In this document: piece after piece, positions 1 to 64,000 of the stretch
Layout of the letters: each line of letters opens with the position of its first letter
Position numbering within the stretch: the stretch's first letter is position 1
Virus record (IMG/VR): IMGVR_UViG_3300037467_000752
Source: a virus
Taxonomy: Duplodnaviria; Heunggongvirae; Uroviricota; Caudoviricetes
DNA: 64,000 nt
Direction: 5' to 3' (one strand)
Notes under the pieces: model-generated
What the model was told of the DNA's origin: nothing
Databases searched by the model: none
The model's input: the letters and a program-made list of their open reading frames with translations, nothing else
Made by a program: the position numbers and the translations under genes

Positions 1-245
1 TTGAGCGGCAGGCAATTGCAGAGGACTTGTGTATCCCGCACTGCACCATCCTGAAGCAAGACATGCTGCGCGACATCATCGGCTACAAGGAAGGTGATGA
101 CGTGGTGAAGAAGTGTCTGGAGTACGCAGAAGGCCCCGGCGATAACCCCGGCGTCATGCGTGAGGGCGTGGTGTTCAAAGCCATGAATCGAGACTTCAGC
201 TTCAAATGCATTAGTAACACCTACCTGTTGAACAAGAAGGACTGA
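1..245 (+). CDS. C-terminal fragment of an ATP-dependent RNA/DNA ligase-like protein; the 5' end lies outside the window
   Basis: Open frame from position 3 with no upstream start in the window. Contains an EGVVFK motif matching nucleotidyltransferase motif IV (EGxVxK) and a C-terminal FKxISNxYLL segment resembling RNA ligase C-termini. Confidence 0.3.
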   Translation, partial: ERQAIAEDLCIPHCTILKQDMLRDIIGYKEGDDVVKKCLEYAEGPGDNPGVMREGVVFKAMNRDFSFKCISNTYLLNKKD

Positions 246-802
246 TGCGAGCAAACGTAACCCCGTTGGCAGAGTTGCAAGCTGCCTTCGTGTACGATGA
301 AACCAGCAAAAGTTGCATTCGTTTGCGCGTGGCGAAATACAGGGGCAGATATCGCAACGTGCTTGTGGGAGCAGCGGGGGATGAAGTCGGCTGTTTGCAC
401 AAGGCCAGTGGCTACTACGTGACCCGTCACAAAGGGATGCAGTTGCAGTGTCATCGCATTGCGTATTGTCTTGCCAATGCTTGCGAGCTTGACGCTGACG
501 AAGAAGTGGATCATGCGGATGGTAATAGGGCCAACAACAGGGCCGGAAACCTCTGCAAAGTCACGGCTACAGGAAACGCCAAGAACAAAGCTCGTTATAA
601 AAACAACAGTTCTGGCGTCACAGGTGTGCGAAGGTTTGTAACCAAAACTGGTTTCGAATACTACGTAGCTAGAGTAGGAAACGACCCACCCCGCTACTTC
701 TCCATCTTGGTGTTAGGTGAGCAGGGGGCATTTAATGCTGCCGTGCGTTGGCGTGAAAGTGAAGCCGAGGCTGCGGCGTACACAGAAAGGCACGGAACAT
801 GA
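245..802 (+). CDS. HNH homing endonuclease with an AP2 DNA-binding domain
   Basis: HNH motif CHRIAYCLANACELDADEEVDHADGNRANNRAGNL, then an AP2-like segment SGVTGVRR...YYVARV. The ATGA start overlaps the upstream stop. Confidence 0.7.
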   Translation: MRANVTPLAELQAAFVYDETSKSCIRLRVAKYRGRYRNVLVGAAGDEVGCLHKASGYYVTRHKGMQLQCHRIAYCLANACELDADEEVDHADGNRANNRAGNLCKVTATGNAKNKARYKNNSSGVTGVRRFVTKTGFEYYVARVGNDPPRYFSILVLGEQGAFNAAVRWRESEAEAAAYTERHGT

Positions 803-1242
803 CCTTCAAAGCCCTGCTAGCTGGCTTCCTTCTAGCCTTCACACTCGTGGCCCAAGCTCCATTGGCTCCACGATATTCACCGCCGCCTAAGCCTCTGCCC
901 GACTTGAGACAGGTTGCGTGCATGGCTATGGCTGTGAAGCGTGAGGCTGGAGGCGAAAGCTTGGCCGGGCAAAGGGCCGTGTTGGATGTCATCTATTCTA
1001 GGATGCGTAGCAGGAAGCTGAAGCCGTGCCAAGTCATCGCTCAACCGGGACAGTTCAGTTTCTATCAAGGAAGGATACAAGCAAGCAAGGAGGACTTGCG
1101 CAGGCTGGAAAGAGTTGCTAGAATGCATCCTGTGCTTGTGAAGGCTACACACTTCCATACGTTGGATGTACAGCCTGCGTGGGCAGAAAAATTTCAACGC
1201 CTTGCCGTGATCGGCGGGCATGTTTTCTACAAGGGGAAGTAA
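799..1242 (+). CDS. SleB-like cell wall hydrolase with an N-terminal signal peptide
   Basis: Signal peptide MTFKALLAGFLLAFTLVAQAPLA. QPGQFSFY and GGHVFYKG motifs are typical of the SleB cell wall hydrolase family. Confidence 0.55.
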   Translation: MTFKALLAGFLLAFTLVAQAPLAPRYSPPPKPLPDLRQVACMAMAVKREAGGESLAGQRAVLDVIYSRMRSRKLKPCQVIAQPGQFSFYQGRIQASKEDLRRLERVARMHPVLVKATHFHTLDVQPAWAEKFQRLAVIGGHVFYKGK

Positions 1243-2228
1243 TGATCGTGATCGAAGGCAAGTTCGGCATCCGTGCAACCATTCTGGCGGACTCCATTTC
1301 CGCTATCACGCGCGACCGCATGGTGACGTATGAACTGGAATATCCGCGCATCGTGCACGCAGAACTACTCACGCACGGGATGCTACGGAGGAATAGCGCA
1401 AGCTCTCGCGCTATTCCGTTCGCCAAGATGCTTGAACAACTTACGGCAGTGCCCGTGCGTTTCGGGGCTGCGCAAAGAGGTATGCAAGACGCAGGAGAGC
1501 ATCGCGCATTGATCCAAGGGTACACGCCTGAGCAGTGGTGGGACTTGGCTAAGAAAAGTGCGGTTCGCTTTTCGGAAGAGTTTTATGAGGCAGGCTATGC
1601 GAAACAGGTTTTCAATCGCCTGACTGAAGCTTTCCAGATGATGAAGGTGGTCCTTAGTGGCACGGAGTACGACAACTTCTTCTGGCTGAGGAATGACGGC
1701 GCAGCCGATCCGACTTTGCATGAACTGGCTCGCGTCATGTGGGAGGCGCGTCAAGCGTCTGCGCCCGCAATGCTGCAGCCCGGCGAGTGGCATGTTCCAT
1801 ACGTAGAAACCGTGCGCAACTCTTCTGGTGCTGCGTTGGCCTACTACATTTGGGAAAAGACGGAAGACGGCTTCCCTGCCAAACAATGGCTGACTCCGAT
1901 GGACGCTGTGAAGGTGTCTGCTGCACGCTCTGCGGCTGTGTCGTTCCGCAACGAAGACTACGGCTACAACAAGTGCATGGAAGTGCATCAGCGGCTTGTG
2001 GGCGACGAGCGGAAGCACGCTAGCGCCTTTGAGCATCAGTGCACGCCGATGAAGGCCGCAGACTACGAGAGCGACACTTTCAAACACGCCAATATACCGG
2101 CGATGCCGTGGACGTGGGAAGAAGGCATCAGCCATATGGACCGCAATGGCAACCTGTGGAGCGGGCCGCTGAAGGGCTTTGTGCAATATAGAAAACTTAT
2201 CCCCGGCGAGAACTACGGTGGAGAATAG
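1241..2228 (+). CDS. Divergent ThyX-like protein (thymidylate synthase complementing fold)
   Basis: Segment VTYELEYPRIVHAELLTHGMLRRNSASSRAIP aligns with the ThyX core (P-I-F-V...RHR..S....S.R), but RHR is replaced by THG. The start at ATG 1241 is chosen to avoid the overlap present in the longer ORF call. Confidence 0.4.
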
Positions 2229-2254
2229 CCGCGACTACACGAAAGGAGCTTGAC

Positions 2255-2428
2255 ATGATTCGCTTAATCGTGGTATTCTTCGTTCTCTGGTTGCTAACTG
2301 CGCTGGGGATTCGAAGGGCGCATATGCTGAAGGGCCGCATGGCCCAAGTCGGCAAAGACTTCGGAGCCGCTTTCGTGGCAGCTTCCATCGTGACAGGGTT
2401 ACTGATCTTGTTCGTAGCTCTGTTTTAA
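2255..2428 (+). CDS. Small hydrophobic membrane protein (57 aa)
   Basis: An aaaggag RBS lies 6 nt upstream of the ATG. The hydrophobic N-terminal half, IVVFFVLWLLTALGI, is predicted as a TM helix. Below the ORF-track size cutoff. Confidence 0.35.
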   Translation: MIRLIVVFFVLWLLTALGIRRAHMLKGRMAQVGKDFGAAFVAASIVTGLLILFVALF

Positions 2429-2454
2429 ATCAACGTGTAAAGGAGAAAACACAC

Positions 2455-3264
2455 ATGTTCAAGAAAATCATCGCAGCCTTGGCAATGGCTGCAGCATTGC
2501 TGGTATCCACGGGCTGTACCCGTATCGAAACCGGGGAGGTTGGTCTGCGCGTCAACATGAGCAAGCAAGTGGAGGGCACGGAGCTTGTCGAGGGCTCGTG
2601 GAACCAGACGCTGGTAGGCAACGTTCTGACGTTTCCTGTGCGACAAGTGGGCATTGACGTGAACGACCGTCATCCGCAAACTGCCGACAATTCCACGCTG
2701 GCAGATTTCGATGCGTCGGTGACGTACAACATCAACCCCGCATTCGTGAGTGAGCTTTGGTCAAAGCAAAGCCGTGGCTTCCACAAGTACGACGAGAAGC
2801 GTGGAGACTGGCTCTTGATGGAGCGCCGTGTAGAAACCTTCGCCAACAACGCCATCTACAAAGTGGTTCGCAAGTACGAAGTGCTGAAGGTGATGGATGC
2901 CCGGCAGACGATGGAAGGTGAAATCAAGAACGCCATCGTGGAAGAACTGAAGCTGGCGAAGCTGGAGGATGCAATCAGCATCGACACCGTGACGATCCGC
3001 ACTGTGTTGCCCGCACCTGACATCATCGCCAGTGCCAATCGCGTCATCCAACTCCAGAACGAATTGAAGGCGAAGGAGAAGGAAACGCAGATCGCTGAGA
3101 AGGAAGCTGACCGTATGCGTGCCCTGTCTGCCAACGCCGAAAAGAGCATCGCCTACATGGATGCCGAAGCACGCCGCAACCTGTCCATCGCTGTGATGAA
3201 CGGCAAGGTGCAGACGATCATCGTCCCGTTCGACTTCAAGGGCATCATCGGGGCAGGCAAATGA
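2455..3264 (+). CDS. SPFH/band-7 (prohibitin-like) domain lipoprotein
   Basis: Lipobox LVSTGC after a signal peptide. Band-7-like core and a C-terminal coiled-coil segment (ELKAKEKETQIAEKEADRMRA). Strong aaaggag RBS. Confidence 0.55.
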   Translation: MFKKIIAALAMAAALLVSTGCTRIETGEVGLRVNMSKQVEGTELVEGSWNQTLVGNVLTFPVRQVGIDVNDRHPQTADNSTLADFDASVTYNINPAFVSELWSKQSRGFHKYDEKRGDWLLMERRVETFANNAIYKVVRKYEVLKVMDARQTMEGEIKNAIVEELKLAKLEDAISIDTVTIRTVLPAPDIIASANRVIQLQNELKAKEKETQIAEKEADRMRALSANAEKSIAYMDAEARRNLSIAVMNGKVQTIIVPFDFKGIIGAGK

Positions 3265-3437
3265 CGGTGCAGCAATTGAAAGCTGCGTTCGAAGCATGGG
3301 AGAACAACCAACGCAGCAACCCGGAAAGCTTCCTTTCCAAAGAGGAAGTGGCGCGAATGGAAGTGGCTGATATTAGCGAGCAGCGTGCGCTGTACATGGC
3401 TGGTATCCTACGCAGTCAGGGCATCGCGGTGACTTGA
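3261..3437 (+). CDS. Hypothetical small protein (58 aa)
   Basis: ATGA overlap with the upstream stop. No recognisable domain. Confidence 0.3.
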   Translation: MTVQQLKAAFEAWENNQRSNPESFLSKEEVARMEVADISEQRALYMAGILRSQGIAVT

Positions 3438-3462
3438 CGAACGAAGGAAGGGATGCTACAAT
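3434..3462 (+). promoter_or_regulatory. Sigma70-like promoter: TTGACG, 17-nt spacer, TACAAT
   Basis: Exact hexamers with a 17-nt spacer. Same architecture as four other promoters in the window. Confidence 0.45.
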
Positions 3463-3476
3463 CTTCCCTTTCTAAC

Positions 3477-3504
3477 GGCGGACCACGAGTCCGCCTTTTG
3501 TTTT
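3477..3504 (+). terminator. Intrinsic terminator or attenuator hairpin: GGCGGAC-cacga-GTCCGCC followed by TTTTGTTTT
   Basis: Perfect 7-bp GC-rich stem plus U-tract. Lies about 15 nt downstream of the -10 above and 12 nt upstream of the primase-helicase ATG. Confidence 0.55.
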
Positions 3505-3515
3505 GAAGGACATGA

Positions 3516-5324
3516 ATGAGCAATTGGTGGGAAAAGCACGGCATCGACCTGACGAGAGAACACAAGACAGCCTGCCCCCGCTGCAGGCGCAAGGGTGGCG
3601 ACACAGCGGGTAACAATCTGCACTGCTATGGTATTGATAGCAACGGCAAAGACCTCGGGGCATTCTGCTGGGCGTGCGAGTTGAAAATTCCCAACGCAGA
3701 GTTGCGGGCAAAGCTCGATGGAGTCGAGGAAGATGAGGCTGAAAAGGAGTTTGAAAGGCTTATGAGTACAAGAGAAAAAATCACCCCAGAAGAAAACGAA
3801 AAGATCAAGAGCTACACAGGCATCGACTGCAAGGGCTGGCGCGGCATCCGCAAGGAAACGAATGCCTTCTTCGGCATCCGCTACAGCTACGACGAAGAGA
3901 CGGGCAAACCGGATTGCATGTACGTCCCGACGACAATTGATGGTGAACTAGCAGGCTATCGTCGCCGCATCTTCCCGAAGGACTTCAGCAGCCCCGTAGG
4001 TCAGGTGGGCAAAGAATGCGACATGATCGGCGAGTTTCGCTTCAAGAGTCACCGCAACGTCTGCCTGATCGTCGGCGGCGAAACGAAGATGGCACTGGCC
4101 TATCAAATGATGCGCGACGACCAAATTGCCAAGGGCAAGGACGAAATGTTCGACTCTGTGGCAGTGGTGTGTTCCACGCTGGGGGAGCCCGGAGCACACA
4201 AGCAGGCGCAACTGCGCTACAGCTTCTTCGAACAATTCAAGAAGATTGTTGTGTGCATGGATAGCGACGAAGCAGGTAGGGAAGCAGCCCAAAAGCTGGC
4301 GGCTGTGCTGCCCAAAGGTCGCGTCCACATTATGACGATGCGGTACAAGGACGCCGACATCTACGTGGAGAAGAACAAGGAAAACGAATTCATTCGCGAC
4401 TTCTGGAATGCCAAACCCTACACCCCTGACGGCATCATTGCCTCCAGCGGACTCATGGAGAAGGTGAAGGAGGCTGCACGGACGAAGCGTATCCCCCTGC
4501 CCCCGTTCATGCACAAGGCTGAAGCCATGATGGCAGGCGGCATTCCTTTGGGTGTCATCGTGAACCTTGCTTCCGCATCGGGCACAGGCAAATCCACCAT
4601 CGTTGACGAGTGCACGTACTTCTGGATTTTCGAGAGTCCTCACCGCATTGGCGTGGTGTCTCTGGAGTCTGATGCAGGTCAGTACGGCACGAAAGTGTTG
4701 AGCCGACATGTAGGCGTCAAGATCGACCTGATTGCGAGCGACGAAGAACGCATTGCATTCCTTGAGCGTCCTGACATCGTAGAGAAGGCGGACGTACTGT
4801 GGAACAACGCAGACGGAACCCCGCGCTGGCACGTTGTGGACGAGCGTGACGGTGGTGTGGAGAGCTTGAAGAAACAGGTGGAGGAACTAATCATCGCCTG
4901 TGAGTGCAAGGTGATTCTGCTGGACCCCATCCAAGACATCTTCGAAGGCATGTCTACGGACGAACAAAGCGCGTTTATGAAGTGGCAGAAGGGGATGGTC
5001 AAATCCCACAAAATCAGTTTCATCAACGTCAATCACGTTCGGAAATCTTCACAAGGGCAGAAGGCCAATTCCACTGGAGCAGACATCCACGAGGAAGACA
5101 TGCACGGTACAGGCTCCATCCTGAAGTCTGGTGCTTGCAACATGCTGTTCACGCGGGACAAGGAAGCAGAAGACCCTATCGAGCGGAACACCACGCGCAT
5201 GAAGATGACGAAGTGCCGTTGGACTGGCAACACAGGGCCTGCGGGAGAGTTCTACTACGAAAACGAAACGCACAAAATGTTTGACAAGGAAGACTGGATG
5301 CGTCAGAATCCGTCTACGTTCTAA
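3516..5324 (+). CDS. Bifunctional DNA primase-helicase (T7 gp4-like)
   Basis: N-terminal zinc ribbon CPRCRRKGG...CWACE. TOPRIM region, then Walker A LASASGTGKST and a DnaB/RecA-like helicase core. Confidence 0.85.
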   Translation: MSNWWEKHGIDLTREHKTACPRCRRKGGDTAGNNLHCYGIDSNGKDLGAFCWACELKIPNAELRAKLDGVEEDEAEKEFERLMSTREKITPEENEKIKSYTGIDCKGWRGIRKETNAFFGIRYSYDEETGKPDCMYVPTTIDGELAGYRRRIFPKDFSSPVGQVGKECDMIGEFRFKSHRNVCLIVGGETKMALAYQMMRDDQIAKGKDEMFDSVAVVCSTLGEPGAHKQAQLRYSFFEQFKKIVVCMDSDEAGREAAQKLAAVLPKGRVHIMTMRYKDADIYVEKNKENEFIRDFWNAKPYTPDGIIASSGLMEKVKEAARTKRIPLPPFMHKAEAMMAGGIPLGVIVNLASASGTGKSTIVDECTYFWIFESPHRIGVVSLESDAGQYGTKVLSRHVGVKIDLIASDEERIAFLERPDIVEKADVLWNNADGTPRWHVVDERDGGVESLKKQVEELIIACECKVILLDPIQDIFEGMSTDEQSAFMKWQKGMVKSHKISFINVNHVRKSSQGQKANSTGADIHEEDMHGTGSILKSGACNMLFTRDKEAEDPIERNTTRMKMTKCRWTGNTGPAGEFYYENETHKMFDKEDWMRQNPSTF

Positions 5325-5343
5325 CCAAGAAAGGAAGCAAGCA

Positions 5344-5805
5344 ATGGATGAGAACACATTTTCCGGGGCTTATGCCCGTAACACGGACCCCAGCACGTCG
5401 CATTGGGCTGCAAAGACGGTGGATGTCACTTACCTTGAAGGCGTGGTGCTGAATGCAATCAAGAAGTACCCGACGCTGGGCCTGACGCAAGACGAGTTGG
5501 TGGAGGTCACTGGCCTGCCCACGAACACCATTACACCGCGTTTCGCTACATTGCTGTCGAAGGGCCTCATCACTGCCGAAGGCACCCGTAAGGGCATCAG
5601 TGGCCGCAATCAACGTGTCCACCGTGGCGTGGCTGGTATCGCCGTGAACATTGCCCCGGAGCCTGCCAACAGCATCGTGCGTGAAATCGAGAACCGCCGA
5701 CAGGTGCGTGAAGCTACGGAACGAATCTCCCGGCTGAAGGAGGCTGCAGCGGCTGCTACGAGCGAAGCTGAAGCACTGGCGAAGCGGTACAACATCACTC
5801 TATGA
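5344..5805 (+). CDS. Hypothetical winged-helix DNA-binding protein
   Basis: Helix-turn-helix-like segment LTQDELVEVTGLPTNTITPRFATLLSKGLI and a C-terminal coiled coil. RBS gaaaggaag. Confidence 0.4.
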   Translation: MDENTFSGAYARNTDPSTSHWAAKTVDVTYLEGVVLNAIKKYPTLGLTQDELVEVTGLPTNTITPRFATLLSKGLITAEGTRKGISGRNQRVHRGVAGIAVNIAPEPANSIVREIENRRQVREATERISRLKEAAAAATSEAEALAKRYNITL

Positions 5806-5820
5806 AGAAGGAAATAAAGA

Positions 5821-6336
5821 ATGGCTGTGGAAGAAGTGGAGAAAATGGCTGGAATCCAGTCTAAGCCGCCTACTCAACTTGGCGTTGGCATCAATCCGAA
5901 GCAAGGCGCAGGCTCTGTGCAGCTTCCCATGTCGCTCGTTACTCCGTTGCTTCGTGCCAACATCGCTCTGGCGAAGTACAACGGCAAAGAAAAGTACGGC
6001 CTTGCCAACTTCATCGGCACGGAAGTGCTGATGTCCACATATCTCGATGCCATCTACCGCCACCTTGACAAGCTGTGTATGGGTGAGGAAGTGGACGAAT
6101 TGGATGGTGTGCCTCATATCGGCGCTATTGGCGCTGGGCTGGACATCATCTGTGCTGCCCGCGCTGCAGGAACGCTGGTGGATGACCGTGGACGTTGCGA
6201 CGGGCAACTGGAAGCCTACAAGGCTCTCACGCCGCTCGTGAAGCAACTGAAGGAACTTCACGCTGGCAAGAACCCTTATCACTACTACATGGTGAACAAG
6301 GAGAAAGACTTGCAAACAAAGAAGCAAGTGTGCTAG
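5821..6336 (+). CDS. Hypothetical protein
   Basis: RBS gaaggaaa present. No confident domain. Confidence 0.45.
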   Translation: MAVEEVEKMAGIQSKPPTQLGVGINPKQGAGSVQLPMSLVTPLLRANIALAKYNGKEKYGLANFIGTEVLMSTYLDAIYRHLDKLCMGEEVDELDGVPHIGAIGAGLDIICAARAAGTLVDDRGRCDGQLEAYKALTPLVKQLKELHAGKNPYHYYMVNKEKDLQTKKQVC

Positions 6337-6392
6337 AATTCAAGCTCCCTACGAAAACTAGTCAAGTCCAACACAACGAAAGGAAAGACACC

Positions 6393-6629
6393 ATGAAGCA
6401 ATTCATCATCAACGCCATCAACGCCCGTCGCTATAACGTGGATACCGTGCTGGCAGCGTTCCAGAAGACCCAACGGAAGCTGGAAGCGGCCGTGACGCAT
6501 CACACGAACGTAGCTGACTCGGCTCTGGCGGCTGCGGAGCGTGCCCGCATTGCCGCAGGCATGGCGCAAGTGGAGGCGAATCGTGCCGCTCGTGCCAGCC
6601 AGAAGCTGCAAGATTTGTTCTTCGTTTAA
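6393..6629 (+). CDS. Hypothetical protein (78 aa)
   Basis: RBS gaaaggaaag. Internal ATG chosen over the longer overlapping ORF. Confidence 0.4.
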   Translation: MKQFIINAINARRYNVDTVLAAFQKTQRKLEAAVTHHTNVADSALAAAERARIAAGMAQVEANRAARASQKLQDLFFV

Positions 6630-6657
6630 TACCGTTAACACTTTAGGAGGGACTCAC

Positions 6658-6813
6658 ATGCGTTATGAAGTTCGATTCAACAATGGCTATTGGAAAGCGT
6701 TCGACACGGCAGCTTATCGCGACGTGGACAAGTTTGGCATGAAGATCGATGCGGAGGCGGCAGCGCGTGAACTGAACGCCAAGAAACCTTTCAACAAGCG
6801 GAAGGGGGTCTAA
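6658..6813 (+). CDS. Hypothetical small protein (51 aa)
   Basis: RBS taggagg located 7 nt upstream. Confidence 0.4.
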   Translation: MRYEVRFNNGYWKAFDTAAYRDVDKFGMKIDAEAAARELNAKKPFNKRKGV

Positions 6814-6816
6814 GCC

Positions 6817-6990
6817 ATGTTCTACAACGTGTTGACCCCCGTGTATCGCAAGACGGGTGAGAAGATGGAAGTGGCTCCGGGCACGTTCAAAGACGTGTGC
6901 GATGTCTCGTGGAAGAAGATTGGCGTGGCCGACAGCATGGAAGAAGCCAAGGAGCGTTTTGGCGGCTACCCGGTGCTGGAGAAGGCGTGA
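6817..6990 (+). CDS. Hypothetical small protein (57 aa)
   Basis: RBS ggaaggggg. Tightly packed after the previous stop. Confidence 0.35.
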   Translation: MFYNVLTPVYRKTGEKMEVAPGTFKDVCDVSWKKIGVADSMEEAKERFGGYPVLEKA

Positions 6991-7275
6991 CCGCGTTCCT
7001 GTGGAAGCTTCGTTTCGCACTGGAAATGAAGCGTCGCTCTGGCGTGTCCTTGCGTGACTCGTGGGGCTGTGCCGAGATAGCTTGGGGTGACAATGTGGGC
7101 TACAAGTTAGACATGACGCCATCGGAAGCAGTGCATGAAGAACTGTCATGCTGGACGGACTAGGGGTAGCAACGTGCAAGCACTTTTTCAGGAGGTTGCC
7201 GCCAACGGCTACTTTTGGGCTGGGGTGTTGCTGGGGTACGTCTTGGCTCGTATCTAACAAGCAACATACCCCACC

Positions 7276-7304
7276 TTGCAAGGAGTGTGGCTTCGTGCTA
7301 CACT
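7276..7304 (+). promoter_or_regulatory. Candidate promoter: TTGCAA, 17-nt spacer, TACACT
   Basis: Hexamers with a 17-nt spacer located 22 nt upstream of the HNH gene RBS. Confidence 0.35.
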
Positions 7305-7326
7305 CCTTTTTCATTTTGGAGGAAGC

Positions 7327-7869
7327 ATGGAAGAAGTGTGGAAGGATGTTGTTGGGTGGGAAGGTAGCTACGAAATCTCCAGCTTTGGAAGGCTCCGCTC
7401 CAAACCATTCCTGAAACGCGGCTGCGGACGTTCCGGGCCGTTCACATTCTGGACAAAGGAGCGCATACTAAAACCGTCCTTGAACGCAGACGGCTATGTA
7501 ATTTTCAGACTTCAGCGCGACGGTGTGAGGGAGAGTGAGGGAATACACAGACTGGTTGCCATTGCATTTTTGCCCAACCCGGACAACCTGCCAGAAGTCA
7601 ATCACAAGGACTCGGTAAGAAGCAACAATCATGCGGACAATCTGGAGTGGGTGACTAGCCAACAAAATGCGCGTCATGCATTCGACAGCGGTAATCGCAG
7701 TAACGCCAGAGAGCGTCATCCGAGGGCTGTGTTGAATGAGGACTTGGTGCGCAACATTCGTACCATGTATGCCGAGGGTGCGCGAGTTGTGGACATAGCT
7801 AGGGCGTTAGGGCTACAATACTGGACAGTAAGCCGGGTTGTACATAACAGAAATTGGAAGGAAAGATAA
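7327..7869 (+). CDS. HNH homing endonuclease (NUMOD4 plus HNH_3 type)
   Basis: NUMOD4-like segment WKDVVGWEGSYEISSFGRLRS. HNH motif NHKDSVRSNNHADNLEWVTSQQN. Its stop overlaps the polymerase ATG. Confidence 0.7.
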   Translation: MEEVWKDVVGWEGSYEISSFGRLRSKPFLKRGCGRSGPFTFWTKERILKPSLNADGYVIFRLQRDGVRESEGIHRLVAIAFLPNPDNLPEVNHKDSVRSNNHADNLEWVTSQQNARHAFDSGNRSNARERHPRAVLNEDLVRNIRTMYAEGARVVDIARALGLQYWTVSRVVHNRNWKER

Positions 7870-10316
7870 TGGGTCAACGATACGTATTCGACAGCGAGGC
7901 CACGGACCTCTTGAACAGCAACTCTGTTGACTATACGGCGTCCCCCTATGTCCTGAAACCAGACTTCCGCATCCACAGCATGGGATTCTTGGACGTGGAC
8001 AACGGCGAGTACCACGAATTCGTAGGCAAAGACGTTTACAAGCGTGTGCCTGAGTTCGTGATGGACTGCGCTGACGAGCTTATCAGCCACAACGGTATCA
8101 ACTATGACCATATGGTGATGAAGGCCGCGCTGGGGCTTGACTTCGAAATTGGTGTGCGCGAGGGCTACAAGACTGAGCAGTTTTACGACCGCTATCTTGA
8201 CACTATCAATGGCAAGCCCATTACGATCACGGATACGCTAGTCCTTAGCAAAACCCTGAACCCGGATAGAACGATGCACTCCATCGACTACTTCGGCAAG
8301 ATGATGGGGCTGGAGAAGATCGATTGGCGAGCCAAGGCTATCGAGCTTGGCCTGATTCCGCACGATGCACCGAAGGGCGCGGAGTTCAAGACCTTTCATC
8401 CTGAAATGCTCGTGTACATGCGCAGAGACATTGAGCTTGGCAAGAAGGTGTGGCAATTCCTGTTGAAGGAATGGGGTAAGTGGGACTGGAAGGAAGCCTA
8501 CGAGCTTGAGAAGGCTGTCGCTGAAATCATTGTGCGGCAGGAACACCGTGGCTTCTGGTTCGACAGGGAAAAGGCTCTGGAGAACGTCCGAGAACTGGAC
8601 GTGAAGATGGAAGAACTGCGTAAGGTGGTGGAGCCCCTGATTCCGCCTAAGCCTCTGACGAAGGGTGCACAGAAGGACTACATTCCGCCCAAGATTCAGT
8701 TTAAGAAGAACGGAGAGCCTTCCGCGCTGATGCACAAGTGGGTCGCCAAGCACGGCGGCACGTTGTTGCTGGATAGGGATTTGAACCACTACACGGAACT
8801 CTATGGTAAGGCGTATTACCTACCCATGCCGCTAGAGCCGATCCTCACGCACGGTCCTGCGAAGATCAACGACACCACGCACATCAAAGGCTGGCTCGTA
8901 GACCTTGGCTGGAAACCCAGCGCATACAAGGAACGTGACCTGACAGTGGACAGCAAGAAGAAAAAGCTGGAGCCCGATCAATTCCTAGCCGCTGTCAATC
9001 GGTACGTGGAGCAAACGCTCAATAGCCCGTTCAAGGCGGATCGTCTGGAACATCTGGAGTGCACGGAAGGAAACTTGCTAGGCAAGCTGTCAGCGTGGGA
9101 CATGAAGCGTCCGTTGAAGGTGTTGACGAATCCGACCCTCACGGTGGGCGTGGAAAAGGAAATCGACCCGCGCCTGTTGGACCTGAAGGATAAGTTCGCT
9201 TACGCAAAGGAAGTGTCCGAGTATCTGACGTATTCGCATCGTCGCAATTCCATCCTTGGCGGAGGCGTAGACCCGGATGACGTGGAGGATGATGACGAGT
9301 ACGCAGGCAAGGGCTGGCTGTCCGTAGATCGCATTCTGGAAGATCATCGTATTCCTACGCCTGCGGACACTTGCGGGGCGGGCACGAGTCGATTTAAGCA
9401 TCGTCTGGTGGCAAACATTCCTCGCGTCACATCCCTGTATGGTGACAAGATGCGTGCTCTGTTCGGCGTGGACGTGGCCGCAGGCTTCGTGCAGCTTGGC
9501 TATGACTTCGATTCTCTTGAAGCGAAGATCGAGGGGCACTACACGTGGAAGTATGACGACGAGCACAAGTCCTATGTGAATTCGTTGACGGCAGCAAAGC
9601 CCAATGACGTTCACACTGTGACTGCTGCGAAGATTGCTGCAACCATCGGACAACCTTTCACCCGTGCACCTGCGAAGAATGTCAAGTACGCCTGTAGCTA
9701 CGGTGCACGGCCTGCCCGAGTGGCTAAAACCGTGGGATGCTCACTAGAGCTTGGTGAAAAAATCTTCAATGCGTTCTGGGATGCTGCGAAGCCTCTGGCC
9801 CTGTTGACCGAAGCTGTCAAGAAGCATTGGGAAGACAACGGCAAGAAATACATCATCGGCATTGACGGACGCAAGGTGCCTACGCGCTCTGCTTCAGCCC
9901 TCATCAACAGCTTGTTCCAGAGTGGCGGGGTTATCTGTGCTAAGAAGGCGATGGTATTGCACGACCGGAAGCTGCGGGCTGAGAACCTTGTCGTGGACTT
10001 CTGGACGCAGGATTGGAGGAACAGCAGCTTCTGCCAGCAGCTTATTGCCTACCACGATGAGAGCCAGCTTGAGGTTGAGCGTAGCATGGTGAAGTGGAAG
10101 AAGTTTGCTTCAGAAGAGGAATGCAAGGCGTTCGAGTCCGACGATGGCAAGGTGTGGAGCGACCCGTACCATAACGAGAAGGGTTGGTTCCGTGGCTACT
10201 GTCGTGCGGGAGAACTGGCGACCATTGCGGTGCGTGAGGCTGGAGAACACTTCGGCCTGAATGTGGAACTGTCGGCTGGCTATATGCTTGGTACAAGTTG
10301 GGCCTCCTGTCATTGA
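7869..10316 (+). CDS. Family A DNA polymerase (T7 DNA polymerase-like, with a 3'-5' exonuclease domain)
   Basis: Exo I motif VFDSEATDL. Polymerase motif YHDESQLEV and the overall family A architecture. The start is set at the ATG at 7869, inside the longer ORF call. Confidence 0.9.
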   Translation: MGQRYVFDSEATDLLNSNSVDYTASPYVLKPDFRIHSMGFLDVDNGEYHEFVGKDVYKRVPEFVMDCADELISHNGINYDHMVMKAALGLDFEIGVREGYKTEQFYDRYLDTINGKPITITDTLVLSKTLNPDRTMHSIDYFGKMMGLEKIDWRAKAIELGLIPHDAPKGAEFKTFHPEMLVYMRRDIELGKKVWQFLLKEWGKWDWKEAYELEKAVAEIIVRQEHRGFWFDREKALENVRELDVKMEELRKVVEPLIPPKPLTKGAQKDYIPPKIQFKKNGEPSALMHKWVAKHGGTLLLDRDLNHYTELYGKAYYLPMPLEPILTHGPAKINDTTHIKGWLVDLGWKPSAYKERDLTVDSKKKKLEPDQFLAAVNRYVEQTLNSPFKADRLEHLECTEGNLLGKLSAWDMKRPLKVLTNPTLTVGVEKEIDPRLLDLKDKFAYAKEVSEYLTYSHRRNSILGGGVDPDDVEDDDEYAGKGWLSVDRILEDHRIPTPADTCGAGTSRFKHRLVANIPRVTSLYGDKMRALFGVDVAAGFVQLGYDFDSLEAKIEGHYTWKYDDEHKSYVNSLTAAKPNDVHTVTAAKIAATIGQPFTRAPAKNVKYACSYGARPARVAKTVGCSLELGEKIFNAFWDAAKPLALLTEAVKKHWEDNGKKYIIGIDGRKVPTRSASALINSLFQSGGVICAKKAMVLHDRKLRAENLVVDFWTQDWRNSSFCQQLIAYHDESQLEVERSMVKWKKFASEEECKAFESDDGKVWSDPYHNEKGWFRGYCRAGELATIAVREAGEHFGLNVELSAGYMLGTSWASCH

Positions 10317-10328
10317 AAGGAAAACAAA

Positions 10329-10526
10329 ATGGGTGAAAGTTACTGGCAGCACGGCTGCGAACATGGCAGGGCAGGCTTGCCCTTGAATGAAGACAAACGG
10401 CATCTGCCGGGCTACGAAGCAGGCTGGCTCTATGGTGTGGGAACGCCGCTGTACCACGCTGGCGGTGCGCTCTATGCTCAACCTCAACCCCGCAATGAGT
10501 GCCCCTGCTGTGGACGCCCCTACTAG
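10329..10526 (+). CDS. Hypothetical small Cys-containing protein
   Basis: RBS gaaaggaaa. C-terminal CPCCGRP. Confidence 0.35.
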   Translation: MGESYWQHGCEHGRAGLPLNEDKRHLPGYEAGWLYGVGTPLYHAGGALYAQPQPRNECPCCGRPY

Positions 10527-10560
10527 GCGCTACAAGCCCAAGAGCACTGTCCGTGACAAG

Positions 10561-10914
10561 ATGGACCCTGCCACCGCAGGTGACTATGAGCGGATGGCTG
10601 CAGCCTGCATCGAAGCACTCATAGCAGGCAACACAAACGTTTATTTCACGTTCCCTTACTTCCTGAAGTTCAAGAGCGAGGGCTTCCCGAAAGGGCAGAT
10701 TGTGGAGAAGACAGCCACAAGCAACCTGCACAAGATCAACGCTGAGAAGCTTCTAAATTGGCTGTACAAGCACGGTTTCAGCAGAACCGATGCCAAGGCT
10801 GTTAACGAAGCAAAACGGGTATTCGGTAAGAAGCTAACAATGTTGGAACGAAGCTTGGGTGTTGACTTAGACTATTATTTGTGCGACAATGCCGTTTCAC
10901 AAGGAGAAAGCTGA
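10561..10914 (+). CDS. Hypothetical protein; start uncertain
   Basis: Downstream part of ORF 10387-10914. The first in-frame ATG not overlapping the previous gene was chosen. Confidence 0.3.
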   Translation: MDPATAGDYERMAAACIEALIAGNTNVYFTFPYFLKFKSEGFPKGQIVEKTATSNLHKINAEKLLNWLYKHGFSRTDAKAVNEAKRVFGKKLTMLERSLGVDLDYYLCDNAVSQGES

Positions 10915-11018
10915 TTGCCATTCTACGTTGCAGCAATGATTTGGGTTAGCGTGTGGCAGGATGCCGTCGCTGACATGTTCGGGCTCTCAGCCCTTTACAA
11001 AGAAAAGGAGAAAGATTG

Positions 11019-11204
11019 ATGTACTTCCACAAATTGGAAAACACGAAACACGTCTACCACGAGTACAGCGACACCCACGTCACGGTGTACGTGGGCGATT
11101 CCCCCGTCTACACCTTCCCGTTGACGGAAGATGGCGTGGCTTCTGGTCATACGGTCGAAGCTGTCAAAGCAGTCGTCACTGCACTTGGCGGGACGTTCGC
11201 ATGA
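11019..11204 (+). CDS. Hypothetical small protein
   Basis: RBS aaggagaaag located 6 nt upstream. Confidence 0.35.
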   Translation: MYFHKLENTKHVYHEYSDTHVTVYVGDSPVYTFPLTEDGVASGHTVEAVKAVVTALGGTFA

Positions 11205-11542
11205 GCATTTCAAAGTTGATCGGCCTTACGCTTACCCGCGTGGACGTTGCCGATGAAGTTATCACGTTCACTTCGAACGATGGTCGTGTCTTCAAGATGC
11301 TCCACCATCAAGATTGCTGTGAGTGCGTCCGCGTAGAAGATGTGATAGGTGATGTTCTCGATTTAATCGACACGCCAATCGTGTATGCCGAGGAACGCTC
11401 CAACAGCGACGAAAGTGCAAGCGAATCGGGTACGTGGACGTTCTACGAACTGCGTACTATCAAAGGAAGTGTCACCATCCGCTGGTACGGTAGTTCCAAC
11501 GGCTACTACAGCGAGGATGTTGATTTCGAGGAAATTCAATGA
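11201..11542 (+). CDS. Hypothetical protein with an HQDCCECV motif
   Basis: ATGA overlap start. No confident domain. Confidence 0.4.
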   Translation: MSISKLIGLTLTRVDVADEVITFTSNDGRVFKMLHHQDCCECVRVEDVIGDVLDLIDTPIVYAEERSNSDESASESGTWTFYELRTIKGSVTIRWYGSSNGYYSEDVDFEEIQ

Positions 11543-11582
11543 GCAAAGTGCGGCTCGCAACAGTAACTAGAAAGGAAATGTA

Positions 11583-11888
11583 ATGAGAGGTTCCCATATA
11601 ACTATGAGCCACTTCGCCACACGGCGAGACTTCGAACAGGCGCAGGCCGATCACTCTGGCAAGAAGCTGGTGATGTATCATCCCCGTCCGGGTCTGGACT
11701 ACATCCAAGTGGGGCTGCGAGCTTCCGTGGTGCCTCTTGACCATCCGGACACTGTGTTCGTGACGAATGGGTACGAAGCCATCACGAGCGCCGTGCAATG
11801 GTACAACGAAGAAACGGGCGTGTTCGAAACGCTGAACAGCCGCTACGTTCCTAGCACTCTGGTGCAAGGGACGTTGGACCTTGGCTGA
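11583..11888 (+). CDS. Hypothetical protein
   Basis: RBS aaaggaaa. No domain assigned. Confidence 0.4.
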   Translation: MRGSHITMSHFATRRDFEQAQADHSGKKLVMYHPRPGLDYIQVGLRASVVPLDHPDTVFVTNGYEAITSAVQWYNEETGVFETLNSRYVPSTLVQGTLDLG

Positions 11889-12390
11889 CAGCGTACCCGC
11901 GTGGTTTGAACAGCTAGCAACTGACCGGCTGCGCTACGATGCAACATCCGGGCAGATACTGTTCAAGGTTGATTGCGGGAGGGCTAAGGCTGGAATAGTG
12001 GCAGACAAGCGGATGCCTAATGGATACCTGACGGTCAGGATTCAAAAAGATGGGGTCCGCGTTACAGTCTGTTCACACCGTATGGCTTGGTTCCTAGTTA
12101 CCGGAGCATGGCCCGCTGAAGAACTCGACCATATCAACAAGGTCCGGCACGACAACCGTATGGAGAATTTGCGCGAGTGCAACAGAAGTCTGAATGTAGT
12201 TCGGACTTTGCGCGAAGCAAGGACTCTCCCGCGAGGGGTTACGTGGGCAGGACACACGAACAAGACCAATCCGTATCTTGCTCAAATCGGCAACACGTAT
12301 ATCGGCTACTTCGGTACGCCAGAGGCTGCACATGCAGCGTATCTTGCTGCTTTTGAAAATAGGTATGGCTCTGAATGGAAGGAGTTTTGA
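11881..12390 (+). CDS. HNH homing endonuclease with an AP2 domain
   Basis: HNH_3 motif LDHINKVRHDNRMENLREC. AP2-like C-terminal segment RGVTW...YIGYFGTPEAAHAAY. Confidence 0.7.
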   Translation: MADSVPAWFEQLATDRLRYDATSGQILFKVDCGRAKAGIVADKRMPNGYLTVRIQKDGVRVTVCSHRMAWFLVTGAWPAEELDHINKVRHDNRMENLRECNRSLNVVRTLREARTLPRGVTWAGHTNKTNPYLAQIGNTYIGYFGTPEAAHAAYLAAFENRYGSEWKEF

Positions 12391-12571
12391 AATTTCTGAC
12401 ATAACAATGTGCAGTGGCGTGGGCTGTCGAATGGCAGACTCGTGCTACCGCTTCACAGCCCCCGTCAACCGCCTCAGGCAATCGTTCTTTGCTGTAGTTC
12501 CAGTGCAGGATGCTGGAACACGTTTTGAGCGTTGCCGGGAGTGGGTTAATAACGGAAGCAAGAGAGCAACC

Positions 12572-12600
12572 TTGACAAGCAAGGTAGGTAGTGGTACAAT
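12572..12600 (+). promoter_or_regulatory. Sigma70-like promoter: TTGACA, 17-nt spacer, TACAAT
   Basis: Consensus hexamers with a 17-nt spacer, about 70 nt upstream of the SSB-like gene. Confidence 0.55.
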
Positions 12601-12676
12601 GGATGTTCGTCTTGATGACGAAAAACACTGACGACTGAAGATTAACTGACAACAGACTGAAGATAGGAAAGATTGA

Positions 12677-13636
12677 ATGAGTTTCAAACCGAAGAACGCT
12701 GGCAAGCCCCGCAACGAAGGTGATTTCGAACGCGGCCCCCGCCCCGTTCCCAAGAGTGGCCCCCGCAAGGCCCGCGTGTCCCTCATCGTGGACTTGGGTG
12801 TGCAGAAGCGCGACGACTTCGAAGATGAGAAGACTGGAGAAACGAAGCCGCAGAAGCCCTGCGCACAGGTGGCGGTGTTCGCTGACCTCGTGCAAGACGT
12901 GGTGGACTACGGTGGCACCATTGGCAAGGCCCAATACCGCCTTTGCCTGAACAAGTCGTTCAAGGGTGATATCGAAGGCATCAACTTCACTGCAACGCCT
13001 CCGAAGGATGCCAAGGGCCAGATTATCAAAGGCAAGCCGTGGGGTTTCCACCCGCAGAACATGCTCACCAAGTTGGCAAAAGCTGTCGGCAAGCCCGAAA
13101 TTGCGTTGGATGAAGGCCCGAGTGGCATGGACATCAGCCTGCTTCTGAACGAGCCATTCATCGCTGACGTTGACGTGAAGGAAGTTGTGTCTGACACGAA
13201 GAAGGATGATGACGGCAATCCGATTGTCTACCGGAACGTGAACTTCAAAGGCCCGTCCAAGGTGCCGATGGTGGAAACGGACGAACTGGATGAAGACGGC
13301 AATGCCATCGAAAAGCCTGCCCCCGTGGCGGAACTGAAGACGCCTGCCCTGTGCATCACGTTCGACAACGCCAAGGCGGAAGACATCAAATTCATTCGTC
13401 GCAACCTTATCAACAAGATCAAGCTGGCCGAGAACTACGCTGGCTCGCAGATGCAGAAGGCTATCGAGGAATTCGAAGCTGGCAACGCTGGTAGCGGCGC
13501 TGCTGCAGACGATGACGGTGGCGAGCCTGAGTCGCAAGAGCATCCGAAGGAAAAGGTGACGAACAAGTCCCCGCGTGCCAAGCCTGCGGAGAAGAAGCCT
13601 GTTCCGAAGGATGACACGGAAGATACGCCGTTCTGA
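12677..13636 (+). CDS. Putative single-stranded DNA-binding protein (T7 gp2.5-like)
   Basis: Acidic C-terminal tail ending in DDTEDTPF, with a terminal aromatic residue as in gp2.5-type SSBs. Sits in the replication module next to a FEN-type nuclease. Confidence 0.4.
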   Translation: MSFKPKNAGKPRNEGDFERGPRPVPKSGPRKARVSLIVDLGVQKRDDFEDEKTGETKPQKPCAQVAVFADLVQDVVDYGGTIGKAQYRLCLNKSFKGDIEGINFTATPPKDAKGQIIKGKPWGFHPQNMLTKLAKAVGKPEIALDEGPSGMDISLLLNEPFIADVDVKEVVSDTKKDDDGNPIVYRNVNFKGPSKVPMVETDELDEDGNAIEKPAPVAELKTPALCITFDNAKAEDIKFIRRNLINKIKLAENYAGSQMQKAIEEFEAGNAGSGAAADDDGGEPESQEHPKEKVTNKSPRAKPAEKKPVPKDDTEDTPF

Positions 13637-13756
13637 TGGAAGTGCACGCTATCTGGCTGCTGGTGGCGTTTGCCATCGGCATCTTGTTGGGACTCTGCAC
13701 GCCTAGCGGCAGCACAGGCCCGCGATAAACAACACGGCTACTGCAGCCGTGAGATG

Positions 13757-13794
13757 AGCCCTGCATCCTTTGGGTGCGGGGCTTTAGTTTTTGG
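13757..13794 (+). terminator. Intrinsic terminator: AGCCCTGCA ... TGCGGGGCT with one G-U pair, followed by TTAGTTTTT
   Basis: 9-bp stem followed by a T-rich run. Lies downstream of the SSB-like gene and a 30-aa hydrophobic micro-ORF (13636-13728). Confidence 0.5.
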
Positions 13795-13803
13795 AAGAAT
13801 CGA

Positions 13804-14058
13804 GTGGAACTGACGGATTGTTTCTACTACGACCCTACTGGCGTTAGCCTACGTCAACACACTGTCGATGGAGTTGCATACGAACGCTGGGTAGCACAGT
13901 GGTATGAACTAGGAAGTAAGCAGCCTAAGAGCAAATCATTCGGAATACTCAAGTACGGAAATGAGAGAGCGTTTCAACTTGCTTGCGAGTATCGCGCGAA
14001 AGTTATCAAGCGGCTCAACGCGCAGGGCGCAAATTACACAGAAAGGCATGGGCAATAA
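13804..14058 (+). CDS. Stand-alone AP2-domain protein; possible homing endonuclease remnant
   Basis: AP2-like segment GVAYERWVAQWYELG...FGILKYGNERAFQLACEYRAKV with no attached HNH domain. GTG start chosen after the terminator stem. Confidence 0.35.
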   Translation: MELTDCFYYDPTGVSLRQHTVDGVAYERWVAQWYELGSKQPKSKSFGILKYGNERAFQLACEYRAKVIKRLNAQGANYTERHGQ

Positions 14059-14062
14059 TAAA

Positions 14063-15070
14063 ATGAAGCGATTAGTATTCGATTTTGACTACCTTAAATA
14101 CAGCATAGCTTCCGTATGTGAAACCCGTAGCATCATTGCTACGCACATCGCCAGCGGCAAACAGAGGGAATTCCCCACGCGGACAGCCTTCTACGGCCAC
14201 TACAAGAAGAAGGATGGGGGTTGGCTTAGGCAGCTTAACGACGAACGAGCTAAGGATGGAAAGAAGCCGTTCAAGGCCGAAGACTTCGACATCGCTGACA
14301 AGCAAGTGGCGCAACCTGTGTCGCACATGAACCAGATCGTGAAGCAGCACATTCACGGTATCTGCAATGCGCTGGGCACGTCAAGCTACTACGGCTACAT
14401 CGGCAAGGGCCAGTCGTGGCGAGTGAAGGCCAGCACGATCAAAGAGTACAAGGGCGACAGAAAAGAAACGCTCAAGCCTCTAATGCTGGATGAAATCGAG
14501 GACTATTTGAAACGAATGCACAAGGCCACGGAAGTGCGAGGGCTGGAGGCAGACGATCAAGTTGTCATTGATTGCACGGCAAATCAGAATCTTGTCCTTG
14601 TAGGCGTGGACAAGGATTACTACGGCTGCGACGGCATCACTCTGTACAACCCCGACAAGATGGATAGGCCGCAACGCATCGAAGGACTGGGCAAGCTGTG
14701 GGCTGACGGCAAGGGCAACGTGCGTGGAGAAGGCCGCAAGTTCTTCTACTTCCAAATCCTCTCTGGCGACGACTCCGACTGCTATTGGGCCAACTCGGCC
14801 TCCGACATTAAGTGGGCTGACAAGAGCGCGTTCAAGGTGCTGGACGAGTGCAAGACGGACAAGGAATGCTGGAACGCCATCCTTGATACCTACAAGATGC
14901 TCTACCCGGAGCCGAAGGAAATCACGGGCTGGCGTGGGGACAAGTTTACGGTGGATGCAAAGTATGTGCTGAAAGAAAACTGCACCATGGCACACATGTT
15001 GCGCAAGCCCGATGACAAGTTCGACCTTGACAAAGTGCTGGAGGAACACGGCCTTGCCCACAAACTCTAA
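14063..15070 (+). CDS. 5'-3' exonuclease or flap endonuclease (PIN-like 53EXO)
   Basis: N-terminal LVFDFDYLKY segment resembles the start of Pol I-type 5' nucleases. Acidic metal-site motif GLEADDQVVIDC. Start 14048 versus 14063 is uncertain. Confidence 0.55.
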   Translation: MKRLVFDFDYLKYSIASVCETRSIIATHIASGKQREFPTRTAFYGHYKKKDGGWLRQLNDERAKDGKKPFKAEDFDIADKQVAQPVSHMNQIVKQHIHGICNALGTSSYYGYIGKGQSWRVKASTIKEYKGDRKETLKPLMLDEIEDYLKRMHKATEVRGLEADDQVVIDCTANQNLVLVGVDKDYYGCDGITLYNPDKMDRPQRIEGLGKLWADGKGNVRGEGRKFFYFQILSGDDSDCYWANSASDIKWADKSAFKVLDECKTDKECWNAILDTYKMLYPEPKEITGWRGDKFTVDAKYVLKENCTMAHMLRKPDDKFDLDKVLEEHGLAHKL

Positions 15071-15644
15071 GCCGAAACCCAAGCCGTGGCTCATTGAAGG
15101 CAATCCGTGGAAGACGGAAGCCAAGTTTCTTGCGTGGGTGCGTGGAGTGCTGCGTAAGGGCTGGAGTCGTCACCCTATCAAGGTAATGTTCCTGAACGCT
15201 ACGCGAAAGCGTATCCCGAACCCAAGCCCGAAGAACGCTGTCCGCTTTCCTGAAGTGTGGGGGTGTCGGTGTGCAGAGTGTGGGGACATGTTTCCGCAGA
15301 AGGACATTGAGGTTGACCACATCGATGCAGCCGGGGGCTTCAAAGACCTTAGCCAGTTGGGTGAATGGGCAGAACGGCTCTACCTAGTGGACTTCGACAG
15401 CATCCGTGCAGTGTGCAAGCCCTGTCACAAAATCAAGAGCTACGCGGAACGCATGAACATTACGTTCGAAGAAGCCAGGGGAGTTAAGAAGGCTATCGAG
15501 TACATGAAGCAAGCTAGCAGCGCAAAACAGCTTGAGTTGCTTGCCAGATTCGCGTACAATGGAGCTTCAGTAAGCACGGTTGCAAAGCGACGTGTTTTGT
15601 TTGAAACCATCTTTAAGGAGAATCACAATGCAGACTGTGCCTGA
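15012..15644 (+). CDS. HNH-superfamily zinc-binding nuclease-like protein
   Basis: Motif CRCAECG...VDHIDA...CKPCHKIKS fits the CxxC...DH...CxxCH pattern. Overlaps the upstream gene by 59 nt, so the start is uncertain. Confidence 0.4.
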   Translation: MTSSTLTKCWRNTALPTNSKPKPKPWLIEGNPWKTEAKFLAWVRGVLRKGWSRHPIKVMFLNATRKRIPNPSPKNAVRFPEVWGCRCAECGDMFPQKDIEVDHIDAAGGFKDLSQLGEWAERLYLVDFDSIRAVCKPCHKIKSYAERMNITFEEARGVKKAIEYMKQASSAKQLELLARFAYNGASVSTVAKRRVLFETIFKENHNADCA

Positions 15645-16236
15645 TAAAAAATTCACCTTCACCGTAGACCGGGCGAGAGTGCCGATTTTTACGGCAATTC
15701 CGCAAGGGGACTACTGGCGTGTGGTGTGGAGCACGCTGGACGAAGAAAATAAGGAAGTGCAGTACCCGCATGCGATGGTGCAAAAGTTCGTGGCAAGCCA
15801 AGGCTGGCGCATCCAGCAAGTCATTCGTCGCACGGTGGACAGCTTGAAGGAAGCTGAAGGTTACAAGCTGGGCGACAAAGTGACAGTCAAGGACAAGTGG
15901 CTAACCTATAGATCGCTGGGACTCTGGGCTGAAGCCCACGACCTGAAGAACTGGCAAATGGACAAGACCCCGCAGAATGGTGACGTGCTGACCATCGTGG
16001 AAATCGGGCGGCAGCTTGACGCTTACATCACGCACGCGCTGTTCGGTTTGCAAGCGGCTGATGGGAGGACTTTCATCATGAATGCGCTTGGTTTCACCAA
16101 GGCTGATGCCCTGCAGGCCGAGGCTGAACTGAAGCGGCTCACAGACCTGCGCTCTGAACTGGCAAGCATCAACAAACAGATCGACGCTCTCGCAACCCGT
16201 GCGAAAAACATTCGTACACAGTTGACCGGAGAATAA
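15628..16236 (+). CDS. Hypothetical protein with a C-terminal coiled coil
   Basis: RBS taaggagaa located 7 nt upstream. Confidence 0.45.
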   Translation: MQTVPDKKFTFTVDRARVPIFTAIPQGDYWRVVWSTLDEENKEVQYPHAMVQKFVASQGWRIQQVIRRTVDSLKEAEGYKLGDKVTVKDKWLTYRSLGLWAEAHDLKNWQMDKTPQNGDVLTIVEIGRQLDAYITHALFGLQAADGRTFIMNALGFTKADALQAEAELKRLTDLRSELASINKQIDALATRAKNIRTQLTGE

Positions 16237-16243
16237 GGATTAC

Positions 16244-17092
16244 ATGAGCAGTAAGAAAACATGGCAGCAAGAGGCTGTCGCCTATCACGAGCAAGGGTTG
16301 TCGTGGCGAACGATTGCGGGGCTCTTGAACCTGCCGAAGTCCACCGTCAGTGACTACCTTCGTGGCTACGTGATTCTGAGCGACCGTTCAGGAAAGCTGA
16401 AGCTACAAGATGAAACGAAGGAAGACAATGGCCGTGTGCTGGTGCTGAGTGATATGCATATCCCTTACCATCATCCGAAGCTTCTTTCGTTCCTTGCTGG
16501 CTTGAAAGAGAAGTATCAGCCGACGCGGGTTATCAGCATCGGTGACGAACTGGACAAGCACGCGATGTCGTTTCATGACAGCGACCCGGATTTGGACAGC
16601 GCAGGCAAGGAACTGGACAAGGCTCGTGAGGTTGTGGCGAAGCTGGAGAAGATGTTTCCGCGTATGGACATCATTGACAGCAACCATGGCTCCATGCTGT
16701 ATCGCAAAGCGAAGCATCACGGCATCCCGCGCCAGTACCTGAAATCGTACAACGATGTTCTAGGCGTTGGTGAAGGATGGAAGTGGCACTACGATCTTAC
16801 GATCAAGTTGCCCGATGGGAACCCCGTGTACTTCCACCACGGGAAATCGAAGAACGGGCTGAGGTTGTCTCAGACGATGGGCATGTCGTGCGTTCAGGGG
16901 CATTACCACGAGGACTTCAATGTGCAATGGTGGGCGAATCCGCTGGGGTTGTACTTCTCAATGCAGGTTGGATGTTTGATCGACCCTGACAGCTTCGCCT
17001 TCGCCTATGCGAATGTGAACATCAAACGACAGATTATTGGCACTGGACTTATCATCAATGGACGACCTGTTCTTGAACCCATGCCACTCTGA
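16244..17092 (+). CDS. Calcineurin-like metallophosphoesterase with an N-terminal helix-turn-helix
   Basis: Motifs VLVLSDMHIPYHH, GDELD, SNHG and GHYHED. Confidence 0.65.
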   Translation: MSSKKTWQQEAVAYHEQGLSWRTIAGLLNLPKSTVSDYLRGYVILSDRSGKLKLQDETKEDNGRVLVLSDMHIPYHHPKLLSFLAGLKEKYQPTRVISIGDELDKHAMSFHDSDPDLDSAGKELDKAREVVAKLEKMFPRMDIIDSNHGSMLYRKAKHHGIPRQYLKSYNDVLGVGEGWKWHYDLTIKLPDGNPVYFHHGKSKNGLRLSQTMGMSCVQGHYHEDFNVQWWANPLGLYFSMQVGCLIDPDSFAFAYANVNIKRQIIGTGLIINGRPVLEPMPL

Positions 17093-17167
17093 CGGAATCC
17101 CTTGGGGGGAAGACAGCCCCTACGTGTTCAAGCGTGCTGGCTACACAGAAGATCACGGGGTACGAGA

Positions 17168-17290
17168 ATGAAGCTGGTGTATTGGTTCCGGCCCAATCAT
17201 CACTGGAACGTAGTGACGAAGGAGTGCTACGAGCAACTAATGAAGTGGGACTTCGGTGATTACCTGAGAGTGACGGAGGAAAAGCAGTGA
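17168..17290 (+). CDS. Hypothetical small protein (40 aa)
   Basis: Short ORF between two genes. Weak RBS. Confidence 0.25.
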   Translation: MKLVYWFRPNHHWNVVTKECYEQLMKWDFGDYLRVTEEKQ

Positions 17291-17574
17291 TCGCCGCACA
17301 ACTGATGTTCGCCAACTTGCCGCTGTATGTCATGGCTATCTCAGAGGGTAAAGAAGTTGCCATCGTGAGGGCTGGTTCATTTCACCCGTTTTGGGATGAC
17401 GGTGAGCCGCCTGCGTTGTTTGACCAAAGGGGCTTTTTCATAGGTGGCCTAGAAGATGGGCGGAGTTATGAGTACGACAAGACATACAAGCTGGACGAGT
17501 GCCCTGCACTTGAGCAGTGGCTCCGACGCCAACATTTTTCGTTGGTGAACATGAGCGAAGTAGTAAAGGTTTAA
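17287..17574 (+). CDS. Hypothetical protein
   Basis: GTGA overlap start. No domain assigned. Confidence 0.4.
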   Translation: MIAAQLMFANLPLYVMAISEGKEVAIVRAGSFHPFWDDGEPPALFDQRGFFIGGLEDGRSYEYDKTYKLDECPALEQWLRRQHFSLVNMSEVVKV

Positions 17575-17588
17575 AGAAAGGAAAGACG

Positions 17589-18095
17589 ATGAGTAAAATT
17601 TGCATGGAATCGCTGTGGGCTTCTTACGAGAACATCCGCACGATGAACACCATCACTGGAAATCTTTCCGCCAGTGCTGGAATCGAGAAGGGCTTTGACA
17701 ACAAGCTGGATAGCCAACTTAGCTTTGTGTTTGAAGAACTGACGGAAGGCATCGATGCGTTGGAGCAAGGGGATGCACACAACTTCGGCAAGGAAGTAGT
17801 AGACATTTGGGTGACGGTGTGCGGCTTGATGCAGATCGCAGAGGCTGCGGGCTATGACATTGAAGAAAACATGCGCTACGTGGACTCCAACAACCTCGCT
17901 AAGTTTCCTTCGGAAATGCCGCGTGAAGTGCCGGAAGATTGCCACCGTGTTGTGCACAACGAAGAATTCAACCGCTTCGCTATCCTGCGCCGGGATGGGA
18001 AGTTCCTGAAGCCGAGGGGTTGGAAGAAGATTGACCCGAAGACGCTGAAGGCACCTGAAGGTATTTTTGCAAATCGTGAAGGAGCGCAGGCATGA
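17589..18095 (+). CDS. MazG-like nucleoside triphosphate pyrophosphohydrolase
   Basis: Segment ELTEGIDALEQGDAHNFGKEVVDIWVTVCGLMQIAEAAGYDIE matches the MazG EExxE/D helical motif. RBS aaagaaaggaaag. Confidence 0.5.
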   Translation: MSKICMESLWASYENIRTMNTITGNLSASAGIEKGFDNKLDSQLSFVFEELTEGIDALEQGDAHNFGKEVVDIWVTVCGLMQIAEAAGYDIEENMRYVDSNNLAKFPSEMPREVPEDCHRVVHNEEFNRFAILRRDGKFLKPRGWKKIDPKTLKAPEGIFANREGAQA

Positions 18096-18700
18096 AAGCA
18101 ATCAGCGTCTATGACCTGAAGCGTATCCCGGCACTGTCGCACCTGACGTATTTCGATCTTGTGCACCCGGACAATGACAAGCTGGTGAATCCGTATCTGC
18201 ACGACATCGGCTTCAATCTGAACAAGGGTCTGAGCTACACGGTTAGCCAGCATCGCACGCTTGCGAATACCGTGGAAATCGGCTTCGTGATTCGTGGTGA
18301 AGTGAGAACTGACCGTGAATTCCTGAATAGCTCGCTTGCTACGCTGGAAGACAAAATGGCGGCAGCGGCTTTGACGGACATGAGCCTGTGTGCGGAACTG
18401 TGCCGAATGATGAATCAAGCATCCAGCATCGGTGCCTACAGTAGTGCAACTCGTGATGGTGAGCCTGATACGGACTTCCCGGAGAGCCTGACGAATCCCG
18501 ATGAAGCTGAAATCGTGAGCAAGATTCGGCAACTGGAACAAATTCTGGATGACATTCGGGGTAGCCAGCATAAGGAAGATGGAAGCCTGAAGCTGCCCGA
18601 GGATTACCAGAAGCAACCTGACATGAAGCTTGCAAGGAAGACCATCCGGCGACACAAGGAAGTGCTTACCAACTTGAGAATCGGTAAGCTTGACGACTAG
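18092..18700 (+). CDS. Hypothetical protein
   Basis: ATGA overlap start. No domain assigned. Confidence 0.45.
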   Translation: MKAISVYDLKRIPALSHLTYFDLVHPDNDKLVNPYLHDIGFNLNKGLSYTVSQHRTLANTVEIGFVIRGEVRTDREFLNSSLATLEDKMAAAALTDMSLCAELCRMMNQASSIGAYSSATRDGEPDTDFPESLTNPDEAEIVSKIRQLEQILDDIRGSQHKEDGSLKLPEDYQKQPDMKLARKTIRRHKEVLTNLRIGKLDD

Positions 18701-18718
18701 CTAGCTACGTGCTATAAT
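18690..18718 (+). promoter_or_regulatory. Sigma70-like promoter: TTGACG, 17-nt spacer, TATAAT
   Basis: Near-consensus hexamers about 80 nt upstream of the ribonucleotide reductase ATG. Confidence 0.55.
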
Positions 18719-18799
18719 TATCGTCCGGGTCGTGGAGAGCAATCTTCACGGCTCTTTCTTTTCTGGATCAACATAACACACAAGTAGTACAAGGAAAGC

Positions 18800-21613
18800 A
18801 TGGACATTTCCCAACAAGTCTTCAGTGACATCATCATTTACAACAAGTACGCCAAATACATTCCCGCCCTCAAGCGCCGCGAAACGTGGGAGGAAATCTG
18901 TGATCGCAATGCAGCGATGCACCTGAAGAAGTTCCCGCAGCTTGAGGACAGCATCCGAGCCGTGTATACGGATTACGTCAAGACTAAGAAGGTGCTCCCG
19001 TCCATGCGATCCATGCAATTCGGCGGGCGTCCCATTGAACTCAACCACACAAGAATCTACAACTGCTGCCTACTCCCCGTGGACAATGTAGTGGCCTTTG
19101 GTGAAACCATGTTCCTGCTGCTGGGAGGCACAGGCGTAGGCTACAGCGTGCAGAAGCATCATATTGAAAAGCTGCCCGTCATCCAAGGACCGAAGACCAC
19201 ACGCAGGCGCTACCTTGTCTCCGATTCGATTGAAGGCTGGGGCGACGCGGTGAAGATGCTCCTGAAGGCGTACGCAGAGGGCAGGGCCAACCCTGATTTT
19301 GATTTTCGCGATATCCGTCCGAAGGGTGCCACGCTGGTAACTGCTGGCGGCAAGGCTCCCGGCCCGGAACCCCTGCGCATCTGTCTGGAAAATCTCCGCA
19401 CGGTGTTGAATGGGGCTGTCGGTCGCAAGCTGACGACGCTGGAGTGCCATGATATGCAGTGTCACATTGCCGATGCTGTCCTTTCTGGAGGTATCCGCCG
19501 TGCAGCCATGATCGCGTTCTTCAGCCATGACGACCTTGACATGGTGACTTGCAAGAGCGGTGCATGGTGGGAACTGAACCCCCAGCGCGGGCGTGCGAAC
19601 AACTCCGCTGTGTTGCACAGGGATGAAATCGATCAAGACGCATTTCAACGTCTGTGGCAGAGAGTTGAAGAGTCTAACGCGGGGGAGCCGGGCGTCTATT
19701 GGACTAACGATAAGGAGATTCTGAGCAACCCGTGCTTTAGGGGCGATATGGAACTGCTTACCTCCGAAGGCTACAAACGAATCGATAGCCTCGTGGGTAA
19801 GGAATTCCTCAACGTCAATAAGGACGGCAACCTCACCGCTGGCAAGGTGTGGTCCACTGGCGTAAAGCCTGTTGTGGAAGTCCGCTTTCGTCACAGCAGG
19901 GCCGGAAGGAAGCCTAGCCTGTACGTCACACCCAATCACACATTCATGCTGAATGACGGAACGGAGTGCGAGGCTAAAGACTTGGCAGGTAAGCGGCTTA
20001 TGCCTTACTTTACCGGCAAGGCTATTCCTCGCGTTCAAGAAGATTTCAAAGCTGGCTTCATGCTCGGCGATGCGTGCCTGACGGACGCTGCAAATCCTGA
20101 CAAGGCTGGAATTGTGGTGTGCATTGGCGAGAATGACGTAGAAGTAGCGGACATTTTTGGGGTCACCCTGTCAGACAACCATCGGCATTACCTCCAATCT
20201 GCCAGATCGCTTGTGGACAAGTATGGCTTGCCCGTTACACAGACGTTTGATAGGCAGCTTGGTGATAACCGCAGTGACGACTTCCTCATGGGTCTGTACT
20301 CTGCAAACGGGTGTGTGATTGCATCTGGTAAACGTGTTGCTCTCAAGACGACATCTAAGTTGCTTGCACAGCAAGTAGTTGAGTGGCTGCAGGCCAAAGG
20401 AATGACGCCGTATGTGACGACAAATAAGGCGAAGCGGATTCAATGGCCTAACGGAGAATACGAAAGCCGGGAGAGCTATGACGTTAACCTCGCTGGGCTT
20501 GAGAACCTGATTCGGTTTGCGGAAGTCGTTTCGTTTGTGCATGGCTACAAGCGTGAAGCACTGGCACAAGCAATTCGCGAAAGCTCTCCTACTGTTTCGG
20601 CTGTTCTGTCGGCGGGGGAAGCTGAAGTGTTTGACTTCACTGAGCCTGAAACTCATTGGGGCATCGTCAATGGCGTTGTTGCGCACAACTGTGTCGAGGC
20701 TACGTTGCGAATGTTCTCGTTCTGCAACCTTACTACGGTTAACGCATCGGATGTCGAGACGCAAGATGAGTTGAACAAACGAGTAGCCGCTGCTACCCTC
20801 ATCGGCACTCTGCAAGCATCCTATACAGACTTCCACTATCTGCGGGATGAATGGAAGAAGGTTACGGAAGAAGACGCCCTTATCGGTGTGTCCATGACGG
20901 GCATCGGCTCTGGCAGGGTGTTGAAACTGGACTTGACGGAAGCCGCACGCATTGTGGTGACAGTGAACAAGGATGTGGCATCGCTAGTCGGCATTAATAC
21001 GGCTGCTCGGACCTCGCTTCTCAAGCCTGAAGGCACTGCCTCTATCGTGGTGGGCTCTTCATCTGGCATCCATGCATGGCACGCTCCGTTCTACCGTCGC
21101 CGTATGCGCCTTGGAAAGAACGAGCCGCTGTACGCCTACGTGAAGGCCAACTTCCCGGAGCTTGTGGAGGATTGCCACTTCAAACCGCACCTTGAAGCCG
21201 TGCTGACGATTCCGCAGAAAGCTCCCGAGGGCTCCATCTTGCGCGATGAGTCGTTCTTGGATTTGCTGGAGCGTGTTCGCAGGTTCAATCAGGAGTGGAT
21301 TGCTCCGGGCCATAATCGCGGCGTGCAGAAGCACAACGTATCTTGCACCATCAGCCTGAAGCCTGACGAGTGGGAAGCCTGCGGTGAGTGGATGTGGAAG
21401 CATCGCAACGAGTACAACGGCATCAGCGTGTTGCCTTATGACGGTGGGACGTACATCCAAGCGCCGTTCGAAGACTGCACGGAAGAAGAGTACAATGCGA
21501 TGATGTCGCTGCTTCATAGCATCGATCTTACGCAGGTGATTGAAACCGACGACGCTACGGGCTTTACGCAGGAAGCGGCCTGTGCTGGCGGCCAATGCGA
21601 GGTTATCCTGTAA
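18800..21613 (+). CDS. Ribonucleotide reductase large subunit interrupted by an intein
   Basis: RNR active-site context EPGVYWTND...SNPC, resuming as VEATL; the spliced product reads SNPCVEATL. C-terminal CAGGQC redox pair. No beta-subunit gene lies adjacent, so a class II single-chain enzyme is suggested. Confidence 0.75.
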   Translation: MDISQQVFSDIIIYNKYAKYIPALKRRETWEEICDRNAAMHLKKFPQLEDSIRAVYTDYVKTKKVLPSMRSMQFGGRPIELNHTRIYNCCLLPVDNVVAFGETMFLLLGGTGVGYSVQKHHIEKLPVIQGPKTTRRRYLVSDSIEGWGDAVKMLLKAYAEGRANPDFDFRDIRPKGATLVTAGGKAPGPEPLRICLENLRTVLNGAVGRKLTTLECHDMQCHIADAVLSGGIRRAAMIAFFSHDDLDMVTCKSGAWWELNPQRGRANNSAVLHRDEIDQDAFQRLWQRVEESNAGEPGVYWTNDKEILSNPCFRGDMELLTSEGYKRIDSLVGKEFLNVNKDGNLTAGKVWSTGVKPVVEVRFRHSRAGRKPSLYVTPNHTFMLNDGTECEAKDLAGKRLMPYFTGKAIPRVQEDFKAGFMLGDACLTDAANPDKAGIVVCIGENDVEVADIFGVTLSDNHRHYLQSARSLVDKYGLPVTQTFDRQLGDNRSDDFLMGLYSANGCVIASGKRVALKTTSKLLAQQVVEWLQAKGMTPYVTTNKAKRIQWPNGEYESRESYDVNLAGLENLIRFAEVVSFVHGYKREALAQAIRESSPTVSAVLSAGEAEVFDFTEPETHWGIVNGVVAHNCVEATLRMFSFCNLTTVNASDVETQDELNKRVAAATLIGTLQASYTDFHYLRDEWKKVTEEDALIGVSMTGIGSGRVLKLDLTEAARIVVTVNKDVASLVGINTAARTSLLKPEGTASIVVGSSSGIHAWHAPFYRRRMRLGKNEPLYAYVKANFPELVEDCHFKPHLEAVLTIPQKAPEGSILRDESFLDLLERVRRFNQEWIAPGHNRGVQKHNVSCTISLKPDEWEACGEWMWKHRNEYNGISVLPYDGGTYIQAPFEDCTEEEYNAMMSLLHSIDLTQVIETDDATGFTQEAACAGGQCEVIL
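19733..20689 (+). other. Intein (319 aa) with a LAGLIDADG homing endonuclease, inserted at the RNR active site
   Basis: Starts with the Cys of CFRGDMELLTSEGYK. Block B TPNHTFML. Ends VVAHN, followed by the +1 Cys. Two LAGLIDADG-like motifs (GFMLGDACL and FLMGLYSANG). Confidence 0.7.
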
Positions 21614-21867
21614 TGCTTACCGTCTATTCGACCCCGGCTTGTCCGGGCTGTACCGCAGTCAAAGCCCTGCTGCTTCGCTTCAACATTCCGTTTGAAGTGA
21701 AGATGGTAACGGAGGATGAGGGAGCGAAAGCTTTCTTCAAGGCCAAGGGCCATCGTTCCGTGCCACAGGTGTACGCTGGCGATGTCTACGTGGGCGACTT
21801 CGCTGCCGTATCCAAGACAGGGGCTGCAGACCTAATGGCTTTAGCAACGAAACAACAAAAGACTTGA
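21613..21867 (+). CDS. Glutaredoxin/thioredoxin-fold redox protein (NrdH/Grx-like)
   Basis: CPGC active site at the N-terminus of a roughly 85-aa thioredoxin fold. Immediately downstream of the RNR gene (TAATG overlap). Confidence 0.6.
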   Translation: MLTVYSTPACPGCTAVKALLLRFNIPFEVKMVTEDEGAKAFFKAKGHRSVPQVYAGDVYVGDFAAVSKTGAADLMALATKQQKT

Positions 21868-21880
21868 CACTACTGGACGG

Positions 21881-21918
21881 CTGAGGCACACTGCGTGCTT
21901 CAGTCGTTTTTTTTTTTT
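21881..21918 (+). terminator. Strong intrinsic terminator
   Basis: Stem CTGAGGCAC-actgc-GTGCTTCAG (9 bp with one G-U pair), followed by TCG and 12 T residues. Confidence 0.7.
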
Positions 21919-21946
21919 GCCCCAACCATCCTAGAAGGAGCAAGCA

Positions 21947-22255
21947 ATGGCAAAGCGCAAGATGCATGACGTGCTGTGGGAAGCAGCCAACACGTACCTT
22001 CCCTACAACGATGACTTCAATCATCGCCGCTGGAGTTGCAACTCTGCGCTGGCTGCGGAATTCGAGGGCTACGAAAACCCGAGAAATCGTCGCGCTGCAG
22101 CTACGGACAAGTTCCTGAAGTCGCTCGGCTGTGCCACGGGCGGTCTGAAGGGCAAGTTCCAGAACTACCCGGAAGGCCCGGAGCGCCAAGGTGTTCGCTA
22201 CATGTGGCTCATGCTTGCTGCAGCCGTTGCCAAGGACGAAGGAGTGACGCTGTGA
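21947..22255 (+). CDS. Hypothetical protein
   Basis: RBS gaaggagcaag. No domain assigned. Confidence 0.45.
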   Translation: MAKRKMHDVLWEAANTYLPYNDDFNHRRWSCNSALAAEFEGYENPRNRRAAATDKFLKSLGCATGGLKGKFQNYPEGPERQGVRYMWLMLAAAVAKDEGVTL

Positions 22256-22569
22256 AGCTGTCCGAAGCATTCCGCGAAGCAAAGACACTGATGCATTCCG
22301 AACGCAACGGCGGATTCATTTGCCTTGCTCTGGAAGACCTCGCTGTCGATGATCGAGTGACAGCCAAGGAAGCAGCCCTCATCGTACAGGCTCGCATCCG
22401 TGGATACTACACAGCAAACGAATACGTCGCCCGCACGGAGTACGGCTACGAAGGGAAGACAGGCGTTGCTCTGGAAACGTTCCTTCGTGTGAACGGTGTC
22501 AACATGACGAAGTGGCGCGAGGACTTTCTTGACCGTCTGATCTACGAATACGAAGCCAAAGGCCAATGA
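22252..22569 (+). CDS. Hypothetical protein (105 aa)
   Basis: GTGA overlap start within the longer ORF 22036-22569. Confidence 0.4.
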   Translation: MKLSEAFREAKTLMHSERNGGFICLALEDLAVDDRVTAKEAALIVQARIRGYYTANEYVARTEYGYEGKTGVALETFLRVNGVNMTKWREDFLDRLIYEYEAKGQ

Positions 22570-22580
22570 GGAAATGAGCA

Positions 22581-22742
22581 ATGAAGAAGGTCTTCGTCAC
22601 AATCATCAACCGTTGCCGCAAGTACACCTTCCTGTGTGATGCGTACTCGGAAAACGGCAAGTGGAAGATTCCGTTGGCCGCTTACGAGCAGTGCCTTCAC
22701 CGCTCCAACGTCCGTATCAGCGATACGTTCACAATGGGCTGA
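22581..22742 (+). CDS. Hypothetical small protein (53 aa)
   Basis: RBS gaggaaatgag. Cys-containing. Confidence 0.3.
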   Translation: MKKVFVTIINRCRKYTFLCDAYSENGKWKIPLAAYEQCLHRSNVRISDTFTMG

Positions 22743-22745
22743 CAC

Positions 22746-22913
22746 ATGAAAGGCGCTGTCATCTACAACGGCGTGTGGCTGTGCAAGGGCAGTGTTGCTC
22801 TGGAGCTACACCAGAAGGGTGAATGGAAGAAACTTGACACCCATATGAAGGAAGTGGAACAGAAGTACCGTACACTTCATGGCATAGCAACCAAACAAGG
22901 AGAGAAGCAATGA
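22746..22913 (+). CDS. Hypothetical small protein (55 aa)
   Basis: Tight packing. ATGA overlap with the next gene. Confidence 0.3.
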   Translation: MKGAVIYNGVWLCKGSVALELHQKGEWKKLDTHMKEVEQKYRTLHGIATKQGEKQ

Positions 22914-23239
22914 AAAATCTGCTTAGCAAGTACAGCCCCAGCGTTCACGCGGTGGCAGTGAAGCGGTTGATCGAACTGCGTGACGGTGCTACTGCCAGAA
23001 GCGCAACTGCTGGCATTTGCAAGGACATCGCGTTCGCCTTCATCGCCAATGGCATCCACCTTGGCGAAGAACCTGTGGACTCTGGCTACGACTACTGCCG
23101 AGACGTGTTCCGCGATATGGACCTGCCTGATGACCCGCTCGATTACGGTGTCCACCTTATGTGGGAAGGCGAAGCAGGGACAACTCGTCGTGCGTTTGCG
23201 GGCGAAATGGCTGCACATATTCAGGAGAACTACCTGTGA
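22910..23239 (+). CDS. Hypothetical protein
   Basis: RBS aaggagagaag. No domain assigned. Confidence 0.45.
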   Translation: MKNLLSKYSPSVHAVAVKRLIELRDGATARSATAGICKDIAFAFIANGIHLGEEPVDSGYDYCRDVFRDMDLPDDPLDYGVHLMWEGEAGTTRRAFAGEMAAHIQENYL

Positions 23240-24060
23240 TCGACCTGTACATCCACGGTCGCAAGGTGCCTGTCACGTGGAAGCGATTCCCCGGTGGCGA
23301 AACGCTCGTGCGTATCGAGACTCCGCAAGCTGGCGTGGACCTCGGCGCACGCATCGTCATGCGCTTCGAAGGCAACGATGACCTGTTCAATCTCGCCTTG
23401 CTCGTGGACGCCATCCGTCGCAATGTGAATGTGGGCCGAATCACGTTGGACATGCCCTACCTTCCCTACGCACGTCAGGATCGTGTGTGCAGCCCCGGCG
23501 AATCACTTAGCGTGAAAGTTGCGTGCGACTTCATCAACAGTCTTAAGTTCGATGCTGTGTTCGTGAAGGACATCCACTCTGAAGTTGGCGTTGCGTTACT
23601 GGATAATCTGCGGCACATGACCCAAGCGGATGCTGCCTTCTGGTTTACCGGAGCCCTGCGCCGCGATGAAACAGTGCTAGTGAGCCCGGATGCCGGGGCC
23701 AACAAGAAGGTGCTGACGTTCGCCAAGGAACACTCCTTCGATGACGTGGTGCGTGCAGACAAGCTGCGCGACACTCGCACGGGAGCAATCCTTGACACCA
23801 TCGTGTACAGCGAACATATCGGCAGCAGAAACTTCCTCATCTTGGACGACATCTGCGATGGCGGCAGAACGTTCGTGGAACTTGCGAAGAAGCTGCGACC
23901 TCTGACGGAAGGGAAGATTTTCCTGTACGTCACGCACGGCATCTTCTCGGCTGGCGTGGATGTTTTCAACGGCATCGTTGATCGCATCTACGTCACGAAC
24001 TACATGGGCAAGGCTGCAGACTCCCTGCATCCACTCATCATCAGCAACCACAACAAGTAA
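23236..24060 (+). CDS. prs: Ribose-phosphate pyrophosphokinase (PRPP synthetase)
   Basis: Motif ITLDMPYLPYARQDRV matches the diagnostic Prs motif. PRPP-binding loop ILDDICDGGRT. GTGA overlap start. Confidence 0.8.
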   Translation: MIDLYIHGRKVPVTWKRFPGGETLVRIETPQAGVDLGARIVMRFEGNDDLFNLALLVDAIRRNVNVGRITLDMPYLPYARQDRVCSPGESLSVKVACDFINSLKFDAVFVKDIHSEVGVALLDNLRHMTQADAAFWFTGALRRDETVLVSPDAGANKKVLTFAKEHSFDDVVRADKLRDTRTGAILDTIVYSEHIGSRNFLILDDICDGGRTFVELAKKLRPLTEGKIFLYVTHGIFSAGVDVFNGIVDRIYVTNYMGKAADSLHPLIISNHNK

Positions 24061-24075
24061 GAAAGGACAGAAACA

Positions 24076-25731
24076 ATGTTCAACATCTTCCCTCCCCACG
24101 CCTGTGACTTCTACAAGACCGGGCATATCTACCAATACGTGCCCGGCACGCAACAGGTGTACTCCAACTTCACGGCCCGAGCAGCAACGCACGCACGGAT
24201 GCCCAAGGAGTGGGACGGCAAAGTGGTGTTCTTCGGCCTGCAGGCAATGGTCAAGGGCTTCTTGATCGACCAGTGGAACCGCGAGTTCTTCGACAAGCCC
24301 AAGCACAAAGTCGTCGCACGCTACACCCGTCGCATGGACGCGGCGCTGGGTGCTGGCGTGGTGACTTCCGAACACATTGCAGCCCTGCACGATCTTGGCT
24401 TCCTGCCTGTCATCGTCAAGGCCCTGCCGGAAGGCTCCCGTGTGAACCTGAAGGTGCCGCTGTTCACGGTGACGAACCATCCCAACTACCCGGAGTTCTT
24501 CTGGCTGACGAACTATCTGGAGGATGCGTTCTCGGCTGAATGCTGGAAGCCTATCACTGTGGCTACCATCGCCTACGAGTTCCGCCGAATCCTACGCAAG
24601 TGGCAGGAAATCACGGGCTCTGCCCCGCAGTTCGTGGATTGGCAGCTTCACGACTTCTCCATGCGTGGACTCGATGGCCTGATGGCGGCTGGCCCCACGG
24701 GCGGTGCACACATGGCTGCAACGGGCTACGGCACGGACAACATCCTTGCCCTCGATTGGCTGGAGGAATACTACAACGCCGATGCGGAGTTCGAACTGCT
24801 TGGCGGGGGCGTTCCGGCTACGGAGCACAGCGTCATGTGCATGGGTGGCAAGGAAGATGAGAAGGAAACTTTCCGCCGCCTGATGGCTCGCTACCCCACT
24901 GGCATCTTGTCTATCGTGTCCGACACGTGGGACTTCTGGAAAGTCATCACGCAAACGGCGCTGGAACTGAAGGATGAAATCCTCGCACGACAACCCGATG
25001 CGCTGGGCAATGCCAAGCTGGTGTTCCGCCCCGATTCGGGCGACCCGGTGAAGATCATCACGGGCCTGACGTACAAGGAAATCCAAAGCCTTGACGACTA
25101 CGATGATGTCAATGGCGAGGAAGTGGTGAAGTACGAAGGCAAGTTCTACGAGTACGAAGTGGATTACCACTACAGCTATGACGACTCGTGGCCCACGGGT
25201 ATCACACTCGGCAAGGAAGTGCCTGAGCATGTCGTCAAGGGTGCTGTGGAGTGCCTGTGGGACATCTTCGGTGGTGACACCAATGAGAAGGGCTACAAGA
25301 CGCTGAATCAGCGTGTGGGCCTCATCTACGGTGACAGCATCACGTTGGACCGGGAGGAAGCCATCCTCAGCCGCCTTGCGGCCAAGGGCTTCAGCGCAGG
25401 CAACCTCGTGTTCGGCATCGGCAGCTTCACGTACCAATACGTGACGCGGGACACCTTCGGCATGGCAATGAAGGCAACGTTCGGCGTGGTGGAGGGTGAA
25501 GACCGCGAACTGTTCAAAGACCCAGCTACGGGTGACGGCATGAAGAAGTCTGCTAAGGGCTTGCTGCGTGTGGAGAAGGAGGGCGACAACTTCGTCCTCT
25601 ACGACCAGCAGACGCGAGAGCAAGAAGCGCAAGGCGCACTGGAAACCGTCTTCTACTGCGGCTCGCTGCACAGGGATGAGAAGTACGAAACCATTCGGTA
25701 TCGGCTTGGCATCACCACTATCAAGTTTTAA
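24076..25731 (+). CDS. nadV: Nicotinamide phosphoribosyltransferase (NAMPT, NadV-like)
   Basis: 551 aa with the NAMPT/PBEF family architecture. N-terminal DFYKTGH, GTDNIL, TEHSVM and C-terminal GSLHRD-type regions. RBS gaaaggacag. Confidence 0.8.
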   Translation: MFNIFPPHACDFYKTGHIYQYVPGTQQVYSNFTARAATHARMPKEWDGKVVFFGLQAMVKGFLIDQWNREFFDKPKHKVVARYTRRMDAALGAGVVTSEHIAALHDLGFLPVIVKALPEGSRVNLKVPLFTVTNHPNYPEFFWLTNYLEDAFSAECWKPITVATIAYEFRRILRKWQEITGSAPQFVDWQLHDFSMRGLDGLMAAGPTGGAHMAATGYGTDNILALDWLEEYYNADAEFELLGGGVPATEHSVMCMGGKEDEKETFRRLMARYPTGILSIVSDTWDFWKVITQTALELKDEILARQPDALGNAKLVFRPDSGDPVKIITGLTYKEIQSLDDYDDVNGEEVVKYEGKFYEYEVDYHYSYDDSWPTGITLGKEVPEHVVKGAVECLWDIFGGDTNEKGYKTLNQRVGLIYGDSITLDREEAILSRLAAKGFSAGNLVFGIGSFTYQYVTRDTFGMAMKATFGVVEGEDRELFKDPATGDGMKKSAKGLLRVEKEGDNFVLYDQQTREQEAQGALETVFYCGSLHRDEKYETIRYRLGITTIKF

Positions 25732-25747
25732 CAACGAAAGGAAGAAA

Positions 25748-27064
25748 ATGACGAAGCAATTCAAGAATTATGTCGGCTTTGCCGATGACCACTCGGGTTC
25801 GATGGGGACGCTGGCAAATGCTGCCATCCGCGATTCCAACGCGAACACTCAAGCCATCCGCGAAGCTGCCAGCCGTGAAATGCTGGATACCATCGTATCG
25901 GCTGTGGACTTCGGCAGTAAGGTTACTCGTCGCATTGTCAACAGCAACCCGCACGTGCTGAAGCCTGTGACGCAATGGCCTGTTGCTGGCATGACAGCGA
26001 TGTACGATGCCATTGGCGACCTCATCACTCTGTTTGAATCCCTGCCGGATGCAAACGAGCCCCACGTGTCGTTCCTTATCATGGTGACGACTGACGGGCA
26101 AGAGAACCAATCGGTGCGTTGGAACCGCTCGATGCTGGCCCGCAAGATCGCAGAGCTTCAGCAGACGGAGCGTTGGACTTTTGTGTTCCGTGTTCCGCGT
26201 GGTGCACGCGGGTATCTTGAGGGCCTGAACATCTATCCCGGCAACATCCAAGAGTGGGATACAACGGATGCAGGCATGGCGCAATCTACCGTGCAGACGA
26301 AGACGGCTATCGACACGTTTTATGCGACTCGTGCGGCTGGCAAGCGCGGCTCCAACGTGTTCTACGCTGACGCTCAGAGCGTGACGGCACAAACCGTCCA
26401 AGCCACGCTCACGGACGTTTCCAAGGAAGTGAGCATTTGGGGTGTGCTGCCTACTGAAGACGGCGAGGAAATCCAACCGTGGGCTATGAAGCGCCTTGCC
26501 GGTGCGCCGTTCCTGAAGGGTGCTGCGTTCTACCAACTGACGAAAACGGAAGCCCGCGTGCAAGACGGCAAGCTCATTGCCATCCGCGACAAGGCCAACG
26601 GCAAGGTGTACAGCGGTGACGCAGCACGCCAACTGCTGAACATGCCTGTGCGTTCGCCCAAGGGTTATGTGCGCCTGCATCCCGACGCCACGCCACAGTT
26701 CGACATCTTCATCCAGTCCACGTCTATCAACCGCAAGCTGGTAGCAGGCACGAGCGTGCTGTACTGGCCTGCCAAGGGTACGGGCTTCACGGCTGCGGAC
26801 TTCCCGTGGCTGGCTAACGGTCAAGCCAAGCCGGACGATGCGCTGACGCAACGCGCTGTGGCACTCGTGGGCCAGTCTGCCGTGGCCGCTGTGCAAGCAA
26901 CTGCCCCGGCGAGCAGCCCGGTGAAGCTGGCGTTGGCTGCGGCTTTGCAACGGAAGTTCTTCACCACGCGGGACGAAGGGCGCGACCATGCTCGAAAGAC
27001 TGGCAAGGTACTCCGGGATGCTGGTCCTACGGCTCCCCGTAACCTTCGCTGGTACGTGATTTAA
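25748..27064 (+). CDS. vWA-domain protein with a C-terminal region of unknown function
   Basis: vWA MIDAS motifs DHSGSMGT, TAMYDAI and VTTDGQEN in the N-terminal 200 aa. About 230 aa of unassigned C-terminal sequence. RBS gaaaggaagaaa. Confidence 0.6.
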   Translation: MTKQFKNYVGFADDHSGSMGTLANAAIRDSNANTQAIREAASREMLDTIVSAVDFGSKVTRRIVNSNPHVLKPVTQWPVAGMTAMYDAIGDLITLFESLPDANEPHVSFLIMVTTDGQENQSVRWNRSMLARKIAELQQTERWTFVFRVPRGARGYLEGLNIYPGNIQEWDTTDAGMAQSTVQTKTAIDTFYATRAAGKRGSNVFYADAQSVTAQTVQATLTDVSKEVSIWGVLPTEDGEEIQPWAMKRLAGAPFLKGAAFYQLTKTEARVQDGKLIAIRDKANGKVYSGDAARQLLNMPVRSPKGYVRLHPDATPQFDIFIQSTSINRKLVAGTSVLYWPAKGTGFTAADFPWLANGQAKPDDALTQRAVALVGQSAVAAVQATAPASSPVKLALAAALQRKFFTTRDEGRDHARKTGKVLRDAGPTAPRNLRWYVI

Positions 27065-27067
27065 TTC

Positions 27068-27096
27068 TTGACAAGCTCGGCAGGCAGTGCTACACT
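27068..27096 (+). promoter_or_regulatory. Sigma70-like promoter: TTGACA, 17-nt spacer, TACACT
   Basis: Lies immediately after the vWA gene stop. Same architecture as the other promoters. Confidence 0.5.
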
Positions 27097-27122
27097 GCTT
27101 GCTTCTTACAAAGGAAGAAAAG

Positions 27123-27284
27123 ATGTTTGGACTGTTCAAGAGCGTCACAGACGTAGTGGCGAAGGTGGCTGAAGTGGCCCTTACCCCTGTGGAAGTGGTT
27201 GCTGACGTTGCCAACGCCGTACTGGAGCCCGTGGTGGATGCAGCCCGTGTTGTCAAGGACGAAGTGAAAGAACTTACGAAGTAA
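27123..27284 (+). CDS. Hypothetical small protein (53 aa)
   Basis: RBS aaaggaagaaaag. Val/Ala-rich and helical. Confidence 0.35.
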   Translation: MFGLFKSVTDVVAKVAEVALTPVEVVADVANAVLEPVVDAARVVKDEVKELTK

Positions 27285-27285
27285 G

Positions 27286-27534
27286 GTGTCCTACTACCAA
27301 CTCGCAACGGACTTGCTTCTTAAGGGCGTCCGGGTTGCTGCAATCGAGGCCGACTACGGCCTTGTGTTCAGGCAGGGTAAGGGTGTAGACGACATTCTGC
27401 ACGCTGTCAAGAAGGTTCGTGACCCCAAGATCGGGCGAGCGAAGATCGAAACTGAAATTGGGATGTTGGAGGTCTACTTGAAGAGTATCCTCAAGCATCC
27501 GAAGAAGGAAGGTAATGGCTCTGAAGATCGTTGA
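27286..27534 (+). CDS. Hypothetical protein (82 aa)
   Basis: GTG start after the previous stop. Confidence 0.4.
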   Translation: MSYYQLATDLLLKGVRVAAIEADYGLVFRQGKGVDDILHAVKKVRDPKIGRAKIETEIGMLEVYLKSILKHPKKEGNGSEDR

Positions 27535-27973
27535 GGGCGACTTATTCGCTAACGTGAAGCCGCCTGCGCTAATCGTGCACGGCTGCAACGCACAAGGGAA
27601 GATGGAGAGTGGGTTTGCAGGCAAGCTGCGGAACAAGTTCCCCGATGCCTACAAAATCTACAAGACGGCTGAAGAGGCCCACGGGTTGATGCTGGGTGAC
27701 ATCAACGGCTACACGGACACGGACGGCCACATCATCGTCAACGCCATCACGCAAGAGTTCTACGGCAACGACAAGAGCATTGTCTACGTAGACTACGAAG
27801 CAGTGGAAAAGGCCCTGAGCACTGTGGCCCGATTCGCTGCCCAACTGCCGGGAGGCATTCCCATCCATCTACCGTTCATCGGTGGCGGGCTGGCGAATGG
27901 CAACCGGGACAAGCTGCTAGAGATTTTCGAACGTGTCTTCAAAGACTCCGACGCAACACTCTGGCTTCAATAA
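27515..27973 (+). CDS. Macrodomain protein (ADP-ribose binding or hydrolysing; MacroD/YmdB-like)
   Basis: N-terminal GDLFANVKPPALIVHGCNAQGKMESGFAGKL and C-terminal HLPFIGGGLANG match macrodomain signature regions. RBS gaagaaggaagg. Confidence 0.6.
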   Translation: MALKIVEGDLFANVKPPALIVHGCNAQGKMESGFAGKLRNKFPDAYKIYKTAEEAHGLMLGDINGYTDTDGHIIVNAITQEFYGNDKSIVYVDYEAVEKALSTVARFAAQLPGGIPIHLPFIGGGLANGNRDKLLEIFERVFKDSDATLWLQ

Positions 27974-27993
27974 CTGTACAAGAAAGGAAACTT

Positions 27994-28236
27994 ATGCTCT
28001 TTTTTATCATGCTGGGCGTGGTTGTCGCCCTTACCATCCTCTTTGGCTTCGCAGGGGCCGAAGCAGGCTTAGGGGGCTGCCTCATCGGTCTTTGGACCGC
28101 TGGAATTGTCGGCTGGGTAGCGAACATCGTTGCCATCTGGCACGGCCCTGCGTTGGCTGCGTTTGGCGTACAGGACATTCTTCGCGTCATCGGCATTGTC
28201 GTTGCGCCGATTGGCGTTGTGCTGGGTTACATCTAA
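27994..28236 (+). CDS. Small integral membrane protein (two TM helices)
   Basis: Almost entirely hydrophobic 80-aa protein. RBS aaagaaaggaaa. Confidence 0.45.
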   Translation: MLFFIMLGVVVALTILFGFAGAEAGLGGCLIGLWTAGIVGWVANIVAIWHGPALAAFGVQDILRVIGIVVAPIGVVLGYI

Positions 28237-28376
28237 CCCACTACCACCAATCAACCAGACCTGTCAATAGGTCAGTTTACTAGGAGTTTCAAATCAGCAA
28301 CGAAAACGTAACAGTTGGCGATGTCACCATTGTCCCAGCAGAGCTAAGGAGCTACACTGACGACAGTTTCCGAATC

Positions 28377-28574
28377 TTGAACGCGGCAGAGTCCTACAAA
28401 ACCGAGTTCAAGGAAATGATAACGGCAGCGTCTGAAAAGACGGGTCTTCCTAAGAAGGTCTTGTCCAAGTATTTCAAAGCCCGCTTCAAGGAAGCGACCA
28501 AAGAAGCAGCGGAAGAAGGCGAAGTTTTTGCAGCCCTTGACCGCGTACTCGATGGTGACACCACACCGACCTGA
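28377..28574 (+). CDS. Hypothetical small protein; TTG start uncertain
   Basis: Lys/Glu-rich helical protein. The start codon is ambiguous. Confidence 0.3.
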   Translation: MNAAESYKTEFKEMITAASEKTGLPKKVLSKYFKARFKEATKEAAEEGEVFAALDRVLDGDTTPT

Positions 28575-28628
28575 AATTTCCTCGCAAGAGGAACCCTGAA
28601 ACAACAACCTTTAAGGAAGACCCAAACC

Positions 28629-28892
28629 ATGAACCTGCAAATTATTTCCGCCGTCCTGAGCATCACGCCCAAAGTCATCGCTGTCATTCGTGAACTGGAG
28701 GAAATCGATTCCACCAGTGGAAAAGGCGCTGCCAAAAAGGCGCTGGCGCTGAAACTCGTGGAAGCTGCATACAACGCAACGAAACCCACCATCCCGTTCG
28801 CCGACATCGCCGCTGCCATCAGCACCACGATTGACGCGGCGGTGGAGTTCTTCAACAGCATCGGCACTTTTGTGAAGGGCCTTAAGAAGTAA
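28629..28892 (+). CDS. Hypothetical protein, possibly Holin_LLH-like
   Basis: Hydrophobic N-terminus NLQIISAVLSITPKVIAVI, then an amphipathic Ala/Lys-rich region. RBS taaggaaga. Confidence 0.3.
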   Translation: MNLQIISAVLSITPKVIAVIRELEEIDSTSGKGAAKKALALKLVEAAYNATKPTIPFADIAAAISTTIDAAVEFFNSIGTFVKGLKK

Positions 28893-28987
28893 TGTGATGG
28901 TCAGCACAACCTTGTTTCCGGCGCTAGTGTACCACGGGCACTCAGCAATTAAAACAGGGTTGGCGACGGCTCACCGCTTCTGAATCG

Positions 28988-29023
28988 AAAAAAAAAAAAG
29001 ACGCACCCCCGAAGGAGTACGTC
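28988..29023 (-). terminator. Strong intrinsic terminator for the minus-strand operon
   Basis: On the minus strand the stem is GACGUACUCC-UUCG-GGGGUGCGUC (10 bp with two G-U pairs and a UUCG tetraloop), followed by 12 U residues. Marks the convergence point of the + and - transcription units. Confidence 0.7.
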
Positions 29024-29134
29024 CAAAGCTCTACCACGAGCTAAAACTTACACTTAATTGTGGCCGTCAGGCCATCGACCTCGCTCAGCTTGACCATGAC
29101 TAAATCGTGGGCTTGACTGGCGAGGTCTTTTACG

Positions 29135-29587
29135 TTATCCGCCAGCTTTTCCGTACTGGTCAACTTCCTGCTGTCGGAGCCAAGCGGCGGCTCGCTCACG
29201 TGTGGCGTCATCGACACGTGGCACTGAACCCCCTGCGGGAGCCACGGAAACGGGCTGTGGGGCACTTTCTCGTGCTGGCTGAGGGCTAGGCATAGGCTCG
29301 GCATCGGGCTCGCCTGCGGGCTGCAATCCATTGACACCGATGGTGCGGCTTGTAACGAGTGTGCCGACAACGTTAATGATAGCGATAGCGCCAGTGCCGA
29401 TAGCATCCGCCGTGCTTTGATCGAGGGGGAGGTCATGGCCTGTGAATGCCTTGTAGACGTGTGCAAGGGCGAGCAGTACGCCCGCGATGACCGTTGCCGT
29501 CAGTTGCACGGCCTTGCCCTTGCCGGGGTTTGCGATAGCGGAACCTACTTTGAAAAGTTCCCAAACCGCTGCGATCTTATCTTTCAT
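29135..29587 (-). CDS. Holin-like membrane protein
   Basis: Two hydrophobic helices (VIAGVLLALAHVY and GAIAIINVVGTLV). Sits directly downstream of the endolysin. The Pro-rich C-terminus and an overlapping alternative frame (29041-29466) make the 3' end uncertain. Confidence 0.4.
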   Translation of the reverse strand: MKDKIAAVWELFKVGSAIANPGKGKAVQLTATVIAGVLLALAHVYKAFTGHDLPLDQSTADAIGTGAIAIINVVGTLVTSRTIGVNGLQPAGEPDAEPMPSPQPARESAPQPVSVAPAGGSVPRVDDATRERAAAWLRQQEVDQYGKAGG

Positions 29588-29597
29588 AGGTAGCTCC

Positions 29598-30140
29598 TTA
29601 AATGACTACGCGGTTCAAAACCCAACCGAAGAAGAATTCCTCATTGGCTGGCCGCTTCTCTGATATTTCCAAGTAGCGCACGCACTGCAGGGAGTTCAAC
29701 ACTCGCAGCAAAACTGCTTCGCCGTCTTTCCCCCGCTTAGCGAGGAAGGTAGCCAAAGCACTTAGTGTGCCGGGGCCAATTTGTCCGTCTGTAGCAATGT
29801 CCGCGAAGTCGCGGCCTTGTCGGTTGAGCGCATTGAGCGCCCGCTGCAACATCGGTTTGGCTGCATTCACTCCGCAGTTCACCCCCGTGTCGCACACTTC
29901 TTCAGCAATCGCTTCCGACAACTGCGCTACCTTGTCCAAGCCCGGCTCAAGCCAATACGTCTGTAGGTAGATGTTGTAGGCCAAATCACGCGGCAAGTCT
30001 TTCATATCTCCTGTGTAGCCATGCGCCCTAGCGACCTTCTCCGTGATGCCGTATTTCGTTGCACCGCCCGTATCTGCCGGGTTATTGGAATAGCCGCCTT
30101 CAGTACGAATGATGCCGTCAATGATTTGTTCTACCTTCAC
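29598..30140 (-). CDS. Endolysin: GH108 lysozyme-like domain plus a C-terminal peptidoglycan-binding domain
   Basis: Segment EGGYSNNPADTGGATKYGIT matches the GH108 signature. C-terminal PG_binding_3-like region. Confidence 0.7.
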   Translation of the reverse strand: MKVEQIIDGIIRTEGGYSNNPADTGGATKYGITEKVARAHGYTGDMKDLPRDLAYNIYLQTYWLEPGLDKVAQLSEAIAEEVCDTGVNCGVNAAKPMLQRALNALNRQGRDFADIATDGQIGPGTLSALATFLAKRGKDGEAVLLRVLNSLQCVRYLEISEKRPANEEFFFGWVLNRVVI

Positions 30141-30149
30141 ACTTCTTCC

Positions 30150-30452
30150 TTAATTCGTCTTGTCGGCCTTCTGGTCCAGTTTGTCATAAACCCTCTTACT
30201 GAAGTCCTTGAAGTCTTCAGAGAGGGTCACGATTTGGCGACTCATGCCGCCCAATACCTCCTTGATGCCATTCATCGCATCCGCAAGGTCATTGTGGTTA
30301 ACATACTTCTCTGCCACATGAAGCTTGAAATCTGCCAAGTCTTTCGCCGTCTCGTCCATCTTTTTGCTAGCCTGCTGGTATAACCACCACATGACAGCGC
30401 ACAACGCGCCAATCAGCGGCAGTGCCCACGTCCTCAACGTTTCAAAATCCAT
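30150..30452 (-). CDS. Single-TM membrane protein; i-spanin or holin candidate
   Basis: N-terminal TM helix WALPLIGALCAVMWWLY followed by a charged coiled-coil region. Confidence 0.4.
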   Translation of the reverse strand: MDFETLRTWALPLIGALCAVMWWLYQQASKKMDETAKDLADFKLHVAEKYVNHNDLADAMNGIKEVLGGMSRQIVTLSEDFKDFSKRVYDKLDQKADKTN

Positions 30453-30465
30453 TTACTACTCCCCC

Positions 30466-30996
30466 TCAAGTACCTTCATCGTTTTTGTCGTTCAGGACCA
30501 GATACACAGGGTATCCGCTCTCCTGTGCCTTCTCCACTACAGCGGCAGGCGTCGCCTTCGGCCCTAAATCAAGTCCGGACAAGCGACGCATTACCACAGT
30601 AAGCTCCGCACACATCCAAAGCTCATCTTCACCGATCTTTAGCACCCCAAACTGACCGAGCACGGCTTCCACCTTCGAATACTCTCCAAGGCCAACCCGC
30701 GCCAAACCGAAGCGCAATTCTTCTTCTGTCATCGGATAATCTTCGCCAACAGGCATCCAGTAGAAGCCGTGATCTTGAAGATTGGACAGCGGGAAGATTC
30801 GCACAACAGGCGTCACCGACTCGATAACGAACACACGTCCAGCGACTACCCAAGCCACACAGACGTGGCAATACTCGCTTTCCGTTCCAATGCGAACAGC
30901 TTGAACCTGCAAGTCATACAGGCTGTTCCACGACTTGTGCGTCAGGGCAATCAAATCACCTGACTTGATTCGTCCTCGTACTTCTGCATAGTTCAT
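30466..30996 (-). CDS. Hypothetical protein, possibly a permuted papain-fold or NlpC/P60-like peptidase
   Basis: Segment GDLIALTHKSW...ESEYCHVCVAWVV carries conserved Cys and His residues reminiscent of C92/YiiX-type enzymes. Weak assignment. Confidence 0.3.
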   Translation of the reverse strand: MNYAEVRGRIKSGDLIALTHKSWNSLYDLQVQAVRIGTESEYCHVCVAWVVAGRVFVIESVTPVVRIFPLSNLQDHGFYWMPVGEDYPMTEEELRFGLARVGLGEYSKVEAVLGQFGVLKIGEDELWMCAELTVVMRRLSGLDLGPKATPAAVVEKAQESGYPVYLVLNDKNDEGT

Positions 30997-31006
30997 GATG
31001 TTTGCG

Positions 31007-31579
31007 TTACCAGCTAATTGCTGCTACCTGCTCTGGCGTTGTTGCAGAGGCAAGCGCAGACTTCAGTTGCTGGGCCTTGGCGAAGTTGGCTGCACCCTGT
31101 GCCCACATACTGGAGTAGAAAGCTTTCCAGTCAGCAATTGTGCTGATTGTTAGGAAGCCTCCGTCTAATGTTTTCCAGCCCCCGGGCCAACCCGAGGGGA
31201 ACGCACCGTTGTTTGTCACTTCGCCGTTAGTGCCGTCAATGTCGCTGCGACTTAGCGAGTCGCACGCAATCTTGTGACCTAGATGCATGAAGTAGGTGCA
31301 GTTGGCAGCGAGCCGGGCTTTGTTAATCTCTTCCTCTTTGGAAGACTTCAACCCAGCTAGGACTGTTTCGTCGTGAATTGCTTTGGTGGCTTCATCGAAC
31401 TGGAGTGTATTCCCCACTCGTGTCATACCTCCGAGAACGATGTCACCGGCTAAAGGTCCATCGACTGCGGTGTCCCAAACTACCAACGACTGAGCGAAGT
31501 AGGCGGGCTGATCTACAGGCACATCCACTTCCAACAGTGCTTGTTCACCTGTCGGAGTGTTGACAAGCAGCGTTCGCAT
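31007..31579 (-). CDS. Hypothetical tail-associated protein
   Basis: Positioned in the tail module. No domain assigned. Confidence 0.45.
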   Translation of the reverse strand: MRTLLVNTPTGEQALLEVDVPVDQPAYFAQSLVVWDTAVDGPLAGDIVLGGMTRVGNTLQFDEATKAIHDETVLAGLKSSKEEEINKARLAANCTYFMHLGHKIACDSLSRSDIDGTNGEVTNNGAFPSGWPGGWKTLDGGFLTISTIADWKAFYSSMWAQGAANFAKAQQLKSALASATTPEQVAAISW

Positions 31580-32415
31580 TACAGGCCTACCTTACGGATA
31601 GAGAACAACACCGAGGCTGTCGTGGCGTTCGGCTGGCCGTCTGTGTGTGGACGAACTACATCACCGCTGAAAAGGCGCACAGTTCGTGTAACGCAAGCAG
31701 GGAATGCTGCACCCCCCGGCCCAGCCCCAAACACAATCCTGTTGGCAACAGGTGTAGCGTTGACGGATGTGGTTAGGTTGGTAGCGTTCACCGTCACACC
31801 GATCAAGAAACTACTAGCAGTGTTGTACACGTCTGTGTAGTTAACCTCATACAGCCCGGCATCCACGATGGTGAAAGTCGCACCGTTCACTGCGTCATCT
31901 ACGTACTGCACTGCCGTGCCAGCTTGCCGAAGAGTTGTTGTGAAGCGCCTAATCTTCGTGTTTGTCGAACCGTAGCCATTACCTGTGTGCACGGTAATCT
32001 CGTGATCCCCTATAACGTTAGCAACGAAGCCGGATTGAGAGATAGTCCAAGCATTGAGTGTGCTACTGCCGAGTGCATACTTAACGTCCACTACCAAATT
32101 ACCTGTGGTTGCGTTGTAGCTTGTAACCAGCGCGGTCATATTTAGGGTATTGGGCGCAGGTGTGTTAGCAATACTAACCCACATCCCGGGCTGGAAACTC
32201 TTGTTAGGAGAGACAGTAAACGTCTTAGTTCCCGTACCAATCGTAACGCTTGTGGTGCTGGTGTCGTTCGTTGCGTTGAGGGTCATTGCCGTAGCAACTG
32301 CATTAGTCTCAGTCACGAACGTAGGCAGTGCAGCTAGAAAGGCATCAGCGGTCGGGGTGAACGTGCTTTGCGGCATACTCCGATTAGGGGGTGTGGGCAG
32401 TGCAGTGATTGTCAT
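31579..32415 (-). CDS. Hypothetical tail protein (Thr/Asn-rich, beta-rich)
   Basis: Composition typical of tail tip or fibre-like proteins. Confidence 0.45.
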   Translation of the reverse strand: MTITALPTPPNRSMPQSTFTPTADAFLAALPTFVTETNAVATAMTLNATNDTSTTSVTIGTGTKTFTVSPNKSFQPGMWVSIANTPAPNTLNMTALVTSYNATTGNLVVDVKYALGSSTLNAWTISQSGFVANVIGDHEITVHTGNGYGSTNTKIRRFTTTLRQAGTAVQYVDDAVNGATFTIVDAGLYEVNYTDVYNTASSFLIGVTVNATNLTTSVNATPVANRIVFGAGPGGAAFPACVTRTVRLFSGDVVRPHTDGQPNATTASVLFSIRKVGL

Positions 32416-32427
32416 ATTGATTCCTTA

Positions 32428-33582
32428 TTAAGTCAGACCTTCAACCTCAAGCGAACACGTAGATGTGCCGTCTGAGTAGCCGATGTCAATTTCAAATGTC
32501 TTGTAAAAACCGTACACCAGCGTAGCCCCATAAAGCTCCGTTCCAATGTAGAGAATCGGCGTTGCCCTGTACAATGCCAGCAGATTTTGCGTTTGATCTA
32601 CAAGTTTCGATTCCAACGTAACAGTGAAGCTGGCTCGCTTGCTATAAGCACGTTGTACGATTGTGTAGTTGCCGAAGTTATCTTGGCTCTTGATTGAATA
32701 ATCTTGCACACCGACCTTTGCACCAACCTCTGTGTCGCCAATGTTAAGTGCATGACCTAGAATCATTTCGCCACAGTAAACAGGTGACCCCAGTTCGTTC
32801 GTAAGTGTCAACGTCAGCGTGCCACTCGCGTAGGGAGGAATGTCAGCAAAGGTGATGTCAGTGACGTAAGCAATGGGCTCAAAAAAGTAGGCGTACATGT
32901 CGTCCACTCCCTCCACTGCCCGAGTCTGCGCAGTCACGTTGTACACAACACCGTCCACCGTCGTGAACACACACGAAGCTGTCGTTGCACCACTGATGTT
33001 TAGCAATGCCACTGTGTCAATTACCTCAGTGATCGCAATGCTTACTTCAATCGTGCCATCTGCCCCAACAGTCTGTGCTTGCACACGTGCATCAAACATC
33101 TTCCAGCGATTTTCCGCACCAGTATCCAACCACGCGGTAGGGTTGCTATCGGGCTGTTGATTGTAGGGACCTGCGGTCGCAGTTATGGGGGCTGAACCAG
33201 TGTTGGCGGTGGAACCCGGGTTTGTAACTGAGGCGCCAGCTTGAGTCGTAATTTGAAAAGAATCTGCCAAAAGATTCGCACTAGCAATCAGATACACAGT
33301 ACCGGCGGTAACACCTGTAGGTGTTGTGCCACTAAAAATCACCGCAGTGCCTGCAGCTAATCCGTGTGCGGTCCAATTGATCGCAAACGGACTTCCGTTT
33401 GAAACGCCTGCAAAAGTCACGGTCCCGGATTTACCCGATAGTGCTTCGTAGATGTGTGTGTCATAGAGAACCTGCTGACCAGCGACATACACAGTTGTAG
33501 CGTCATAGGCTGGTGCGGCATCGTCAGGAATATTACTCGTCAGGCCAGCGTCAATCACTGTAAAGGGTCGAATGATTTTCAT
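32428..33582 (-). CDS. Minor or distal tail protein
   Basis: First gene downstream of the tape measure protein. 384 aa and beta-rich. Confidence 0.45.
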   Translation of the reverse strand: MKIIRPFTVIDAGLTSNIPDDAAPAYDATTVYVAGQQVLYDTHIYEALSGKSGTVTFAGVSNGSPFAINWTAHGLAAGTAVIFSGTTPTGVTAGTVYLIASANLLADSFQITTQAGASVTNPGSTANTGSAPITATAGPYNQQPDSNPTAWLDTGAENRWKMFDARVQAQTVGADGTIEVSIAITEVIDTVALLNISGATTASCVFTTVDGVVYNVTAQTRAVEGVDDMYAYFFEPIAYVTDITFADIPPYASGTLTLTLTNELGSPVYCGEMILGHALNIGDTEVGAKVGVQDYSIKSQDNFGNYTIVQRAYSKRASFTVTLESKLVDQTQNLLALYRATPILYIGTELYGATLVYGFYKTFEIDIGYSDGTSTCSLEVEGLT

Positions 33583-33601
33583 TAGCTAAACCTCAATTCT
33601 T

Positions 33602-33627
33602 AAAAGAAGAAAAGGGGCCGAAGCCCC
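33602..33627 (-). terminator. Hairpin attenuator after the tape measure gene
   Basis: On the minus strand the stem is GGGGC-UUCG-GCCCC, followed by UUUUCUUCUUUU. Lies between the tape measure stop and the next tail gene. Confidence 0.45.
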
Positions 33628-36600
33628 TTATTCAGTACGTGTGACCGGCATTCCATCCGAATCCCAGCGTTGGAAGATTTTGTACAAATCTTTCGTCTTC
33701 TGGACGTTGGCAAGGTCACCATCTTTGATGATTGACTTCAAATCCTCGATAGCATCCTTCAGGTCTTTTTGGGCCTGTGCAGATTCATCGGGACTCTTCA
33801 GACGCCGCATCAACTCTACGTTATCCGCAGCCGGGATGATTCGTTCACCCGTGTGGATTTGCGCGAGCATGTCTTCCGGCACGTCATTTGTACCAACAGC
33901 AAACTTCGGCACAAGACCAGTAATCGTCGCAACTTGGTCCTGCGTGAACGTAGCGCCCATCGCTTCACCAGCCGTCTGATTAACCATTGTCTGGATGTCA
34001 TCGGGCGACATTGCGGCCCACTGTTCAACCGTCAGCGATGTTGCCGCACCCTTCACCAAGTCTGGGAGTTTCCCGTACTGTGCAAGGAACGCATTGGTGT
34101 ACGCTACCTCGTTGTTCAGCGAAGAACCGATTTGGGCCACACGTTCTGCGTTGACGTAAGTGCTACCATCCCCTACAGCGTAGCCACCCGAGGAATCAAA
34201 GCCCGGAGCAAATGTGCCCGGAGAACTGATCTTGGAAATAGCTCCGTTGCCGAAGTTGTTGGTAGTGATGCCGCTTCCGCCTGCACCACCGCCCGCGCTA
34301 GTTGTGGAGCCCGTAGCCCCCACAGCCGGGAGTCCGTGAGCCACGAAGGCTGCGGACAGTGCCGTTTGGAAGTTAGCCAGAGCCGTAGAGATAGACTTGA
34401 CAGAAGTGTCAATGCCGTTCAATGCATCAATCTGCGATTGCGCAGCGTCCACGATTGCATCCAGCCTGTCGAGGTCTGCCTGATGGCTGTCCGCGAGGGC
34501 CTTAAGCTGGTCTTCAGACGTTTGCTTAATAGCATCAATTGTATCATTGATAGCATCGATTGTCAACTGCGCCTTATCCACTTCGCCCTTAGACTTACCA
34601 GACAACGAAGCCAGTAACATACTGGTACGTGCTTGATCGCGTTGGTAGTCTTCAAGCGTAGAAAAGAAGCCTTCGCTGGGCTTAGAAACGTTCGTAAGGG
34701 CGTCCTTGAACCCAGCCACATCCGACAGATTACCTGCCTTTACTGCACCAGCTAAGAGGTTTTGAGCCTCCTTGCGGCGGGCGATGTCCAGCGCCTGTGT
34801 CTCCACGACAGTAGACTTGATCGCACTCTGAATCGCGTCAAAGATCGACTGAGCATCTTTCAACACCTGTTGGGCGGGCTTGAGCTTGGCCTGTTCGGCT
34901 TTGGTAGCCAAATCAGCTTGCTTCTTAATCGCCTCAACCTGTGCATTGTAGATACCCGTCAGACGCTTCTTTTCAGCATCCACCGAACGCTTCAAACCAT
35001 CCAGCGCAGCACTCAAGGTTTTGTCAGCCGTTTCCTTAGCAGTATCTGCCAAAGTCTTCGTGGTATCCGTCAGGTCCGAGAACGTCCCCGAGAGAGTCAG
35101 CAACTTACCGACCAGCGCATCACCCGCAGCCGTACCGTCATCCAGACTAATCACCAGAGCCTTGAATTCCTCCTTCGTCTTCGGCAATTCCAGCCCGAGA
35201 GCATGGAATTGATCCGTCAAAGTTTGCTTCAGCATCGAGTTCTTCTCCGCATCCGTGAAGAAGTTATCCACGAAGTCAGACATGCCTGTGCTCAGAGCGT
35301 CCAGTCCACCGGCACCACGGATGGTGTCAACGGACAGGTTGCTACCGTTTAGGCCAGTCTGATTGAACTGATTGCGCAGCGTCGTGAGTTGCTTGTACAC
35401 GCCAGCGATGTCGTCGGCAGAGCCCTGCAGCGTTTCAACGATATCGCCGATGTTGCTGTTAAAGCCTTCCGCAGCGACGATACTGTCACGCACCAATTCC
35501 GCAGAAACATCTCCTTGTTTGTTCTGGATATCCGAGTACGCCACTGCTTGAATGCCGAGTTGCTCAAGGACATACTGCCCCTTCTCAACTCCGGACGACA
35601 CACGAACAATGGTTTCGAAGTAGCCTTCACCGACCTTCTGGAATTCCTTCAGACCGGGCATGACTGCTTCCGCCATCACGTCACCAGCTTTGCTGAACGC
35701 AGCTTCCAATTCCTTTTGAACATCCGCGCCCGACAAACCCTTCAAGCTGATTTTCGTCAGCCCGAGTTCGTCAAGGTTCAGAGCCTTCAGGAGGTTTTCT
35801 GCAACGTCGCGGTTCACCCCGAATTGCGTACCAGCTTCAAGCACGCTGTTGAACATCGACACCAACGTGCGGGCCATGCCTTCTTTCAACGCGGGGTCGA
35901 GAGCCGACATTTGCGATTCGTTGGAGCTATCGCTGAACAGGCCGAAGAAGCTGGAAGACTCCTTGTGGATGTCTGCGTAGCCTTGGGCGTTAATACCGCC
36001 CGACAACACGTCGCCGAGCGTTTGTGCACGTGTCGGCGCGACGAGTGAGCCGCCCCTTGCCTGAAACATAGGGTTGCCATCTGCGTCTGTCAGTGGTTGC
36101 GGGGTTGACAACGCAATGCGGTCAAACGAGATACCCGAGTCTTGCAACTCAGTTGAGGACTTGCTGAAACCGAGGAAGCTCTTAGAACTACCAACACCGA
36201 TCTTCATCAGGTCCGCAGACGTGCCACGAAGACCCGCCGTAGAGGAAACGGTAGCAGCCATACCAGCGATGCCGTTGTTGATGCCGCGCAGTTGCACCAG
36301 CATTTGCGACGAGTGCGTCAGTTCGATACTGGAGTTGTTGGACAGGATGTCGAGAGCCTTGGAGAGCGATTCAGACTTAGCCGACTCGTCACCAAGGACG
36401 GTGCCGGTGCCTTGCACCGCTTGACGCTCTTTTGCAACGTCAACCGAAGCACCGCTACCACCGACAGCGAAGCCGAGCGCGGCCATAATTGCAGCCATTG
36501 CGGCGATACGAGCAAACGCTGTGTAGGGGTCGCCGCCGCCCTGATTGGTAACGGCTACGCCTGCGTTCGCCATCGACTTTGCAAAGGCAGCTTGAACTTC

Positions 36601-39600
36601 GACATCTGTACTCAGCACAGTCGATGCCGTCATTTCCTCATTACCCGCCACAGTCGCCGAAGTCACAGCTTGGGTGAAGAAGATTTTGCGAATCATCGAC
36701 TCGTAGGCCAGAGCCATTTCCATTGTGCGGTAGGTCTTCTCCAGCGCCGACAACACCTTGTAGCCTGTCGTTCCTTCCTTGAAGAAGCTCTTGGCAGCAC
36801 CAGCCATGTTCGCATAGGACTTCATTTGGCTTTGAGCAAGGTCCGATTGGGCTTGCTGTTCAACCTTCAGCGCCTTTGCGTTGTCGCCCTTAGCACGAAG
36901 CTCATTAACAATTCGCAGAGAATCCGCGTATTGCGTTTGCGCTTGCACCAGCCCGGACATAGCCGTGACCATGCCACCGATGGCCGTACCAGCAGAACCG
37001 AAGGTGTCTGTAAGAGTTTGACCGAGAGTTTGAGACTGCTGTGTGAGCGTTTCCATGTCCTTCACGAGGCCACGGCTCATACCGCCTTCGGTTTGCTTAT
37101 CCAACTCACTCAGCGCGTTCGCGCGAGCGGTCATGGCCTTTTCGAAAGCTTCTTGCACTTCCTGCGTGACGTTGCCCTCAAGGACAGCGGCTTGGAAAGC
37201 AGCGTCAGCTTGTTGGCTGTAGAAGTCGATTGTCTTCAGCGTTGCTTGACGCCGCGCTTCAACCTTTTCTGTCTCCGATGTCAGGACGGATGCAACATCA
37301 TCCGCAAGCTGCTTCTCGTTGGAGTTGTACAGGTCAGAACCAATCTTGCCAAGCTCTTTGTAGGAACTACCAAGATCGTGCAGTGCAGCCGCAGCAAGAC
37401 GGGCGCTGATGATCGTGGCTTGAGTGCTGGGGTCAAGCTCGTTCTGTGCAATCTGCAATTGAGCAAGTTGCAATGCTGTCTGCTTGCCCTTACGGCCATA
37501 GTCCGCAACGGCATCGCCGGCCTCAACGAGACTACGAGCTTCAGTCATCAAATTATCTGTGGCCTTATTGAACTTCGCTGCACGCTCCTGAGCAACAGTC
37601 ACTTCCCCGATAGCTTTCGCAATCGCCATCAGACGGTTGTAGCGGTCAGAGCCTTCTTCCACGCCCCATTGCTTAAGTAGTGCGGCAGTTTCAGCTTCCA
37701 CAACGGAAGTGAACTTGCTGTGACCTGCGTTCGCTTCTGCAAGACTTGCCGTTTCCACAGCCATCTTCTTTTGCAAGGATTCTGTCAACTCACGGAGTGC
37801 AACTTCCTTGTCATACGCAAACTTGTTGGCGTCAGCTTCAGCGGCTGCGTTCAATAGTTGTTGTTTTGTGGACTCAGAAATGGCATGTGCATACTTAGGC
37901 TCCAGCAGCAAGGCTTGCATACGCGCGGCATTGGAGTCAGCAACCACACGGGAGCCAATGGCTTCACTTTGCACGAGAGCATCAGTTTTAGCCTTGTACG
38001 CTGCGGCAGATTCATGCAACGATGCGATTTCACTCGCAATAGTGTTTTGCACGGTCTTGCTGCCTTTCACGGCCAGTTGACCGTCCTTCGCGTCCGCAAG
38101 AGCCTTAGCGCGGGCCGCTTCAGCTTGCGCAGCTTGGATCGCAGCTTGGGTGCGGGCCTCAGAACGGTTACGCGAGATAGCAATTTCCACGGCGGCCATT
38201 TGCTGATCTGCCGTGGCAGTGGCTTGCTGGAGATTGCGCATAGCGGCATCCAGTTCAACCTTGGCACGCACGCGACTGTAGCTTTGCTCGCCGTTGATCG
38301 AGAACCGACCGGGCGCAGCATCATCGTAGTTCTTTTGAGCTTCTTTGACCTTTGCTTGTGCAGCTTCGATGGCGGCTTGCTTGTTCTTCTCAGCCAACGC
38401 CAGAGCTTCACGCTCCGTTGCCGTAGCACTAGCTTCGCGGGCAGTTTTACCTTCCAACATCAGGCGGTTAACTTCTGCCATACGCTCTGCCTCCTTAGTA
38501 AGAGACTTCGCATACTCGTCCAATGTTGTCAACGCAGCACGTTGCTTCGTGTCATTCTGGTCATCCTTCTGTGTATTGTAATAAGCCCATGCAGCACCAG
38601 CCGCCAGCAATACAATACCGATGACACCCAACGAAGCTTGGAATGCGATAGCGCCAAGCCGGGCCGCAATCATGGCTTCGTTCAGGGCGACGAACGCCGT
38701 AGAGATAGACTTGATAGTTTCGATGACGAACATCGCGCTCTTGAACGCGAGGATTGCCGTCACGATGGCAGTCAGCTTGCCAATGTTGTCAGCCAACACA
38801 ACAGCCAAGTCAGCCAGCGACGTTGCAATGGACTGAATAGCTGTCTTGAACGTGTCAGACTGGAAGATTTCCTTCAGACGTGCCGAGAACACCAGCAACT
38901 GCGGCTGGATGCCATCGAACGCTGCCACAAAGGAAGTGCTGAGGGTATTCTTAACAGACTTGAATTGGTTCTCCACTGTCAGCGACATTTGCGCAGCACC
39001 GAGTGCCGTAAAGGCGTAGGAATCCGCGATACGATCCCGGAAATCCTTCAGCGCATTGCCAGCATCGTCCGTCTTCTTACGGTACATGTCCAACACTTCA
39101 ACAAGCGTCTTCAGTCCGCGCTCGTTCGCCAGTGCATCCATAGCCAGCTTCTGGTTTGCCGGGGAAAGCTGGTTCAGCCCGTCTGAAAGCTTACCAACTA
39201 CGGTTACCATGTCGAGGAAGTTGCCGTTCGCATCCTTCAGGTCTTTTTGGCTCAAGCCAATCGACTTGAACACGTTTTGCACCTTGTCTGCATTGGATGC
39301 TAATTCCTTGTAGAAGTTCTTCAGCGAAGTACCTGCAGCGGAACCTTGGATACCAAGCTGCGACAGGGCGGCGAGTCCAGTACCGATGTCCACCAGCGAA
39401 GCACCATACAGTTTGCCAACAGCGGACGCCGACTTAAAGGCTTCAGACAGAGATTCAACCGACGACATCGACACAGCCGCCGTTTTGGCGATCACGTCAC
39501 CCACGCGACCAAAACCTTCAGCGGTGTACCCCAGCGAGGTAGAAACCTGCACGAGCGTGCCAGCGGCCTTCTCAATCGAAGTACCGCCCACTGTAGCGAG

Positions 39601-40299
39601 GTTCAGCGCATCTCGAACGCCCGCCATAGCCTGCTTGGCGTTTAGGCCAGCGAGGATGAGGGTTTCAAGCGCCTTGGCGACTTCCTGTGGCCCGTACATG
39701 CCTTTGCCAAGCTCCATGACGGTAGCACGTAGTGCATCAATCGAGGCATAGGATTCTTCACCCTTCACGCGGATACCTTCCAGCGTGTTTTCAACATCCT
39801 TGCCCTGCTTCACGATGGCCGCAAAAGAAGCGCCCACGGCAATGCCCAGCGCCATCGGAACGGCACGGCCATACGTCACCCACAGTGCACCCAGCGAACC
39901 AGCGAGCCCACGGGCCATAGCATGGGCATCCTTCATGGCATCGGTGTGCGTGCGAATGGCACGAGTTTGATTCTGGATAGCGGGAGTGACCGCATTGAAG
40001 CTTGTCGTCAACTTGCCCACGGCAGAGGCGAGGGTAGCCATCGCTTGCGTGAGGGCCGTGGTCGTCGCGTTGTGACCTCCAACTTGACGATTGGCGTTCG
40101 CAACAGCTTGTTGATAGGCAATAGCGGACGCTGAACCTTTTGTAAAGGCTTGGGAAAGTTTTTCAACAGACGCTGTGAGTGTGGTGACGCGACGGTCGGC
40201 CTTACCAGCTTCCACGAACAGCTTGTTTAGCTCTGTACTGGTTTCCTTAATGCCTGTGGACCGTACCTCGACTGCGAGGGTGCTGACATCAATGCTCAT
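33628..40299 (-). CDS. Tail tape measure protein (2223 aa)
   Basis: Very long Ala/Gln/Lys-rich coiled-coil protein with internal hydrophobic segments. Located immediately downstream of the chaperone G/GT pair. Confidence 0.85.
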   Translation of the reverse strand: MSIDVSTLAVEVRSTGIKETSTELNKLFVEAGKADRRVTTLTASVEKLSQAFTKGSASAIAYQQAVANANRQVGGHNATTTALTQAMATLASAVGKLTTSFNAVTPAIQNQTRAIRTHTDAMKDAHAMARGLAGSLGALWVTYGRAVPMALGIAVGASFAAIVKQGKDVENTLEGIRVKGEESYASIDALRATVMELGKGMYGPQEVAKALETLILAGLNAKQAMAGVRDALNLATVGGTSIEKAAGTLVQVSTSLGYTAEGFGRVGDVIAKTAAVSMSSVESLSEAFKSASAVGKLYGASLVDIGTGLAALSQLGIQGSAAGTSLKNFYKELASNADKVQNVFKSIGLSQKDLKDANGNFLDMVTVVGKLSDGLNQLSPANQKLAMDALANERGLKTLVEVLDMYRKKTDDAGNALKDFRDRIADSYAFTALGAAQMSLTVENQFKSVKNTLSTSFVAAFDGIQPQLLVFSARLKEIFQSDTFKTAIQSIATSLADLAVVLADNIGKLTAIVTAILAFKSAMFVIETIKSISTAFVALNEAMIAARLGAIAFQASLGVIGIVLLAAGAAWAYYNTQKDDQNDTKQRAALTTLDEYAKSLTKEAERMAEVNRLMLEGKTAREASATATEREALALAEKNKQAAIEAAQAKVKEAQKNYDDAAPGRFSINGEQSYSRVRAKVELDAAMRNLQQATATADQQMAAVEIAISRNRSEARTQAAIQAAQAEAARAKALADAKDGQLAVKGSKTVQNTIASEIASLHESAAAYKAKTDALVQSEAIGSRVVADSNAARMQALLLEPKYAHAISESTKQQLLNAAAEADANKFAYDKEVALRELTESLQKKMAVETASLAEANAGHSKFTSVVEAETAALLKQWGVEEGSDRYNRLMAIAKAIGEVTVAQERAAKFNKATDNLMTEARSLVEAGDAVADYGRKGKQTALQLAQLQIAQNELDPSTQATIISARLAAAALHDLGSSYKELGKIGSDLYNSNEKQLADDVASVLTSETEKVEARRQATLKTIDFYSQQADAAFQAAVLEGNVTQEVQEAFEKAMTARANALSELDKQTEGGMSRGLVKDMETLTQQSQTLGQTLTDTFGSAGTAIGGMVTAMSGLVQAQTQYADSLRIVNELRAKGDNAKALKVEQQAQSDLAQSQMKSYANMAGAAKSFFKEGTTGYKVLSALEKTYRTMEMALAYESMIRKIFFTQAVTSATVAGNEEMTASTVLSTDVEVQAAFAKSMANAGVAVTNQGGGDPYTAFARIAAMAAIMAALGFAVGGSGASVDVAKERQAVQGTGTVLGDESAKSESLSKALDILSNNSSIELTHSSQMLVQLRGINNGIAGMAATVSSTAGLRGTSADLMKIGVGSSKSFLGFSKSSTELQDSGISFDRIALSTPQPLTDADGNPMFQARGGSLVAPTRAQTLGDVLSGGINAQGYADIHKESSSFFGLFSDSSNESQMSALDPALKEGMARTLVSMFNSVLEAGTQFGVNRDVAENLLKALNLDELGLTKISLKGLSGADVQKELEAAFSKAGDVMAEAVMPGLKEFQKVGEGYFETIVRVSSGVEKGQYVLEQLGIQAVAYSDIQNKQGDVSAELVRDSIVAAEGFNSNIGDIVETLQGSADDIAGVYKQLTTLRNQFNQTGLNGSNLSVDTIRGAGGLDALSTGMSDFVDNFFTDAEKNSMLKQTLTDQFHALGLELPKTKEEFKALVISLDDGTAAGDALVGKLLTLSGTFSDLTDTTKTLADTAKETADKTLSAALDGLKRSVDAEKKRLTGIYNAQVEAIKKQADLATKAEQAKLKPAQQVLKDAQSIFDAIQSAIKSTVVETQALDIARRKEAQNLLAGAVKAGNLSDVAGFKDALTNVSKPSEGFFSTLEDYQRDQARTSMLLASLSGKSKGEVDKAQLTIDAINDTIDAIKQTSEDQLKALADSHQADLDRLDAIVDAAQSQIDALNGIDTSVKSISTALANFQTALSAAFVAHGLPAVGATGSTTSAGGGAGGSGITTNNFGNGAISKISSPGTFAPGFDSSGGYAVGDGSTYVNAERVAQIGSSLNNEVAYTNAFLAQYGKLPDLVKGAATSLTVEQWAAMSPDDIQTMVNQTAGEAMGATFTQDQVATITGLVPKFAVGTNDVPEDMLAQIHTGERIIPAADNVELMRRLKSPDESAQAQKDLKDAIEDLKSIIKDGDLANVQKTKDLYKIFQRWDSDGMPVTRTE

Positions 40300-40311
40300 T
40301 TGTGTTTACCT

Positions 40312-40809
40312 TTATTTTCTCTTGAATGTCGCGAGAACACTCATCACCTTGGCTGCAACTGCCTCCCGCACTTCTTCAGTAGGAATTTCAATCACAGCTT
40401 GATACGGAGCTTTGCGGAGCCTGTCCGAGGCACGCGCGTATTCAGCACAATAGGCTTCGCTCATCTTCCTAATCACACGGAGTTCCCACGGTGTGACACT
40501 TGCCTGTGTGCATTTCACAAAGGCTTCAATCTCTTGCCAGCTAAGAGGTATAAGTCCCATCCCTGTTTGCGTAGCAACACCCGCAGAATGAAAAAGAGCC
40601 ACAAGATACTCAGCCCCCGCTGGTATTTCAGGGTACGGAATCTCTTGTGGCTCTGTCGGTTCTGCAGCGTCTGGATTTTCTTCGTCAACCGGGACAGGCT
40701 GACGCATACGTTCCAGACGGCTAATCTTATCCCCTTCGGGAACTGCGGCAAGCCATGCGGTTTGCCGAGCGTGAAGGATTAGCTGGTCTTCTACGCTTAG
40801 ATGAAATTT
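40312..40809 (-). CDS. Tail assembly chaperone T-like extension, reachable by a -1 frameshift from the G frame (G-T fusion)
   Basis: Slippery A_AAT_TTC lies at 40803-40809 (minus strand), just before the G stop. The -1 frame stays open into MRQPVPVDEENPD...KRK. This frame also has its own ATG at 40707. Confidence 0.45.
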   Translation of the reverse strand, partial: KFHLSVEDQLILHARQTAWLAAVPEGDKISRLERMRQPVPVDEENPDAAEPTEPQEIPYPEIPAGAEYLVALFHSAGVATQTGMGLIPLSWQEIEAFVKCTQASVTPWELRVIRKMSEAYCAEYARASDRLRKAPYQAVIEIPTEEVREAVAAKVMSVLATFKRK

Positions 40810-41189
40810 GCCACGTCCCCGAGGGCTTCATCCACCTGAGACTTGACCCACGAGAAGGAGTCGTTCGTGTACAGGTCGCGGATGGTTTCTTCGTTGTCAG
40901 CCGCCGCACCGTTCACGGAGAGATTGTTGAACTTCTGTGTGCAGGCTACGAGCAGGGCAACGCCTTCTTCACGCATCACTTCCGCGCTGGCTTGCTTCTT
41001 GCCACGCTTCAGTTGCCGGTTTTGCATCGCGTTGATGGCAGCGCGGTATTGTTTGGAGCTTGTGCCATAGAGCACGGCTTCCACGGGTTGAGTCTTGGCC
41101 TCGTCCGCGAACAGAAGTTCGTCGCTGACAGGGTGACGGAGTTGCACGGTCACGGAGTCACGGATGGCGAGAGTGTTGATGTCAAACAT
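40797..41189 (-). CDS. Tail assembly chaperone (gpG-like)
   Basis: 130-aa ORF immediately upstream of the tape measure gene. Ends at a slippery heptamer. Confidence 0.5.
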   Translation of the reverse strand: MFDINTLAIRDSVTVQLRHPVSDELLFADEAKTQPVEAVLYGTSSKQYRAAINAMQNRQLKRGKKQASAEVMREEGVALLVACTQKFNNLSVNGAAADNEETIRDLYTNDSFSWVKSQVDEALGDVANFI

Positions 41190-41321
41190 GGTAGAGATTC
41201 CTTTTCTTTGGTTTGGTTGAGGGTTGGAGTCGAATGCTCCATTGGGTTAAGATGCTATGCACCTTTCTAAGCCAATCCTGTGAGCCAGCTTAGAAAGAGG
41301 CACAAACCTCTTTCAGTGGGA

Positions 41322-41768
41322 TTAGACTTCCACGATGTCTTCTGTCACTTCCAGATCGACCGTTGCGGACGTGATCGTGTCCACCGAACCGATTTCAGTC
41401 GTGTACGACATGACTTCAGCTTGGAAGTAATTGATCGTGCCGTTCTGCAGCGTCACGCGGCAGGAGATACCAGCGTCCGATGCAAGACCCGTCAGGATAA
41501 TCGCTTGACCGGCGTTCGCAGGGACGCGAGCCATCTTGACAGACAGCGTACCGTTGTTGTACGAGCCCTTACGCTTGACGGTCTTACGATCATCAATGGG
41601 GTTATGCGAGACGAGGTTGTACTTCTTGCCGTAGGAGCCGAGGTCCACAACTTCGCCAACCTTCGTCCACGCAAGAGCCGTAAAGCCCGCCGCGTCGTTG
41701 GTAGCAGGGAGGGACGCAGACACGTACAGTGTGGTGCCAGCGGAAGTAAATGCTTGAGAGACTGCCAT
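41322..41768 (-). CDS. Major tail (tube) protein candidate
   Basis: 148-aa beta-rich protein directly upstream of the chaperones, the typical position and size for a siphovirus tube protein. Confidence 0.45.
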   Translation of the reverse strand: MAVSQAFTSAGTTLYVSASLPATNDAAGFTALAWTKVGEVVDLGSYGKKYNLVSHNPIDDRKTVKRKGSYNNGTLSVKMARVPANAGQAIILTGLASDAGISCRVTLQNGTINYFQAEVMSYTTEIGSVDTITSATVDLEVTEDIVEV

Positions 41769-41801
41769 TATGTTTCCTTAGAGAGTTTGTTGGCGGTTGG
41801 T

Positions 41802-42146
41802 TTAGTAGACGATGTGGGCAGTGACGCCAACGCCGCCAGTGACAGCCACGGTGCCTTGCAGGAACGCGGCAATAGAATCGAGGTTCACGTAGACTGTGCT
41901 AGAGGCCGGGACCACGATGGCCTTGCCTGCAGACACGTCCACGGTTCCGCCGAAGCCGGAAGGGGAGATAGTTGTAGAACCCGAGCCGTCAATCGTGACG
42001 GTCACAGGAGACGCTGTGGTGTTGAACAGTTCCAGCATCGCGCCGGGCGTATACACCAGAGTGTCGGAAGCAGACAACACTGTGCGAGTGATTGTTGTCG
42101 GCCCACTTGTTGCCTTGTTGAAGGCTGTTTGAGCAATGACTGCCAT
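41802..42146 (-). CDS. Hypothetical structural protein (Ig-like, Thr/Ser/Gly-rich)
   Basis: Location in the head-tail region. Composition only. Confidence 0.4.
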   Translation of the reverse strand: MAVIAQTAFNKATSGPTTITRTVLSASDTLVYTPGAMLELFNTTASPVTVTIDGSGSTTISPSGFGGTVDVSAGKAIVVPASSTVYVNLDSIAAFLQGTVAVTGGVGVTAHIVY

Positions 42147-42199
42147 TTAGTTTCCTTTGAAGAAAAGATAGAATTGGGCGGATTGCCCTTCGGTACTGC

Positions 42200-42595
42200 T
42201 TACCGCTCTTGTCGATAGCTGAAAGAAACCGGAGTTACGAAGAAACCATCCGTCCGGTTGAATCCGCCACTGACGTTTGCGGGACGCTCGATGGAAACAG
42301 TTCCAGTCTTCGGCAGCACAGGAAAGAGGGCACGTAGCGCCGCTATCAAGTCTGTAGCCTTCTTCGACCCAGTGTTCTGAGGAACACAGATATTTATTTG
42401 GAAGATGCCTGTTTCACGCTCCCGTTCAGCCGCTACGTCAGGGTTGACAACAGCGGGTGTAAGGAAGAAAATTTGCAAGTAAGACCCTGTGGTAGGTTTG
42501 GCGAAGTCTTTGTTCTCGTATGCCACAGGGATAGGCGGAACCTGCGAAGCAGCCCATGCGTCTAGCTTCGATTCGATTTCAGTCCTGAGACTCAT
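42200..42595 (-). CDS. Tail terminator or tail completion protein candidate
   Basis: Position between the head-tail connectors and the tail tube gene. About 130 aa. Confidence 0.4.
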   Translation of the reverse strand: MSLRTEIESKLDAWAASQVPPIPVAYENKDFAKPTTGSYLQIFFLTPAVVNPDVAAERERETGIFQINICVPQNTGSKKATDLIAALRALFPVLPKTGTVSIERPANVSGGFNRTDGFFVTPVSFSYRQER

Positions 42596-42604
42596 GCACG
42601 CTCC

Positions 42605-43072
42605 TTAAGGCTGGCGGGGGCCGACAAACGGACCCACGCTATGCTTGTATTTCGCTGCTACCTGCGTTAGACTGACGCGCATAAAGCCCGCAGGGGCTTT
42701 ACGTTCGCTCCAGCCTTCGTATTCGATACGGTAGGCGTAGGGGACGCTCGTGCTGAATGAAAGGAAGCCGTCTTTCCCGTAGAACGTACCAGCATCCTTC
42801 TCGTCGCGGATGCGGCTGATTGAGCCGGAACCCGTCTTGTCGGAGTGGGGTTGGTAGTCACTTTGACCTTCAGCGTCTACGACCGTTTGCACGGTGTAGT
42901 TGTAGCTGTTAGAGGCAGGCCAGAAGTCGTTAATCAGGTTGCCGCGTAAGACCGGGCAGTTGTAGACGACCGTTTGGGCTAGATCTGTGAAGATGGCAAA
43001 ACATGCCACATCCACTTCCTTCTTCACCCTGTCGATGTTCCGCTGTAGGCTTGCTAGGAAACTACCAGCCAT
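42605..43072 (-). CDS. Head-tail joining protein candidate (HK97 gp10-like)
   Basis: Position and size only. Confidence 0.4.
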   Translation of the reverse strand: MAGSFLASLQRNIDRVKKEVDVACFAIFTDLAQTVVYNCPVLRGNLINDFWPASNSYNYTVQTVVDAEGQSDYQPHSDKTGSGSISRIRDEKDAGTFYGKDGFLSFSTSVPYAYRIEYEGWSERKAPAGFMRVSLTQVAAKYKHSVGPFVGPRQP

Positions 43073-43123
43073 AGCGTTATTTCACTTTCAGGATTATAGC
43101 ACCAAAGCTGCTGTTGTCAAGGC

Positions 43124-43495
43124 TTACGCCCTTACCAGCAGTTCGATAAGCGTGTTGTCTGCGGTTGTGGGATTGGTTTCCTTGTAGGTAACAACCTTGT
43201 ACCGCTTGTCTCCCAGCACCACGAAGTCACGTTCAGCCCGCAGCCGGGGAACGTCCGCTGTGGGCTGGAGGAACACCTGTTTGTCGCCCACTTGCACCAA
43301 TGTGCCGGGCGCAGTCTGTGCGCCATTCGATTGCAGGGTGAAGTCAAACACCATGCCGGGCACGATGTACTGTGTTTCCACGGGGACGCTTTCGGATGTC
43401 GCTGGGTTGTACACAGCGTCACCACAGACGATCACGGTCAGCGTCGTGCCATACCGAGTCATCATGTTTTGCACTACGCGCTTAAAAGAATCCAT
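43124..43495 (-). CDS. Head-tail connector or head closure protein candidate
   Basis: ATG at 43495 lies within the longer ORF call. Overlaps the upstream gene by 14 nt. Confidence 0.4.
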   Translation of the reverse strand: MDSFKRVVQNMMTRYGTTLTVIVCGDAVYNPATSESVPVETQYIVPGMVFDFTLQSNGAQTAPGTLVQVGDKQVFLQPTADVPRLRAERDFVVLGDKRYKVVTYKETNPTTADNTLIELLVRA

Positions 43496-43916
43496 ACGGG
43501 TCCATTCCCCGCACAGCCTGCAAGTGCGTTTGCTCCGACGCTGTACCGCCGATGTACATCTTGTTCCAGTCGTCCCGGAACTGCAACAGCGGGTGTGTAG
43601 CGTCAAGTTCAGCCCCATACGGCAGCGGGGCTACTTCCATCATGTTCGGATTCAAGATCGTAGTCTTGAGGAACTTTACGTAGTTATCCACGTACTGATT
43701 GCCGTACACTTCAAGCTGGGCCATCTTCTCGTGCACGCGCATGGTGAGCGTAGCGAGGATGTATTGCGCCATCAGCTTAGAAGCACGAAGTACATTGTTA
43801 TCGCAATCATTCAACGTTGCGATGTAGACTGCATCGGGGAAGATTGGCAAGTCCAGGAAGTCGCCCACGCGAAGCCGTACTTTGCCTAGGTTGGTTGTCG
43901 GGTCGATTGTGGGCAT
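43482..43916 (-). CDS. Head-tail adaptor candidate
   Basis: Position downstream of the capsid genes. Confidence 0.4.
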   Translation of the reverse strand: MPTIDPTTNLGKVRLRVGDFLDLPIFPDAVYIATLNDCDNNVLRASKLMAQYILATLTMRVHEKMAQLEVYGNQYVDNYVKFLKTTILNPNMMEVAPLPYGAELDATHPLLQFRDDWNKMYIGGTASEQTHLQAVRGMDPYGFF

Positions 43917-43928
43917 GTCTTCCTCCTA

Positions 43929-44594
43929 TTACGCCTGCCAAGCAGTGAAGCCCGCAGGTAGAGCCGCAGCGAAGGCGCTGCCGCCAGCATTGAGAGTTAC
44001 CACCGCAGCAGGATCACCACTGAACGTAGAAACCAGCACAAGCGGGGATAGCGGTGTGTGCGGAGTGAACGTGAACGCTTCTCCAGTGCCCGCGCCCGGG
44101 TTTCCAGCATAGCCGCCTGCCGCTGTGCCGAACCACATCTTTCCAGCGTCGAAATCGACAGCCACGGTCACAACATCACCATCCGTATACGTTGGCCCTG
44201 TAACAGGACCGGAGACATCGTTATGGTAAGTAGTTCCATCGAAAGGCAGGTAGGCCCAACTGTTCGCATCTTGTCCTGCGTAGCTCGTTGTCTCTGTGCC
44301 GTCCAAGCTCTGCGTACAAATACCCAACTGCATATCTATCGTCGCAGCAATGGCACTCAATTCATAAACGCGCTTGCCTGTGGATTGGAATGGTGATGCA
44401 ATAGCTTTCGGGAAGGAACCGATGTTCTGCGGTATGGTAACGGTAAGCCCGCCGTTTGAAATCACAGCCCCGGCTGCGTGGTTAGTTGCGTCCCAAGTCA
44501 CCATTGCGGGGGCAGGAGCTTGAGCAACGCCCTGCGGATTCTTCAGCACTTCCAGAGTAAAGAATGCCGAGAATGTAGTGTTAAAGTAACTCAC
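43929..44594 (-). CDS. SPRY/concanavalin-like domain protein (structural accessory)
   Basis: Segment VAVDFDAGKMWFGTAAGGYAG resembles the SPRY core. Located between the major capsid gene and the connector genes. Confidence 0.4.
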   Translation of the reverse strand: MSYFNTTFSAFFTLEVLKNPQGVAQAPAPAMVTWDATNHAAGAVISNGGLTVTIPQNIGSFPKAIASPFQSTGKRVYELSAIAATIDMQLGICTQSLDGTETTSYAGQDANSWAYLPFDGTTYHNDVSGPVTGPTYTDGDVVTVAVDFDAGKMWFGTAAGGYAGNPGAGTGEAFTFTPHTPLSPLVLVSTFSGDPAAVVTLNAGGSAFAAALPAGFTAWQA

Positions 44595-44655
44595 GTTGTT
44601 TTCTCCTTATCTGTTATTCATCGTAGGTCTACTCAGACCACAGCAAACCCACCAT

Positions 44656-44679
44656 GAATAACAGCCCCCGAAGGGGCTG
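44656..44679 (-). terminator. Hairpin attenuator after the major capsid gene
   Basis: On the minus strand the stem is CAGCCCC-UUCG-GGGGCUG, followed by UUAUUCAU (weak U-tract). Confidence 0.35.
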
Positions 44680-44695
44680 CGGAAGCATCGAAGGA

Positions 44696-45709
44696 TTAGT
44701 TCGATGTCGTGAATTCGATCACCATCGCGGGACGCAGGAGCGCGTTCACGAAGTTGGATTCGGATTCGATGTCGATGCGCGTGCCGTTGGGTGCAGGCGT
44801 TTCGAACATGTAGACTTGTTCGCCCAGTGTGTTCACCAGACCGAAACGGTTGGCAGGGGAGAAGTAAGTCTTGAAGATGTCCGAGCCAGTGGGCACGAGA
44901 TATGCCTTGTTGGCCGGGATCAGACGGTTGCCAGCCAGCGTGTCGCGCATTTCCACGAAACGTGTGCCGCCGTGGATGAACTCACGGTGCAGAGTGCCTG
45001 CGCCGCCGAGGCGTTGACGCAAGGGCTCTTGCGTGGACGTGTAGTACGTATACGCAGACTTAACGTTAGCGTGAGCGATCAGCTTGGCGAAGAACTCAGG
45101 CGATGTGAGGACCACAGTACCCGAGAAGCTTGCGCCGCCCGTGTTGTCCTGCATGTGCGCCAGACCCTGTTCGATACAGGCAATGATGTCCGTCGTGCTG
45201 GTGCCGAGGGTGAAGTCCACCGACAGGCGCGTCACGCCGAACTCAGTGTTCCAGTCCTGCGTCACAGTGCCCGAAGGAGCGTACACCGTGCCAGCCGTGA
45301 TAACTTGAGCACGTGCCACTTCCAACGTCCATGCGTGGTTCTGGCGGATGCGCTCCATCTTGCGAGTACGCACGGCTTCCAGCGTTTCCGCTTCCGAGGC
45401 GCTGCCATAAGCACGCTTGCCTTGAATGTCTTGCGGGCTGATGTAGTCGTCATACGGGAAGTGGGGCACGGCGAAGACGTGCAGCTTGCGGCTGGCGTCC
45501 TTACCTTGCGTTGCACGATCACCACGCACGCGGTCCACGATCAGAGCACCGTCACGAGTGATTTCCTCAAACGTCACGGTGTGTTCAGCCACCGATTCGG
45601 TAGCGAAGATGCCAAGTTGGCCGATGGTGCCCCACTGGTTGGGGACCACGTTGATTTCTTCAGTCCAGTCAGTGACTTCGAAACCGTTGCCGAAACTACG
45701 GATAATCAT
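44696..45709 (-). CDS. Major capsid protein (lambda gpE-like fold family)
   Basis: 337 aa. Preceded by decoration, scaffold and protease genes in the canonical order. Strong attenuator downstream. Confidence 0.7.
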   Translation of the reverse strand: MIIRSFGNGFEVTDWTEEINVVPNQWGTIGQLGIFATESVAEHTVTFEEITRDGALIVDRVRGDRATQGKDASRKLHVFAVPHFPYDDYISPQDIQGKRAYGSASEAETLEAVRTRKMERIRQNHAWTLEVARAQVITAGTVYAPSGTVTQDWNTEFGVTRLSVDFTLGTSTTDIIACIEQGLAHMQDNTGGASFSGTVVLTSPEFFAKLIAHANVKSAYTYYTSTQEPLRQRLGGAGTLHREFIHGGTRFVEMRDTLAGNRLIPANKAYLVPTGSDIFKTYFSPANRFGLVNTLGEQVYMFETPAPNGTRIDIESESNFVNALLRPAMVIEFTTSN

Positions 45710-45746
45710 TTGTTGTTTCCTTTTTGGGTTAGGTTACTGCTTTGAA

Positions 45747-46163
45747 TTAGGCAGCGGATTCGCACAGGATGCCAAGCGCCTTAAGGGCGTCGTACACAGC
45801 TTGCTTCTCTGCATCGAGGTTCGTGCCAGCACCCATCGTGAGAGCGTCTTTCGACACGATCACCGGGCCGCGAGTGAGAACCAACACCTTCGTGTCAGTG
45901 GCGTTCGCCAGAGTGATGTCACCCGAGAGGCCAGCCGAATCGGCAATCAGCACAGCGGCAGCGTTTTGCGAACCATCGGCTGCAGCGGCGTCTTGCACCT
46001 TATATTTGCCAGTAGCAGTGACCTTGCCGAGCACCGTACCGACCTTGAGGGTCTGAGCAGCGTCGTTCACAGTCACAACATCGCGGCAGTAGCCCAGTTG
46101 CGGTTCATATTCGTGCTTCACAACGGCGCTGAAGCGAGTGGAGTCAGTTGCAATGACAGTCAT
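45747..46163 (-). CDS. Head decoration protein candidate (gpD-like)
   Basis: 138-aa protein between the scaffold and the major capsid gene. Confidence 0.45.
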   Translation of the reverse strand: MTVIATDSTRFSAVVKHEYEPQLGYCRDVVTVNDAAQTLKVGTVLGKVTATGKYKVQDAAAADGSQNAAAVLIADSAGLSGDITLANATDTKVLVLTRGPVIVSKDALTMGAGTNLDAEKQAVYDALKALGILCESAA

Positions 46164-46189
46164 TTTCTTTCCTTGTTTGCTTGTGACGC

Positions 46190-46765
46190 TTACTTAGCGT
46201 CGGTTCCTTTGTACTTTTCACGCAGGAGTTTCATTTCCTTCGATTCGGTACGGGCAGGGTTCGTGGCATCGACTTGACCGTCAACACCGACTTCCGTGAA
46301 AAGAGCAGAGGTTGCCTCAGCAGCAGCCTTACCCGTGAGAGCCGAAGCCACAGCTTGGAAAGCTGCGTCGTCAAGACCCTCAGTGGCAGCGAGGAACGAT
46401 TCAGCTTTCGCATCACCGATCACGTCCACCACAGCCGCTTTGCGAGCGGTCATTTTGCGTGCGTGGGCTTCTGCTTCCGCAGCGGCCTTTGCAGCATTCG
46501 TAGCATCAACGGCAGCTTGTGCAGTTGCGAGTTGTTCATTCGCAGCCGTGAGCTTGGCGTTGGTTTCGTCCAGCAGTTCGGTCGCGGCCTTCAGGTCAGC
46601 AGCGAGCGAGTCGTGCGCGGCCTTAAGCGTACCGAAATCGGACAGGAGTTGTTTAAATTCTTCGGTATCAGTGACGCTCACAGCGAGCGACACAGCATCC
46701 GAAGCGTCTGCTTGCGGGGCCGCGTCTTGAGTGACTCCCAGCTTCTTTTTCAGTGCATCCAGCAT
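46190..46765 (-). CDS. Scaffold protein
   Basis: Ala/Glu/Lys-rich coiled-coil protein between the protease and the decoration and capsid genes. Confidence 0.55.
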   Translation of the reverse strand: MLDALKKKLGVTQDAAPQADASDAVSLAVSVTDTEEFKQLLSDFGTLKAAHDSLAADLKAATELLDETNAKLTAANEQLATAQAAVDATNAAKAAAEAEAHARKMTARKAAVVDVIGDAKAESFLAATEGLDDAAFQAVASALTGKAAAEATSALFTEVGVDGQVDATNPARTESKEMKLLREKYKGTDAK

Positions 46766-47611
46766 TTACAGTCCTTGTGTCTGAGTTGCGATGTAGTCGA
46801 TAAACTCTGCACGAGTCATCACCTTGTTAACCAGACCCAGCTTCAAGGCTTCTTCCGCCATGAACATCTTTGCCTGTGTGCCGCGCACGTCTTCTTCAGA
46901 CATGCCCGTGTTTTTGGACACGTGAGCGACAAATTGCGCGTACATCGCATCCACCTTTGCCTGCAATCCGGCAAGGAAGTCAGGCTTCCACTCACCGTCT
47001 GCATCGAAGGGAATCTTCGACTCGCCTGCCGAAATGAAGGTACGTGTGTAGCCATTCATTTCCAGCGCCTTGCTGTTGTTCACGAGAGCGATCAGCACAC
47101 CGATGGAGCCCGTTTCCGCCGCAGGGTTGGAGATAACTTCGTCAGCCGCACATGCTAGAGCGTAGCAGGCAGAGGCCGTGACACCATCGTTGTAGGCGAT
47201 CCAACGAACGCCAGCTTCGTCGCACATCTTACGAAGTTCGTCGGCTGTTTCAAAGGCACCGTAGCCCTCGCCACCACCACTGTCACAGTCCATGACGATA
47301 AGCTTCACGCCCATGTCAATCAGTTCGCTCGCGTCAGCCAGAAGTTGTTCGTAGCTCGTACCAACTGCACCGCACATGCCCATGACAGGCTTGTAGGTAA
47401 GGGCTCCGTGCACGTTCAGCAGGCCGACCTTGCCGGTAGCTTGCGGCTTCGGGGTGACATACTCAACACCCTCTTCGTCGCCCATGAGGATGATCCCCAT
47501 GTTGCGGCTGTCAAGGTAGTGCGAGATTGCAGCGAAGCCTGCATCGCTAATCAGGTGCGGACGGGAGTAGATAGACTCCGTGAGCCGCAGTAGTTTGTTC
47601 TTGTTGCTCAT
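46766..47611 (-). CDS. Prohead maturation protease (S49/ClpP family)
   Basis: Motifs LIVMDCDSGGGEGYGA and TASACYALACAADEV match the SppA/ClpP-type serine protease core. Confidence 0.6.
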   Translation of the reverse strand: MSNKNKLLRLTESIYSRPHLISDAGFAAISHYLDSRNMGIILMGDEEGVEYVTPKPQATGKVGLLNVHGALTYKPVMGMCGAVGTSYEQLLADASELIDMGVKLIVMDCDSGGGEGYGAFETADELRKMCDEAGVRWIAYNDGVTASACYALACAADEVISNPAAETGSIGVLIALVNNSKALEMNGYTRTFISAGESKIPFDADGEWKPDFLAGLQAKVDAMYAQFVAHVSKNTGMSEEDVRGTQAKMFMAEEALKLGLVNKVMTRAEFIDYIATQTQGL

Positions 47612-47625
47612 TTTTCGGTCCTTCC

Positions 47626-49122
47626 CTAAGCAGCGTTCTCGTTGTTTCCAGCGGAGCTATCCTTACCGGAACCCTTACCGCCGATCTTGGCCGTACCGTT
47701 TCCAGAGCGGCCAACTTCCATGCCCTTTCCGCTATTCGAGGAAGCGCCCGTAAGCTTTTCCTTGTCAACGGGAGCGTCATCAGGCAGCGGCTCGATACCA
47801 GCCACTTCACGAATCTTGTTCAGCCAAGGCCGATCAATTTCAACCAGACCCACGGAGGCAACGCGCTGCACCAGCTTGGAAAATTCTTCCATGCTGACTT
47901 CTTCGATATCTCCAGCCTTGAACTTCGGCAGTTCTTCGTCTGTCCAGCCGTTAAGGGCGAACAGTTGCGGAACCAAGTCCGTATTCAACACTTCGGCAAT
48001 CTCCCCGAGTCGGTGACTCAGGGCAAGCGTCAACATGTTGGTTTTGCTATCCGCAAGACTGAAGGAACCCCCCTCGTCTTGTCCCATGGCGATGACATCA
48101 ACGCACAGGGCTTGCAGAATCTCCATCCGATAGCGTTGGATAACCGCGTCTAGGTTTACGCCCGAACCCTTACGCTCAAGCAGAGACACTTTGAACAGTT
48201 CAAGCTTACTCTCGGGGTCTGCCATCTTAGGGAAGACCAGACCACGTTGCTCACCATTAGCGAGGTTATCAACGATACGCTTGCACATGTCATACACAGC
48301 CTTATCTTCCGGGGAAGCGTTCGGGTCCATGTACTTAGGCGGAATCTCGATTAACGGGATGCCCGCGAGGTCTTTAGCGATGCTAAGCAGTTCTTGGTCC
48401 TGCAGCAGTTCCAGTCGCTTGTAAGCGAGATAGATCGGCTTCAGGAGGCTTCGCCCTTGCGGATTGCCCTTTGTCGCGTCAGCCGTGAAAAGCAAAAACT
48501 TCACACGGGGAATTTCAATCACGCCGTTTTCGTTCGTGACAAGATTCTTGTATCGGAACGAATTTTCAAGATTGACTGTTGACTGTCCAATTGCCATCAG
48601 ATCACGGCCATCGTCAGAGAAAATCCAGTCCTTGATTGTGTCTTGGCCCCGTGGTGCGAGCTTGCGCAAACCCACCAGACCATCGTTATATTTGCTACCA
48701 TTGTTGCGCAGGCGACGACGGAACACCTTTTCCTGCACCGAATGCCCGTACTCCAGATACGTTAGCACTTCACTGATAAACGAACCCCAGCTACCTTCCA
48801 TATCATGCATACATTGCTGCACGAATTTGGCGCGGGCTTTTTGATCATCCGTGGCGTTCTCGGGAGGTTCCACAGTCCACTTCACACGGGAAATCAACAT
48901 CCGGTAGACATTGAATGCGGCGGCAACCGTAGGGTTAGCCCGCATTTCCGAGACTGTCTTTAGGAAGGCCGGGAATTGGAAAACGCGGTTGGCTTCTTCT
49001 AAGATTTGTTTATTTGTAACTCTGAGCCCGGAGAAGCCTTGCTCGCTGAAGCGCACGCGGGGCAGGGAGGCGTCGGAGTCGGCTGAAAGACCAGCCGAAT
49101 TGTCTGTGCTGTCTTCAGCCAT
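47626..49122 (-). CDS. Portal protein
   Basis: 498 aa located between the terminase and the protease. Gly/Ser-rich C-terminal tail. Confidence 0.7.
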   Translation of the reverse strand: MAEDSTDNSAGLSADSDASLPRVRFSEQGFSGLRVTNKQILEEANRVFQFPAFLKTVSEMRANPTVAAAFNVYRMLISRVKWTVEPPENATDDQKARAKFVQQCMHDMEGSWGSFISEVLTYLEYGHSVQEKVFRRRLRNNGSKYNDGLVGLRKLAPRGQDTIKDWIFSDDGRDLMAIGQSTVNLENSFRYKNLVTNENGVIEIPRVKFLLFTADATKGNPQGRSLLKPIYLAYKRLELLQDQELLSIAKDLAGIPLIEIPPKYMDPNASPEDKAVYDMCKRIVDNLANGEQRGLVFPKMADPESKLELFKVSLLERKGSGVNLDAVIQRYRMEILQALCVDVIAMGQDEGGSFSLADSKTNMLTLALSHRLGEIAEVLNTDLVPQLFALNGWTDEELPKFKAGDIEEVSMEEFSKLVQRVASVGLVEIDRPWLNKIREVAGIEPLPDDAPVDKEKLTGASSNSGKGMEVGRSGNGTAKIGGKGSGKDSSAGNNENAA

Positions 49123-49218
49123 CTTTCGCTCCTATTTTCTTAATACGCGGATTGTAGCATAAAAACAACTAACTGTCAAGGGTTTTTAACTACTTTCTTG
49201 ACAATTTTTGAATATTTG

Positions 49219-50655
49219 CTATTTAGAGAGCCTTGGAAGCGGACTTGCTTGGCTCATATCAGGGATACGGAACGTAGGAAGCACCACTTGCTTGCAAAGC
49301 TGGTTGAACGCATCGGACGTGGCGTCCACCATGTCATCGTGTTGATTTCGCTCGCCAGTGAAGGTTTCCAGTTCGGTAAAGTATTCATCGTTCCACTCTC
49401 CACGGACACAACGCACAAGACCGGCCTCGCACATAGCAGCGAAAGGCAGGAAGCGTTGTACCTTGCCAGAGTGCCCTGACATCGTGACGGAGCGTACAAT
49501 AAAGCCACGCTCTGCCAAATATCTTACGAAGAAGGTATTAGCTGCCTTGCCACCAGCACCTGCATCCCGAGGAATGGTCAGCGGCACGTCCATGCCGTCT
49601 TCCGTGCCTGTTGCAGCAATATCCGTCAGCACGCCGTCCGTCAATTTGCGGAAGCGTTTTACATGCTCGATGTAGTAGATGCCGTTTTTATCGCGAGATA
49701 AGAGGACGCCCGCCGTGTAGTCAGGATCGGGATTCACTTCTGATGGCACGGATGCCGCCAAGTCCCATGACCGTACACGTGTAGCATCCACCGGGGGCGC
49801 ACCGACGATTGGCACCCAAGCACGTTGAAAGTAGCTGGAGCCTTCCACCACAGCAGTCCACGAGCCGTGCAGGAATCTAAGTTGGGCCACGCGAGTTTGC
49901 GCAAGCAGGTTGGCGAGATAACTTGGGTTGTTTTTCAGCAGGACGGGGTTGTCATAAACCGTCATAGGGATAAAACGGAAAGACATCGGAATGAAGTCTT
50001 TTCCTAATTTGTATCCTGCTCCATGCTCTGCGTACAATGCCTCTGGTGACTCCCCCCACTTCACCTTACCCGTCAGAATAACGAACCAGCGCGTGATGTT
50101 TTCTGTGCCAGACACCGGAACGCCAGTAGTCTTATCGAGACACCACTCAACCCACGAATACAGCCACGATTGGCGGCTGGGGTTGCACGTAATGGTGACA
50201 CTGAGTTTGCCCTTGTAGCGTGCACCGCGAAGACGACCAATCAAGGCAAGGATGTCTTCCATCTGAAATTCAGCGCCTTCGTCCACGATGATGTTCGTAG
50301 CCTGCCAGCCTTGCACGTCTTTGCGATCAGCGGGCATAGCTACGAATTTAATAACAGCGCCGTTCGGAAACACCCATTCCAATGGTTGGACTCTCCATTC
50401 AGCCCCAAAATGCGGGTAAATATGCTTAGCCTCATCCACCAGCCCGCCAATAGCCTTAATCAGCGGGTAGGTAAGACGGACAATAAGAACTTTAGCGTTA
50501 GGGTCTTGGCAATATTTAAGCGCCTTCAATAGCGCCATGTAAGACTTCCCTCCCCCCGCTCCACCGCCTACTAACAACACATCTGTTTCATCGTCCGTAA
50601 GGACTAGACGCTGCTTTTCGCTACAGGGCCGGGTGTCGAATTGTTCTTCGGACAT
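49219..50655 (-). CDS. Terminase large subunit
   Basis: Walker A LLVGGGAGGGKS near the N-terminus. Nuclease-domain acidic residues. RBS AGGAGGG lies 4 nt upstream of ATG 50655, giving a start inside the longer ORF call. Confidence 0.85.
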   Translation of the reverse strand: MSEEQFDTRPCSEKQRLVLTDDETDVLLVGGGAGGGKSYMALLKALKYCQDPNAKVLIVRLTYPLIKAIGGLVDEAKHIYPHFGAEWRVQPLEWVFPNGAVIKFVAMPADRKDVQGWQATNIIVDEGAEFQMEDILALIGRLRGARYKGKLSVTITCNPSRQSWLYSWVEWCLDKTTGVPVSGTENITRWFVILTGKVKWGESPEALYAEHGAGYKLGKDFIPMSFRFIPMTVYDNPVLLKNNPSYLANLLAQTRVAQLRFLHGSWTAVVEGSSYFQRAWVPIVGAPPVDATRVRSWDLAASVPSEVNPDPDYTAGVLLSRDKNGIYYIEHVKRFRKLTDGVLTDIAATGTEDGMDVPLTIPRDAGAGGKAANTFFVRYLAERGFIVRSVTMSGHSGKVQRFLPFAAMCEAGLVRCVRGEWNDEYFTELETFTGERNQHDDMVDATSDAFNQLCKQVVLPTFRIPDMSQASPLPRLSK

Positions 50656-51333
50656 GTTGCCCTCCTGTTTTGTTTCTTCCAACGACAAAAGCCCAAGCCT
50701 CCACTGAAGGCTTAGGCATTGAGCTTTTGCGACCCCGTGCCACGCTACAAACATGCTCCGGGGTGTTGGCTGGTCATTGCTACCAGCCCTCTCCACAATT
50801 AGTCCCCGCTGTTGTTTCTGCACGCATACGGGCCGCGTGTGCCGTTTGTTTAGACAGGACGCGCTCCTGTTCTTCCCATCCCACGAGAATCGAATTAGTG
50901 CTGGGTTATCGCCAGCGAGAATTCCCTACAGCCTAGCGTCCTAGACCTTCACACGTAAATCCGTGATGTCGCACTCCCCACAGTGGAGAGCCCTGTCATT
51001 TCAGACCGAGACAGGTTTGACGGGATACTCTTTATGTTCGTCCCGCTTACCATCCATGCGGGTCTGCTGTTTCGTCGCAGAGGTATTTTCTCGCTTCACA
51101 GCGGTACTCGTTTTTAACGTCCCCAAGGTAGGTGATAGTTTTCGCCCACAGCCAAATGTGTAAGGGCTGTGTCGCGGGCTATGCCCTAGAAGCGAAAATT
51201 GCTTGTGGTTTGTCGTAGCCCCTGAAAGGAGGAAAGGCAGGGCAGGCATGGTTCACCCACGCTTCTCAATGCATACGCATGTACCTGAAGCCCTACGAGG
51301 TTGATCGCTGTAGGCGACATCAGGCCGACTCAC
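50656..51333 (-). other. 678-nt ORF-free region where a small terminase and cos/pac site would be expected
   Basis: All three minus-strand frames are broken by stops; the only ORF is 82 aa of low complexity. Carries repeated GCGTATGC and ACTAATT motifs. Confidence 0.4.
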
Positions 51334-51720
51334 TCAGTAGCTCTTACCGTCTGCGTATCGTTGACGGCGAGAGTGTCTTCCGTTCCCCTTGTTCTTCGCT
51401 TTGTATGTTGGCGTTTGACTGTGGCAGTTTGGACACAAGCAAAGGTTGGAAGGCTGATTGTTGGACGAGTTACCGTCCTTGTGTTCTAATTCCAATGTCA
51501 GTGGTTTTTCGCACCACTCTGACAAGCCGCAGCACGAACACTTGTAGCCGTCACGCCGGATAACTGCCTTCTTGGCAGAACGCGGGTCTGTAAGCGTTGT
51601 CTCACCAGCTAAGAACTTCTCATACTTCTTGCGAAAAGAGAACTCGTGCTGACACGATATGCTGCAATAGCTGTTTCTCGATAGCGACGTTGGTTCGCCG
51701 CAAGTACGGCAACCCGACAT
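51334..51720 (-). CDS. HNH endonuclease (terminase-associated type)
   Basis: Motif CSCCG...LELEHKDGNSSNNQPSNLCLCPNCH. Located one gene upstream of the large terminase, as in HK97 gp74-type packaging HNH proteins. Confidence 0.75.
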   Translation of the reverse strand: MSGCRTCGEPTSLSRNSYCSISCQHEFSFRKKYEKFLAGETTLTDPRSAKKAVIRRDGYKCSCCGLSEWCEKPLTLELEHKDGNSSNNQPSNLCLCPNCHSQTPTYKAKNKGNGRHSRRQRYADGKSY

Positions 51721-51735
51721 CTACTTTCTTTCTTT

Positions 51736-51811
51736 TGGTGCCGCAGAAAGGAATCGAACCCTTGACCCACTGATTACAAATCAGTTGCTCTGCCAACTGA
51801 GCTACTACGGC
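51736..51811 (-). tRNA. tRNA-Thr (anticodon UGU)
   Basis: Manual fold: acceptor GCCGUAG, D-arm GCUCAGUUGGCAGAGC, anticodon arm ACUGA-UUUGUAA-UCAGU, T-arm GGGUUCGAUUCC. CCA encoded. Confidence 0.8.
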
Positions 51812-51812
51812 G

Positions 51813-51887
51813 TGGCTCCCCAGCATGGTATCGAACCACGGACCTAGCGGTTAACATCCGCTCGCTCTGCCTCTGAGCTACTAGGGA
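51813..51887 (-). tRNA. tRNA-Asn (anticodon GUU)
   Basis: Manual fold: D-arm GCUC-AGAGGCA-GAGC, anticodon arm AGCGG-AUGUUAA-CCGCU, T-loop UUCGAUA. U1-A72 pair. CCA encoded. Confidence 0.7.
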
Positions 51888-51946
51888 AAATAAGGCAAGC
51901 AACCGAAGTTGCCGCGTCTGCCAGCCGGAAGCTAGCAGGGATGTTC

Positions 51947-52022
51947 TGGTACACCTACAGGGAGTCGAACCCATGATTGACCGCTCGAAAGGCGATTGTC
52001 CTAACCGTTAGACGATAGGTGC
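51947..52022 (-). tRNA. tRNA-Glu (anticodon UUC); weak T-stem
   Basis: Manual fold: acceptor GCACCUA/UAGGUGU, anticodon loop CUUUCGA, T-loop UUCGACU with only 3 T-stem pairs. Confidence 0.5.
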
Positions 52023-52285
52023 ATGACAAGGTGTTTACGTGCCCTCGATACTCACGACACGAAGCTATTTTCCCTGACGGACTTACGTGTGTACTAGCGC
52101 CTTGGCAAACGGGGTGGGATTCAAACTCACAACGCACGGATTTGGAGCCCGGCCCTTTATCAGTTAAGTGTACCCGCCTGTATTCTTGGCCCCTGTGACG
52201 CGGGGCCGTGCGACCTGTTTATGACTCTTGGTAGCAGGCTACCGCAGGGCTGTTAGATTTAAGCCCATAGCTTCCGCTTAGATTC

Positions 52286-52362
52286 TGGTCCGTCTAGCAC
52301 GATTCGAACATGCGACCCTCTGGCCCCTAACCAGTAGCTCTGCCGGGCTGAGCTATAGACGG
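52286..52362 (-). tRNA. tRNA with an ambiguous anticodon loop (UUAGGGG; anticodon AGG?)
   Basis: Clean acceptor (CCGUCUA/UAGACGG), D-arm GCUC...GAGC, T-arm GCAUG-UUCGAAU-CGUGC and CCA. The anticodon stem has one mismatch. Confidence 0.5.
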
Positions 52363-52366
52363 CAAA

Positions 52367-52445
52367 TGGTAGCAACGCCTTGGAGTCGAACCAAGCACCT
52401 TCGCCTTATGAGGGCGCTGCTCTAACCGCTGAGCTAGCCTGCTAT
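52367..52445 (-). tRNA. tRNA-like gene with anticodon CAU (Met or Ile2 type) and an irregular acceptor stem
   Basis: Perfect D-arm (GCUC-AGCGGUUA-GAGC), anticodon loop CUCAUAA and T-arm CUUGG-UUCGACU-CCAAG. The acceptor pairs poorly, with an extra nucleotide before CCA. Confidence 0.4.
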
Positions 52446-52635
52446 GTTTGTACGAGCCTTTCACTCGATAGGACGGCCTTGGACAAGGTGCCATCTACCT
52501 TACCGGGGCGCGACCCCAGCGTCGTTTCGCACTACGGCTCTTACGTCCGCCAAGCTCCGTGCCAGAGCGATGAATATGGGGAAGCCTCGCACTACCTCGG
52601 ACGTTCCACGCGCGGTATACGTCTAACTTAAACTC

Positions 52636-52711
52636 TGGTGGACCTGACAGGACTTGAACCTGCAACCTTCTGCATGCAAAGCAGTTGCTCTCCCATTTGA
52701 GCTACAAGCCC
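52636..52711 (-). tRNA. tRNA-Ala (anticodon UGC)
   Basis: Manual fold: acceptor GGGCUUG, D-arm GCUC-AAAUGGGA-GAGC, anticodon loop UUUGCAU, T-loop UUCAAGU. CCA encoded. Confidence 0.75.
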
Positions 52712-52765
52712 TGCGTTGTTTCCATACTTCGTATTGTACAGGTTTTACGCAGCTTGTCAACTGTT

Positions 52766-53359
52766 TTACAGCTTATCTGCCGCAATGAACAACGCATCGA
52801 GTGTTGCATCATCCAGTCCGAGTGGTCCTGCGAGCATGGCAATGAGAGGATTGCTACGCTCCACAGCCGAAGACTTCTCCCACGTAATTTGGGCCGACAT
52901 GCGTTGCGTCACGTCCGGGATAGCTGCGATAGCTGCGTCCACGGCATCCAGCTTGCCAGCCGCCAAGAGGGCGAGTTGGGCTTGCCGCATAGTGACACGC
53001 TGAGGCACACCATTCACCGTCGCGGGCACTTCGTATTTGTCTCTAAGTGCCTGAATCTCAGTCTGTGCACTGGTCAAGGCACCATTGGCAGTATTAAGGT
53101 CTGCTTGCAGTTGCGCAATCTGAGCGTCCTTGTCACTCAGGCTTGCGAGGGCTGCGAGATTGATGGCGTTGCCAATGTCCCCGAGGGCTGTAGCGTCCTG
53201 CACACTGACTCCGCGAGGGGAGAGAATGCGGCTAGAGATTTCCACGCCATCACTTTGAATTGCTTCACGTTCCGAGACATGAACGCCTTGGACGTTTGTG
53301 CCATCATCGGTTAATCGGACGAAAAACTCGTTCAGTGTTTTGGTTTGTGTCAGTGCCAT
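52766..53359 (-). CDS. Hypothetical tail-associated protein (possible fibre assembly or chaperone)
   Basis: Immediately downstream of the tail fibre gene. Ala/Leu-rich with a coiled-coil segment. Confidence 0.4.
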   Translation of the reverse strand: MALTQTKTLNEFFVRLTDDGTNVQGVHVSEREAIQSDGVEISSRILSPRGVSVQDATALGDIGNAINLAALASLSDKDAQIAQLQADLNTANGALTSAQTEIQALRDKYEVPATVNGVPQRVTMRQAQLALLAAGKLDAVDAAIAAIPDVTQRMSAQITWEKSSAVERSNPLIAMLAGPLGLDDATLDALFIAADKL

Positions 53360-53363
53360 ATGA

Positions 53364-54656
53364 TTAGCCTACTTTCCAGTTTGTCCCGTCAGAGTAGACG
53401 GGGGTTGATACGGTGCCACCACCGGACACAGTTGCGCCGAATGTTGGTGCGGATGCGTCAGAAACGTGGGAACGTGCGCCGTTACCAGCCGTGGAAGCAC
53501 TAGGTAGTGTAGCCACCGTAAAGACTTGCGGCTTCAGGTTGCGAAGTTTCAAATCCGCGAACGATCCTGCAGAACCATTGTTGACTTCAAGCACATTAGA
53601 GGCACTCCACGACAGTCCTGCGGTGAGCGTCAGCGACGTTTGTGCACCGTCCGTCCACTTGAGGCCGTGCCCTGTGCTGCCCGCTAAAATAGGCCCGGAC
53701 GTTCCAAACGCGAAGCGGTCGGAGCCGTTGACGTATACGAAAATTCGCCCAGAGTCCGACGCAGCGTTATAGCGCAAACCGGAGTTGCTGCCAAAAAATC
53801 TGAAACCCGGCGCTGATGAGCTATCATTAGCAACAAACTGTGCGGAATACAACTTGCCAGTTGTATCGTCAAAGCTGAGTGCTGCATCAGCGAAGAATGC
53901 ACCAGCCTTGTTGTACTGGACTTGCGTGGTAGCACCAGCCGGTGTGGCAGCGACAGCGATGTTACCAGCACCGAGAACGGAATTCCCATTGACGGTCTTA
54001 ATGTTCGTTCCAGACACCAGCGTATCTTGCTTGGCATTCAATGCGGCTTGTTGAGCCGTCGAAACTGGCTTGCTGGCATCACTGGTGTTATCAACGTTTC
54101 CAAGGCCCACATCAACCTTGCCGAGCGTCACTGCGCCAGTCTTCCCAGCTACGGATTGCACGGGAGCCGCAGAAGCAGCCTCGGACGCTGTTGTGTACTG
54201 CGGGTGTGGGTCAAGGGCTGCTTCATGAGCAGCTACGGCGGCTGTAGCTGCTCCCACTGCATCTTTGCCATCGAGGGCAGCCTGCTGAGCTGTGGAAATG
54301 GGCTTCTCTGCGTCACTCGTGTTGTCTACACTACCAAGCCCCACACTGGCCTTGGTGAGCCCCGCAACAGCGGCAGCGGCTGTCCCTGCAGCTTCCTTTC
54401 CATCGAGTTCGGCTTGTAACCCAGTAACGTCCGCAATCTGGTGCGTGTGGGCGCTAGGAGGAAACGTAGCGGGCTTACCCTGCAACGTGTCCCACGTGGC
54501 ACCCCCGAGAGAATCCAGCCATTCTTGCTCAGTGCCCACAAAACCATTATCGACAGCAACGTCATATGCACTCTTGGCAACGCCCTGCGGGCCGGGGCTA
54601 GCCACTTCAATGACCGCAGGTTGAACTTCCCGCACCACGAGTGTAGTATCAGTCAT
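53364..54656 (-). CDS. Tail fibre protein
   Basis: Duplicated segment VGLG(S/N)VDNTSDA(E/S)KP(I/V)STAQQAAL(D/N), of phage tail-fibre repeat type. Gly/Thr/Ser-rich C-terminal receptor-binding-like domain ending GTNWKVG. Confidence 0.65.
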   Translation of the reverse strand: MTDTTLVVREVQPAVIEVASPGPQGVAKSAYDVAVDNGFVGTEQEWLDSLGGATWDTLQGKPATFPPSAHTHQIADVTGLQAELDGKEAAGTAAAAVAGLTKASVGLGSVDNTSDAEKPISTAQQAALDGKDAVGAATAAVAAHEAALDPHPQYTTASEAASAAPVQSVAGKTGAVTLGKVDVGLGNVDNTSDASKPVSTAQQAALNAKQDTLVSGTNIKTVNGNSVLGAGNIAVAATPAGATTQVQYNKAGAFFADAALSFDDTTGKLYSAQFVANDSSSAPGFRFFGSNSGLRYNAASDSGRIFVYVNGSDRFAFGTSGPILAGSTGHGLKWTDGAQTSLTLTAGLSWSASNVLEVNNGSAGSFADLKLRNLKPQVFTVATLPSASTAGNGARSHVSDASAPTFGATVSGGGTVSTPVYSDGTNWKVG

Positions 54657-55003
54657 CGCGTCACTTCCTTCGTTACTAACACGCTTCCGGCGATGAGACG
54701 AACAACATCCCCACCTGACATCACGATTTCAAGATCATACACCCCGTACTCCCAAGTAAACCCACTGGTTGTCACGTCGTCTAAGACAAGAGAAATGGTG
54801 CCATCAGCACCGCCAAGGGTGATGCTGCCATCTTCAGTCGTAAGGGAAGCCAGCACCGTGTTGGAGCTAGCCGTGCTTCTGACTTGCATTCTGGCTGCGC
54901 AACCTGTCAAGTCTACCGGGCTTAGCGGGTTTCCCGCCTTCCAAACCAAAGACTGCCGGAATGTCTCTCCTTGGTTGATTGTGATGTTGACGGCTGCTAC
55001 CAT
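54653..55003 (-). CDS. Hypothetical structural protein (Ig-like)
   Basis: Beta-rich 116-aa protein upstream of the tail fibre gene. ATGA overlap. Confidence 0.4.
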   Translation of the reverse strand: MVAAVNITINQGETFRQSLVWKAGNPLSPVDLTGCAARMQVRSTASSNTVLASLTTEDGSITLGGADGTISLVLDDVTTSGFTWEYGVYDLEIVMSGGDVVRLIAGSVLVTKEVTR

Positions 55004-55022
55004 CTTTCTTCCTTTTGTCTTT

Positions 55023-55400
55023 TTAGACTTGACGCACGTTGTCGAAGTCCAGCTTCGGCCCCGGCAAGGTGTTCGTGGGCTTGCCGCCTTCGCCTAAGGG
55101 GATGGGTTGACCCTTTGCCCCACCCAGCTTCGCTTGGGCTATCAGCCGTGCCATGTTGTCATCGTTGATTTGCTTGTTTGCAGCCAGCACAAAGGTCAGA
55201 ATTCTCTCTGCCGCTTGCTGACGCCGCAGGCTATCCGCCTTCTCGTCTTCTAGCACGGAAGTCAGGAAGTCAACTGCCTTCTTCGATGCCTTGTCCAATG
55301 CCTTTGCCAGCTTTGTCAGTTCATGCTCGTCCTTCAGGAACGTAATCACGGCTGTGGTAGTGCTGTCTGCGTTCGGCACGGTAACTTCTGTTTGACTCAC
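55023..55400 (-). CDS. Hypothetical protein; first gene of the minus-strand late operon
   Basis: RBS AAGGAGG lies 5 nt upstream of the GTG at 55400, inside the longer ORF call. Confidence 0.4.
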   Translation of the reverse strand: MSQTEVTVPNADSTTTAVITFLKDEHELTKLAKALDKASKKAVDFLTSVLEDEKADSLRRQQAAERILTFVLAANKQINDDNMARLIAQAKLGGAKGQPIPLGEGGKPTNTLPGPKLDFDNVRQV

Positions 55401-55433
55401 TCTAACCTCCTTACTTGCACAGTTAAAGTCTCT

Positions 55434-55461
55434 AGTGTAGCACATAAACAACAGTTGTCAA
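55434..55461 (-). promoter_or_regulatory. Leftward promoter for the structural operon: TTGACA, 16-nt spacer, TACACT on the minus strand
   Basis: Hexamers read on the minus strand, about 35 nt upstream of the GTG start. Confidence 0.45.
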
Positions 55462-55488
55462 GCGGTAAGCTTGATTCCTAGGTTGTTT

Positions 55489-55712
55489 GCTATGCTTAAG
55501 CATACGCTACAGCAGGGCTAGGCCACTATTTACTAACCAAACTGACAATCCAGAGAACTGCTGTAGCGTATGCTTAAGCAGGCTGAAGCAGATGTTTCAG
55601 TAAGCTTCTTGTTAGAAGCTAGGTTAGAAGTAATGGTGGGCTTAGTTGTACGCTGAAGCATACGGCTGCAGCAGATGCTTAAGCAGGGGCTTAGTTGTGC
55701 GGTGCTGAAACG
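55489..55712. repeat. Cluster of palindromic operator-like repeats in the divergent control region
   Basis: Perfect 14-bp palindrome TATGCTTAAGCATA (55491-55504). 23-bp inverted repeat 55493-55515 / 55559-55581. Core GCTTAAGCA occurs three times. Direct repeats GGGCTTAGTTGT at 55638 and 55688. Confidence 0.6.
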
Positions 55713-55767
55713 TCATTATACAGGGCTGAAAAATCGTGTCAAGGCCGTTCGTCGGTGTAGGGGTATT

Positions 55768-55787
55768 ATGTTGTTTTCATACAACAT
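55768..55787. promoter_or_regulatory. Inverted repeat ATGTTGT-tttcat-ACAACAT abutting the -35 of the rightward promoter
   Basis: Perfect 7-bp arms located 12 nt upstream of TTGACT. Confidence 0.45.
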
Positions 55788-55799
55788 ATGGTTCGTTGC

Positions 55800-55828
55800 T
55801 TGACTTGTAGGACTACTCCGACTACAAT
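55800..55828 (+). promoter_or_regulatory. Rightward sigma70-like promoter: TTGACT, 17-nt spacer, TACAAT
   Basis: Consensus hexamers, followed by RBS aaaggag and a TTG-initiated small ORF. Confidence 0.55.
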
Positions 55829-55856
55829 CATAGGTAGCTAGAAAGGAGCTAAGCAA

Positions 55857-56018
55857 TTGAACGTATACTGGAGAAACAGCAGAGGCACTCTGTCACAGGC
55901 TGAAGTGGCAACGTCAGACCACTTTGAGGGCATTTTGGAAGTCAAGGAGTTCCTTGTTCAGAGCGGCGAAGGCTACAACGAACCCGTGCTAGCCGTCATT
56001 CGTGGAGGCAAAGCATGA
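55857..56018 (+). CDS. Hypothetical small protein (53 aa; TTG start)
   Basis: RBS aaaggag lies 8 nt upstream of the TTG. First gene after the regulated promoter. Confidence 0.35.
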   Translation: MNVYWRNSRGTLSQAEVATSDHFEGILEVKEFLVQSGEGYNEPVLAVIRGGKA

Positions 56019-56113
56019 GCCCCTACCGCGACGATGAGGACGATACCAACCCCCAACCCGATTATGACCGCTTGCAAGAGTGGTTTGAAACCAAAGAAGG
56101 AGAGAATGAATGA
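56015..56113 (+). CDS. Hypothetical acidic micro-protein (32 aa)
   Basis: ATGA overlaps on both sides. Asp/Glu-rich. Confidence 0.25.
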   Translation: MSPYRDDEDDTNPQPDYDRLQEWFETKEGENE

Positions 56114-56391
56114 GCGAAGCAAAAACGCTGGTGGATCACAACTACACGGGCATCATCCGCCAATTCCAAGCCCATGTGCAGCACGGCTGGGAAATCGACC
56201 CCAGCAACCCGCCCGACATCTGGGGCGTCGCCTATGAAGTGCACATCGTCCGCAACGACAAGACGTTGGCCGCAATGGCAAGCCGGGTGCCGGGTGCTGA
56301 ACCGAAGATGTCCCGCGAGGAAACTCTACGCATTGCACGAGAAGCCAAGGCTGCCAAGCGGGCGCAAACGGGGCAGGCAAATGGGGATTGA
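56110..56391 (+). CDS. Hypothetical protein (93 aa)
   Basis: RBS aaagaaggagag. No domain assigned. Confidence 0.45.
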   Translation: MSEAKTLVDHNYTGIIRQFQAHVQHGWEIDPSNPPDIWGVAYEVHIVRNDKTLAAMASRVPGAEPKMSREETLRIAREAKAAKRAQTGQANGD

Positions 56392-56728
56392 CCCCACCGA
56401 AAACCTGCCGAATGGCCTTGCGGGCATTGATCGAGTTCTGGCGGACCTCGATAACGGCAAGGAACTTAACATGCTCATGGTGCGCAACTTGCTCGTGGCT
56501 TGCCGGGATGCACTTAGGGAACTTGGCAACCACTGTAAGGAGCTTGACATTAGCCTTACGGCGGCTGTTACAGGGGAGTTACCCGAGCGATATACGCTGA
56601 ATCAGCTTCTTTTGGCGCGGAGGGCTAAAGCGTACATAAACTGGCTGAATACGACGAAAGATGTGCGTGATAAAAGTCGCCCAGAAGGCAGTAACGATGC
56701 GATGATTCCACCTAGCAAGCGTAGTTAG
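56381..56728 (+). CDS. Hypothetical protein (115 aa)
   Basis: Overlapping start. No domain assigned. Confidence 0.4.
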   Translation: MGIDPTENLPNGLAGIDRVLADLDNGKELNMLMVRNLLVACRDALRELGNHCKELDISLTAAVTGELPERYTLNQLLLARRAKAYINWLNTTKDVRDKSRPEGSNDAMIPPSKRS

Positions 56729-56822
56729 GTTGACTTTCTATGGTTATCCTGTACAATGGTTTAGAAAGATGGTAAGCGGTTTGCCATCTATATAACCAAT
56801 AAAGCATAAGGGGTGATGCTTC

Positions 56823-57569
56823 ATGCGCCATAAGGCACGGGACAACCGTAGGAAAGAACAAAGACAAGAACAAGAGCGGGCTATAAAAGACAAGTTTCAA
56901 GACATTCGCCGCGAACAGGTAGCCGCCCAAGCCATCACACCCCTAAACGACCGCCAAGCGGAGTACATGAATGCCATTCGCACCAAAGACCTTGTGATCG
57001 CCACGGGGTACGCGGGCACGTCAAAGACGTTCGTGGCAACCTGCATGGCCGCTGACGCCTTCCGGTTGAACGAGTGCAAGCGCATTGTGCTAGCCCGGCC
57101 CGCCGTATCAAATTCCCAAAGCCTCGGATTCTTTTCTGGTGATGCCAATGAGAAGATGACGAATTGGCTCATGCCCATGCTGTCGGTGCTTTACAAGCGC
57201 CTCGGCAAAGCTGTGGTGGACATCGCCATCATGGAAGGCAACATCGTTCTCCAACCCCTTGAAACGATCAAGGGCATGAGCTTCGGGAAAGATACGTGGG
57301 TTATCGCAGACGAAGTGCAGGACTGTGAAATCGAGGAAATCAAGAGCATTGCTACCCGCTCCGGTGGATGCAAGATGATCTTGTGCGGGGACATTCGCCA
57401 GTCAGCCCTTGCTGGTGACAGCGGACTGCGCATCTTCGCCGACATCGTTGCGAACAACCACCGTCTGCAGGAAAGTGTGGCACTTATTGATTTTGACGAG
57501 CACGAGCACATCGTGCGAAGTCGCCTGTGCCGTGAGTTGATTATAGCCTTCGATAAGTCAGGCTACTAA
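56823..57569 (+). CDS. PhoH-like ATPase
   Basis: Walker A-like GYAGTSKTF, Walker B VIADEVQ and GDIRQ motifs in the PhoH order. Confidence 0.6.
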   Translation: MRHKARDNRRKEQRQEQERAIKDKFQDIRREQVAAQAITPLNDRQAEYMNAIRTKDLVIATGYAGTSKTFVATCMAADAFRLNECKRIVLARPAVSNSQSLGFFSGDANEKMTNWLMPMLSVLYKRLGKAVVDIAIMEGNIVLQPLETIKGMSFGKDTWVIADEVQDCEIEEIKSIATRSGGCKMILCGDIRQSALAGDSGLRIFADIVANNHRLQESVALIDFDEHEHIVRSRLCRELIIAFDKSGY

Positions 57570-57584
57570 GGGAGTGAAGTAATA

Positions 57585-58235
57585 ATGTACGATTACAAAC
57601 GGCCTATTCGTCGTAATGACGATGAAGACGATGAAGACGAGGGCACTGGCCCGAAGCCCTTCAAAATCAAGTTCGCTCCGGTTGCGACGGCATACAAAGC
57701 GTTTGTGAACCAACCGTTTGCTGATTCACGTCAATTCGAAGACCTTGTGGAAGTGCTGGACGTAGCTGGTCCCAACGATGTTGTTGAAATCAAGCTTACC
57801 ACTCCGGGCGGTTCTTTGCAAGCCGTGCTTCCTGTGCTAGCTGCTATAGACGCTACGAACGCCTCTGTGTTCGTGCACGCTGTGTCGGACGTGGCAAGCG
57901 CCGGAACGTTCCTTTTGATGATGGCGGATGACGTGTACATCAACCCGCATGTCACCATCATGTTCCATCAGGTGACGTTCGGAGCCTTCGGACAGGGTAA
58001 CCACGTTGAAGACCGTGTGCAACACGTGCAAGGCGCTTCCAAGGCGTTGCTTTCGCAGATGTATGACGGCTTTTTCAACCCTGAAGAGTTGGCTGCTATG
58101 TTCAATGGCAAAGAGTTCTGGATGGGAAAGGAAGAATTCGACAGGCGATATGCCGCTCGCACAGCCTATCGAGAGGCTGCTATGGCAGCTTCGATAGTGG
58201 AAGAACCTCCGAAACGACAACGTAAGAAAGCTTGA
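57585..58235 (+). CDS. ClpP-like serine protease
   Basis: Segments TPGGSLQAVLPVLAAID, ASAGTFLL and MFHQV correspond to the ClpP Ser/His catalytic regions. Confidence 0.55.
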   Translation: MYDYKRPIRRNDDEDDEDEGTGPKPFKIKFAPVATAYKAFVNQPFADSRQFEDLVEVLDVAGPNDVVEIKLTTPGGSLQAVLPVLAAIDATNASVFVHAVSDVASAGTFLLMMADDVYINPHVTIMFHQVTFGAFGQGNHVEDRVQHVQGASKALLSQMYDGFFNPEELAAMFNGKEFWMGKEEFDRRYAARTAYREAAMAASIVEEPPKRQRKKA

Positions 58236-58240
58236 CGATG

Positions 58241-58273
58241 AGCCTACTGCTTCGGCGGTAGGCTTTTTTTTTG
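58241..58273 (+). terminator. Strong intrinsic terminator
   Basis: Stem AGCCTACTGC-TTCG-GCGGTAGGCT (10 bp with one G-U pair and a UUCG loop), followed by nine T residues. Confidence 0.75.
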
Positions 58274-58308
58274 CTTAAGCCTTGCTTTCCTTACTTGCTG
58301 TGGTATGA

Positions 58309-58366
58309 TGCACGCATTGGGCGGGTGAAGCTGGGACAAGTGCACATGGCGGGTTCGATTCCCGTC
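58309..58366 (+). ncRNA. Truncated tRNA-like element: acceptor stem plus T-arm plus CCA, with no D or anticodon arm
   Basis: Segment GGGCGGG...GCGGG-TTCGATT-CCCGT-CCCGTCC-A-CCA. Only 58 nt between the acceptor 5' strand and CCA. Confidence 0.35.
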
Positions 58367-58397
58367 CCGTCCACCAACATTGAAAAGGAGAGACACT

Positions 58398-58622
58398 ATG
58401 GCGAAAGCACACACTGAAATCATCCGAAGGGTTTGGCTGGAGGGCGAACCGGGCGGGGAGTTGACCATCGGCCCAGACTGCGACGGGCTTGGCATGGTCC
58501 GACTGCACACTGAAGGCAAGAAGGCTGAAGAATACTTCAGCAAGATTGATCTTGTGCTGGACCCTGAAGTGGCCCGGCAAGTTGGACTGGCCTTGATCGC
58601 TGCTGCAGAAGAGGTCAACTGA
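58398..58622 (+). CDS. Hypothetical protein (74 aa)
   Basis: RBS aaaggagag lies 6 nt upstream. Confidence 0.45.
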   Translation: MAKAHTEIIRRVWLEGEPGGELTIGPDCDGLGMVRLHTEGKKAEEYFSKIDLVLDPEVARQVGLALIAAAEEVN

Positions 58623-58623
58623 A

Positions 58624-59400
58624 ATGGATTGGTTCACGAGTGACCTCCATTTCGGCCATAGGCTGATGATTGACACGGAGCGATATGACAGCCCACATCG
58701 TGTCCGTGCAAGCGTGGAAGCACACGACGCTGCGATCATTGACGGACTCAATAGGTGCGTGAAGCCGGAAGATACCCTCTACATCATTGGCGACTTCAGC
58801 TTTCACAAGCCTGAAGCTACGGCGGACATCCTCGCATCCATCCGTGGTAGGAAGGTACTTGTGAAGGGCAACCACGACCACCGCACGAAGAACGCTGAAG
58901 GGGCTTTGCTGCCCACGCAGGTGAGGATTTACCTGACGGAGTTCCACCACTATCTGGAGCGCACGTTCACCATCAATCCTGAGGGACCGGGACAGCTTGT
59001 GTGCATGTTCCACTTCCCGATCATGCACTGGCATAAGCAGCACTACGGCTCGTGGCACCTTCACGGGCATTTGCACGGCAACCCTTCTGGCGTGCCCGGC
59101 AAGGCGCTTGACGTGGGCTGGGATGCTCATGGCAAGCCGCTGAACATCATGGAGATTAAGGCGCTTATGGACAAGCTCCCTGCGCGTGCCAACCACCATG
59201 AACCGCAGGTTGATTACAAAAAACTTTTGAAGTGGTACATCAACCACGTTGGGGAGTGCGAGGGCGTGAGCTTCCTGAGCGACGTTGGCACGAAGTGGGG
59301 TAACACAGACCCTCTGACGGATGCTGAGAAGGCTGCGTTGCTGGAGGCTGCGCAAAATCAAACACCAATCTTTTCCAAGGTCACTACGTATATCCCGTAG
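58624..59400 (+). CDS. Calcineurin-like metallophosphoesterase (second copy)
   Basis: Motifs FTSDLHFGH, GDFSF, GNHD and GHLHG. Confidence 0.65.
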   Translation: MDWFTSDLHFGHRLMIDTERYDSPHRVRASVEAHDAAIIDGLNRCVKPEDTLYIIGDFSFHKPEATADILASIRGRKVLVKGNHDHRTKNAEGALLPTQVRIYLTEFHHYLERTFTINPEGPGQLVCMFHFPIMHWHKQHYGSWHLHGHLHGNPSGVPGKALDVGWDAHGKPLNIMEIKALMDKLPARANHHEPQVDYKKLLKWYINHVGECEGVSFLSDVGTKWGNTDPLTDAEKAALLEAAQNQTPIFSKVTTYIP

Positions 59401-59762
59401 TGCTCGGCCTCATCGGGTTCTTGCCCGCGCACGTACTCAAGAAACCGTTTGGCGTCTTCTACACCGCCCTGTTGAATCTCATTGCCGAAGGCGTAAATGC
59501 ACAGTGGGCTATCCGGCTTCTCGGGATACCGGGCAATGTGTTCGCCATCATCCCCGTGGGGTCTTCAAAGAATCCCCGCGTGGAGCAGGCTAGGCTGTGG
59601 GACGAGCTAGATAGAGAGACGGACCCTTACTTCTTTGAGTTCGTAGTGCTTCACAACGAGAGGCCGGATGCAGACCATGATGGTCCTAAGTGGTGGAAGC
59701 CCTGCGGAGATTGGCTGGAGTTTGATCTTACGCCTGACCAATACAGCGACCTAATGAAATAG
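59400..59762 (+). CDS. Hypothetical protein
   Basis: GTG start overlapping the previous stop. Confidence 0.35.
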   Translation: MLGLIGFLPAHVLKKPFGVFYTALLNLIAEGVNAQWAIRLLGIPGNVFAIIPVGSSKNPRVEQARLWDELDRETDPYFFEFVVLHNERPDADHDGPKWWKPCGDWLEFDLTPDQYSDLMK

Positions 59763-59784
59763 CAACACAACGAAAAGGAAACAA

Positions 59785-60009
59785 ATGAGCAATAACCAAC
59801 TCCCCGCACAGCCTAGCAACATCCTCGATGGCTTGCTGAAAATGCCCGCACCAAAAACCGCGTCGTTCACCTTCATTTGCGAAAATGCCGCGTTCAAGGA
59901 CGAGGGATTCGTTCCTTCCATCACTGCAAGCCAATACCAACGCATCAAAGCTATCCTTAGCGAGCAGGGCAAGCCCGAAATCATTCTTCCGGGTCAAGAC
60001 CGTGCCTAA
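59785..60009 (+). CDS. Hypothetical protein (74 aa)
   Basis: RBS aaaaggaaacaa. No domain assigned. Confidence 0.4.
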   Translation: MSNNQLPAQPSNILDGLLKMPAPKTASFTFICENAAFKDEGFVPSITASQYQRIKAILSEQGKPEIILPGQDRA

Positions 60010-60238
60010 GCCGACGAACGAGCCCACGCTGCAGGAGAAGTACGATTGGCTGTGTGCCAAGTTCTACGTGCACAACATCTGTGCATGGGAAAACGATGGC
60101 CTGCTTGCTGTCCGCTCTAGCACGTCTATGTACTTCCAATTTTCTCCGCAAGAGCCCTTGCCTATGAGCGTTGACCGTGCTATCGTCTTCGCTATGCAAG
60201 AAGAAACCAACAAACGAAAGGAAACTACCACATGCTGA
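60002..60238 (+). CDS. Hypothetical protein; start uncertain
   Basis: Downstream part of ORF 59885-60238. GTG chosen. Confidence 0.3.
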   Translation: MPKPTNEPTLQEKYDWLCAKFYVHNICAWENDGLLAVRSSTSMYFQFSPQEPLPMSVDRAIVFAMQEETNKRKETTTC

Positions 60239-60609
60239 AACCAAATCAACTTCAAAGCCTCATCGCCCGCAACAGCAGGGATATTGCATCCGTCTACCGG
60301 GAAATCCATGCCACGGCTGCGATGCTGTCCCCTTACAAGGACCACTACGAACTGGTGGATGGCAGCCACAGCCTCTACTACAAGGTGACGCCTGATGAAT
60401 ACAACAAGCCCTTCTATGCTATTTTGTCCAAGCTCCAGTCGAAGCGCAAGCAATTGGAAGACCTTCAGCGTTCGCTCAAGCGTGAACTGAGGTCAGCGCA
60501 GCGCGTTGTGCGTGCTGCGAAAATCGTTGCTGCGGCTGGCATCGACAAAATGCTCGTTGCGGACCTCTCGCATCAGACCTACGTGAACGAAAACGGCAAG
60601 ATGTTCTGA
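60232..60609 (+). CDS. Hypothetical protein
   Basis: Overlapping start. Basic, helical. Confidence 0.45.
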   Translation: MLKPNQLQSLIARNSRDIASVYREIHATAAMLSPYKDHYELVDGSHSLYYKVTPDEYNKPFYAILSKLQSKRKQLEDLQRSLKRELRSAQRVVRAAKIVAAAGIDKMLVADLSHQTYVNENGKMF

Positions 60610-60916
60610 TGAAACTGATCGTCGCAGGGAGCCGCAGCATCAAAGACTACGGCATCGTGCGGCAGGCAATCATTGACAGTGGACTTTGGGCCTTGCACTC
60701 TGCCTCGCTGGAGATTGTTTCTGGCTGTGCTGGGACCGCAAGGGCAAACCGTACAACGCTGCAGCGGGGCACTGGCGCAACGGAGATATGGCAAGATTTG
60801 CTAATGCTCTGGTGGCGGTGTGGGACGGGCACAGTAACGGTACAAGGGACATGATCGAGCAAGCCTACCGGCACAGCCTGTTTGTCTACGTGCATAACCT
60901 GAAGGAGAAAAGATGA
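60609..60916 (+). pseudogene. DUF2493/SLOG-like (DprA-like Rossmann) gene split across two frames by an internal deletion or frameshift
   Basis: Frame 1 (KLIVAGSRSIKDYGIVRQAIIDSG...EIVSG) matches the N-terminal half of the family. Frame 2 (AAAGHWRNGDMARFANALVAVWDGHSNGTRDM) matches the C-terminal half. The intervening GxxGADxxAxxWA segment is missing. Confidence 0.4.
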
Positions 60917-61092
60917 ATTGGTTTGTGATGTTGAACATGGCGAACGGCTGGATTACTCCGTTGGTGGACGACAATGGGGTGGCGATGTTCGAAACCTACC
61001 AAGAAGCTAAGAAAGCAGCCCATGATAACCTACTCGGGCGTGCTTACGGAGCTATTGTATTTAACACGTTAGATGATGGGCACGACGTATGA
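60913..61092 (+). CDS. Hypothetical small protein (59 aa)
   Basis: RBS gaaggagaaaag. ATGA overlaps. Confidence 0.35.
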   Translation: MNWFVMLNMANGWITPLVDDNGVAMFETYQEAKKAAHDNLLGRAYGAIVFNTLDDGHDV

Positions 61093-61628
61093 GCAACGAA
61101 AAATGGGATAAGCGGTTTCTGGACCTTGCTGTGCTAGTGGCATCGTGGTCCAAAGACCCTAGCACGCAAACCGGGGCTGTGATCGTCACTGCCGACCGTA
61201 AGGGTGTCTTCATCGGCTACAACGGCTTCCCGCGTCCGATGTTTGACATGGAGCACCTGTACGCAGACCGCGAGCAAAAGTACAGCCGCATCATCCACTG
61301 CGAAATGAACGCACTGCTGCAGGCTGGTCCTGCCGCTGAAGGAGCTACGCTGTACACGTGGCCGTTTGCTTCCTGTGATCGTTGTTTCGTACACATGGCA
61401 CAAGGCGGCATCAAACGCTTCGTCGCGCCGAGGCTGACGGGGGAGCGGGCCGAACGGTGGGAGCCCTCTCTGCGCAAGACGCGGATGTATTCCGTGGAAA
61501 TGGGCCTGCAACTGGATGAGATTGAGTATGAGCCTCAAGTCAAGGTGGACGTTGCTGGCGTGCAGGAAAACCAGAGGGCATGGGACAAGTACCAAGCCTC
61601 TCGCAACATCATCTTAGGTGGAAAGTGA
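61089..61628 (+). CDS. dCMP deaminase (cytidine/deoxycytidylate deaminase family)
   Basis: Zinc-binding motifs HCEMNAL and SCDRC. Confidence 0.7.
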   Translation: MSNEKWDKRFLDLAVLVASWSKDPSTQTGAVIVTADRKGVFIGYNGFPRPMFDMEHLYADREQKYSRIIHCEMNALLQAGPAAEGATLYTWPFASCDRCFVHMAQGGIKRFVAPRLTGERAERWEPSLRKTRMYSVEMGLQLDEIEYEPQVKVDVAGVQENQRAWDKYQASRNIILGGK

Positions 61629-61634
61629 GAAACA

Positions 61635-61892
61635 ATGAATCTACGCGATGAATTCGAAATCGATTGCTTGTTCGGTATGCCGGGGCTCCCGGCTAGGCCG
61701 GGCATGCTGAAAAAGGGTGTTGAAGGCAAGTACAGGAAGGACGTGGAAGTGGTGTTTCAGACGTGGGCTCGTGGGCATAGGTCTTGCACCGTGGATGTTC
61801 GCAACTTCTTCCGTCGCACGTGGCCTGATACTGATCCCGTGCCCGCAGCCATTCTCCGTGTCCTGCAAGAAGAAGGGTTGGCATCGAAATGA
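61635..61892 (+). CDS. Hypothetical protein
   Basis: Compact ORF. No domain assigned. Confidence 0.4.
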   Translation: MNLRDEFEIDCLFGMPGLPARPGMLKKGVEGKYRKDVEVVFQTWARGHRSCTVDVRNFFRRTWPDTDPVPAAILRVLQEEGLASK

Positions 61893-62134
61893 GTCTCAGA
61901 GCCCTACGCAAGCTGCGTACAGCAATGCACGGCTACCCGGACACAGTTAAGTTTCCGGTGAAGGACAAAGGCTACGACCCTTTTACCGGGCAGTGCTGGA
62001 AGCCGCGTAAACGGCCCATCGCGTGGTGTCGCATCACAACGTGGCATGCAAAGGCATGGAGGAAGCTGCAAAAGGTGTACGTGAATGAACGTTTCGGCCT
62101 CGTTTCCGACATCTTCTGGAGGATCAAGACATGA
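61889..62134 (+). CDS. Hypothetical basic protein
   Basis: ATGA overlap. Trp/Lys-rich. Confidence 0.4.
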   Translation: MSLRALRKLRTAMHGYPDTVKFPVKDKGYDPFTGQCWKPRKRPIAWCRITTWHAKAWRKLQKVYVNERFGLVSDIFWRIKT

Positions 62135-62325
62135 GCATCACCGTCCGCGACCTCGTTTCGTGCACACCACGAATCAACGGCTGCACCGCCGACGAGCCCA
62201 ACCTTCGGGACATCCTTATTAGCTACTATTTGTCTTTCTTCACCACGAACGAAGCAGAGAGACGGGCAGACCAATACCTGTATGCCCTGAAGAATCACTT
62301 GAACATGGCACGGAGGCTCGTGTGA
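62131..62325 (+). CDS. Hypothetical protein
   Basis: ATGA overlap. Confidence 0.35.
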   Translation: MSITVRDLVSCTPRINGCTADEPNLRDILISYYLSFFTTNEAERRADQYLYALKNHLNMARRLV

Positions 62326-62573
62326 TGGCTCAGTCTCTGATGTCCCACAAAGCTTGCGTAGATTGCAAACACGCTGTAGTGCTGGATTGGTCGCAGATAG
62401 AGTGTATGCATCCTAAGACTGGGACACCCAACCTCGTTCATGGAGGGTTCAAATATTCCCCCGCTTCGATGATGCGTCATTCGTACCGTTGTGGACCCGA
62501 TGGAAAACTGTGGGAGCCGAAGGAAGTTCCTGTTCCTGTGAGTTTCTTCAGACGGCTTTGGAGGAAGCAATGA
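62322..62573 (+). CDS. Hypothetical Cys/His-containing protein
   Basis: Motif CVDCKH...CMHP suggests a possible zinc-binding protein. Confidence 0.35.
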   Translation: MMAQSLMSHKACVDCKHAVVLDWSQIECMHPKTGTPNLVHGGFKYSPASMMRHSYRCGPDGKLWEPKEVPVPVSFFRRLWRKQ

Positions 62574-62577
62574 CCTT

Positions 62578-62772
62578 ATGAAAAATATGCCCAAAGGCGG
62601 TTGGCCCACTCACTACTCCGCTGCAGCCCGTAGCTTTGGCCCTCAGCGGGACAAACGTGGTAGAATCGTCTGCAACTGTGGAGGCTATTGGTTTCCTCAT
62701 CGCAAAGGCGGGGGAGCCTGCGACCATAGCAAGACGTGCATGGAGCACAGGATGAAACGCTATGGAGAGTGA
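62578..62772 (+). CDS. Hypothetical zinc-ribbon-like protein
   Basis: Motif CNCGG...CDHSKTC. Confidence 0.35.
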   Translation: MKNMPKGGWPTHYSAAARSFGPQRDKRGRIVCNCGGYWFPHRKGGGACDHSKTCMEHRMKRYGE

Positions 62773-63262
62773 CGACGAACAGCTAGCCTGCAAACACTGC
62801 GGCAAACCCATCCTGCCGGGCGAGCCTTGGCACACTGTGTCGCAAATGCATTGGGAGTGCCACGAAGAAGCGTACCCTCCGTTGGACAAGTTGATTGCAA
62901 AGCTGGATGCGAAGTTCTACGGCCCCGATTACGTTCCTCCGAAGCCACGGAAGCGCCCATGCCGACCCGGCGACGGGCCGACAGCCCGCAAGCTTGCTAA
63001 GCGCCTTGCCGTTCTCGTGCGTGACAAGCTCGGGTACGATGTCCCTGAGGAAGACTTCTGGTTTTGGGTGCAGCCTCCCGAATATCGCGGCCCCCGCTGG
63101 GACTTGGCTGTGTGGGGCTGTCACGTCAAGAGCCCGGACATTCCGGGCGGGATGCTGATGCTCAACTCGTGGGACACGATGACCAACCTGCTGAAGGCGA
63201 AACACCTTGGCCTGACCCATGATGGCGGAATGGAATGGGGCGTGGGCGAGACGGCAGGCTAG
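62762..63262 (+). CDS. Hypothetical protein with N-terminal CxxC...H...C
   Basis: Segment CKHCGKPILPGEPWHTVSQMHWECHEE. Confidence 0.4.
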   Translation: MESDDEQLACKHCGKPILPGEPWHTVSQMHWECHEEAYPPLDKLIAKLDAKFYGPDYVPPKPRKRPCRPGDGPTARKLAKRLAVLVRDKLGYDVPEEDFWFWVQPPEYRGPRWDLAVWGCHVKSPDIPGGMLMLNSWDTMTNLLKAKHLGLTHDGGMEWGVGETAG

Positions 63263-63385
63263 CACGTAATAACCCTACAATCAGTGTGGAAATATAGGCC
63301 CGCTATGGCATCTGCTGTAGCGGGCTTTGCTGCATTTGAAGCTCAAACGAGCTACGAATGCTACTCCAATGTAGCTTTTCACAGG

Positions 63386-63521
63386 TTATCCACAGGAAGG
63401 AAGGGAGCAACGAAGTTATCCACAGGATGTCCACAGGCAAGCGGTAGCAGGCTTACGCTAGGCAGGAAAGAAGCAAAAATATAGCGGGAAGCCGCATAGA
63501 TACTGGATAAGCTGTGGATAA
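63386..63521. promoter_or_regulatory. Cluster of DnaA-box-like 9-mers
   Basis: TTATCCACA occurs twice in direct orientation (63386 and 63416), followed by TGTCCACAG. TGTGGATAA (63513) and CTGGATAA (63503) lie in inverted orientation. Confidence 0.5.
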
Positions 63522-63792
63522 GTTTCTACTTCGTAGGGGCAAATATCGAGCGAGGTTGAGAGGTTGGTTTAGTAGGGCGGCAAACGGCCCGGAATGCCCC
63601 AGCGGAGCCGATAAAGTATCGTTTAGGGCTCGTTTCAGGGCATCGGCAAGGGGTAGTGTACTCCTGTGGCCGCGCGAGCGTGTAGGGCCTCTAATCGCGT
63701 CCTGTGCCAGCCTACAAAACATCATTGGACCCTTTGCTGTTTTGATTTTTGGCCTATAATGGCCCCTTCGATCATTCATCGGAGGTGTTCCC

Positions 63793-64000
63793 ATGCGTCC
63801 CGCATTCGCCTATTACCGTGTTTCCACTCGTGAGCAGGGTGACAGCCGCAACGGCCTAGAGGCACAGGCTAAGGCCGTCCAAGCATTCGCACAGGGGGCA
63901 GGCTACAGCCTGCAGGGTGAATCCGTAGAGGTCGCCAGTGGGGGCCTGCCCCTGCCCGGGCGTCCCATCCTGCAGCGGCTGCTATTCCAAGCCCGGCACG
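63793..64000 (+). CDS. Serine recombinase (resolvase/invertase-type catalytic domain), 5' portion; continues beyond the window
   Basis: Motif AYYRVSTREQ, the Y-x-R-V-S-T-x-x-Q serine recombinase active-site pattern. Confidence 0.6.
   Translation, partial: MRPAFAYYRVSTREQGDSRNGLEAQAKAVQAFAQGAGYSLQGESVEVASGGLPLPGRPILQRLLFQARH

Follow-up and report, generated by a model that had tools for sequence, protein, structure and literature searches.

A probable class 1 LAGLIDADG intein at the radical cysteine of a phage monomeric class II ribonucleotide reductase

The ribonucleotide reductase (RNR) gene in the 64,000-nt stretch of phage DNA analyzed here (the window) is interrupted by an in-frame segment of 957 nt, or 319 codons. 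This segment is very probably a canonical class 1 intein with a double-motif LAGLIDADG homing endonuclease, one that splices and homes, lodged in a phage monomeric B12-type RNR. The features are collected in Table 1. The first codon of the insert is the TGC at 19733 (CFRGDMELL...) and the last is AAC at 20687..20689 (...VVAHN), directly followed by the +1 Cys codon TGT (CVEATL), so that the bounds 19733-20689 given in the original prediction were exact. Removal of the insert in silico leaves a contiguous sequence, ...EILSNP-CVEATL..., which at the DNA level reads ...GAGATTCTGAGCAACCCG/TGTGTCGAGGCTACGTTGCG... (the slash marks the insertion point here and below), and the insertion point lies between Pro311 and Cys312 in mature numbering. 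The precursor has a mass of 104.6 kDa and the product spliced in silico has 618 aa, the length that had been predicted, and 69.4 kDa.

Table 1. Features of the intein-containing RNR gene and HNH genes of the window
Feature	Position	Strand	Details
Intein-containing RNR ORF	18800..21613	+	937 aa
N-extein of RNR	18800..19732	+	311 aa, ending ...TNDKEILSNP; collinear with inteinless homologues from residue 1
Intein	19733..20689	+	319 aa, 35.2 kDa; LAGLIDADG endonuclease domain within a Hint splicing domain
Block A	19733..19771	+	CFRGDMELLTSEG; Cys1, predicted nucleophile of the N-S acyl shift
Block B	19916..19951	+	SLYVTPNHTFML; T66 and H69 (TxxH motif)
LAGLIDADG homing-endonuclease domain	20021..20587	+	residues ~97-285; PF14528, family profile
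LAGLIDADG motif 1	20042..20080	+	DFKAGFMLGDACL, residues 104-116; Asp113 at 20069..20071
LAGLIDADG motif 2	20279..20317	+	DFLMGLYSANGCV, residues 183-195; Asn192 (AAC, 20306..20308)
Blocks F and G	20618..20689	+	EAEVFDFTEPETHWG ... NGVVAHN; Asp301, His318, Asn319
C-extein of RNR	20690..21613	+	307 aa and stop; starts with +1 Cys (TGT 20690..20692); alignment to 1l1l
HNH_3 gene	245..802		Pfam scan
HNH_3 gene with NUMOD4	7276..7869		Pfam scan
HNH_3 gene	11881..12390		Pfam scan
Weak HNH match	15012..15644		Pfam scan

The comparison with inteinless homologues that had been proposed as a check was carried out, and it speaks against a domain insertion: among the 120 best extein homologues, 115 have lengths of 616-647 aa, lack the segment and align collinearly with the product of splicing. 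The motif SNPCVEATL, which removal of the insert had been expected to restore, was confirmed in the fused sequence, and the exact string LSNPCVEATLR occurs in 53 of the 120. Identity of the spliced product to its homologues reaches 81% at the protein level (P0002, in a syntenic phage context), and the exteins are 76% identical in DNA to L004. Among the 120 close RNRs an intein at the NP/C site was seen in only three (P0001, P0036 and P0079), a scattered presence of the kind typical of homing. A search of viral_contigs and metagenome_contigs for exact matches to the fused junction CTGAGCAACCCGTGYGTCGAGGCTAC found no empty-site allele of the same phage lineage, and the intein-bearing alleles themselves have diverged to 65-76% DNA identity. 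The 937-aa protein is identical on eight contigs, and the four places shown represent four different samples (one JGI and three Logan run assemblies); the insert is therefore no assembly artefact. The host phage is uncultured and has a genome of about 85-90 kb (longest contigs 85-87 kb), with a glutaredoxin gene directly downstream of the RNR. A near-identity DNA search of 50,697 phage records gave no match to the RNR gene, and the closest cultured-phage proteins to the extein, from Oceanospirillum, Microcystis and Vibrio phages, are about 60% identical. Neither of two opposite-strand ORFs (19070..20038 and 20171..20836) had a Pfam match, and both were regarded as non-coding shadows.

By its alignments the interrupted enzyme is a monomeric class II RNR (RTPR/NrdJm-like) and not NrdA, so that of the two types of homologue originally named for comparison, NrdJ and NrdA, only the former fits, and we infer that it would be B12-dependent. 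Profile and PDB searches matched the N-extein region to the RNR-II insertion domain and to RTPR. The alignment with the L. leichmannii RTPR (1l1l) had an E value of 2e-27, with the C-terminal part matching RTPR residues 520-737, and placed SNPCVE on T405-N406-P407-C408-G409-E410 and FSFC on C419. The counterpart of the +1 Cys in this alignment is the thiyl-radical Cys408, and since the insert lies directly N-terminal to the +1 Cys, the description of the site as the catalytic cysteine loop was correct. The C-extein sequence CVEATLRMFSFC also holds the Cys419 equivalent, a second active-site Cys 11 residues past the radical Cys as in the L. leichmannii enzyme, and the protein ends in ...CAGGQCEVIL, of which CAGGQC aligns with the tail of RTPR with the Cys pair present. 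The intein-containing sequence scored 205.3 bits against the 340-bit cutoff of the NCBIfam equivalog TIGR02505; this RNR belongs to a divergent phage clade.

The residues on which the original prediction was built, namely the N-terminal Cys, the TxxH of the block B sequence TPNHTFML (intein residues 66-73), the C-terminal HN and the +1 Cys, are all present and near-invariant across the family. Conservation among 110 family members was 109 for Cys1, 97 for G4 and 106 for T10 in block A, 110 for T66 and 108 for H69 in block B, and 110 for V299, 109 for D301, 110 for F302, 106 for H318 and 110 for N319 in blocks F and G, and all 19 of the 19 conserved Hint columns are kept in this intein. Its C-terminus aligns with the C-termini of DnaB mini-inteins. 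A search of the PDB with the intein sequence by itself returned almost nothing, and PI-PfuI and the mini-inteins were reached by the family profile only, with E values of 2e-8 to DnaB and DnaE inteins. The AlphaFold (AF2) model of the intein (pLDDT 82.6, pTM 0.79) gave Foldseek hits to the TliVMA intein (5e-14), PI-SceI (about 5e-13 to 5e-9), mini-inteins (1e-7) and I-DmoI (1e-4); for the Hint fold the hits were to the PI-SceI, TliVMA, DnaB, DnaE and RecA inteins, with E values of 5e-14 to 1e-5. Pfam Intein_splicing (PF14890; 26.1 versus 35.8 bits, E 8e-6) and TIGR01445 (18.7 versus 24.5 bits, E 3e-3) both fell below their curated cutoffs. We consider these scores outweighed by the residue and fold evidence, since the cutoffs serve for annotation and are no biological criteria.

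The endonuclease domain was detected with Pfam LAGLIDADG_3 (PF14528) at 35.6 bits against a cutoff of 22.5 (E 1e-8), with the family profile (PI-PfuI 1dq3, E 1e-10; I-DmoI, 8e-4) and by Foldseek of the model (I-DmoI and I-Tsp061I, 1e-4). The model has helices at residues 102-113 and 182-192, each followed by beta strands, and the first half of the domain, about residues 110-180, is modelled at low confidence (pLDDT 52-66). Both of the LAGLIDADG-like motifs that had been predicted were located, the first with a canonical acid and the second with an Asn in its place. Motif 1, which ends in GDA rather than GDG in this intein, has its canonical metal-binding acid in Asp113; the residue is D in 107 of the 110 members and is matched by the GDG Asp of PI-PfuI in the alignment. 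Asn192 occupies the usual position of the second catalytic Asp or Glu and aligns with the Glu of the PI-PfuI DAEG. Since the Asn is found in 109 of the 110 family members, which are 28-48% identical, it is a trait of the family rather than a sign of decay; the sequence SANG is common to the free-standing relatives described below and to a Nodularia phage intein. G187, A191 and G193 around Asn192 are invariant in the family, as are many other endonuclease residues including D135 and D250, and 33 of the 36 highly conserved endonuclease columns are kept in an ORF free of stops and frameshifts. Our literature search for a natural Asn-containing LAGLIDADG center found nothing usable. With an Asp113/Asn192 pair canonical two-strand catalysis cannot be assumed, and the enzyme might make a double-strand break or a nick; its fold and family relationship as a LAGLIDADG protein stand despite Asn192. 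Together, the LAGLIDADG_3 hit, the end-to-end family matches and the Foldseek results place the evidence for an intein far beyond chance.

The family was searched exhaustively; 861 cluster representatives had E<=1e-3, and 118 of them reached E<=1e-30. End-to-end matches numbered 109. The first residue is Cys in 108 of these, the last two are HN in 105 and the +1 residue is Cys in 107, and almost all sit after NP at the same NP/CxE site; a variant shifted by one residue (NPC/...HN/SEI) was seen in P0133, P0149 and L015. A sister phage (P0036) carries a mini-intein at the same codon of its RNR, without approximately residues 100-297, that is, the whole endonuclease domain. NP/C is the most frequent site for contiguous RNR inteins (Dassa et al. 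2009, PMC2677866), and among bacterial intein hosts RNR ranks second (PMC4760082). That RNR active sites are an intein hotspot, as had been assumed, is thus borne out by the literature (PMC2677866), and since the site is the commonest one known for inteins in RNRs the finding is correct but ordinary.

The chemistry of class 1 inteins is established, and the following scheme is drawn from it and from the conserved residues. The gene would be translated as the 104.6-kDa precursor, which would have no catalytic activity, its NPCxE thiyl-radical loop being interrupted. Cys1 would form a thioester by an N-S acyl shift, with T66 and H69 of block B assisting; the +1 Cys, itself the catalytic radical Cys, would attack the thioester; and Asn319 would cyclise, aided by His318 and the block F Asp301. 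An S-N shift would then create the native peptide bond. The end products would be an enzyme of 618 aa (69.4 kDa) and the excised intein of 35.2 kDa. With the radical Cys itself serving as the +1 nucleophile, RNR activity would be strictly conditional on splicing. From work on the Mth RIR1 intein, Pro at the -1 position is reportedly unfavorable for splicing in heterologous hosts. The endonuclease is predicted to recognize the uninterrupted ...AAC CCG/TGT GTC GAG... of intein-less alleles in co-infecting relatives and to break the DNA at this fused site, where recombinational repair would copy the intein in. Cleavage of this kind has indirect support in the strict site specificity of the family and in the persistence of its free-standing relatives.

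It is unlikely that splicing is intact while the endonuclease is catalytically dead or binds DNA only, the element being a late-stage fixed intein with vertical inheritance alone. This would fit the Asn192 found in place of the second catalytic acid, acidic residues at both motifs having been described as essential (PMC3384342), and the GDA ending of motif 1. It would also fit the failure of the exact-match search to find an empty site, the identity of the allele on eight contigs, and the mini-intein of the sister phage, which shows that endonuclease loss occurs in this lineage. Against decay, the Asn in 109 of 110 members and the invariant residues that flank it indicate purifying selection, stops and frameshifts are absent, and free-standing relatives that share the D/N pair persist beside different RNR genes. 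We know of no means by which a free-standing homing gene could persist other than nuclease activity, and their persistence is therefore hard to explain without an active nuclease.

Far less probable is that the segment is a permanent, never-spliced RNR domain, or that the insertion has turned the gene into a pseudogene. Only the splicing-domain scores below the Pfam and TIGRFAM cutoffs point that way, but the NPCxE radical loop split here is contiguous in 115 of the 120 homologues, the splicing residues are all intact, and the 937 codons are uninterrupted with exteins conserved at 81% (protein, P0002) and 76% (DNA, L004). The glutaredoxin gene is kept directly downstream, and cultured Nodularia phages carry a member of the same family in an RNR annotated as intein-containing. 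The metagenomic source might raise the thought of a chimera assembled from an RNR gene and unrelated intein-bearing reads, which we regard as scarcely credible given the identical protein on eight contigs and in at least four samples, the perfectly in-frame junctions and the related mini-intein at the same codon in the sister phage.

As a probable splicing, homing intein, the element has several known counterparts. The Nodularia phage vB_NspS-kac65v162 RnR (MK605244, 'intein-containing RnR') is interrupted at the same xNP/CxE site, as are many bacterial and archaeal RNRs; the Nodularia phage intein is 33% identical end to end, and metagenomic and bacterial members are 34-48% identical. RIR1-type RNR inteins share blocks A, B, F and G and the GFIQGDG and G-x-Y-S-A-N-G motifs, whereas the intein described here has a monomeric RTPR-like class II host, GDA in motif 1, and TPNH rather than TPDH in block B. 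PI-PfuI, the Pyrococcus furiosus RNR intein (1dq3), is likewise a double-motif LAGLIDADG enzyme in an RNR, and no protein of solved structure is closer in sequence to the endonuclease domain (residues 97-286 versus 139-332). It differs in its length of 454 aa and in its acidic pair (GDG Asp, DAEG Glu) where Asp/Asn is found here, and its splicing domain has no detectable similarity to this intein. PI-SceI (the yeast VMA1 intein) and TliVMA are the best structural matches for the two-domain architecture and, by residue inventory, share the class 1 splicing chemistry, but they reside in another host protein, are about 370-450 aa long and share only 12-17% identity with it. In PI-SceI both motifs have an Asp, D218 and D326. 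The split NrdA/NrdJ inteins of the 'fractured genes' (Dassa et al. 2009; NrdJ-1) also invade the thiyl-radical loop of a phage-like RNR, but their two halves flank a gene of its own for a GIY-YIG or Vsr-like endonuclease, in contrast to the contiguous, in-frame LAGLIDADG domain here; their insertion point is the same in NrdA and lies one residue further C-terminal in NrdJ (PMC2677866).

The closest relatives of the endonuclease domain, at 52-56% identity, are free-standing genes (P0123-P0126), to which it is closer than to any other intein, a pattern that suggests a mosaic origin of the endonuclease and Hint domains. These genes lie about 55 nt downstream of RNR genes and keep remnants of the Hint domain while lacking Cys1 and blocks F and G, resembling in their intein origin the relationship of the HO endonuclease to VMA inteins (PMC3384342). 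Their D/N pair is the same, they are 77-79% identical to P0124, and they stand beside different RNR genes. In three of the four free-standing-gene contexts a short non-coding insert fills the same RNR Cys codon. These inserts appear to be group I introns, judged by boundary features and one near-threshold Rfam match. Rfam at standard settings detected none of the three (L036, L037, L038), and when short segments were searched L038 scored 48.6 bits and L037 16.2 bits, while L036 had no match. No further free-standing copies turned up in a scan of viral_contigs, and a scan of metagenome_contigs returned only an in-frame tandem-intein RNR.

It is conceivable, though we hold it only tentatively, that this endonuclease lineage is active with a naturally asymmetric Asp/Asn center, possibly as a nickase, targets RNR thiyl-cysteine codons, and has switched vehicle from intein to free-standing gene. 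The free-standing HEG and intron model, in the outline of F-CphI/psbA collaborative homing cited in PMC2814812, offers a parallel: in three of the P0123-P0126 contexts, as there, the presumed target codon of the neighboring gene is filled by a non-coding insert. F-CphI is Endo VII-like, whereas P0123-P0126 belong to a different endonuclease family, with activity and target predicted only. If true, this would be an intein-derived collaborative-homing partnership and a direct example of a homing endonuclease that has changed between an intein-based and an intron-associated life style. The intein is the closest in-frame relative of this small group of free-standing, intein-derived genes, and the RNR-adjacent endonuclease and intron group is a promising system for studying intein, intron and free-standing switching of homing endonucleases. 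In a large intein family with a conserved Asp/Asn center, the choice between double-strand break and nick is a cheap biochemical question. The intein itself is one more phage example at the best-known RNR intein hotspot and changes little, except that annotation should describe the gene as a class II RNR that contains an intein and matures to 618 aa, not as a 937-aa 'RNR alpha subunit'.

The window had also been credited with five free-standing HNH endonucleases. A Pfam scan of 20 of its ORFs found three HNH_3 genes and one weak HNH match, with no fifth, and the description of the genome as rich in selfish nucleases holds as far as these three or four genes.

The intein-containing ribonucleotide reductase (RNR) gene of the window and the insert within it were read directly from the DNA (Table). 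The insert is 957 nt, or 319 codons, in length, and when it was excised in silico ...TNDKEILSNP was fused to CVEATLRMFSFC..., giving a product of 618 amino acids. This reading agrees with the original prediction in both the bounds of the insert and the length of the spliced product. It also recovers block B (TPNHTFML) and the pair of LAGLIDADG-like motifs described there, DFKAGFMLGDACL (residues 104-116 of the intein) and DFLMGLYSANGCV (residues 183-195). The G+C content of the insert (52.1%) shows only a minor difference from that of the two exteins (about 55.5% in both). Neither of the two long opposite-strand ORFs matched a Pfam entry.

Table. Locations of the reductase gene, its insert and associated genes in the window, and of endonuclease genes and RNR inserts in related loci
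Feature	Location	Strand	Details
Intein-containing RNR ORF	18800..21613	+	937 aa
First insert codon	19733	+	TGC (CFRGDMELL...)
Last insert codon	20687..20689	+	AAC (...GVVAHN)
+1 codon	20690	+	TGT (CVEATL...)
Motif 2 Asn192 codon	20306..20308
Glutaredoxin-family gene	21595..21867		PF00462, E 3e-14; overlaps end of RNR gene
Nucleotide-metabolism genes	23161..24060, 24076..25731, 5821..6336, 17517..18095, 61089..61628, 56823..57569
HNH genes	245..802, 7276..7869, 11881..12390, 15012..15644		Three HNH_3 (NUMOD4 domain and weak HTH match in one of them), one weak HNH match
P0124 gene	L001 4418-5161		Contexts L001-L003
P0125 gene	L036 4001-4789
P0126 gene	L037 3957-4709
P0123 gene	L038 1619-2419
L038 insert	about 78-340		Exon 1 ...AAT CCG T; exon 2 GT GTT GAA
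L037 insert	2084-2315		232 nt; exon 1 ...AAC CCG T; exon 2 GT GGT GAA
L036 insert	2840-3060		221 nt; exon 1 ...AAT CCG T; exon 2 GT GCA GAA

Using the spliced protein as query, we found that 115 of the 120 homologues listed are 616-647 aa long, with identities up to 81% and coverage of 97-100%. The exact sequence LSNPCVEATLR occurs in 53 of those listed, and the others have variants such as GTNPCVEIGLR and GTNPCCEISLK. Collinear homologues would have pointed to a domain insertion, an alternative raised with the original prediction; the lack of the segment in those 115 favors an intein. The closest inteinless relative among the matches listed, P0002, lies in a syntenic phage region (L004), whose gene order (283-aa protein, 96-aa protein, MazG, 187-aa protein, RNR, 102-aa protein, PRPP synthetase, NAPRTase) was compared with that of the window. 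An assembly artefact was ruled out as the source of the insert, because the 937-aa window protein (P0001) recurs unchanged across 8 contigs, with four different samples represented by the four places shown. Judged by these comparisons, the segment is an insertion, foreign to the enzyme proper.

The exteins match the L. leichmannii ribonucleoside-triphosphate reductase (RTPR; PDB 1l1l) with an E value of 2e-27, and TIGR02505 with an E value of 1.4e-60, but under its equivalog cutoff. In a local alignment to 1l1l, SNPCVE corresponds to T405-N406-P407-C408-G409-E410 and the next FSFC falls on C419; in established RTPR enzymology C408 is the thiyl-radical cysteine and C419 belongs to the redox pair. 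Since SNPCVE aligns with the C408 region, the intein lies immediately before the radical cysteine, which would itself serve as the +1 nucleophile, in keeping with the claim that the catalytic cysteine loop had been invaded. Without splicing, the precursor cannot have reductase activity.

The insert scores above threshold for Pfam LAGLIDADG_3 (35.6 bits against 22.5) and under threshold for both Intein_splicing and TIGR01445. When 1.84 billion representatives were searched exhaustively with phmmer, a family of 861 proteins was recovered at E<=1e-3, including 118 at E<=1e-30. There were 148 new representatives among the 150 matches listed, and 109 of these align end to end with residues 1-319, embedded in proteins of 360-1870 aa. 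These 109 start with Cys in 108 cases, end in His-Asn in 105 and continue with Cys in 107, and nearly all have Asn-Pro before the insert and CxE after it. Insertion was at NP/C (the slash marks the junction) or one residue away in all 17 family loci examined. In an alignment of 110 sequences the conserved residues are C1 (109), T66 (110), H69 (108), V299 (110), D301 (109), F302 (110), H318 (106) and N319 (110). Of the columns conserved in at least 85% of the alignment, the window intein keeps 19 of 19 in the Hint domain and 33 of 36 in the endonuclease. Its departures (G114A, I253L and I266V) are conservative, and no decay is apparent. An AlphaFold2 model (mean pLDDT 82.6, pTM 0.79) best matched endonuclease-bearing inteins, namely TliVMA (5e-14) and PI-SceI entries (about 5e-13 to 5e-9), followed by mini-inteins (Ssp/Npu DnaB and Mtu RecA) and then the free-standing LAGLIDADG enzymes I-Tsp061I and I-DmoI.

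The family is also found in cultured Nodularia phages, where GenBank carries the label 'intein-containing RnR', and in cellular genomes of Clostridia (two isolates among them), Sphingomonadaceae, Neisseriaceae, CPR bacteria and a Bathyarchaeia MAG. According to Dassa et al. (PMC2677866), contiguous RNR inteins occur most frequently at this site. Novikova et al. (PMC4760082) count 211 inteins in RNR and rank it second among bacterial intein hosts, and Dwivedi et al. (PMC3653736) have reviewed the inteins and introns of phage RNRs. The window intein is a further member of this well-known, site-specific group, and its identification was correct. A few family members have an insertion shifted by one residue (NPC/...HN/SEI), and a 1366-aa metagenomic RNR (L039 3265-7365) carries two tandem family inteins at one NP/C site, a full-length intein followed directly by a mini-intein (GTNP/CHGGDM...LISHN/CFTGDM...VIAHN/CSEIPM).

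Based on the anatomy and residue inventory, standard class 1 splicing would be expected. Cys1 would undergo an N-S acyl shift helped by T66 and H69, Cys+1 would carry out trans-thioesterification, Asn319 would cyclise with the help of H318 and D301, and an S-N shift would finish the peptide bond, so that a precursor of 104.6 kDa would yield an RNR of 69.4 kDa and an intein of 35.2 kDa. In naive alleles, the undivided AAC-CCG/TGT-GTC-GAG region would then be the target of the endonuclease. Among the 120 RNRs listed, the NP/C site is occupied only in P0001 and in P0036 and P0079, the latter two by mini-inteins, a sporadic distribution that fits such a homing cycle. The exteins of P0036, from a sister phage (L006 6322-8574), are roughly 70% identical to those of the window. 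Its 130-aa mini-intein occupies the same codon, has ends (CFRGDMKLLTSEGY...INGVVAHN) nearly those of the window intein, and is 66%, 52% and 75% identical to it over three Hint segments. The whole endonuclease domain, about residues 100-297, is missing from it. The mini-intein of P0079 is unrelated. An exact fused-junction search of viral_contigs and metagenome_contigs found no empty-site allele of the exact window lineage. Two close RNR homologues, P0009 (949 aa) and P0120 (941 aa), have another, different LAGLIDADG intein (about 330 aa) located 11 residues downstream, before the Cys419 equivalent (FSF/C...TYQ/CNLTT); it has a C-terminal Gln, no penultimate His and a canonical DADG second motif.

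The family profile matches PI-PfuI (1dq3; E 1e-10), with GfiqGDg of motif 1 aligned on GFIAGDG and GlysANGsV of motif 2 on GLFDAEGHV, which sets the family Asn against the catalytic Glu of PI-PfuI. Because of this alignment, Asn192 (pattern G-x-Y-S-A-N-G) stands where the second catalytic acid, canonically Asp/Glu, would be. Reviews describe the penultimate acid of each LAGLIDADG motif as a conserved metal ligand and call it essential (PMC3384342). The Nodularia phage intein, the free-standing relatives and 109 of the 110 family members all have Asn at motif 2, which is an ancestral state kept by selection rather than a recent knockout. An Asp/Asn endonuclease may nick one particular strand, cut both strands by means of an unusual metal site, or only bind DNA; a literature search found no paper addressing the consequence of Asn at the second catalytic position.

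The endonuclease domain (residues 97-285) has its closest relatives not among inteins but in the free-standing ORFs P0123-P0126 (247-266 aa), which are 52-56% identical to it, compared with no more than 42% for any other intein. They start within the Hint N-lobe and end just ahead of block F. They derive from an intein, because they keep vestigial N-lobe strands (with a degenerate TxxH) and have lost Cys1 and blocks F and G; HO is likewise derived from a VMA-type intein. Each gene lies about 55 nt past the stop of an RNR catalytic-subunit gene, the RNRs being of differing types.

In three of the four contexts, the neighboring RNR gene is split by a short non-coding insert within the thiyl-Cys codon, after its first base (CCG T/insert/GT ...), at most 1 nt from the window intein site. 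The L038 insert matched the full-length Rfam RF00028 model at 48.6 bits (E 1.7e-11) and the L037 insert at 16.2 bits (E 0.076), against a gathering score of 50; the L036 insert had no RF00028 match, and its 5' half is clearly homologous to the L038 insert. All three inserts have G as their last base and follow a 5' exon whose last base is U, and by these boundary rules they appear to be group I introns. An apparent compensatory P7 change was seen by inspection between L036 and L037 (GACUG/CAGUC against GACUA/UAGUC). The class I RNR of the fourth context (L001-L003) is uninterrupted, and its loop, SQLCSEI, lacks NP. Collaborative homing, in which a free-standing endonuclease acts together with a short intron that has no ORF and lies at the endonuclease target, is attributed to Bonocora and Shub and to Zeng et al. 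where they are cited in PMC2814812. P0123-P0126 and the RNR inserts resemble that arrangement, except that here the endonuclease would come from a same-site intein, and the four contexts, three with an intron, suggest collaborative homing of an intein-derived endonuclease with an RNR intron. Wider interest lies only in the conserved Asp/Asn center and in these intein-derived endonucleases accompanying same-codon group I introns.

The product of the glutaredoxin-family gene is probably the reductant for the RNR of the window. L004 has no such gene, the gap between its RNR and the next gene being only 94 nt. The nucleotide-metabolism set comprises dATP/dGTP diphosphohydrolase, MazG-like, dCMP deaminase and PhoH genes by Pfam, together with PRPP synthetase and NAPRTase, names transferred from annotated counterparts in related loci. 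The description of the phage as rich in free-standing nucleases holds as far as three HNH_3 genes and one weak HNH match, and in the corresponding region of the inteinless L004 there is an HNH_3/AP2 gene.

What the first reader, a model, noticed from the sequence alone, without database searches (positions are those of the whole stretch)
23236..27973. Phage NAD+ reconstitution/ADP-ribose module: Prs, NAMPT, vWA protein and macrodomain
Prs and NAMPT (NadV) sit back to back and together convert ribose-5-phosphate plus nicotinamide into NMN. NAD+-depleting defences (Thoeris, SIR2 and DSR families) release exactly these substrates. Phage-encoded NadV was first described in vibriophage KVP40, and phage NAD+ reconstitution pathways have been reported as counter-defence. 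Here the pair is followed, in the same orientation and under the same promoter set, by an uncharacterised vWA-domain protein and a macrodomain protein. Neither is part of any NAD salvage pathway I know of. No NMNAT or Nudix partner, such as KVP40 NatV, is visible in the window.
Basis: partly seen in the sequence, partly recalled or inferred. Interest (0 to 1): 0.8.

Follow-up and report, generated by a model that had tools for sequence, protein, structure and literature searches.

The report
Phage NAD+ rebuilding pathway NARP1-AP, split
An uncultured phage carries the already described three-enzyme pathway that rebuilds NAD+ from the fragments left by bacterial NAD+-destroying defences, and the vWA gene sitting in the middle of it is an unrelated backbone gene.

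Summary

The "Prs" and "NAMPT" are not a PRPP-to-NMN pair. They match Adps and Namat, the two enzymes of NARP1 (Osterman 2024). Adps converts ADP-ribose and ATP to ADPR-PP, and Namat joins ADPR-PP to nicotinamide to give NAD+ directly. This explains why no NMNAT is present.

- The Namat has the diagnostic adenine-clamp motif GSFTYQYVTRD, identical to that of the validated Vibrio phage Gary Namat. It scores 365 bits against Gary Namat and 151 against KVP40 NadV.
- The 152-aa protein is a confident macrodomain of the same PHROG as Adpp, the ADPR-1''-phosphate phosphatase of the extended pathway NARP1-AP (Osterman 2026, which counters aRES). It lacks the catalytic lysine of TARG1 and DarG.
- The vWA call is correct: vWA fold and an intact MIDAS motif. 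But the family is widespread in phages. Among 37 loci with adequate flanks, 31 have vWA with neither NARP1 nor macro, 6 have both, and none is mixed.

So the macro is coupled to NARP1 and the vWA is not. This is a new member of a known kind, with an unusually split gene order.

The parts
23236..24060 (+). Adps-like gene (274 aa): a Prs-family enzyme predicted to pyrophosphorylate ADP-ribose to ADPR-PP.
   Evidence: phrog_619 at 272 bits, against 278 for validated Gary Adps and 193 for E. coli Prs. BLASTP 143 bits to Gary Adps against 93 to E. coli Prs. Shares with Gary the missing N-terminal helix, a 4-aa deletion, a 2-aa insertion in the catalytic loop, DDI[CS]DGG, THGIFS and the missing C-terminal ~30 aa. 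Fails all NCBIfam Prs equivalog cut-offs. F18, R80, H114, D152, K176 and D204-D205-I206-C207-D208 sit where PMC13586617 places F18, R87, H121, D161, K185 and D212-D216.
24076..25731 (+). Namat-like gene (551 aa): a NAMPT-family enzyme predicted to join ADPR-PP and nicotinamide into NAD+.
   Evidence: Best PDB match is 9W5X/9W5W, SPbetaL1 Namat, at 451 bits, against 190 bits for mammalian NAMPT. SCH clamp motif GSFTYQYVTRD at residues 449-459 is identical to Gary Namat; KVP40 NadV reads GGGLLQQLDRD. 365 bits to Gary Namat against 151 to KVP40 NadV. Catalytic HDFSMRG at residue 192. phrog_448 at 596 bits.
25748..27064 (+). vWA-MIDAS protein (438 aa) with an uncharacterised C-terminal half. An intervening backbone gene, judged not to be part of the NAD pathway.
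27068..27096 (+). Sigma70-like promoter match (TTGACA-17-TACACT with TG) in the vWA-s53 gap.
   Evidence: It is the only match in 21500-29200, where 3.1 are expected by chance, so this is a lead only.
27123..27284 (+). Small ORF (53 aa), function unknown, intervening.
   Evidence: Gene call. Weak hit to phrog_9123. Not conserved in relatives L017 or L020.
27286..27534 (+). Small ORF (82 aa), function unknown. It overlaps the macro gene start by 20 nt.
   Evidence: Gene call. phrog_25399 at 7.5e-7. 69% identical homologue in L017.
27515..27973 (+). Adpp-like macrodomain gene (152 aa), a predicted ADPR-1''-phosphate phosphatase that feeds ADPR to Adps.
   Evidence: AF2 pLDDT 96.8. Foldseek TMq 0.83 to Poa1p, 0.80 to DarG, 0.79 to TARG1. 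phrog_335 at 128 bits, the same PHROG as Gary Adpp (171) and JG004 Adpp (207). The family profile scores NARP1-associated Adpps at 57-95 bits. Q80 and A127 replace TARG1 K84 and D125, as in Adpps. Strict co-occurrence with NARP1.
21875..21909 (+). Terminator-like hairpin upstream of the + strand gene block.
   Evidence: 15-bp stem plus a T-run.
28999..29024 (-). Terminator-like hairpin at the convergence of the + strand block and the - strand lysis/tail block.

Best explanation
The locus encodes NARP1-AP, a known phage counter-defence pathway, in an uncultured ~85-kb phage.

When a host defence cleaves NAD+, the pathway is inferred to run as follows:
1. The macrodomain protein (Adpp-like) removes the 1''-phosphate from ADPR-1''-P. 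ADPR-1''-P is the product of RES-type (aRES) NADases, and removing the phosphate gives ADP-ribose.
2. The Prs-like enzyme (Adps) transfers pyrophosphate from ATP to ADP-ribose, giving ADPR-PP.
3. The NAMPT-like enzyme (Namat) joins ADPR-PP with nicotinamide to regenerate NAD+.

ADP-ribose produced by SIR2, TIR or DSR-type defences enters at step 2. No NMNAT is needed.

The vWA-MIDAS gene and the two small ORFs between Namat and the macro gene are backbone genes of this phage lineage, not pathway components.

Shown here: family and subfamily membership, diagnostic motifs, folds, gene order and co-occurrence. Inferred from the literature: all of the enzymology and the anti-defence phenotype.
For: Namat:
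- Top PDB hit is the solved Namat 9W5X, at 451 bits against 190 for true NAMPTs.
- The clamp motif GSX-Phi-X-Phi-X-Phi-TRD defined in PMC12774641 is present as GSFTYQYVTRD. It is identical to Gary Namat and absent from KVP40 NadV.
- 43% identity and 365 bits to Gary Namat, against 29% and 151 bits to KVP40 NadV.

Adps:
- Closer to Gary Adps (143 bits) than to E. coli Prs (93 bits), with shared indels and the DDICD loop.
- Fails every Prs equivalog cut-off.
- Lies 15 nt from Namat. In Osterman 2024, 97% of Adps-clade genes have an adjacent Namat.

All three window proteins fall in the same PHROGs as the experimentally validated Gary NARP1-AP proteins, with similar scores.

Macro:
- High-confidence macrodomain fold, with the best TM-score to Poa1p, an ADPR-1''-P phosphatase.
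- Homologous to the NARP1-associated Adpps of the paper's Table S1, at 57-95 bits.
- Lacks the TARG1/DarG catalytic Lys and Asp.

Co-occurrence:
- Of 37 vWA loci with adequate flanks, 6 have NARP1 and macro, 31 have neither, and none is mixed.
- The NARP1+macro loci are never monophyletic on the vWA tree (0 of 500 bootstraps). The window clade groups with NARP-less L018/L019 at 74% support. This implies repeated joint gain or loss.

No NMNAT or PnuC in about 77 of 85 kb.

Distant relatives by terminase (42% identity; JG004-like, PAK_P-like and ventosus-like Pseudomonas phages) carry catalogued NARP1-AP with the same order: Adps, Namat, small gene, macro.
Against: - No biochemistry was done here.
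- The macro gene is the fourth gene downstream of Namat, with three intervening genes. It fails the "within two genes" criterion of the defining paper.
- The macro is only 26% identical to the one biochemically tested Adpp, from phage Gary.
- Its closest solved relatives are BT1257 (unknown function) and SCO6735, not Poa1p.
- Its closest homologues in isolates (39% identity, jumbo phages K64-1/RaK2 and Vibrio 2.275.O) are not next to NARP genes. The family is therefore not exclusive to NARP1.
- The Adpp-typical GGDW after GLAGG reads NGNR here.
- Donor-site residues of the solved Adps (A218, A219, S220, F223) are G, R, T and E here.
- About 12 kb of the genome was not seen.
- The co-occurrence rests on about five independent NARP1+ lineages and a distance tree.
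Confidence: 0.75

Rival explanations
1. A genuine Prs makes PRPP from ribose-5-P, a genuine NAMPT makes NMN, and a host or unseen NMNAT finishes NAD+. This would be a NARP2-like salvage pathway without its adenylyltransferase.
For: Pfam and NCBIfam name the proteins Prs-family and NAMPT/NAPRT-family. TIGR01251 is passed narrowly, 121 against a cut-off of 113. Namat retains NAM-PRPP catalysis in vitro according to PMC12774641 (outline). About 12 kb of the genome is unseen.
Against: Osterman 2024 tested exactly this expectation for the same gene pair and refuted it: Bas63 still countered defence in a pncC nadR double-deletion host. The window protein has the ADPR-PP clamp motif and is far from KVP40 NadV. 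The Prs-like protein fails all Prs equivalogs and shares Adps-specific indels. 94% of phages with a KVP40-type Nampt encode Nmnat, and none was found here.
Confidence: 0.06
2. The macrodomain works independently of NARP1. It could be a de-ADP-ribosylase that reverses ADP-ribosylation of DNA, RNA or protein by host toxins (DarT-like or CmdT-like), or a scavenger of RNA-repair by-products. On this view it merely lies near NARP1.
For: Fold similarity to DarG and TARG1 is as good as to Poa1p. There is a weak NCBIfam hit to the DarG macro region, 8e-5. From my own knowledge, not checked here: SCO6735, the closest relative with a reported activity, is a protein de-MARylase; the sequence hit is. Related macro genes in jumbo phages stand alone. 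A promoter-like site separates the macro group from Namat and vWA.
Against: The catalytic Lys of DarG and TARG1 is Gln here, and TARG1 D125 is Ala, as in Adpps. In this phage lineage the macro gene is present only where NARP1 is present, 6 loci against 0 of 31, across non-monophyletic lineages. No RNA ligase or Tpt1 family appears in the window.
Confidence: 0.14
3. The vWA-MIDAS protein, possibly with the small ORFs, is a functional fourth component of a lineage-specific extended module. For example, it might bind an NADase effector or a nucleotide through its metal site.
For: It sits between Namat and the macro gene on the same strand with 16-nt and 58-nt gaps. This order is kept in two diverged NARP1+ clades.
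Against: The family is found without NARP1 or macro in 31 of 37 well-flanked loci, including sister lineages L018 and L019. In isolates it lies in replication modules. No paper links vWA and NARP1. NARP1-AP from phage Gary works as three genes.
Confidence: 0.05

Closest known systems
NARP1-AP of Vibrio phage Gary: Adps, Adpp, Namat (Osterman et al. 2026, bioRxiv 10.64898/2026.01.28.702374)
   Same: The same three protein families, each in the same PHROG with similar scores. The Namat clamp motif is identical. No NMNAT. Same strand.
   Different: The Gary order is Adps-Adpp-Namat, contiguous. Here it is Adps-Namat-[vWA, 53 aa, 82 aa]-macro. Identity is only 35% (Adps), 43% (Namat) and 26% (Adpp). 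Activity is untested here.
NARP1-AP loci of Pseudomonas phages JG004, PAK_P1 and ventosus (Table S1 of the same paper)
   Same: Same order and orientation: Adps, Namat, small gene, macro. These are the nearest isolates by terminase, about 42% identity. A homologous ~50-aa ORF neighbours the module in both.
   Different: No vWA gene between Namat and macro. The macro lies within two genes of Namat.
NARP1 of Bas63 and SPbetaL1: Adps + Namat (Osterman et al. 2024; structures 9W5X/9W5W, PMC12774641; Adps structure, PMC13586617)
   Same: Best PDB hit of the NAMPT-like protein. DDICD loop and catalytic Lys position of Adps.
   Different: The two-gene system has no phosphatase, and according to the 2026 paper it cannot use ADPR-1''-P.
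NARP2 of vibriophage KVP40: NadV + NatV
   Same: Uses a NAMPT-family enzyme and counters NAD+ depletion.
   Different: KVP40 NadV is 29% identical, lacks the clamp motif and has a short SCL loop. NatV and PnuC homologues are absent here. NARP2 goes through PRPP and NMN.
Yeast Poa1p, human TARG1 and bacterial DarG macrodomains
   Same: Same macrodomain subclass by fold, TM 0.79-0.83.
   Different: The TARG1/DarG catalytic Lys is replaced by Gln. Sequence similarity to Poa1p is weak, 39-42 bits with the family profile.

Membership tests
NARP1 (Adps + Namat) | NAMPT-family protein of the Namat clade carrying the adenine selectivity-clamp helix motif GSX-Phi-X-Phi-X-Phi-TRD, with aromatic residues at the X positions | tested here: met
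   GSFTYQYVTRD at residues 449-459. Identical to Gary Namat and one residue different from SPbetaL1 Namat; KVP40 NadV reads GGGLLQQLDRD. 451 bits to 9W5X against 190 to NAMPT.
NARP1 (Adps + Namat) | Prs-family protein of the phage Adps clade rather than a canonical Prs | tested here: met
   143 bits to Gary Adps against 93 to E. coli Prs, with shared indels. phrog_619 at 272 bits, against 278 for Gary and 193 for E. coli Prs. All Prs equivalog cut-offs missed. No full phylogeny with the Osterman data set was built.
NARP1 (Adps + Namat) | Acceptor-site and catalytic residues of the solved Adps (F18, R87, H121, D161, K185, D212-D213-I214-C215-D216) | tested here: met
   F18, R80, H114, D152, K176 and D204-D205-I206-C207-D208 sit in the corresponding motifs. 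The mapping is by motif and offset, because the solved Adps sequence is not in the PDB copy.
NARP1 (Adps + Namat) | Donor (ATP) site of the solved Adps: A218, A219, S220, F221, F223 | tested here: inconclusive
   The window has G210, R211, T212, F213 and E215. Gary Adps reads DGGASF. The published family alignment was not available.
NARP1 (Adps + Namat) | adps and namat genes adjacent | tested here: met
   15-nt gap, same strand.
NARP1 (Adps + Namat) | Enzymology (ADPR + ATP to ADPR-PP, then + nicotinamide to NAD+) and rescue from SIR2-HerA, DSR, Thoeris or SEFIR | not testable with these tools
   Needs LC-MS assays and plaque assays.
NARP1-AP (NARP1 + Adpp) | Macro-domain protein, defined in the paper as PF14519, PF01661 or PF20016 by HHpred | tested here: met
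   No direct Pfam hit by hmmscan. But the fold is confident, the profile scores 6e-22 to PDB macrodomains, and homologues at 40-50% identity carry PF01661 or PF20016.
NARP1-AP (NARP1 + Adpp) | Homology to characterised Adpp and to Poa1p | tested here: met
   BLASTP to Gary Adpp 4e-8, 26% identity. Same phrog_335. The family profile scores Table S1 Adpps at 57-95 bits. Poa1p has the best TMq, 0.83.
NARP1-AP (NARP1 + Adpp) | Macro gene within two genes of the NARP1 genes (operational criterion of the paper) | tested here: not met
   The macro is the fourth gene downstream of Namat; vWA, a 53-aa ORF and an 82-aa ORF intervene.
NARP1-AP (NARP1 + Adpp) | Evolutionary coupling of the macro gene with NARP1 | tested here: met
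   6 loci with both, 31 with neither, 0 mixed. NARP1+macro loci are not monophyletic on the vWA tree in any of 500 bootstraps.
NARP1-AP (NARP1 + Adpp) | ADPR-1''-phosphate phosphatase activity and rescue from aRES | not testable with these tools
   Needs purified protein with ADPR-1''-P, and aRES co-expression.
NARP2 (KVP40 NadV + NatV) | KVP40-clade Nampt plus an Nmnat in the same genome | tested here: not met
   29% identity and 151 bits to NadV, no shared clamp region. No NatV or PnuC hit below E = 2 in 77 kb. No PF01467 or NUDIX.
Canonical ribose-phosphate pyrophosphokinase (Prs) | Reaches NCBIfam equivalog cut-offs for Prs | tested here: not met
   Best equivalog score is 97.5, against a cut-off of 296. 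Only the broad TIGR01251 subfamily is passed, 121 against 113.
vWA domain | vWA alpha/beta fold with a MIDAS motif DxSxS...T...D | tested here: met
TARG1/DarG-type ADP-ribosyl glycohydrolase | Catalytic lysine (TARG1 K84, DarG K80) and, for TARG1, D125 | tested here: not met
   The family-invariant Q80 aligns with the DarG lysine in FPTKKHW.

The most novel reading that the evidence does not exclude
In this phage lineage the module may be more than NARP1-AP. One possibility is that the vWA-MIDAS protein or the small ORFs wedged between Namat and the macro gene, including the ~50-aa ORF that also neighbours NARP1-AP in JG004, are accessory counter-defence factors such as NADase binders. Another is that this divergent macro subfamily (NGNR instead of GGDW) converts a different, still undescribed non-canonical NAD+ breakdown product into ADPR for NARP1.
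Probability: 0.08. Interest if true: 0.7.

Novelty: new member of a known kind. Interest (0 to 1): 0.3.

Why it matters
The result corrects an annotation trap. In phages, "Prs + NAMPT" means direct NAD+ rebuilding from ADP-ribose, not NMN salvage. It adds an uncultured ~85-kb phage lineage to the known carriers of NARP1-AP.

There is a small practical point. The phosphatase gene here is separated from Namat by three unrelated genes, yet it is gained and lost together with NARP1. The published "within two genes" census, which gave 15% of NARP1 phages, therefore underestimates how common the phosphatase extension is. By implication it also underestimates how common aRES-type pressure is.

The analysis also flags a large, uncharacterised family of phage vWA-MIDAS proteins that deserves its own study.

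Tried and rejected
- Megablast of the whole region against 50,697 phage records gave no match.
- An IMG/VR scan with the vWA protein gave only distant hits.
- An exact look-up of the vWA protein with my first start codon failed, because the true start is one codon later.
- Pfam at E<=10 for vWA and macro found nothing useful.
- PDB entry 9KE8/9KEO, the second-best NAMPT-family hit with motif GAQTYQRNTRD, could not be identified. No paper mentions it, and the best phage match is 64% identity.
- The first KVP40 chunk I fetched did not contain nadV.
- The promoter scan gave one site, fewer than expected by chance, so the "same promoter set" claim remains untested.
- The solved Adps sequence is not in the PDB copy, so residues were mapped by motif.
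- The SCL loop rule of Namat (third residue R, K or Y) could not be applied without a structural alignment.

Full report
**Observation.** Public gene calls on a contig identical to the window (Logan SRR35145397_75019, 85,261 bp) agree with my reading. On the + strand they are:
- a 274-aa Prs-like gene, 23236-24060, with a GTG start overlapping the previous stop;
- a 551-aa NAMPT-like gene, 24076-25731;
- a 438-aa gene, 25748-27064;
- a 152-aa gene, 27515-27973.

All have Shine-Dalgarno-like sequences, and gaps run from -20 to +58 nt. Pfam confirms the Prs and NAMPT families but gives nothing for the other two, even at E<=10. Those two needed other evidence.

**The NAMPT-like protein is a Namat.**
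- Its best solved relatives are 9W5X/9W5W at 451 bits, against about 190 bits for mammalian NAMPTs. Those entries are the SPbetaL1 Namat structures.
- The structural paper defines a Namat-specific adenine clamp motif, GSX-Phi-X-Phi-X-Phi-TRD, with aromatic X residues that stack on the adenine of ADPR-PP. The motif is absent from Nampt.
- The window protein reads GSFTYQYVTRD.
- Overall the window protein scores 365 bits (43% identity) to Gary Namat, 351 to JG004 Namat and 151 (29%) to KVP40 NadV.

**The Prs-like protein is an Adps.**
- It scores 143 bits to Gary Adps and 93 to E. coli Prs.
- With Gary Adps it shares several features that E. coli Prs lacks: loss of the N-terminal helix, a 4-residue deletion, a 2-residue insertion in the catalytic loop (DKLRDTRTG), DDI[CS]DGG, THGIFS, and loss of the C-terminal ~30 residues.
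- It passes only the broad TIGR01251 subfamily and misses every Prs equivalog cut-off by a wide margin.
- The residues that PMC13586617 assigns to ADPR binding and catalysis have counterparts in the same motifs. The ATP-donor residues differ, so that feature is inconclusive.
- The gene lies 15 nt from Namat. In Osterman et al. 2024, 97% of Adps-clade genes have a neighbouring Namat, and bacterial prs genes almost never do.
- That paper also records that the Pfam-based expectation (PRPP, then NMN) is what the authors first assumed and then refuted experimentally.

**NMNAT is absent, as expected for NARP1.**
- A Pfam scan of 73 further ORFs of the window shows no CTP_transf_like, NUDIX, NadR or PnuC family.
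- The 13.5 kb of the source contig beyond the window has none either.
- tblastn with KVP40 NatV and PnuC gives nothing below E = 2.
- About 12 kb of the genome remains unseen.

**The 152-aa protein is a macrodomain of the Adpp kind.**
- The AF2 model has pLDDT 96.8. It superposes on BT1257, DarG, TARG1 and Poa1p with TM 0.79-0.83, the highest query-normalised score being to Poa1p, the yeast ADPR-1''-phosphate phosphatase.
- A profile of 42 homologues hits PDB macrodomains at 6e-22. Homologues at 40-50% identity carry PF01661 or PF20016.
- Osterman et al. 2026 showed that a Macro-domain protein accompanies NARP1 in 15% of NARP1 phages, that the Gary protein (Adpp) converts ADPR-1''-P to ADPR, and that Adps-Adpp-Namat overcomes the aRES defence, whose product ADPR-1''-P NARP1 alone cannot use.
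- The window protein aligns with Gary Adpp (E 4e-8). It is in the same PHROG as Gary and JG004 Adpp. Its family profile scores the Table S1 Adpps at 57-95 bits, as high as or higher than any solved structure.
- Like the Adpps, it has Gln where DarG and TARG1 have their catalytic Lys, and Ala where TARG1 has Asp125. This argues against a DarG-like glycohydrolase.

Caveats on the macro assignment:
- Identity to the one tested Adpp is only 26%.
- The closest homologues in isolates, in jumbo phages, are not beside NARP genes.
- The gene lies four genes from Namat, outside the paper's two-gene criterion.

**The vWA protein is real but not part of the module.**
- It has a conserved MIDAS motif.
- The C-terminal half has no match.

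The family is large: 983 proteins at E<1e-5. I examined 87 loci. Of the 37 loci with at least 3 kb upstream and 2.5 kb downstream, 31 have the vWA gene and neither NARP1 nor a macro gene. Six have both, and none has only one. One further short contig also has Namat and macro.

On a distance tree of the vWA proteins, the NARP1+macro loci were never monophyletic in 500 bootstraps. The window/L017 pair groups with the NARP-less L018/L019 at 74%, and is separated from the other NARP1+ group at 91%.

So NARP1 and the macro gene have been gained or lost together more than once, while the vWA gene stayed. That is what functional coupling of the macro to NARP1 predicts, and it marks vWA as a backbone gene. 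In Caulobacter phage Cr30, Mycobacterium phage Myrna and Synechococcus phage BUCT-ZZ01, the vWA homologue sits among replication or unknown genes, away from any NAD gene. No paper links vWA with NARP1.

**Context.** The window is a phage. It carries terminase, portal, a tape-measure protein, lysis genes, DNA polymerase A, primase/helicase, an intein-bearing RNR and glutaredoxin. It has no close isolate. By terminase its nearest isolates, at about 42% identity, are Pseudomonas phages of the JG004/PAK_P and ventosus groups, which are themselves listed as NARP1-AP carriers. JG004 has the same order, Adps-Namat-small gene-macro, without the vWA gene.

**Mechanism.** The most likely mechanism (confidence 0.75) is that the macro protein dephosphorylates ADPR-1''-P to ADPR, Adps pyrophosphorylates ADPR with ATP, and Namat condenses ADPR-PP with nicotinamide into NAD+. 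This would counter both canonical NADase defences and aRES. Family membership, motifs, folds and co-occurrence are shown here. The chemistry and the phenotype are inferred from the cited work on homologues.

**Verdict.** This is a new member of a known system, NARP1-AP, with an unusually split gene order, not a novel four-gene module. Interest is modest. The useful residue is that distance-limited censuses miss such split loci, and that a widespread phage vWA-MIDAS family remains uncharacterised.

Noticed in passing
window 18800-21613 (+): The ribonucleotide reductase gene (937 aa) carries an intein with a LAGLIDADG homing endonuclease (Pfam LAGLIDADG_3 1e-7, Intein_splicing 2e-4). Orthologues in relatives L017 and L018 are 617 aa, without the insertion.
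   Followed up: partly
window 22746-22913 (+); L103 (JG004) 1853-2002 (-); L017 7315-7485: A ~50-aa ORF two genes upstream of Adps is homologous to JG004 gp015, which lies immediately downstream of the JG004 Adpp gene (E 7e-12). It is also homologous to the ORF just upstream of Adps in L017 (71% identity). This tiny protein seems to travel with NARP1-AP in distant phages; its function is unknown.
   Followed up: partly
window 25748-27064 (+) and loci L018-L100: The vWA-MIDAS protein belongs to a large uncharacterised phage family (983 hits; phrog_26613). It is found in ~85-92 kb contigs and in 250-380 kb contigs, and in isolates such as Cr30, Myrna, Phabba, Streptomyces BK-type phages and BUCT-ZZ01. 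It usually sits in replication or nucleotide-metabolism blocks. The C-terminal ~220 residues, including a conserved basic tail (phrog_8127), have no fold match.
   Followed up: partly
window 27068-27096 (+): A near-consensus sigma70-like promoter (TTGACA-17-TACACT with an extended -10 TG) lies in the only sizeable intergenic gap of the block, between vWA and the small ORFs and macro gene. The macro group may have its own promoter.
   Followed up: no
window 27994-28236 (+): An 80-aa predicted membrane protein directly follows the macro gene. It has homologues in the same position in L017 and L020 (phrog_6006).
   Followed up: no
L104 11032-11697 (source contig, ~0.5 kb beyond the window end): A serine recombinase (Pfam Resolvase, plus weak Recombinase) is encoded just past the window. 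It is followed by a block of small - strand ORFs with no family hits.
   Followed up: no
window 56823-58235 (+) and elsewhere: PhoH-like ATPase and ClpP/NfeD-like protease genes, an SPFH/Band 7 protein, a dCMP deaminase and a weak MazG hit are present. All are auxiliary genes typical of large lytic phages.
   Followed up: no
PHROG library, phrog_12872: Both the Adps-like and the Namat-like proteins hit complementary halves of a 547-position PHROG profile annotated as NAMPT. This indicates that fused Adps-Namat proteins exist in some phages.
   Followed up: no

Follow-up and report, generated by a model that had tools for sequence, protein, structure and literature searches.

A probable Adpp-like macrodomain protein downstream of the NARP1 genes of a Caudoviricetes phage

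The NARP1 locus and the genes that follow it

The window analysed here is the whole 64,000-nucleotide stretch of a Caudoviricetes virus genome (IMG/VR record IMGVR_UViG_3300037467_000752). A megablast search with positions 23000-28300 against deposited phages returned no match; this phage has no close cultured relative. The genes and features on which the present analysis is based are listed below, with positions counted along the window.

21875-21909, plus strand: terminator-like hairpin upstream of the block that contains the NARP1 and macrodomain genes (consensus scan only)
23236-24060, plus strand: predicted Adps (ADP-ribose pyrophosphokinase, PRPS-like; NARP1 enzyme 1), matching PHROG 619 at 1.4e-80 and homologous to Gary Adps
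24076-25731, plus strand: predicted Namat (nicotinamide ADP-ribose transferase, Nampt-like; NARP1 enzyme 2), from phmmer against the PDB and homology to Gary Namat
25748-27064, plus strand: vWA/MIDAS protein of 438 aa between Namat and the macrodomain gene, with an unmatched C-terminal half; PHROG 26613 (unknown function)
27123-27284, plus strand: small ORF of 53 aa from its ATG (65 aa from a GTG at 27087), with a weak PHROG 9123 match
27286-27534, plus strand: small ORF of 82 aa overlapping the start of the macrodomain gene by 20 nt; PHROG 25399, 7.5e-7
27515-27973, plus strand: macrodomain gene, an ATG-to-TAA ORF of 152 aa; putatively Adpp-like, Gln-type TARG1/ALC1 class
28999-29024, minus strand: convergent terminator-like hairpin where the plus-strand block meets minus-strand lysis and tail genes

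The genes at 23236 and 24076 had been described in the initial annotation as the NAD-salvage genes Prs and NAMPT. Judged by homology, they are Adps and Namat, the enzymes of the phage NAD+ reconstitution pathway NARP1, a counter-defence system, and not ordinary salvage enzymes. Adps probably begins with the GTG at 23236, which shares bases with the preceding stop codon (GTGA); an ORF of maximal length would begin at 23161. The predicted protein is 35% identical (E 2e-45) to the validated Adps of Vibrio phage Gary. Only 19 residues follow its last aligned position, versus 42 in E. coli PRPS; this short C-terminus fits the absence of the alpha11-alpha12 module reported as the signature of Adps (PMC13586617). 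Namat follows after 15 nt, and its product matches the SPbetaL1 Namat structures 9W5X/9W5W with a phmmer E-value of 5e-134, versus 4e-55 for the best canonical Nampt. It is 43% identical (E 1e-124) to the validated Gary Namat, and the Namat clamp residues R40/F392/Y396 align to R/F/Y in the window protein ('GIGSFTYQY').

Downstream of Namat and on its strand, the macrodomain gene comes fourth; it starts 1,783 nt past the Namat stop codon with three ORFs between them, so that its original placement downstream of Prs-like and NAMPT-like genes was accurate. The published definition of a NARP1 operon with an associated macrodomain ("NARP1-AP") allows a distance of at most two genes between the Macro gene and NARP1 (Osterman et al., bioRxiv 10.64898/2026.01.28.702374), and the present gene lies outside this limit because of these three ORFs and 1,783 nt. 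The first of them encodes the 438-aa vWA protein, which has no Pfam match, at least 903 unnamed homologues and the invariant residues D14/S16/S18; its structure model (pLDDT 87) matched integrin I-domains and vWA domains in Foldseek over the N-terminal ~200 residues. The vWA gene co-occurs with the macrodomain gene in the same phage lineage and is considered here a putative module member only.

The plus-strand block ends with the macrodomain gene and three further small ORFs, beyond which the minus-strand lysis and tail genes begin. A consensus scan predicted no plus-strand terminator-like site between the hairpins at 21875-21909 and 28999-29024, which is weak evidence, as the total number of sites falls below the shuffle expectation. 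A single sigma-70-like site (27068-27096) falls in the interval that separates the vWA gene from the small ORFs. Since the counts of both promoter and terminator sites are at or below shuffle expectation, no conclusion on an operon is drawn. The macrodomain gene would presumably be co-expressed with NARP1. Among the window ORFs scanned, no ART, SIR2, Nudix, NMNAT, NADAR, Tpt1, RNA ligase or PNKP was found.

Fold and class of the macrodomain protein

The ORF at 27515-27973 is a real gene. In a large protein collection 244 proteins are homologous to its product at E<=1e-3, 1,249 deposited phage records carry homologues, and the N-terminus of the product agrees with the family consensus 'MxLxIxxGDLF'. 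A Pfam-A hmmscan gave no Macro match (PF01661, PF14519, PF20016) at E<=1, which reflects the sensitivity of the models and is no argument against a macro fold; PF01661 is precomputed for many of the homologues, including many at 40-50% identity. A Phage_tail_X match in the same scan (E 0.097) was discounted as due to chance. The protein does match PHROG 335 (1.4e-36), the macro region of DarG in PADLOC (9e-8) and, by phmmer against the PDB, SCO6735 of Streptomyces coelicolor (5e3b, 1.2e-7) and BT1257 (2fg1, 2e-7).

The AlphaFold2 model (mean pLDDT 96.9, pTM 0.91) is a compact alpha/beta/alpha fold in which a single domain of 152 aa makes up the whole protein. Used as a Foldseek query, this model matched BT1257 (E 9.5e-12, TM 0.81), DarG (E 3.6e-10, TM 0.80), the yeast ADPR-1''P phosphatase Poa1p (E 7.8e-10, RMSD 2.4 A and the top TM-score, 0.84), TARG1 (E 8e-10, TM 0.79) and SCO6735 (E 1e-9, TM 0.78), scores within one order of magnitude that have no power to split phosphatases from glycohydrolases. 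MacroD/YmdB-type and viral macrodomains ranked lower. The macrodomain proposed from the sequence alone is therefore borne out by PHROG, phmmer, PADLOC, the structure model and Foldseek, and the subfamily check suggested at that time, by HMM and structure, assigns the modelled protein to the TARG1/ALC1-like class of the macrodomain superfamily and not to a different alpha/beta fold.

JGI calls the identical protein 'O-acetyl-ADP-ribose deacetylase (regulator of RNase III)'; this name, given automatically in the style of COG labels, was rejected as a specific assignment. YmdB (5cb3) appeared at Foldseek rank 33 (TM 0.74, 14% identity), and the phmmer search of the PDB at E<=10 found no YmdB or MacroD chain. 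Note also that PDB entry 5m3i, deposited as an 'RNase III inhibitor', is the DarG of M. tuberculosis, with an E-value of 0.22 to the window protein.

Conserved residues and characterised relatives

The key residues of the protein are H22, N25, Q80 and the glycine-rich loop 122-IGGGLANG-129. Among 120 family members H22 and N25 are each at least 90% conserved, and Q80 is invariant. Reader-only macrodomains are numerous, and sponges for nucleotide signals are frequent in phages, which speaks for a non-catalytic ADP-ribose binder that would sequester ADPR-derived signals or protect ADPR. We consider such a role extremely improbable, given that the catalytic residues of the relatives are nearly invariant in this family and that every one of the closest characterised relatives is a hydrolase.

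Some 15% of NARP1 operons include a gene for a Macro-domain ADPR-1''-phosphate phosphatase, Adpp. In the case of phage Gary, this protein was shown to produce ADPR from ADPR-1''P and is needed to overcome the RES-domain defence aRES, an arrangement first described in a 2026 preprint (bioRxiv 10.64898/2026.01.28.702374). The Gary protein (KNV71_gp137 / GARY_182) resembles the window protein in being a single macrodomain of ~150-160 aa whose gene shares the strand of Adps and Namat, in having the same PDB neighbours (TARG1, SCO6735, BT1257), and in carrying Gln at the position of the TARG1 Lys and an 'IGxGLAxG' loop. Its H24 and N27 align with H22 and N25, and the substitutions H24A and N27A abolish Gary Adpp function (Table S4, Osterman et al., bioRxiv 10.64898/2026.01.28.702374). 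The two proteins differ in that they are only 26% identical (E 4e-8) and fall into separate subclades, and in that the Gary gene lies between Adps and Namat, whereas the window gene comes fourth after Namat, past the vWA gene and two small ORFs. Gary Adpp is the only Adpp tested biochemically, and its distance counts against reading the window protein as Adpp-like.

The nearest NARP1-embedded relatives in the literature are the macrodomains of the RYC/Barba type (Vibrio phage RYC; Rheinheimera phage Barba19A; Table S1, bioRxiv 10.64898/2026.01.28.702374), which share 'N(C/A)QGKMxSGxA...PxAYxxYK' with the window protein. RYC Adpp is 36% identical to it (E 2e-21), and the RYC-type diphosphate loop reads 'MGCDRAGG' versus 'IGGGLANG'.

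Poa1p (PDB 6LFQ/6LFR) has the chemistry proposed here and the highest TM-score; it differs in its marginal sequence similarity (E 0.02, ~20% identity) and its role in tRNA splicing. From the phmmer range (query 6-62, chain 10-67) and the Poa1p sequence, the structurally probed Poa1p residues H23, S30 and F152, for which mutant PDB entries exist, would correspond to H22, K29 and A127, so that only the His is conserved; Gary Adpp is likewise without S30 and F152, having R30 and A there. Position 29 is variable in the family. The presence of Poa1p among the top structural matches is also compatible with RNA-repair housekeeping, in which the phage protein would, like yeast Poa1p, clear ADPR-1''P/Appr>p arising when Tpt1-type enzymes remove 2'-phosphates following tRNA repair, independently of any NAD+-depletion defence. 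In one relative (L055) a window-type macrodomain gene is followed by genes for a metallophosphoesterase, an RNA ligase and PNKP, and in Gary RNA ligase genes lie near the NARP1-AP operon. Such a role is very improbable for the window protein, as RNA ligase, PNKP and Tpt1 were not found among the window ORFs scanned, and it would go unexplained why numerous phages have a macrodomain gene inserted between Adps and Namat.

Among solved structures, SCO6735 and BT1257 are the best sequence and fold matches of the window protein. Both are Gln-type ALC1-like proteins that have in common Gln at the catalytic-Lys position and an Asn locking this Gln, and their pairwise E-values (3e-13 for SCO6735, 3e-11 for BT1257) place them nearer to the window protein than Gary Adpp (2e-7), which also counts against the Adpp-like reading. 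SCO6735 strips ADP-ribose from DarT-modified thymidine DNA and from proteins and rescues DarT toxicity. As it is the closest characterised sequence relative, and as Q80 and N25 align with its functional residues Q85 and N27, the window protein could be a de-ADP-ribosylase of macromolecules, its proximity to NARP1 being only a clustering of counter-defence genes. The DarG matches in PADLOC and NCBIfam point in the same direction, as does the existence of a phage macrodomain that acts as an anti-DarT2 factor (AdfM, PhiKZ gp104), and in one relative (L005) a NADAR gene (DarG1-type domain) directly follows Namat, suggesting an ADP-ribosylation counter-defence cluster.

Several observations render this alternative unlikely, if still worth considering. 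Q80 occupies the position of the catalytic Lys of DarG2 (K80), AdfM (K78) and TARG1 (K84), and the match to the NCBIfam equivalog antitoxin_DarG reaches 22 bits against a cut-off of 250, over profile positions 2-130 of 338; as a single domain of 152 aa, the protein also lacks the C-terminal domain with which DarG binds DarT. At the positions of the SCO6735-specific Val/Ile25, whose backbone positions the catalytic water, and of the DNA-binding Lys89, the window protein has G23 and G84, both glycines being invariant or no less than 90% conserved in its family. The repeated insertion of the family inside NARP1 operons would also be left unexplained. SCO6735 itself is a cellular, DNA-damage-regulated protein without NARP1 context. 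The DarG2 macrodomain and AdfM belong to the same fold class (TM 0.80-0.82), and AdfM is, in addition, a phage-encoded single macrodomain with a counter-defence role; however, they differ from the window protein in their catalytic Lys, in having DNA as target and in their missing linkage to NARP1, and AdfM (pairwise E 2e-6) has Thr at the position of H22. Reversal of DarT-catalysed DNA ADP-ribosylation in the manner of DarG, the role first named in the initial annotation, has thus lost ground, in view of the invariant Gln in place of Lys and of the 22 versus 250 bits.

Two further comparisons were dropped. Net charge does not discriminate DNA binding from small-molecule binding, as AdfM acts on DNA and yet matches the window protein in acidity (-6 vs -4), and ICP1 AdfB, which at 77 aa mimics the DarG C-terminus and is no enzyme, was rejected as an anti-DarT macrodomain comparator. 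The validated Adpp is itself Gln-type with the same PDB neighbours, so that similarity to SCO6735 cannot separate the two roles; Adpp and SCO6735 share one Gln-type branch within the TARG1/ALC1 class, and the substrate is consequently not assignable from sequence or fold alone.

Association with NARP1 and the proposed reaction

Window-type macrodomains (42% identical) occur within or abutting the core NARP1 operons of otherwise unrelated phages, with the gene order Adps-Macro-Namat in one relative (L049) and Macro-Adps-Namat in another (L064). Relatives with 60-70% identical macrodomains keep the order Adps-Namat-...-Macro while the intervening genes change, and one relative has the order Adps-vWA-Macro, with Namat not detected. 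All members of the window clade in an NJ tree whose context is testable are NARP1-linked, the window protein and Gary Adpp falling in different subclades. NARP1 was found within 10 kb of 15 of the 80 macrodomain loci sampled; conversely, 15 of 80 Namat loci have a macrodomain gene within 10 kb, every one on the Namat strand. After de-replication, a macrodomain gene is present at 8 of 46 Namat clusters, versus a genome-wide baseline of 2.5% (P ~2e-5). Most of the linked relatives belong to one syntenic phage lineage, and part of the linkage may for this reason be inherited gene order.

Approximately 80% of the family members sampled lack NARP1 at distances of up to 10 kb, which, together with the fourth position of the window gene after Namat, 1,783 nt away, counts against an accessory role. 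The jumbo phages RaK2, K64-1 and phiM12 were checked for NARP1 elsewhere in their genomes, a candidate explanation for their unlinked homologues that was rejected; they are listed as carrying NARP2 (Nmnat-associated Nampt). The family is thus broader than NARP1-AP and not exclusively a feeder of NARP1.

Taken together, the NARP1 neighbours, the published Adpp precedent, homology, H22/N25, the Poa1p fold match, gene context and enrichment suggest that the window protein is probably an Adpp-like macrodomain hydrolase, accessory to phage NARP1 NAD+ reconstitution, and thus of a kind already known. The same reading draws on the fact that no other ADP-ribose-related partner was found among the window ORFs scanned, and on the precedent of RyDEP, the RyR-domain glycosidase in the NARP1 operon of phage DyoEdafos; RyDEP has an unrelated fold and different substrates (2'cADPR and 3'cADPR), and is alike as an accessory that makes linear ADPR for Adps and Namat. 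The role in ADP-ribose or NAD turnover originally suggested from gene position was right in this respect, and processing of ADPR-1''-phosphate, at first one of several listed roles, is now the favoured one, already published for relatives.

By analogy with these relatives, the protein most likely turns ADPR-1''-phosphate into ADP-ribose for use by Adps and Namat. The defence countered would be of the type of aRES, in which RES-domain NAD+ phosphorylases cleave NAD+ to nicotinamide and ADP-ribose-1''-phosphate, a product that Adps is unable to use. The window protein would bind ADPR-1''P in the canonical ADP-ribose cleft, with the first-loop residues H22 and N25, with Q80 to position the distal ribose and with the loop 122-IGGGLANG-129 on the diphosphate, and would take off the C1'' group of the distal ribose to yield free ADP-ribose. 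Adps could then pyrophosphorylate ADPR to ADPR-PP, which Namat would join to nicotinamide, thus restoring NAD+.

A protein that feeds NARP1 could also produce free ADPR from another 1''-substituted ADPR made in defence and not from ADPR-1''P; candidates would be O-acyl-ADPR from sirtuin-type effectors, glycocyclic ADPR signals or other ADPR conjugates. The window protein belongs to a different subclade from the validated Gary type, and the 1''-side residues vary by subtype (at position 29 K in the window protein, R in Gary Adpp and S30 in Poa1p). Enzymes of the TARG1 class are known to release more than one kind of C1'' leaving group (glutamate esters, O-acyl groups and thymine), TARG1 PDB entries are titled 'O-acetyl-ADP-ribose deacetylase 1', and RyDEP is a NARP1 accessory acting on other ADPR derivatives. 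The sole tested NARP1-associated macrodomain is nevertheless an ADPR-1''P phosphatase, with functional His and Asn residues in common with the window protein, and we judge a different substrate to be rather improbable. It is similarly doubtful, if conceivable, that the macrodomain and vWA/MIDAS proteins form a distinct NARP1 accessory module, acting not on ADPR-1''-phosphate but on a novel defence-derived ADPR conjugate, or bifunctional, cleaning DarT-type ADPr-DNA and passing the released ADPR to NARP1.

Depleting NAD+ is among the commonest ways in which bacteria fight phages; of the phage responses to this depletion NARP1 is the commonest, and aRES and Adpp make up the next round of this NAD+ arms race. 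For annotation pipelines, the labels 'DarG-like' and 'O-acetyl-ADPR deacetylase' are unsuitable for genes of the present type, the practical value of the Adpp-like assignment being modest: a better annotation and a candidate for work on substrate range. The published survey was limited to two genes from NARP1 and a third macrodomain subtype is linked here at a looser distance, which suggests that NARP1-AP is undercounted. The phage lineage that carries the window-type macrodomain is widespread, with genomes of roughly 80-90 kb.

A conserved macrodomain gene beside Adps and Namat

The macro gene lies exactly where the initial annotation had placed it, with an ATG at 27515, a stop codon ending at 27973 and a product of 152 aa. 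It is a conserved gene, with 244 matches at E<=1e-3 in a collection of 5.8 billion protein sequences (among them an identical one encoded by an 87-kb metagenomic contig, and relatives spanning 86% to 40% identity); tblastn picks up homologues in 1,249 deposited phage records out of 50,697. Its predicted N-terminus agrees with the family consensus.

23236-24060, + strand, Adps (Prs-like protein)
24076-25731, + strand, Namat (NAMPT-like protein)
25748-27064, + strand, 438-aa vWA protein, directly after Namat
27515-27973, + strand, macrodomain protein

The two upstream neighbours had been taken for ordinary NAD-salvage genes, NAMPT and Prs, a description that does not hold. The NAMPT-like protein matches PDB 9W5X/9W5W, which show the SPbetaL1 phage enzyme Namat, a nicotinamide ADP-ribose transferase, in crystal form (PMC12774641), at E 5e-134, versus 4e-55 for the best canonical Nampt, and the clamp residues R40, F392 and Y396, which enforce ADPR-PP specificity in the SPbetaL1 enzyme (PMC12774641), have R, F and Y as their aligned counterparts here ('GIGSFTYQY'). 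It is 43% identical to the Namat of the Vibrio phage Gary operon (E 1e-124), which also carries an insertion at the place where about 50 residues of the window Namat (residues ~331-383) split its alignment to the SPbetaL1 structure. Gary Adps and the Prs-like protein share 35% identity (E 2e-45). For the latter, translation most plausibly starts at the GTG at 23236, which overlaps the upstream stop codon (GTGA) and gives 274 aa; 19 residues lie beyond the end of its alignment with E. coli PRPS, versus 42 in PRPS, and this short C-terminus agrees with the missing alpha11-alpha12 module reported as a signature of Adps (PMC13586617). The two genes are separated by 15 nt and constitute NARP1, the pathway that restores NAD+ using the ADPR and nicotinamide which NAD+-depleting defences leave behind. 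The initial intuition that the neighbours point to a role in NAD or ADP-ribose turnover was sound.

A system of this type was already described in 2026 (Osterman et al.). The RES-domain defence aRES cleaves NAD+ phosphorolytically to nicotinamide and ADPR-1''-phosphate, which Adps is unable to use; a Macro-domain gene lies within two genes of NARP1 in 15% of NARP1 phages, the Adpp of Vibrio phage Gary converts ADPR-1''P to ADPR in vitro, and overcoming aRES needs all three genes (bioRxiv 10.64898/2026.01.28.702374). The best-supported reading, which we consider probable, is that the window protein is an Adpp-like accessory of NARP1. The macrodomain would strip the 1''-phosphate left on ADPR by RES-type NAD+ phosphorylases, and the ADPR so freed would become a substrate for Adps and Namat. 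On this reading, the window macro belongs to the described system as a third sequence subtype with looser NARP1 linkage.

Fold, class and catalytic residues

The proposed macrodomain identity was borne out by profile, sequence and structure comparisons. PHROG 335 ('phosphatase') matches the protein at 1.4e-36; phmmer against PDB sequences retrieves SCO6735 (5e3b, 1.2e-7) and BT1257 (2fg1, 2e-7) and, more weakly, alphavirus nsP3 macrodomains (about 5e-3) and Poa1p (0.02); the DarG models of PADLOC (9e-8) and NCBIfam (22 bits versus a cut-off of 250) match over the macro region only. The AlphaFold2 model, built from a 120-sequence alignment, is a three-layer alpha/beta/alpha fold (mean pLDDT 96.9, pTM 0.91), for which Foldseek against the PDB returns Poa1p (TM 0.84, RMSD 2.4 A), BT1257 (TM 0.81), Thermus aquaticus DarG (TM 0.80), TARG1 (TM 0.79) and SCO6735 (TM 0.78), all with E of 1e-9 to 1e-11, and places MacroD/YmdB-type and viral macrodomains lower. 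Subfamily assignment by profile and structure, as initially suggested, thus makes the protein a macrodomain of the TARG1/ALC1-like class, although a Pfam-A scan of the protein gave no Macro match at E<=1; many homologues carry a precomputed Pfam Macro (PF01661) match. JGI labels the identical protein 'O-acetyl-ADP-ribose deacetylase (regulator of RNase III)', a generic name, the MacroD/YmdB-type structures ranking lower.

In the Macro protein set of Osterman et al. (Table S1, bioRxiv 10.64898/2026.01.28.702374), the entry from Vibrio phage RYC, numbered between the Adps and Namat genes of that phage, is 36% identical to the window protein (E 2e-21). Gary Adpp is 26% identical (E 4e-8), and its best PDB relatives, TARG1, SCO6735 and BT1257, form the same neighbourhood. 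The positions of the loss-of-function Adpp mutants H24A and N27A (Table S4, bioRxiv 10.64898/2026.01.28.702374) align with H22 and N25 of the window protein, and across the 120 aligned family members each is conserved to at least 90%; AdfM lacks the His and has Thr instead. Beside this conservation, we regard it as extremely unlikely that the protein is a non-catalytic binder.

A DarG-like role, also listed initially, is less well supported by the residues. Where TARG1 (K84), DarG2 (K80) and AdfM (PhiKZ gp104, a phage anti-DarT2 factor; K78; PMC13309987) have their catalytic lysine, the window protein has Gln80, invariant across the family. It therefore lacks the feature that defines DarG2/AdfM and joins a Gln-type branch, with Gln also present in Gary Adpp, RYC Adpp, SCO6735 (Q85) and BT1257. 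To this branch belong Adpp, the validated phosphatase, and also SCO6735, which hydrolyses thymidine-linked ADPr-DNA and protein ADPr and for which Q85 and N27 are essential (PMC9411070). An SCO6735/DarG-like de-ADP-ribosylase acting on DNA or protein, to which this kinship would lend itself, nevertheless seems unlikely; the SCO6735-specific Val/Ile25 and DNA-binding Lys89 (PMC9411070) correspond in the alignment to G23 and G84. Adpp, SCO6735 and DarG2-type reactions all free ADPR by cleavage at the distal ribose C1'', from which it may reasonably be inferred that the Gln-type branch tolerates different leaving groups, with context choosing the physiological substrate. A NARP1 feeder with a different 1''-substituted ADPR substrate would fit such tolerance, and we rate it as quite unlikely beside the Adpp-like reading.

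NARP1 linkage among phages

Three relatives, with macros 70%, 65% and 60% identical, keep Adps-Namat-...-Macro in this order on one strand, immediately ahead of the convergent lysis and tail genes. The genes between Namat and Macro vary, being a vWA-like gene and two 79-aa ORFs in one relative, NADAR, 132-aa, vWA-like and HNH endonuclease genes in another, and four small ORFs in the remaining one. A forward scan found Adps and Namat within 10 kb at 15 of 80 IMG/VR homologue loci (36-50% identity), 2 more being cut by contig ends. The reverse scan with the window Namat found an adjacent Adps at 77 of 80 loci and a family macro within 10 kb at 15 of 80, all 15 on the Namat strand and located from between Adps and Namat to 3.6 kb away. 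With loci collapsed at 70% Namat identity, a macro occurs in 8 of 46 clusters, versus 2.5% of phage genomes with the family anywhere (binomial P about 2e-5). In a neighbour-joining tree without bootstrap, indicative only, the window clade is NARP1-linked in every member with testable context, NARP1-linked proteins also occur elsewhere (Gary/JG004 type, RYC/Barba type and loci L049, L055 and L064), and SCO6735 and BT1257 branch among the NARP1-linked types. L049 reads Adps-Macro-Namat and L064 Macro-Adps-Namat; both macros are of window type, with the window protein as best match (42% identity). L064 has no window ORF in common outside the NARP1-Macro module at the threshold used, and L049 lies outside the 45 loci richest in window ORFs.

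NARP1 is absent within 10 kb for roughly 80% of sampled homologues. The jumbo or large phages RaK2, K64-1 and phiM12 (deposited-phage matches H1-H6 and H13-H17) carry homologues 37-39% identical, and their Nampt is listed as Nmnat-associated, that is, NARP2 (Osterman et al., 2024); at the RaK2 locus no Adps or Namat was found within 10 kb of the macro gene. Given these homologues in NARP2 phages, the whole family is not a dedicated NARP1 feeder. Since the linked loci come mostly from one syntenic lineage of 80-90-kb phages, part of the linkage signal is shared ancestry. Counting from Namat, the window macro comes fourth, 1,783 nt downstream, which is beyond the two-gene criterion of the preprint. 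A promoter/terminator scan fits one transcription unit from ~21.9 kb to ~29.0 kb that may contain an internal promoter (27068-27096). The number of sites was not above that in shuffles, and the scan therefore carries little weight. No other ADP-ribose-related enzyme was found in a scan of the larger window ORFs, which covered those of the structural region in part.

Variant loci and the remainder of the window

For the 438-aa protein, at least 903 homologues were counted, none of them named or assigned a Pfam domain. The N-terminal ~200 aa fold as a vWA/integrin I-domain in which the MIDAS motif DxSxS (D14-x-S16-x-S18) is invariant; the C-terminal half gave no structural match. The gene lies between Namat and macro in about 18 loci of the window's phage lineage and is absent from sampled NARP1 loci without a macro.

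L055 (7642-13737) reads Adps, a 72-aa ORF, a vWA homologue, a window-type Macro, a Metallophos_2 phosphoesterase, an RNA ligase, a 183-aa ORF and PNKP, with PhoH and ClpP-like genes just upstream; the macro thus adjoins an RNA-repair set, and no Namat was detected within its 16.5 kb of sequence. That the macrodomain clears by-products of RNA repair is, in our view, very improbable. In L005 (carrying relative P0006), a NADAR-domain gene (PF08719, the ADP-ribosyl-guanine hydrolase domain of DarG1 type) at 5175-5594 immediately follows Namat, so that NARP1, NADAR and Macro cluster together, and an HNH/NUMOD4 homing endonuclease (7448-8014) is inserted just before the macro gene. L007 (carrying P0013) has an HD_4 gene (PF13328, RelA/SpoT-type HD hydrolase; 3928-4440) as the immediate upstream neighbour of Adps, and between Adps and Namat it has a 61-aa ORF. 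Two contigs of sibling samples, L004 (4483-7279) and L003 (4486-7476), are nearly identical; in L004, gene calling breaks Namat and vWA into several pieces, with the macro gene and its flanks intact, which could be due to assembly frameshifts or to real NARP1 decay with the macro kept.

The remainder of the window looks like a tailed phage, with primase-helicase, family A DNA polymerase, PhoH, ClpP, portal, terminase and 2,223-aa tape-measure-like genes, together with the following:

5821-6336, + strand, dATP/dGTP diphosphohydrolase N-terminal domain protein (PF18909), MazZ-like
17517-18095, + strand, MazG-domain protein
18800-21613, + strand, ribonucleotide-reductase-like large gene, 937 aa versus 617 aa in L003
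61089-61628, + strand, dCMP deaminase
51736-52711, - strand, five tRNA genes (Thr-TGT, Asn-GTT, Glu-TTC, Pro-AGG, Ala-TGC)
245-802, 7276-7869, 11881-12390 and 15012-15644, + strand, HNH-type homing endonuclease genes (at least four), replication module

The extra part of the ribonucleotide-reductase-like gene (residues ~323-630) matches Intein_splicing and LAGLIDADG_3, which suggests that it is interrupted by an intein with a homing endonuclease. PF18909, the MazZ-like family of Z-genome phages, together with MazG and dCMP deaminase suggests nucleotide-pool remodelling and possibly a modified base. One of the HNH genes stands directly before the DNA polymerase gene.
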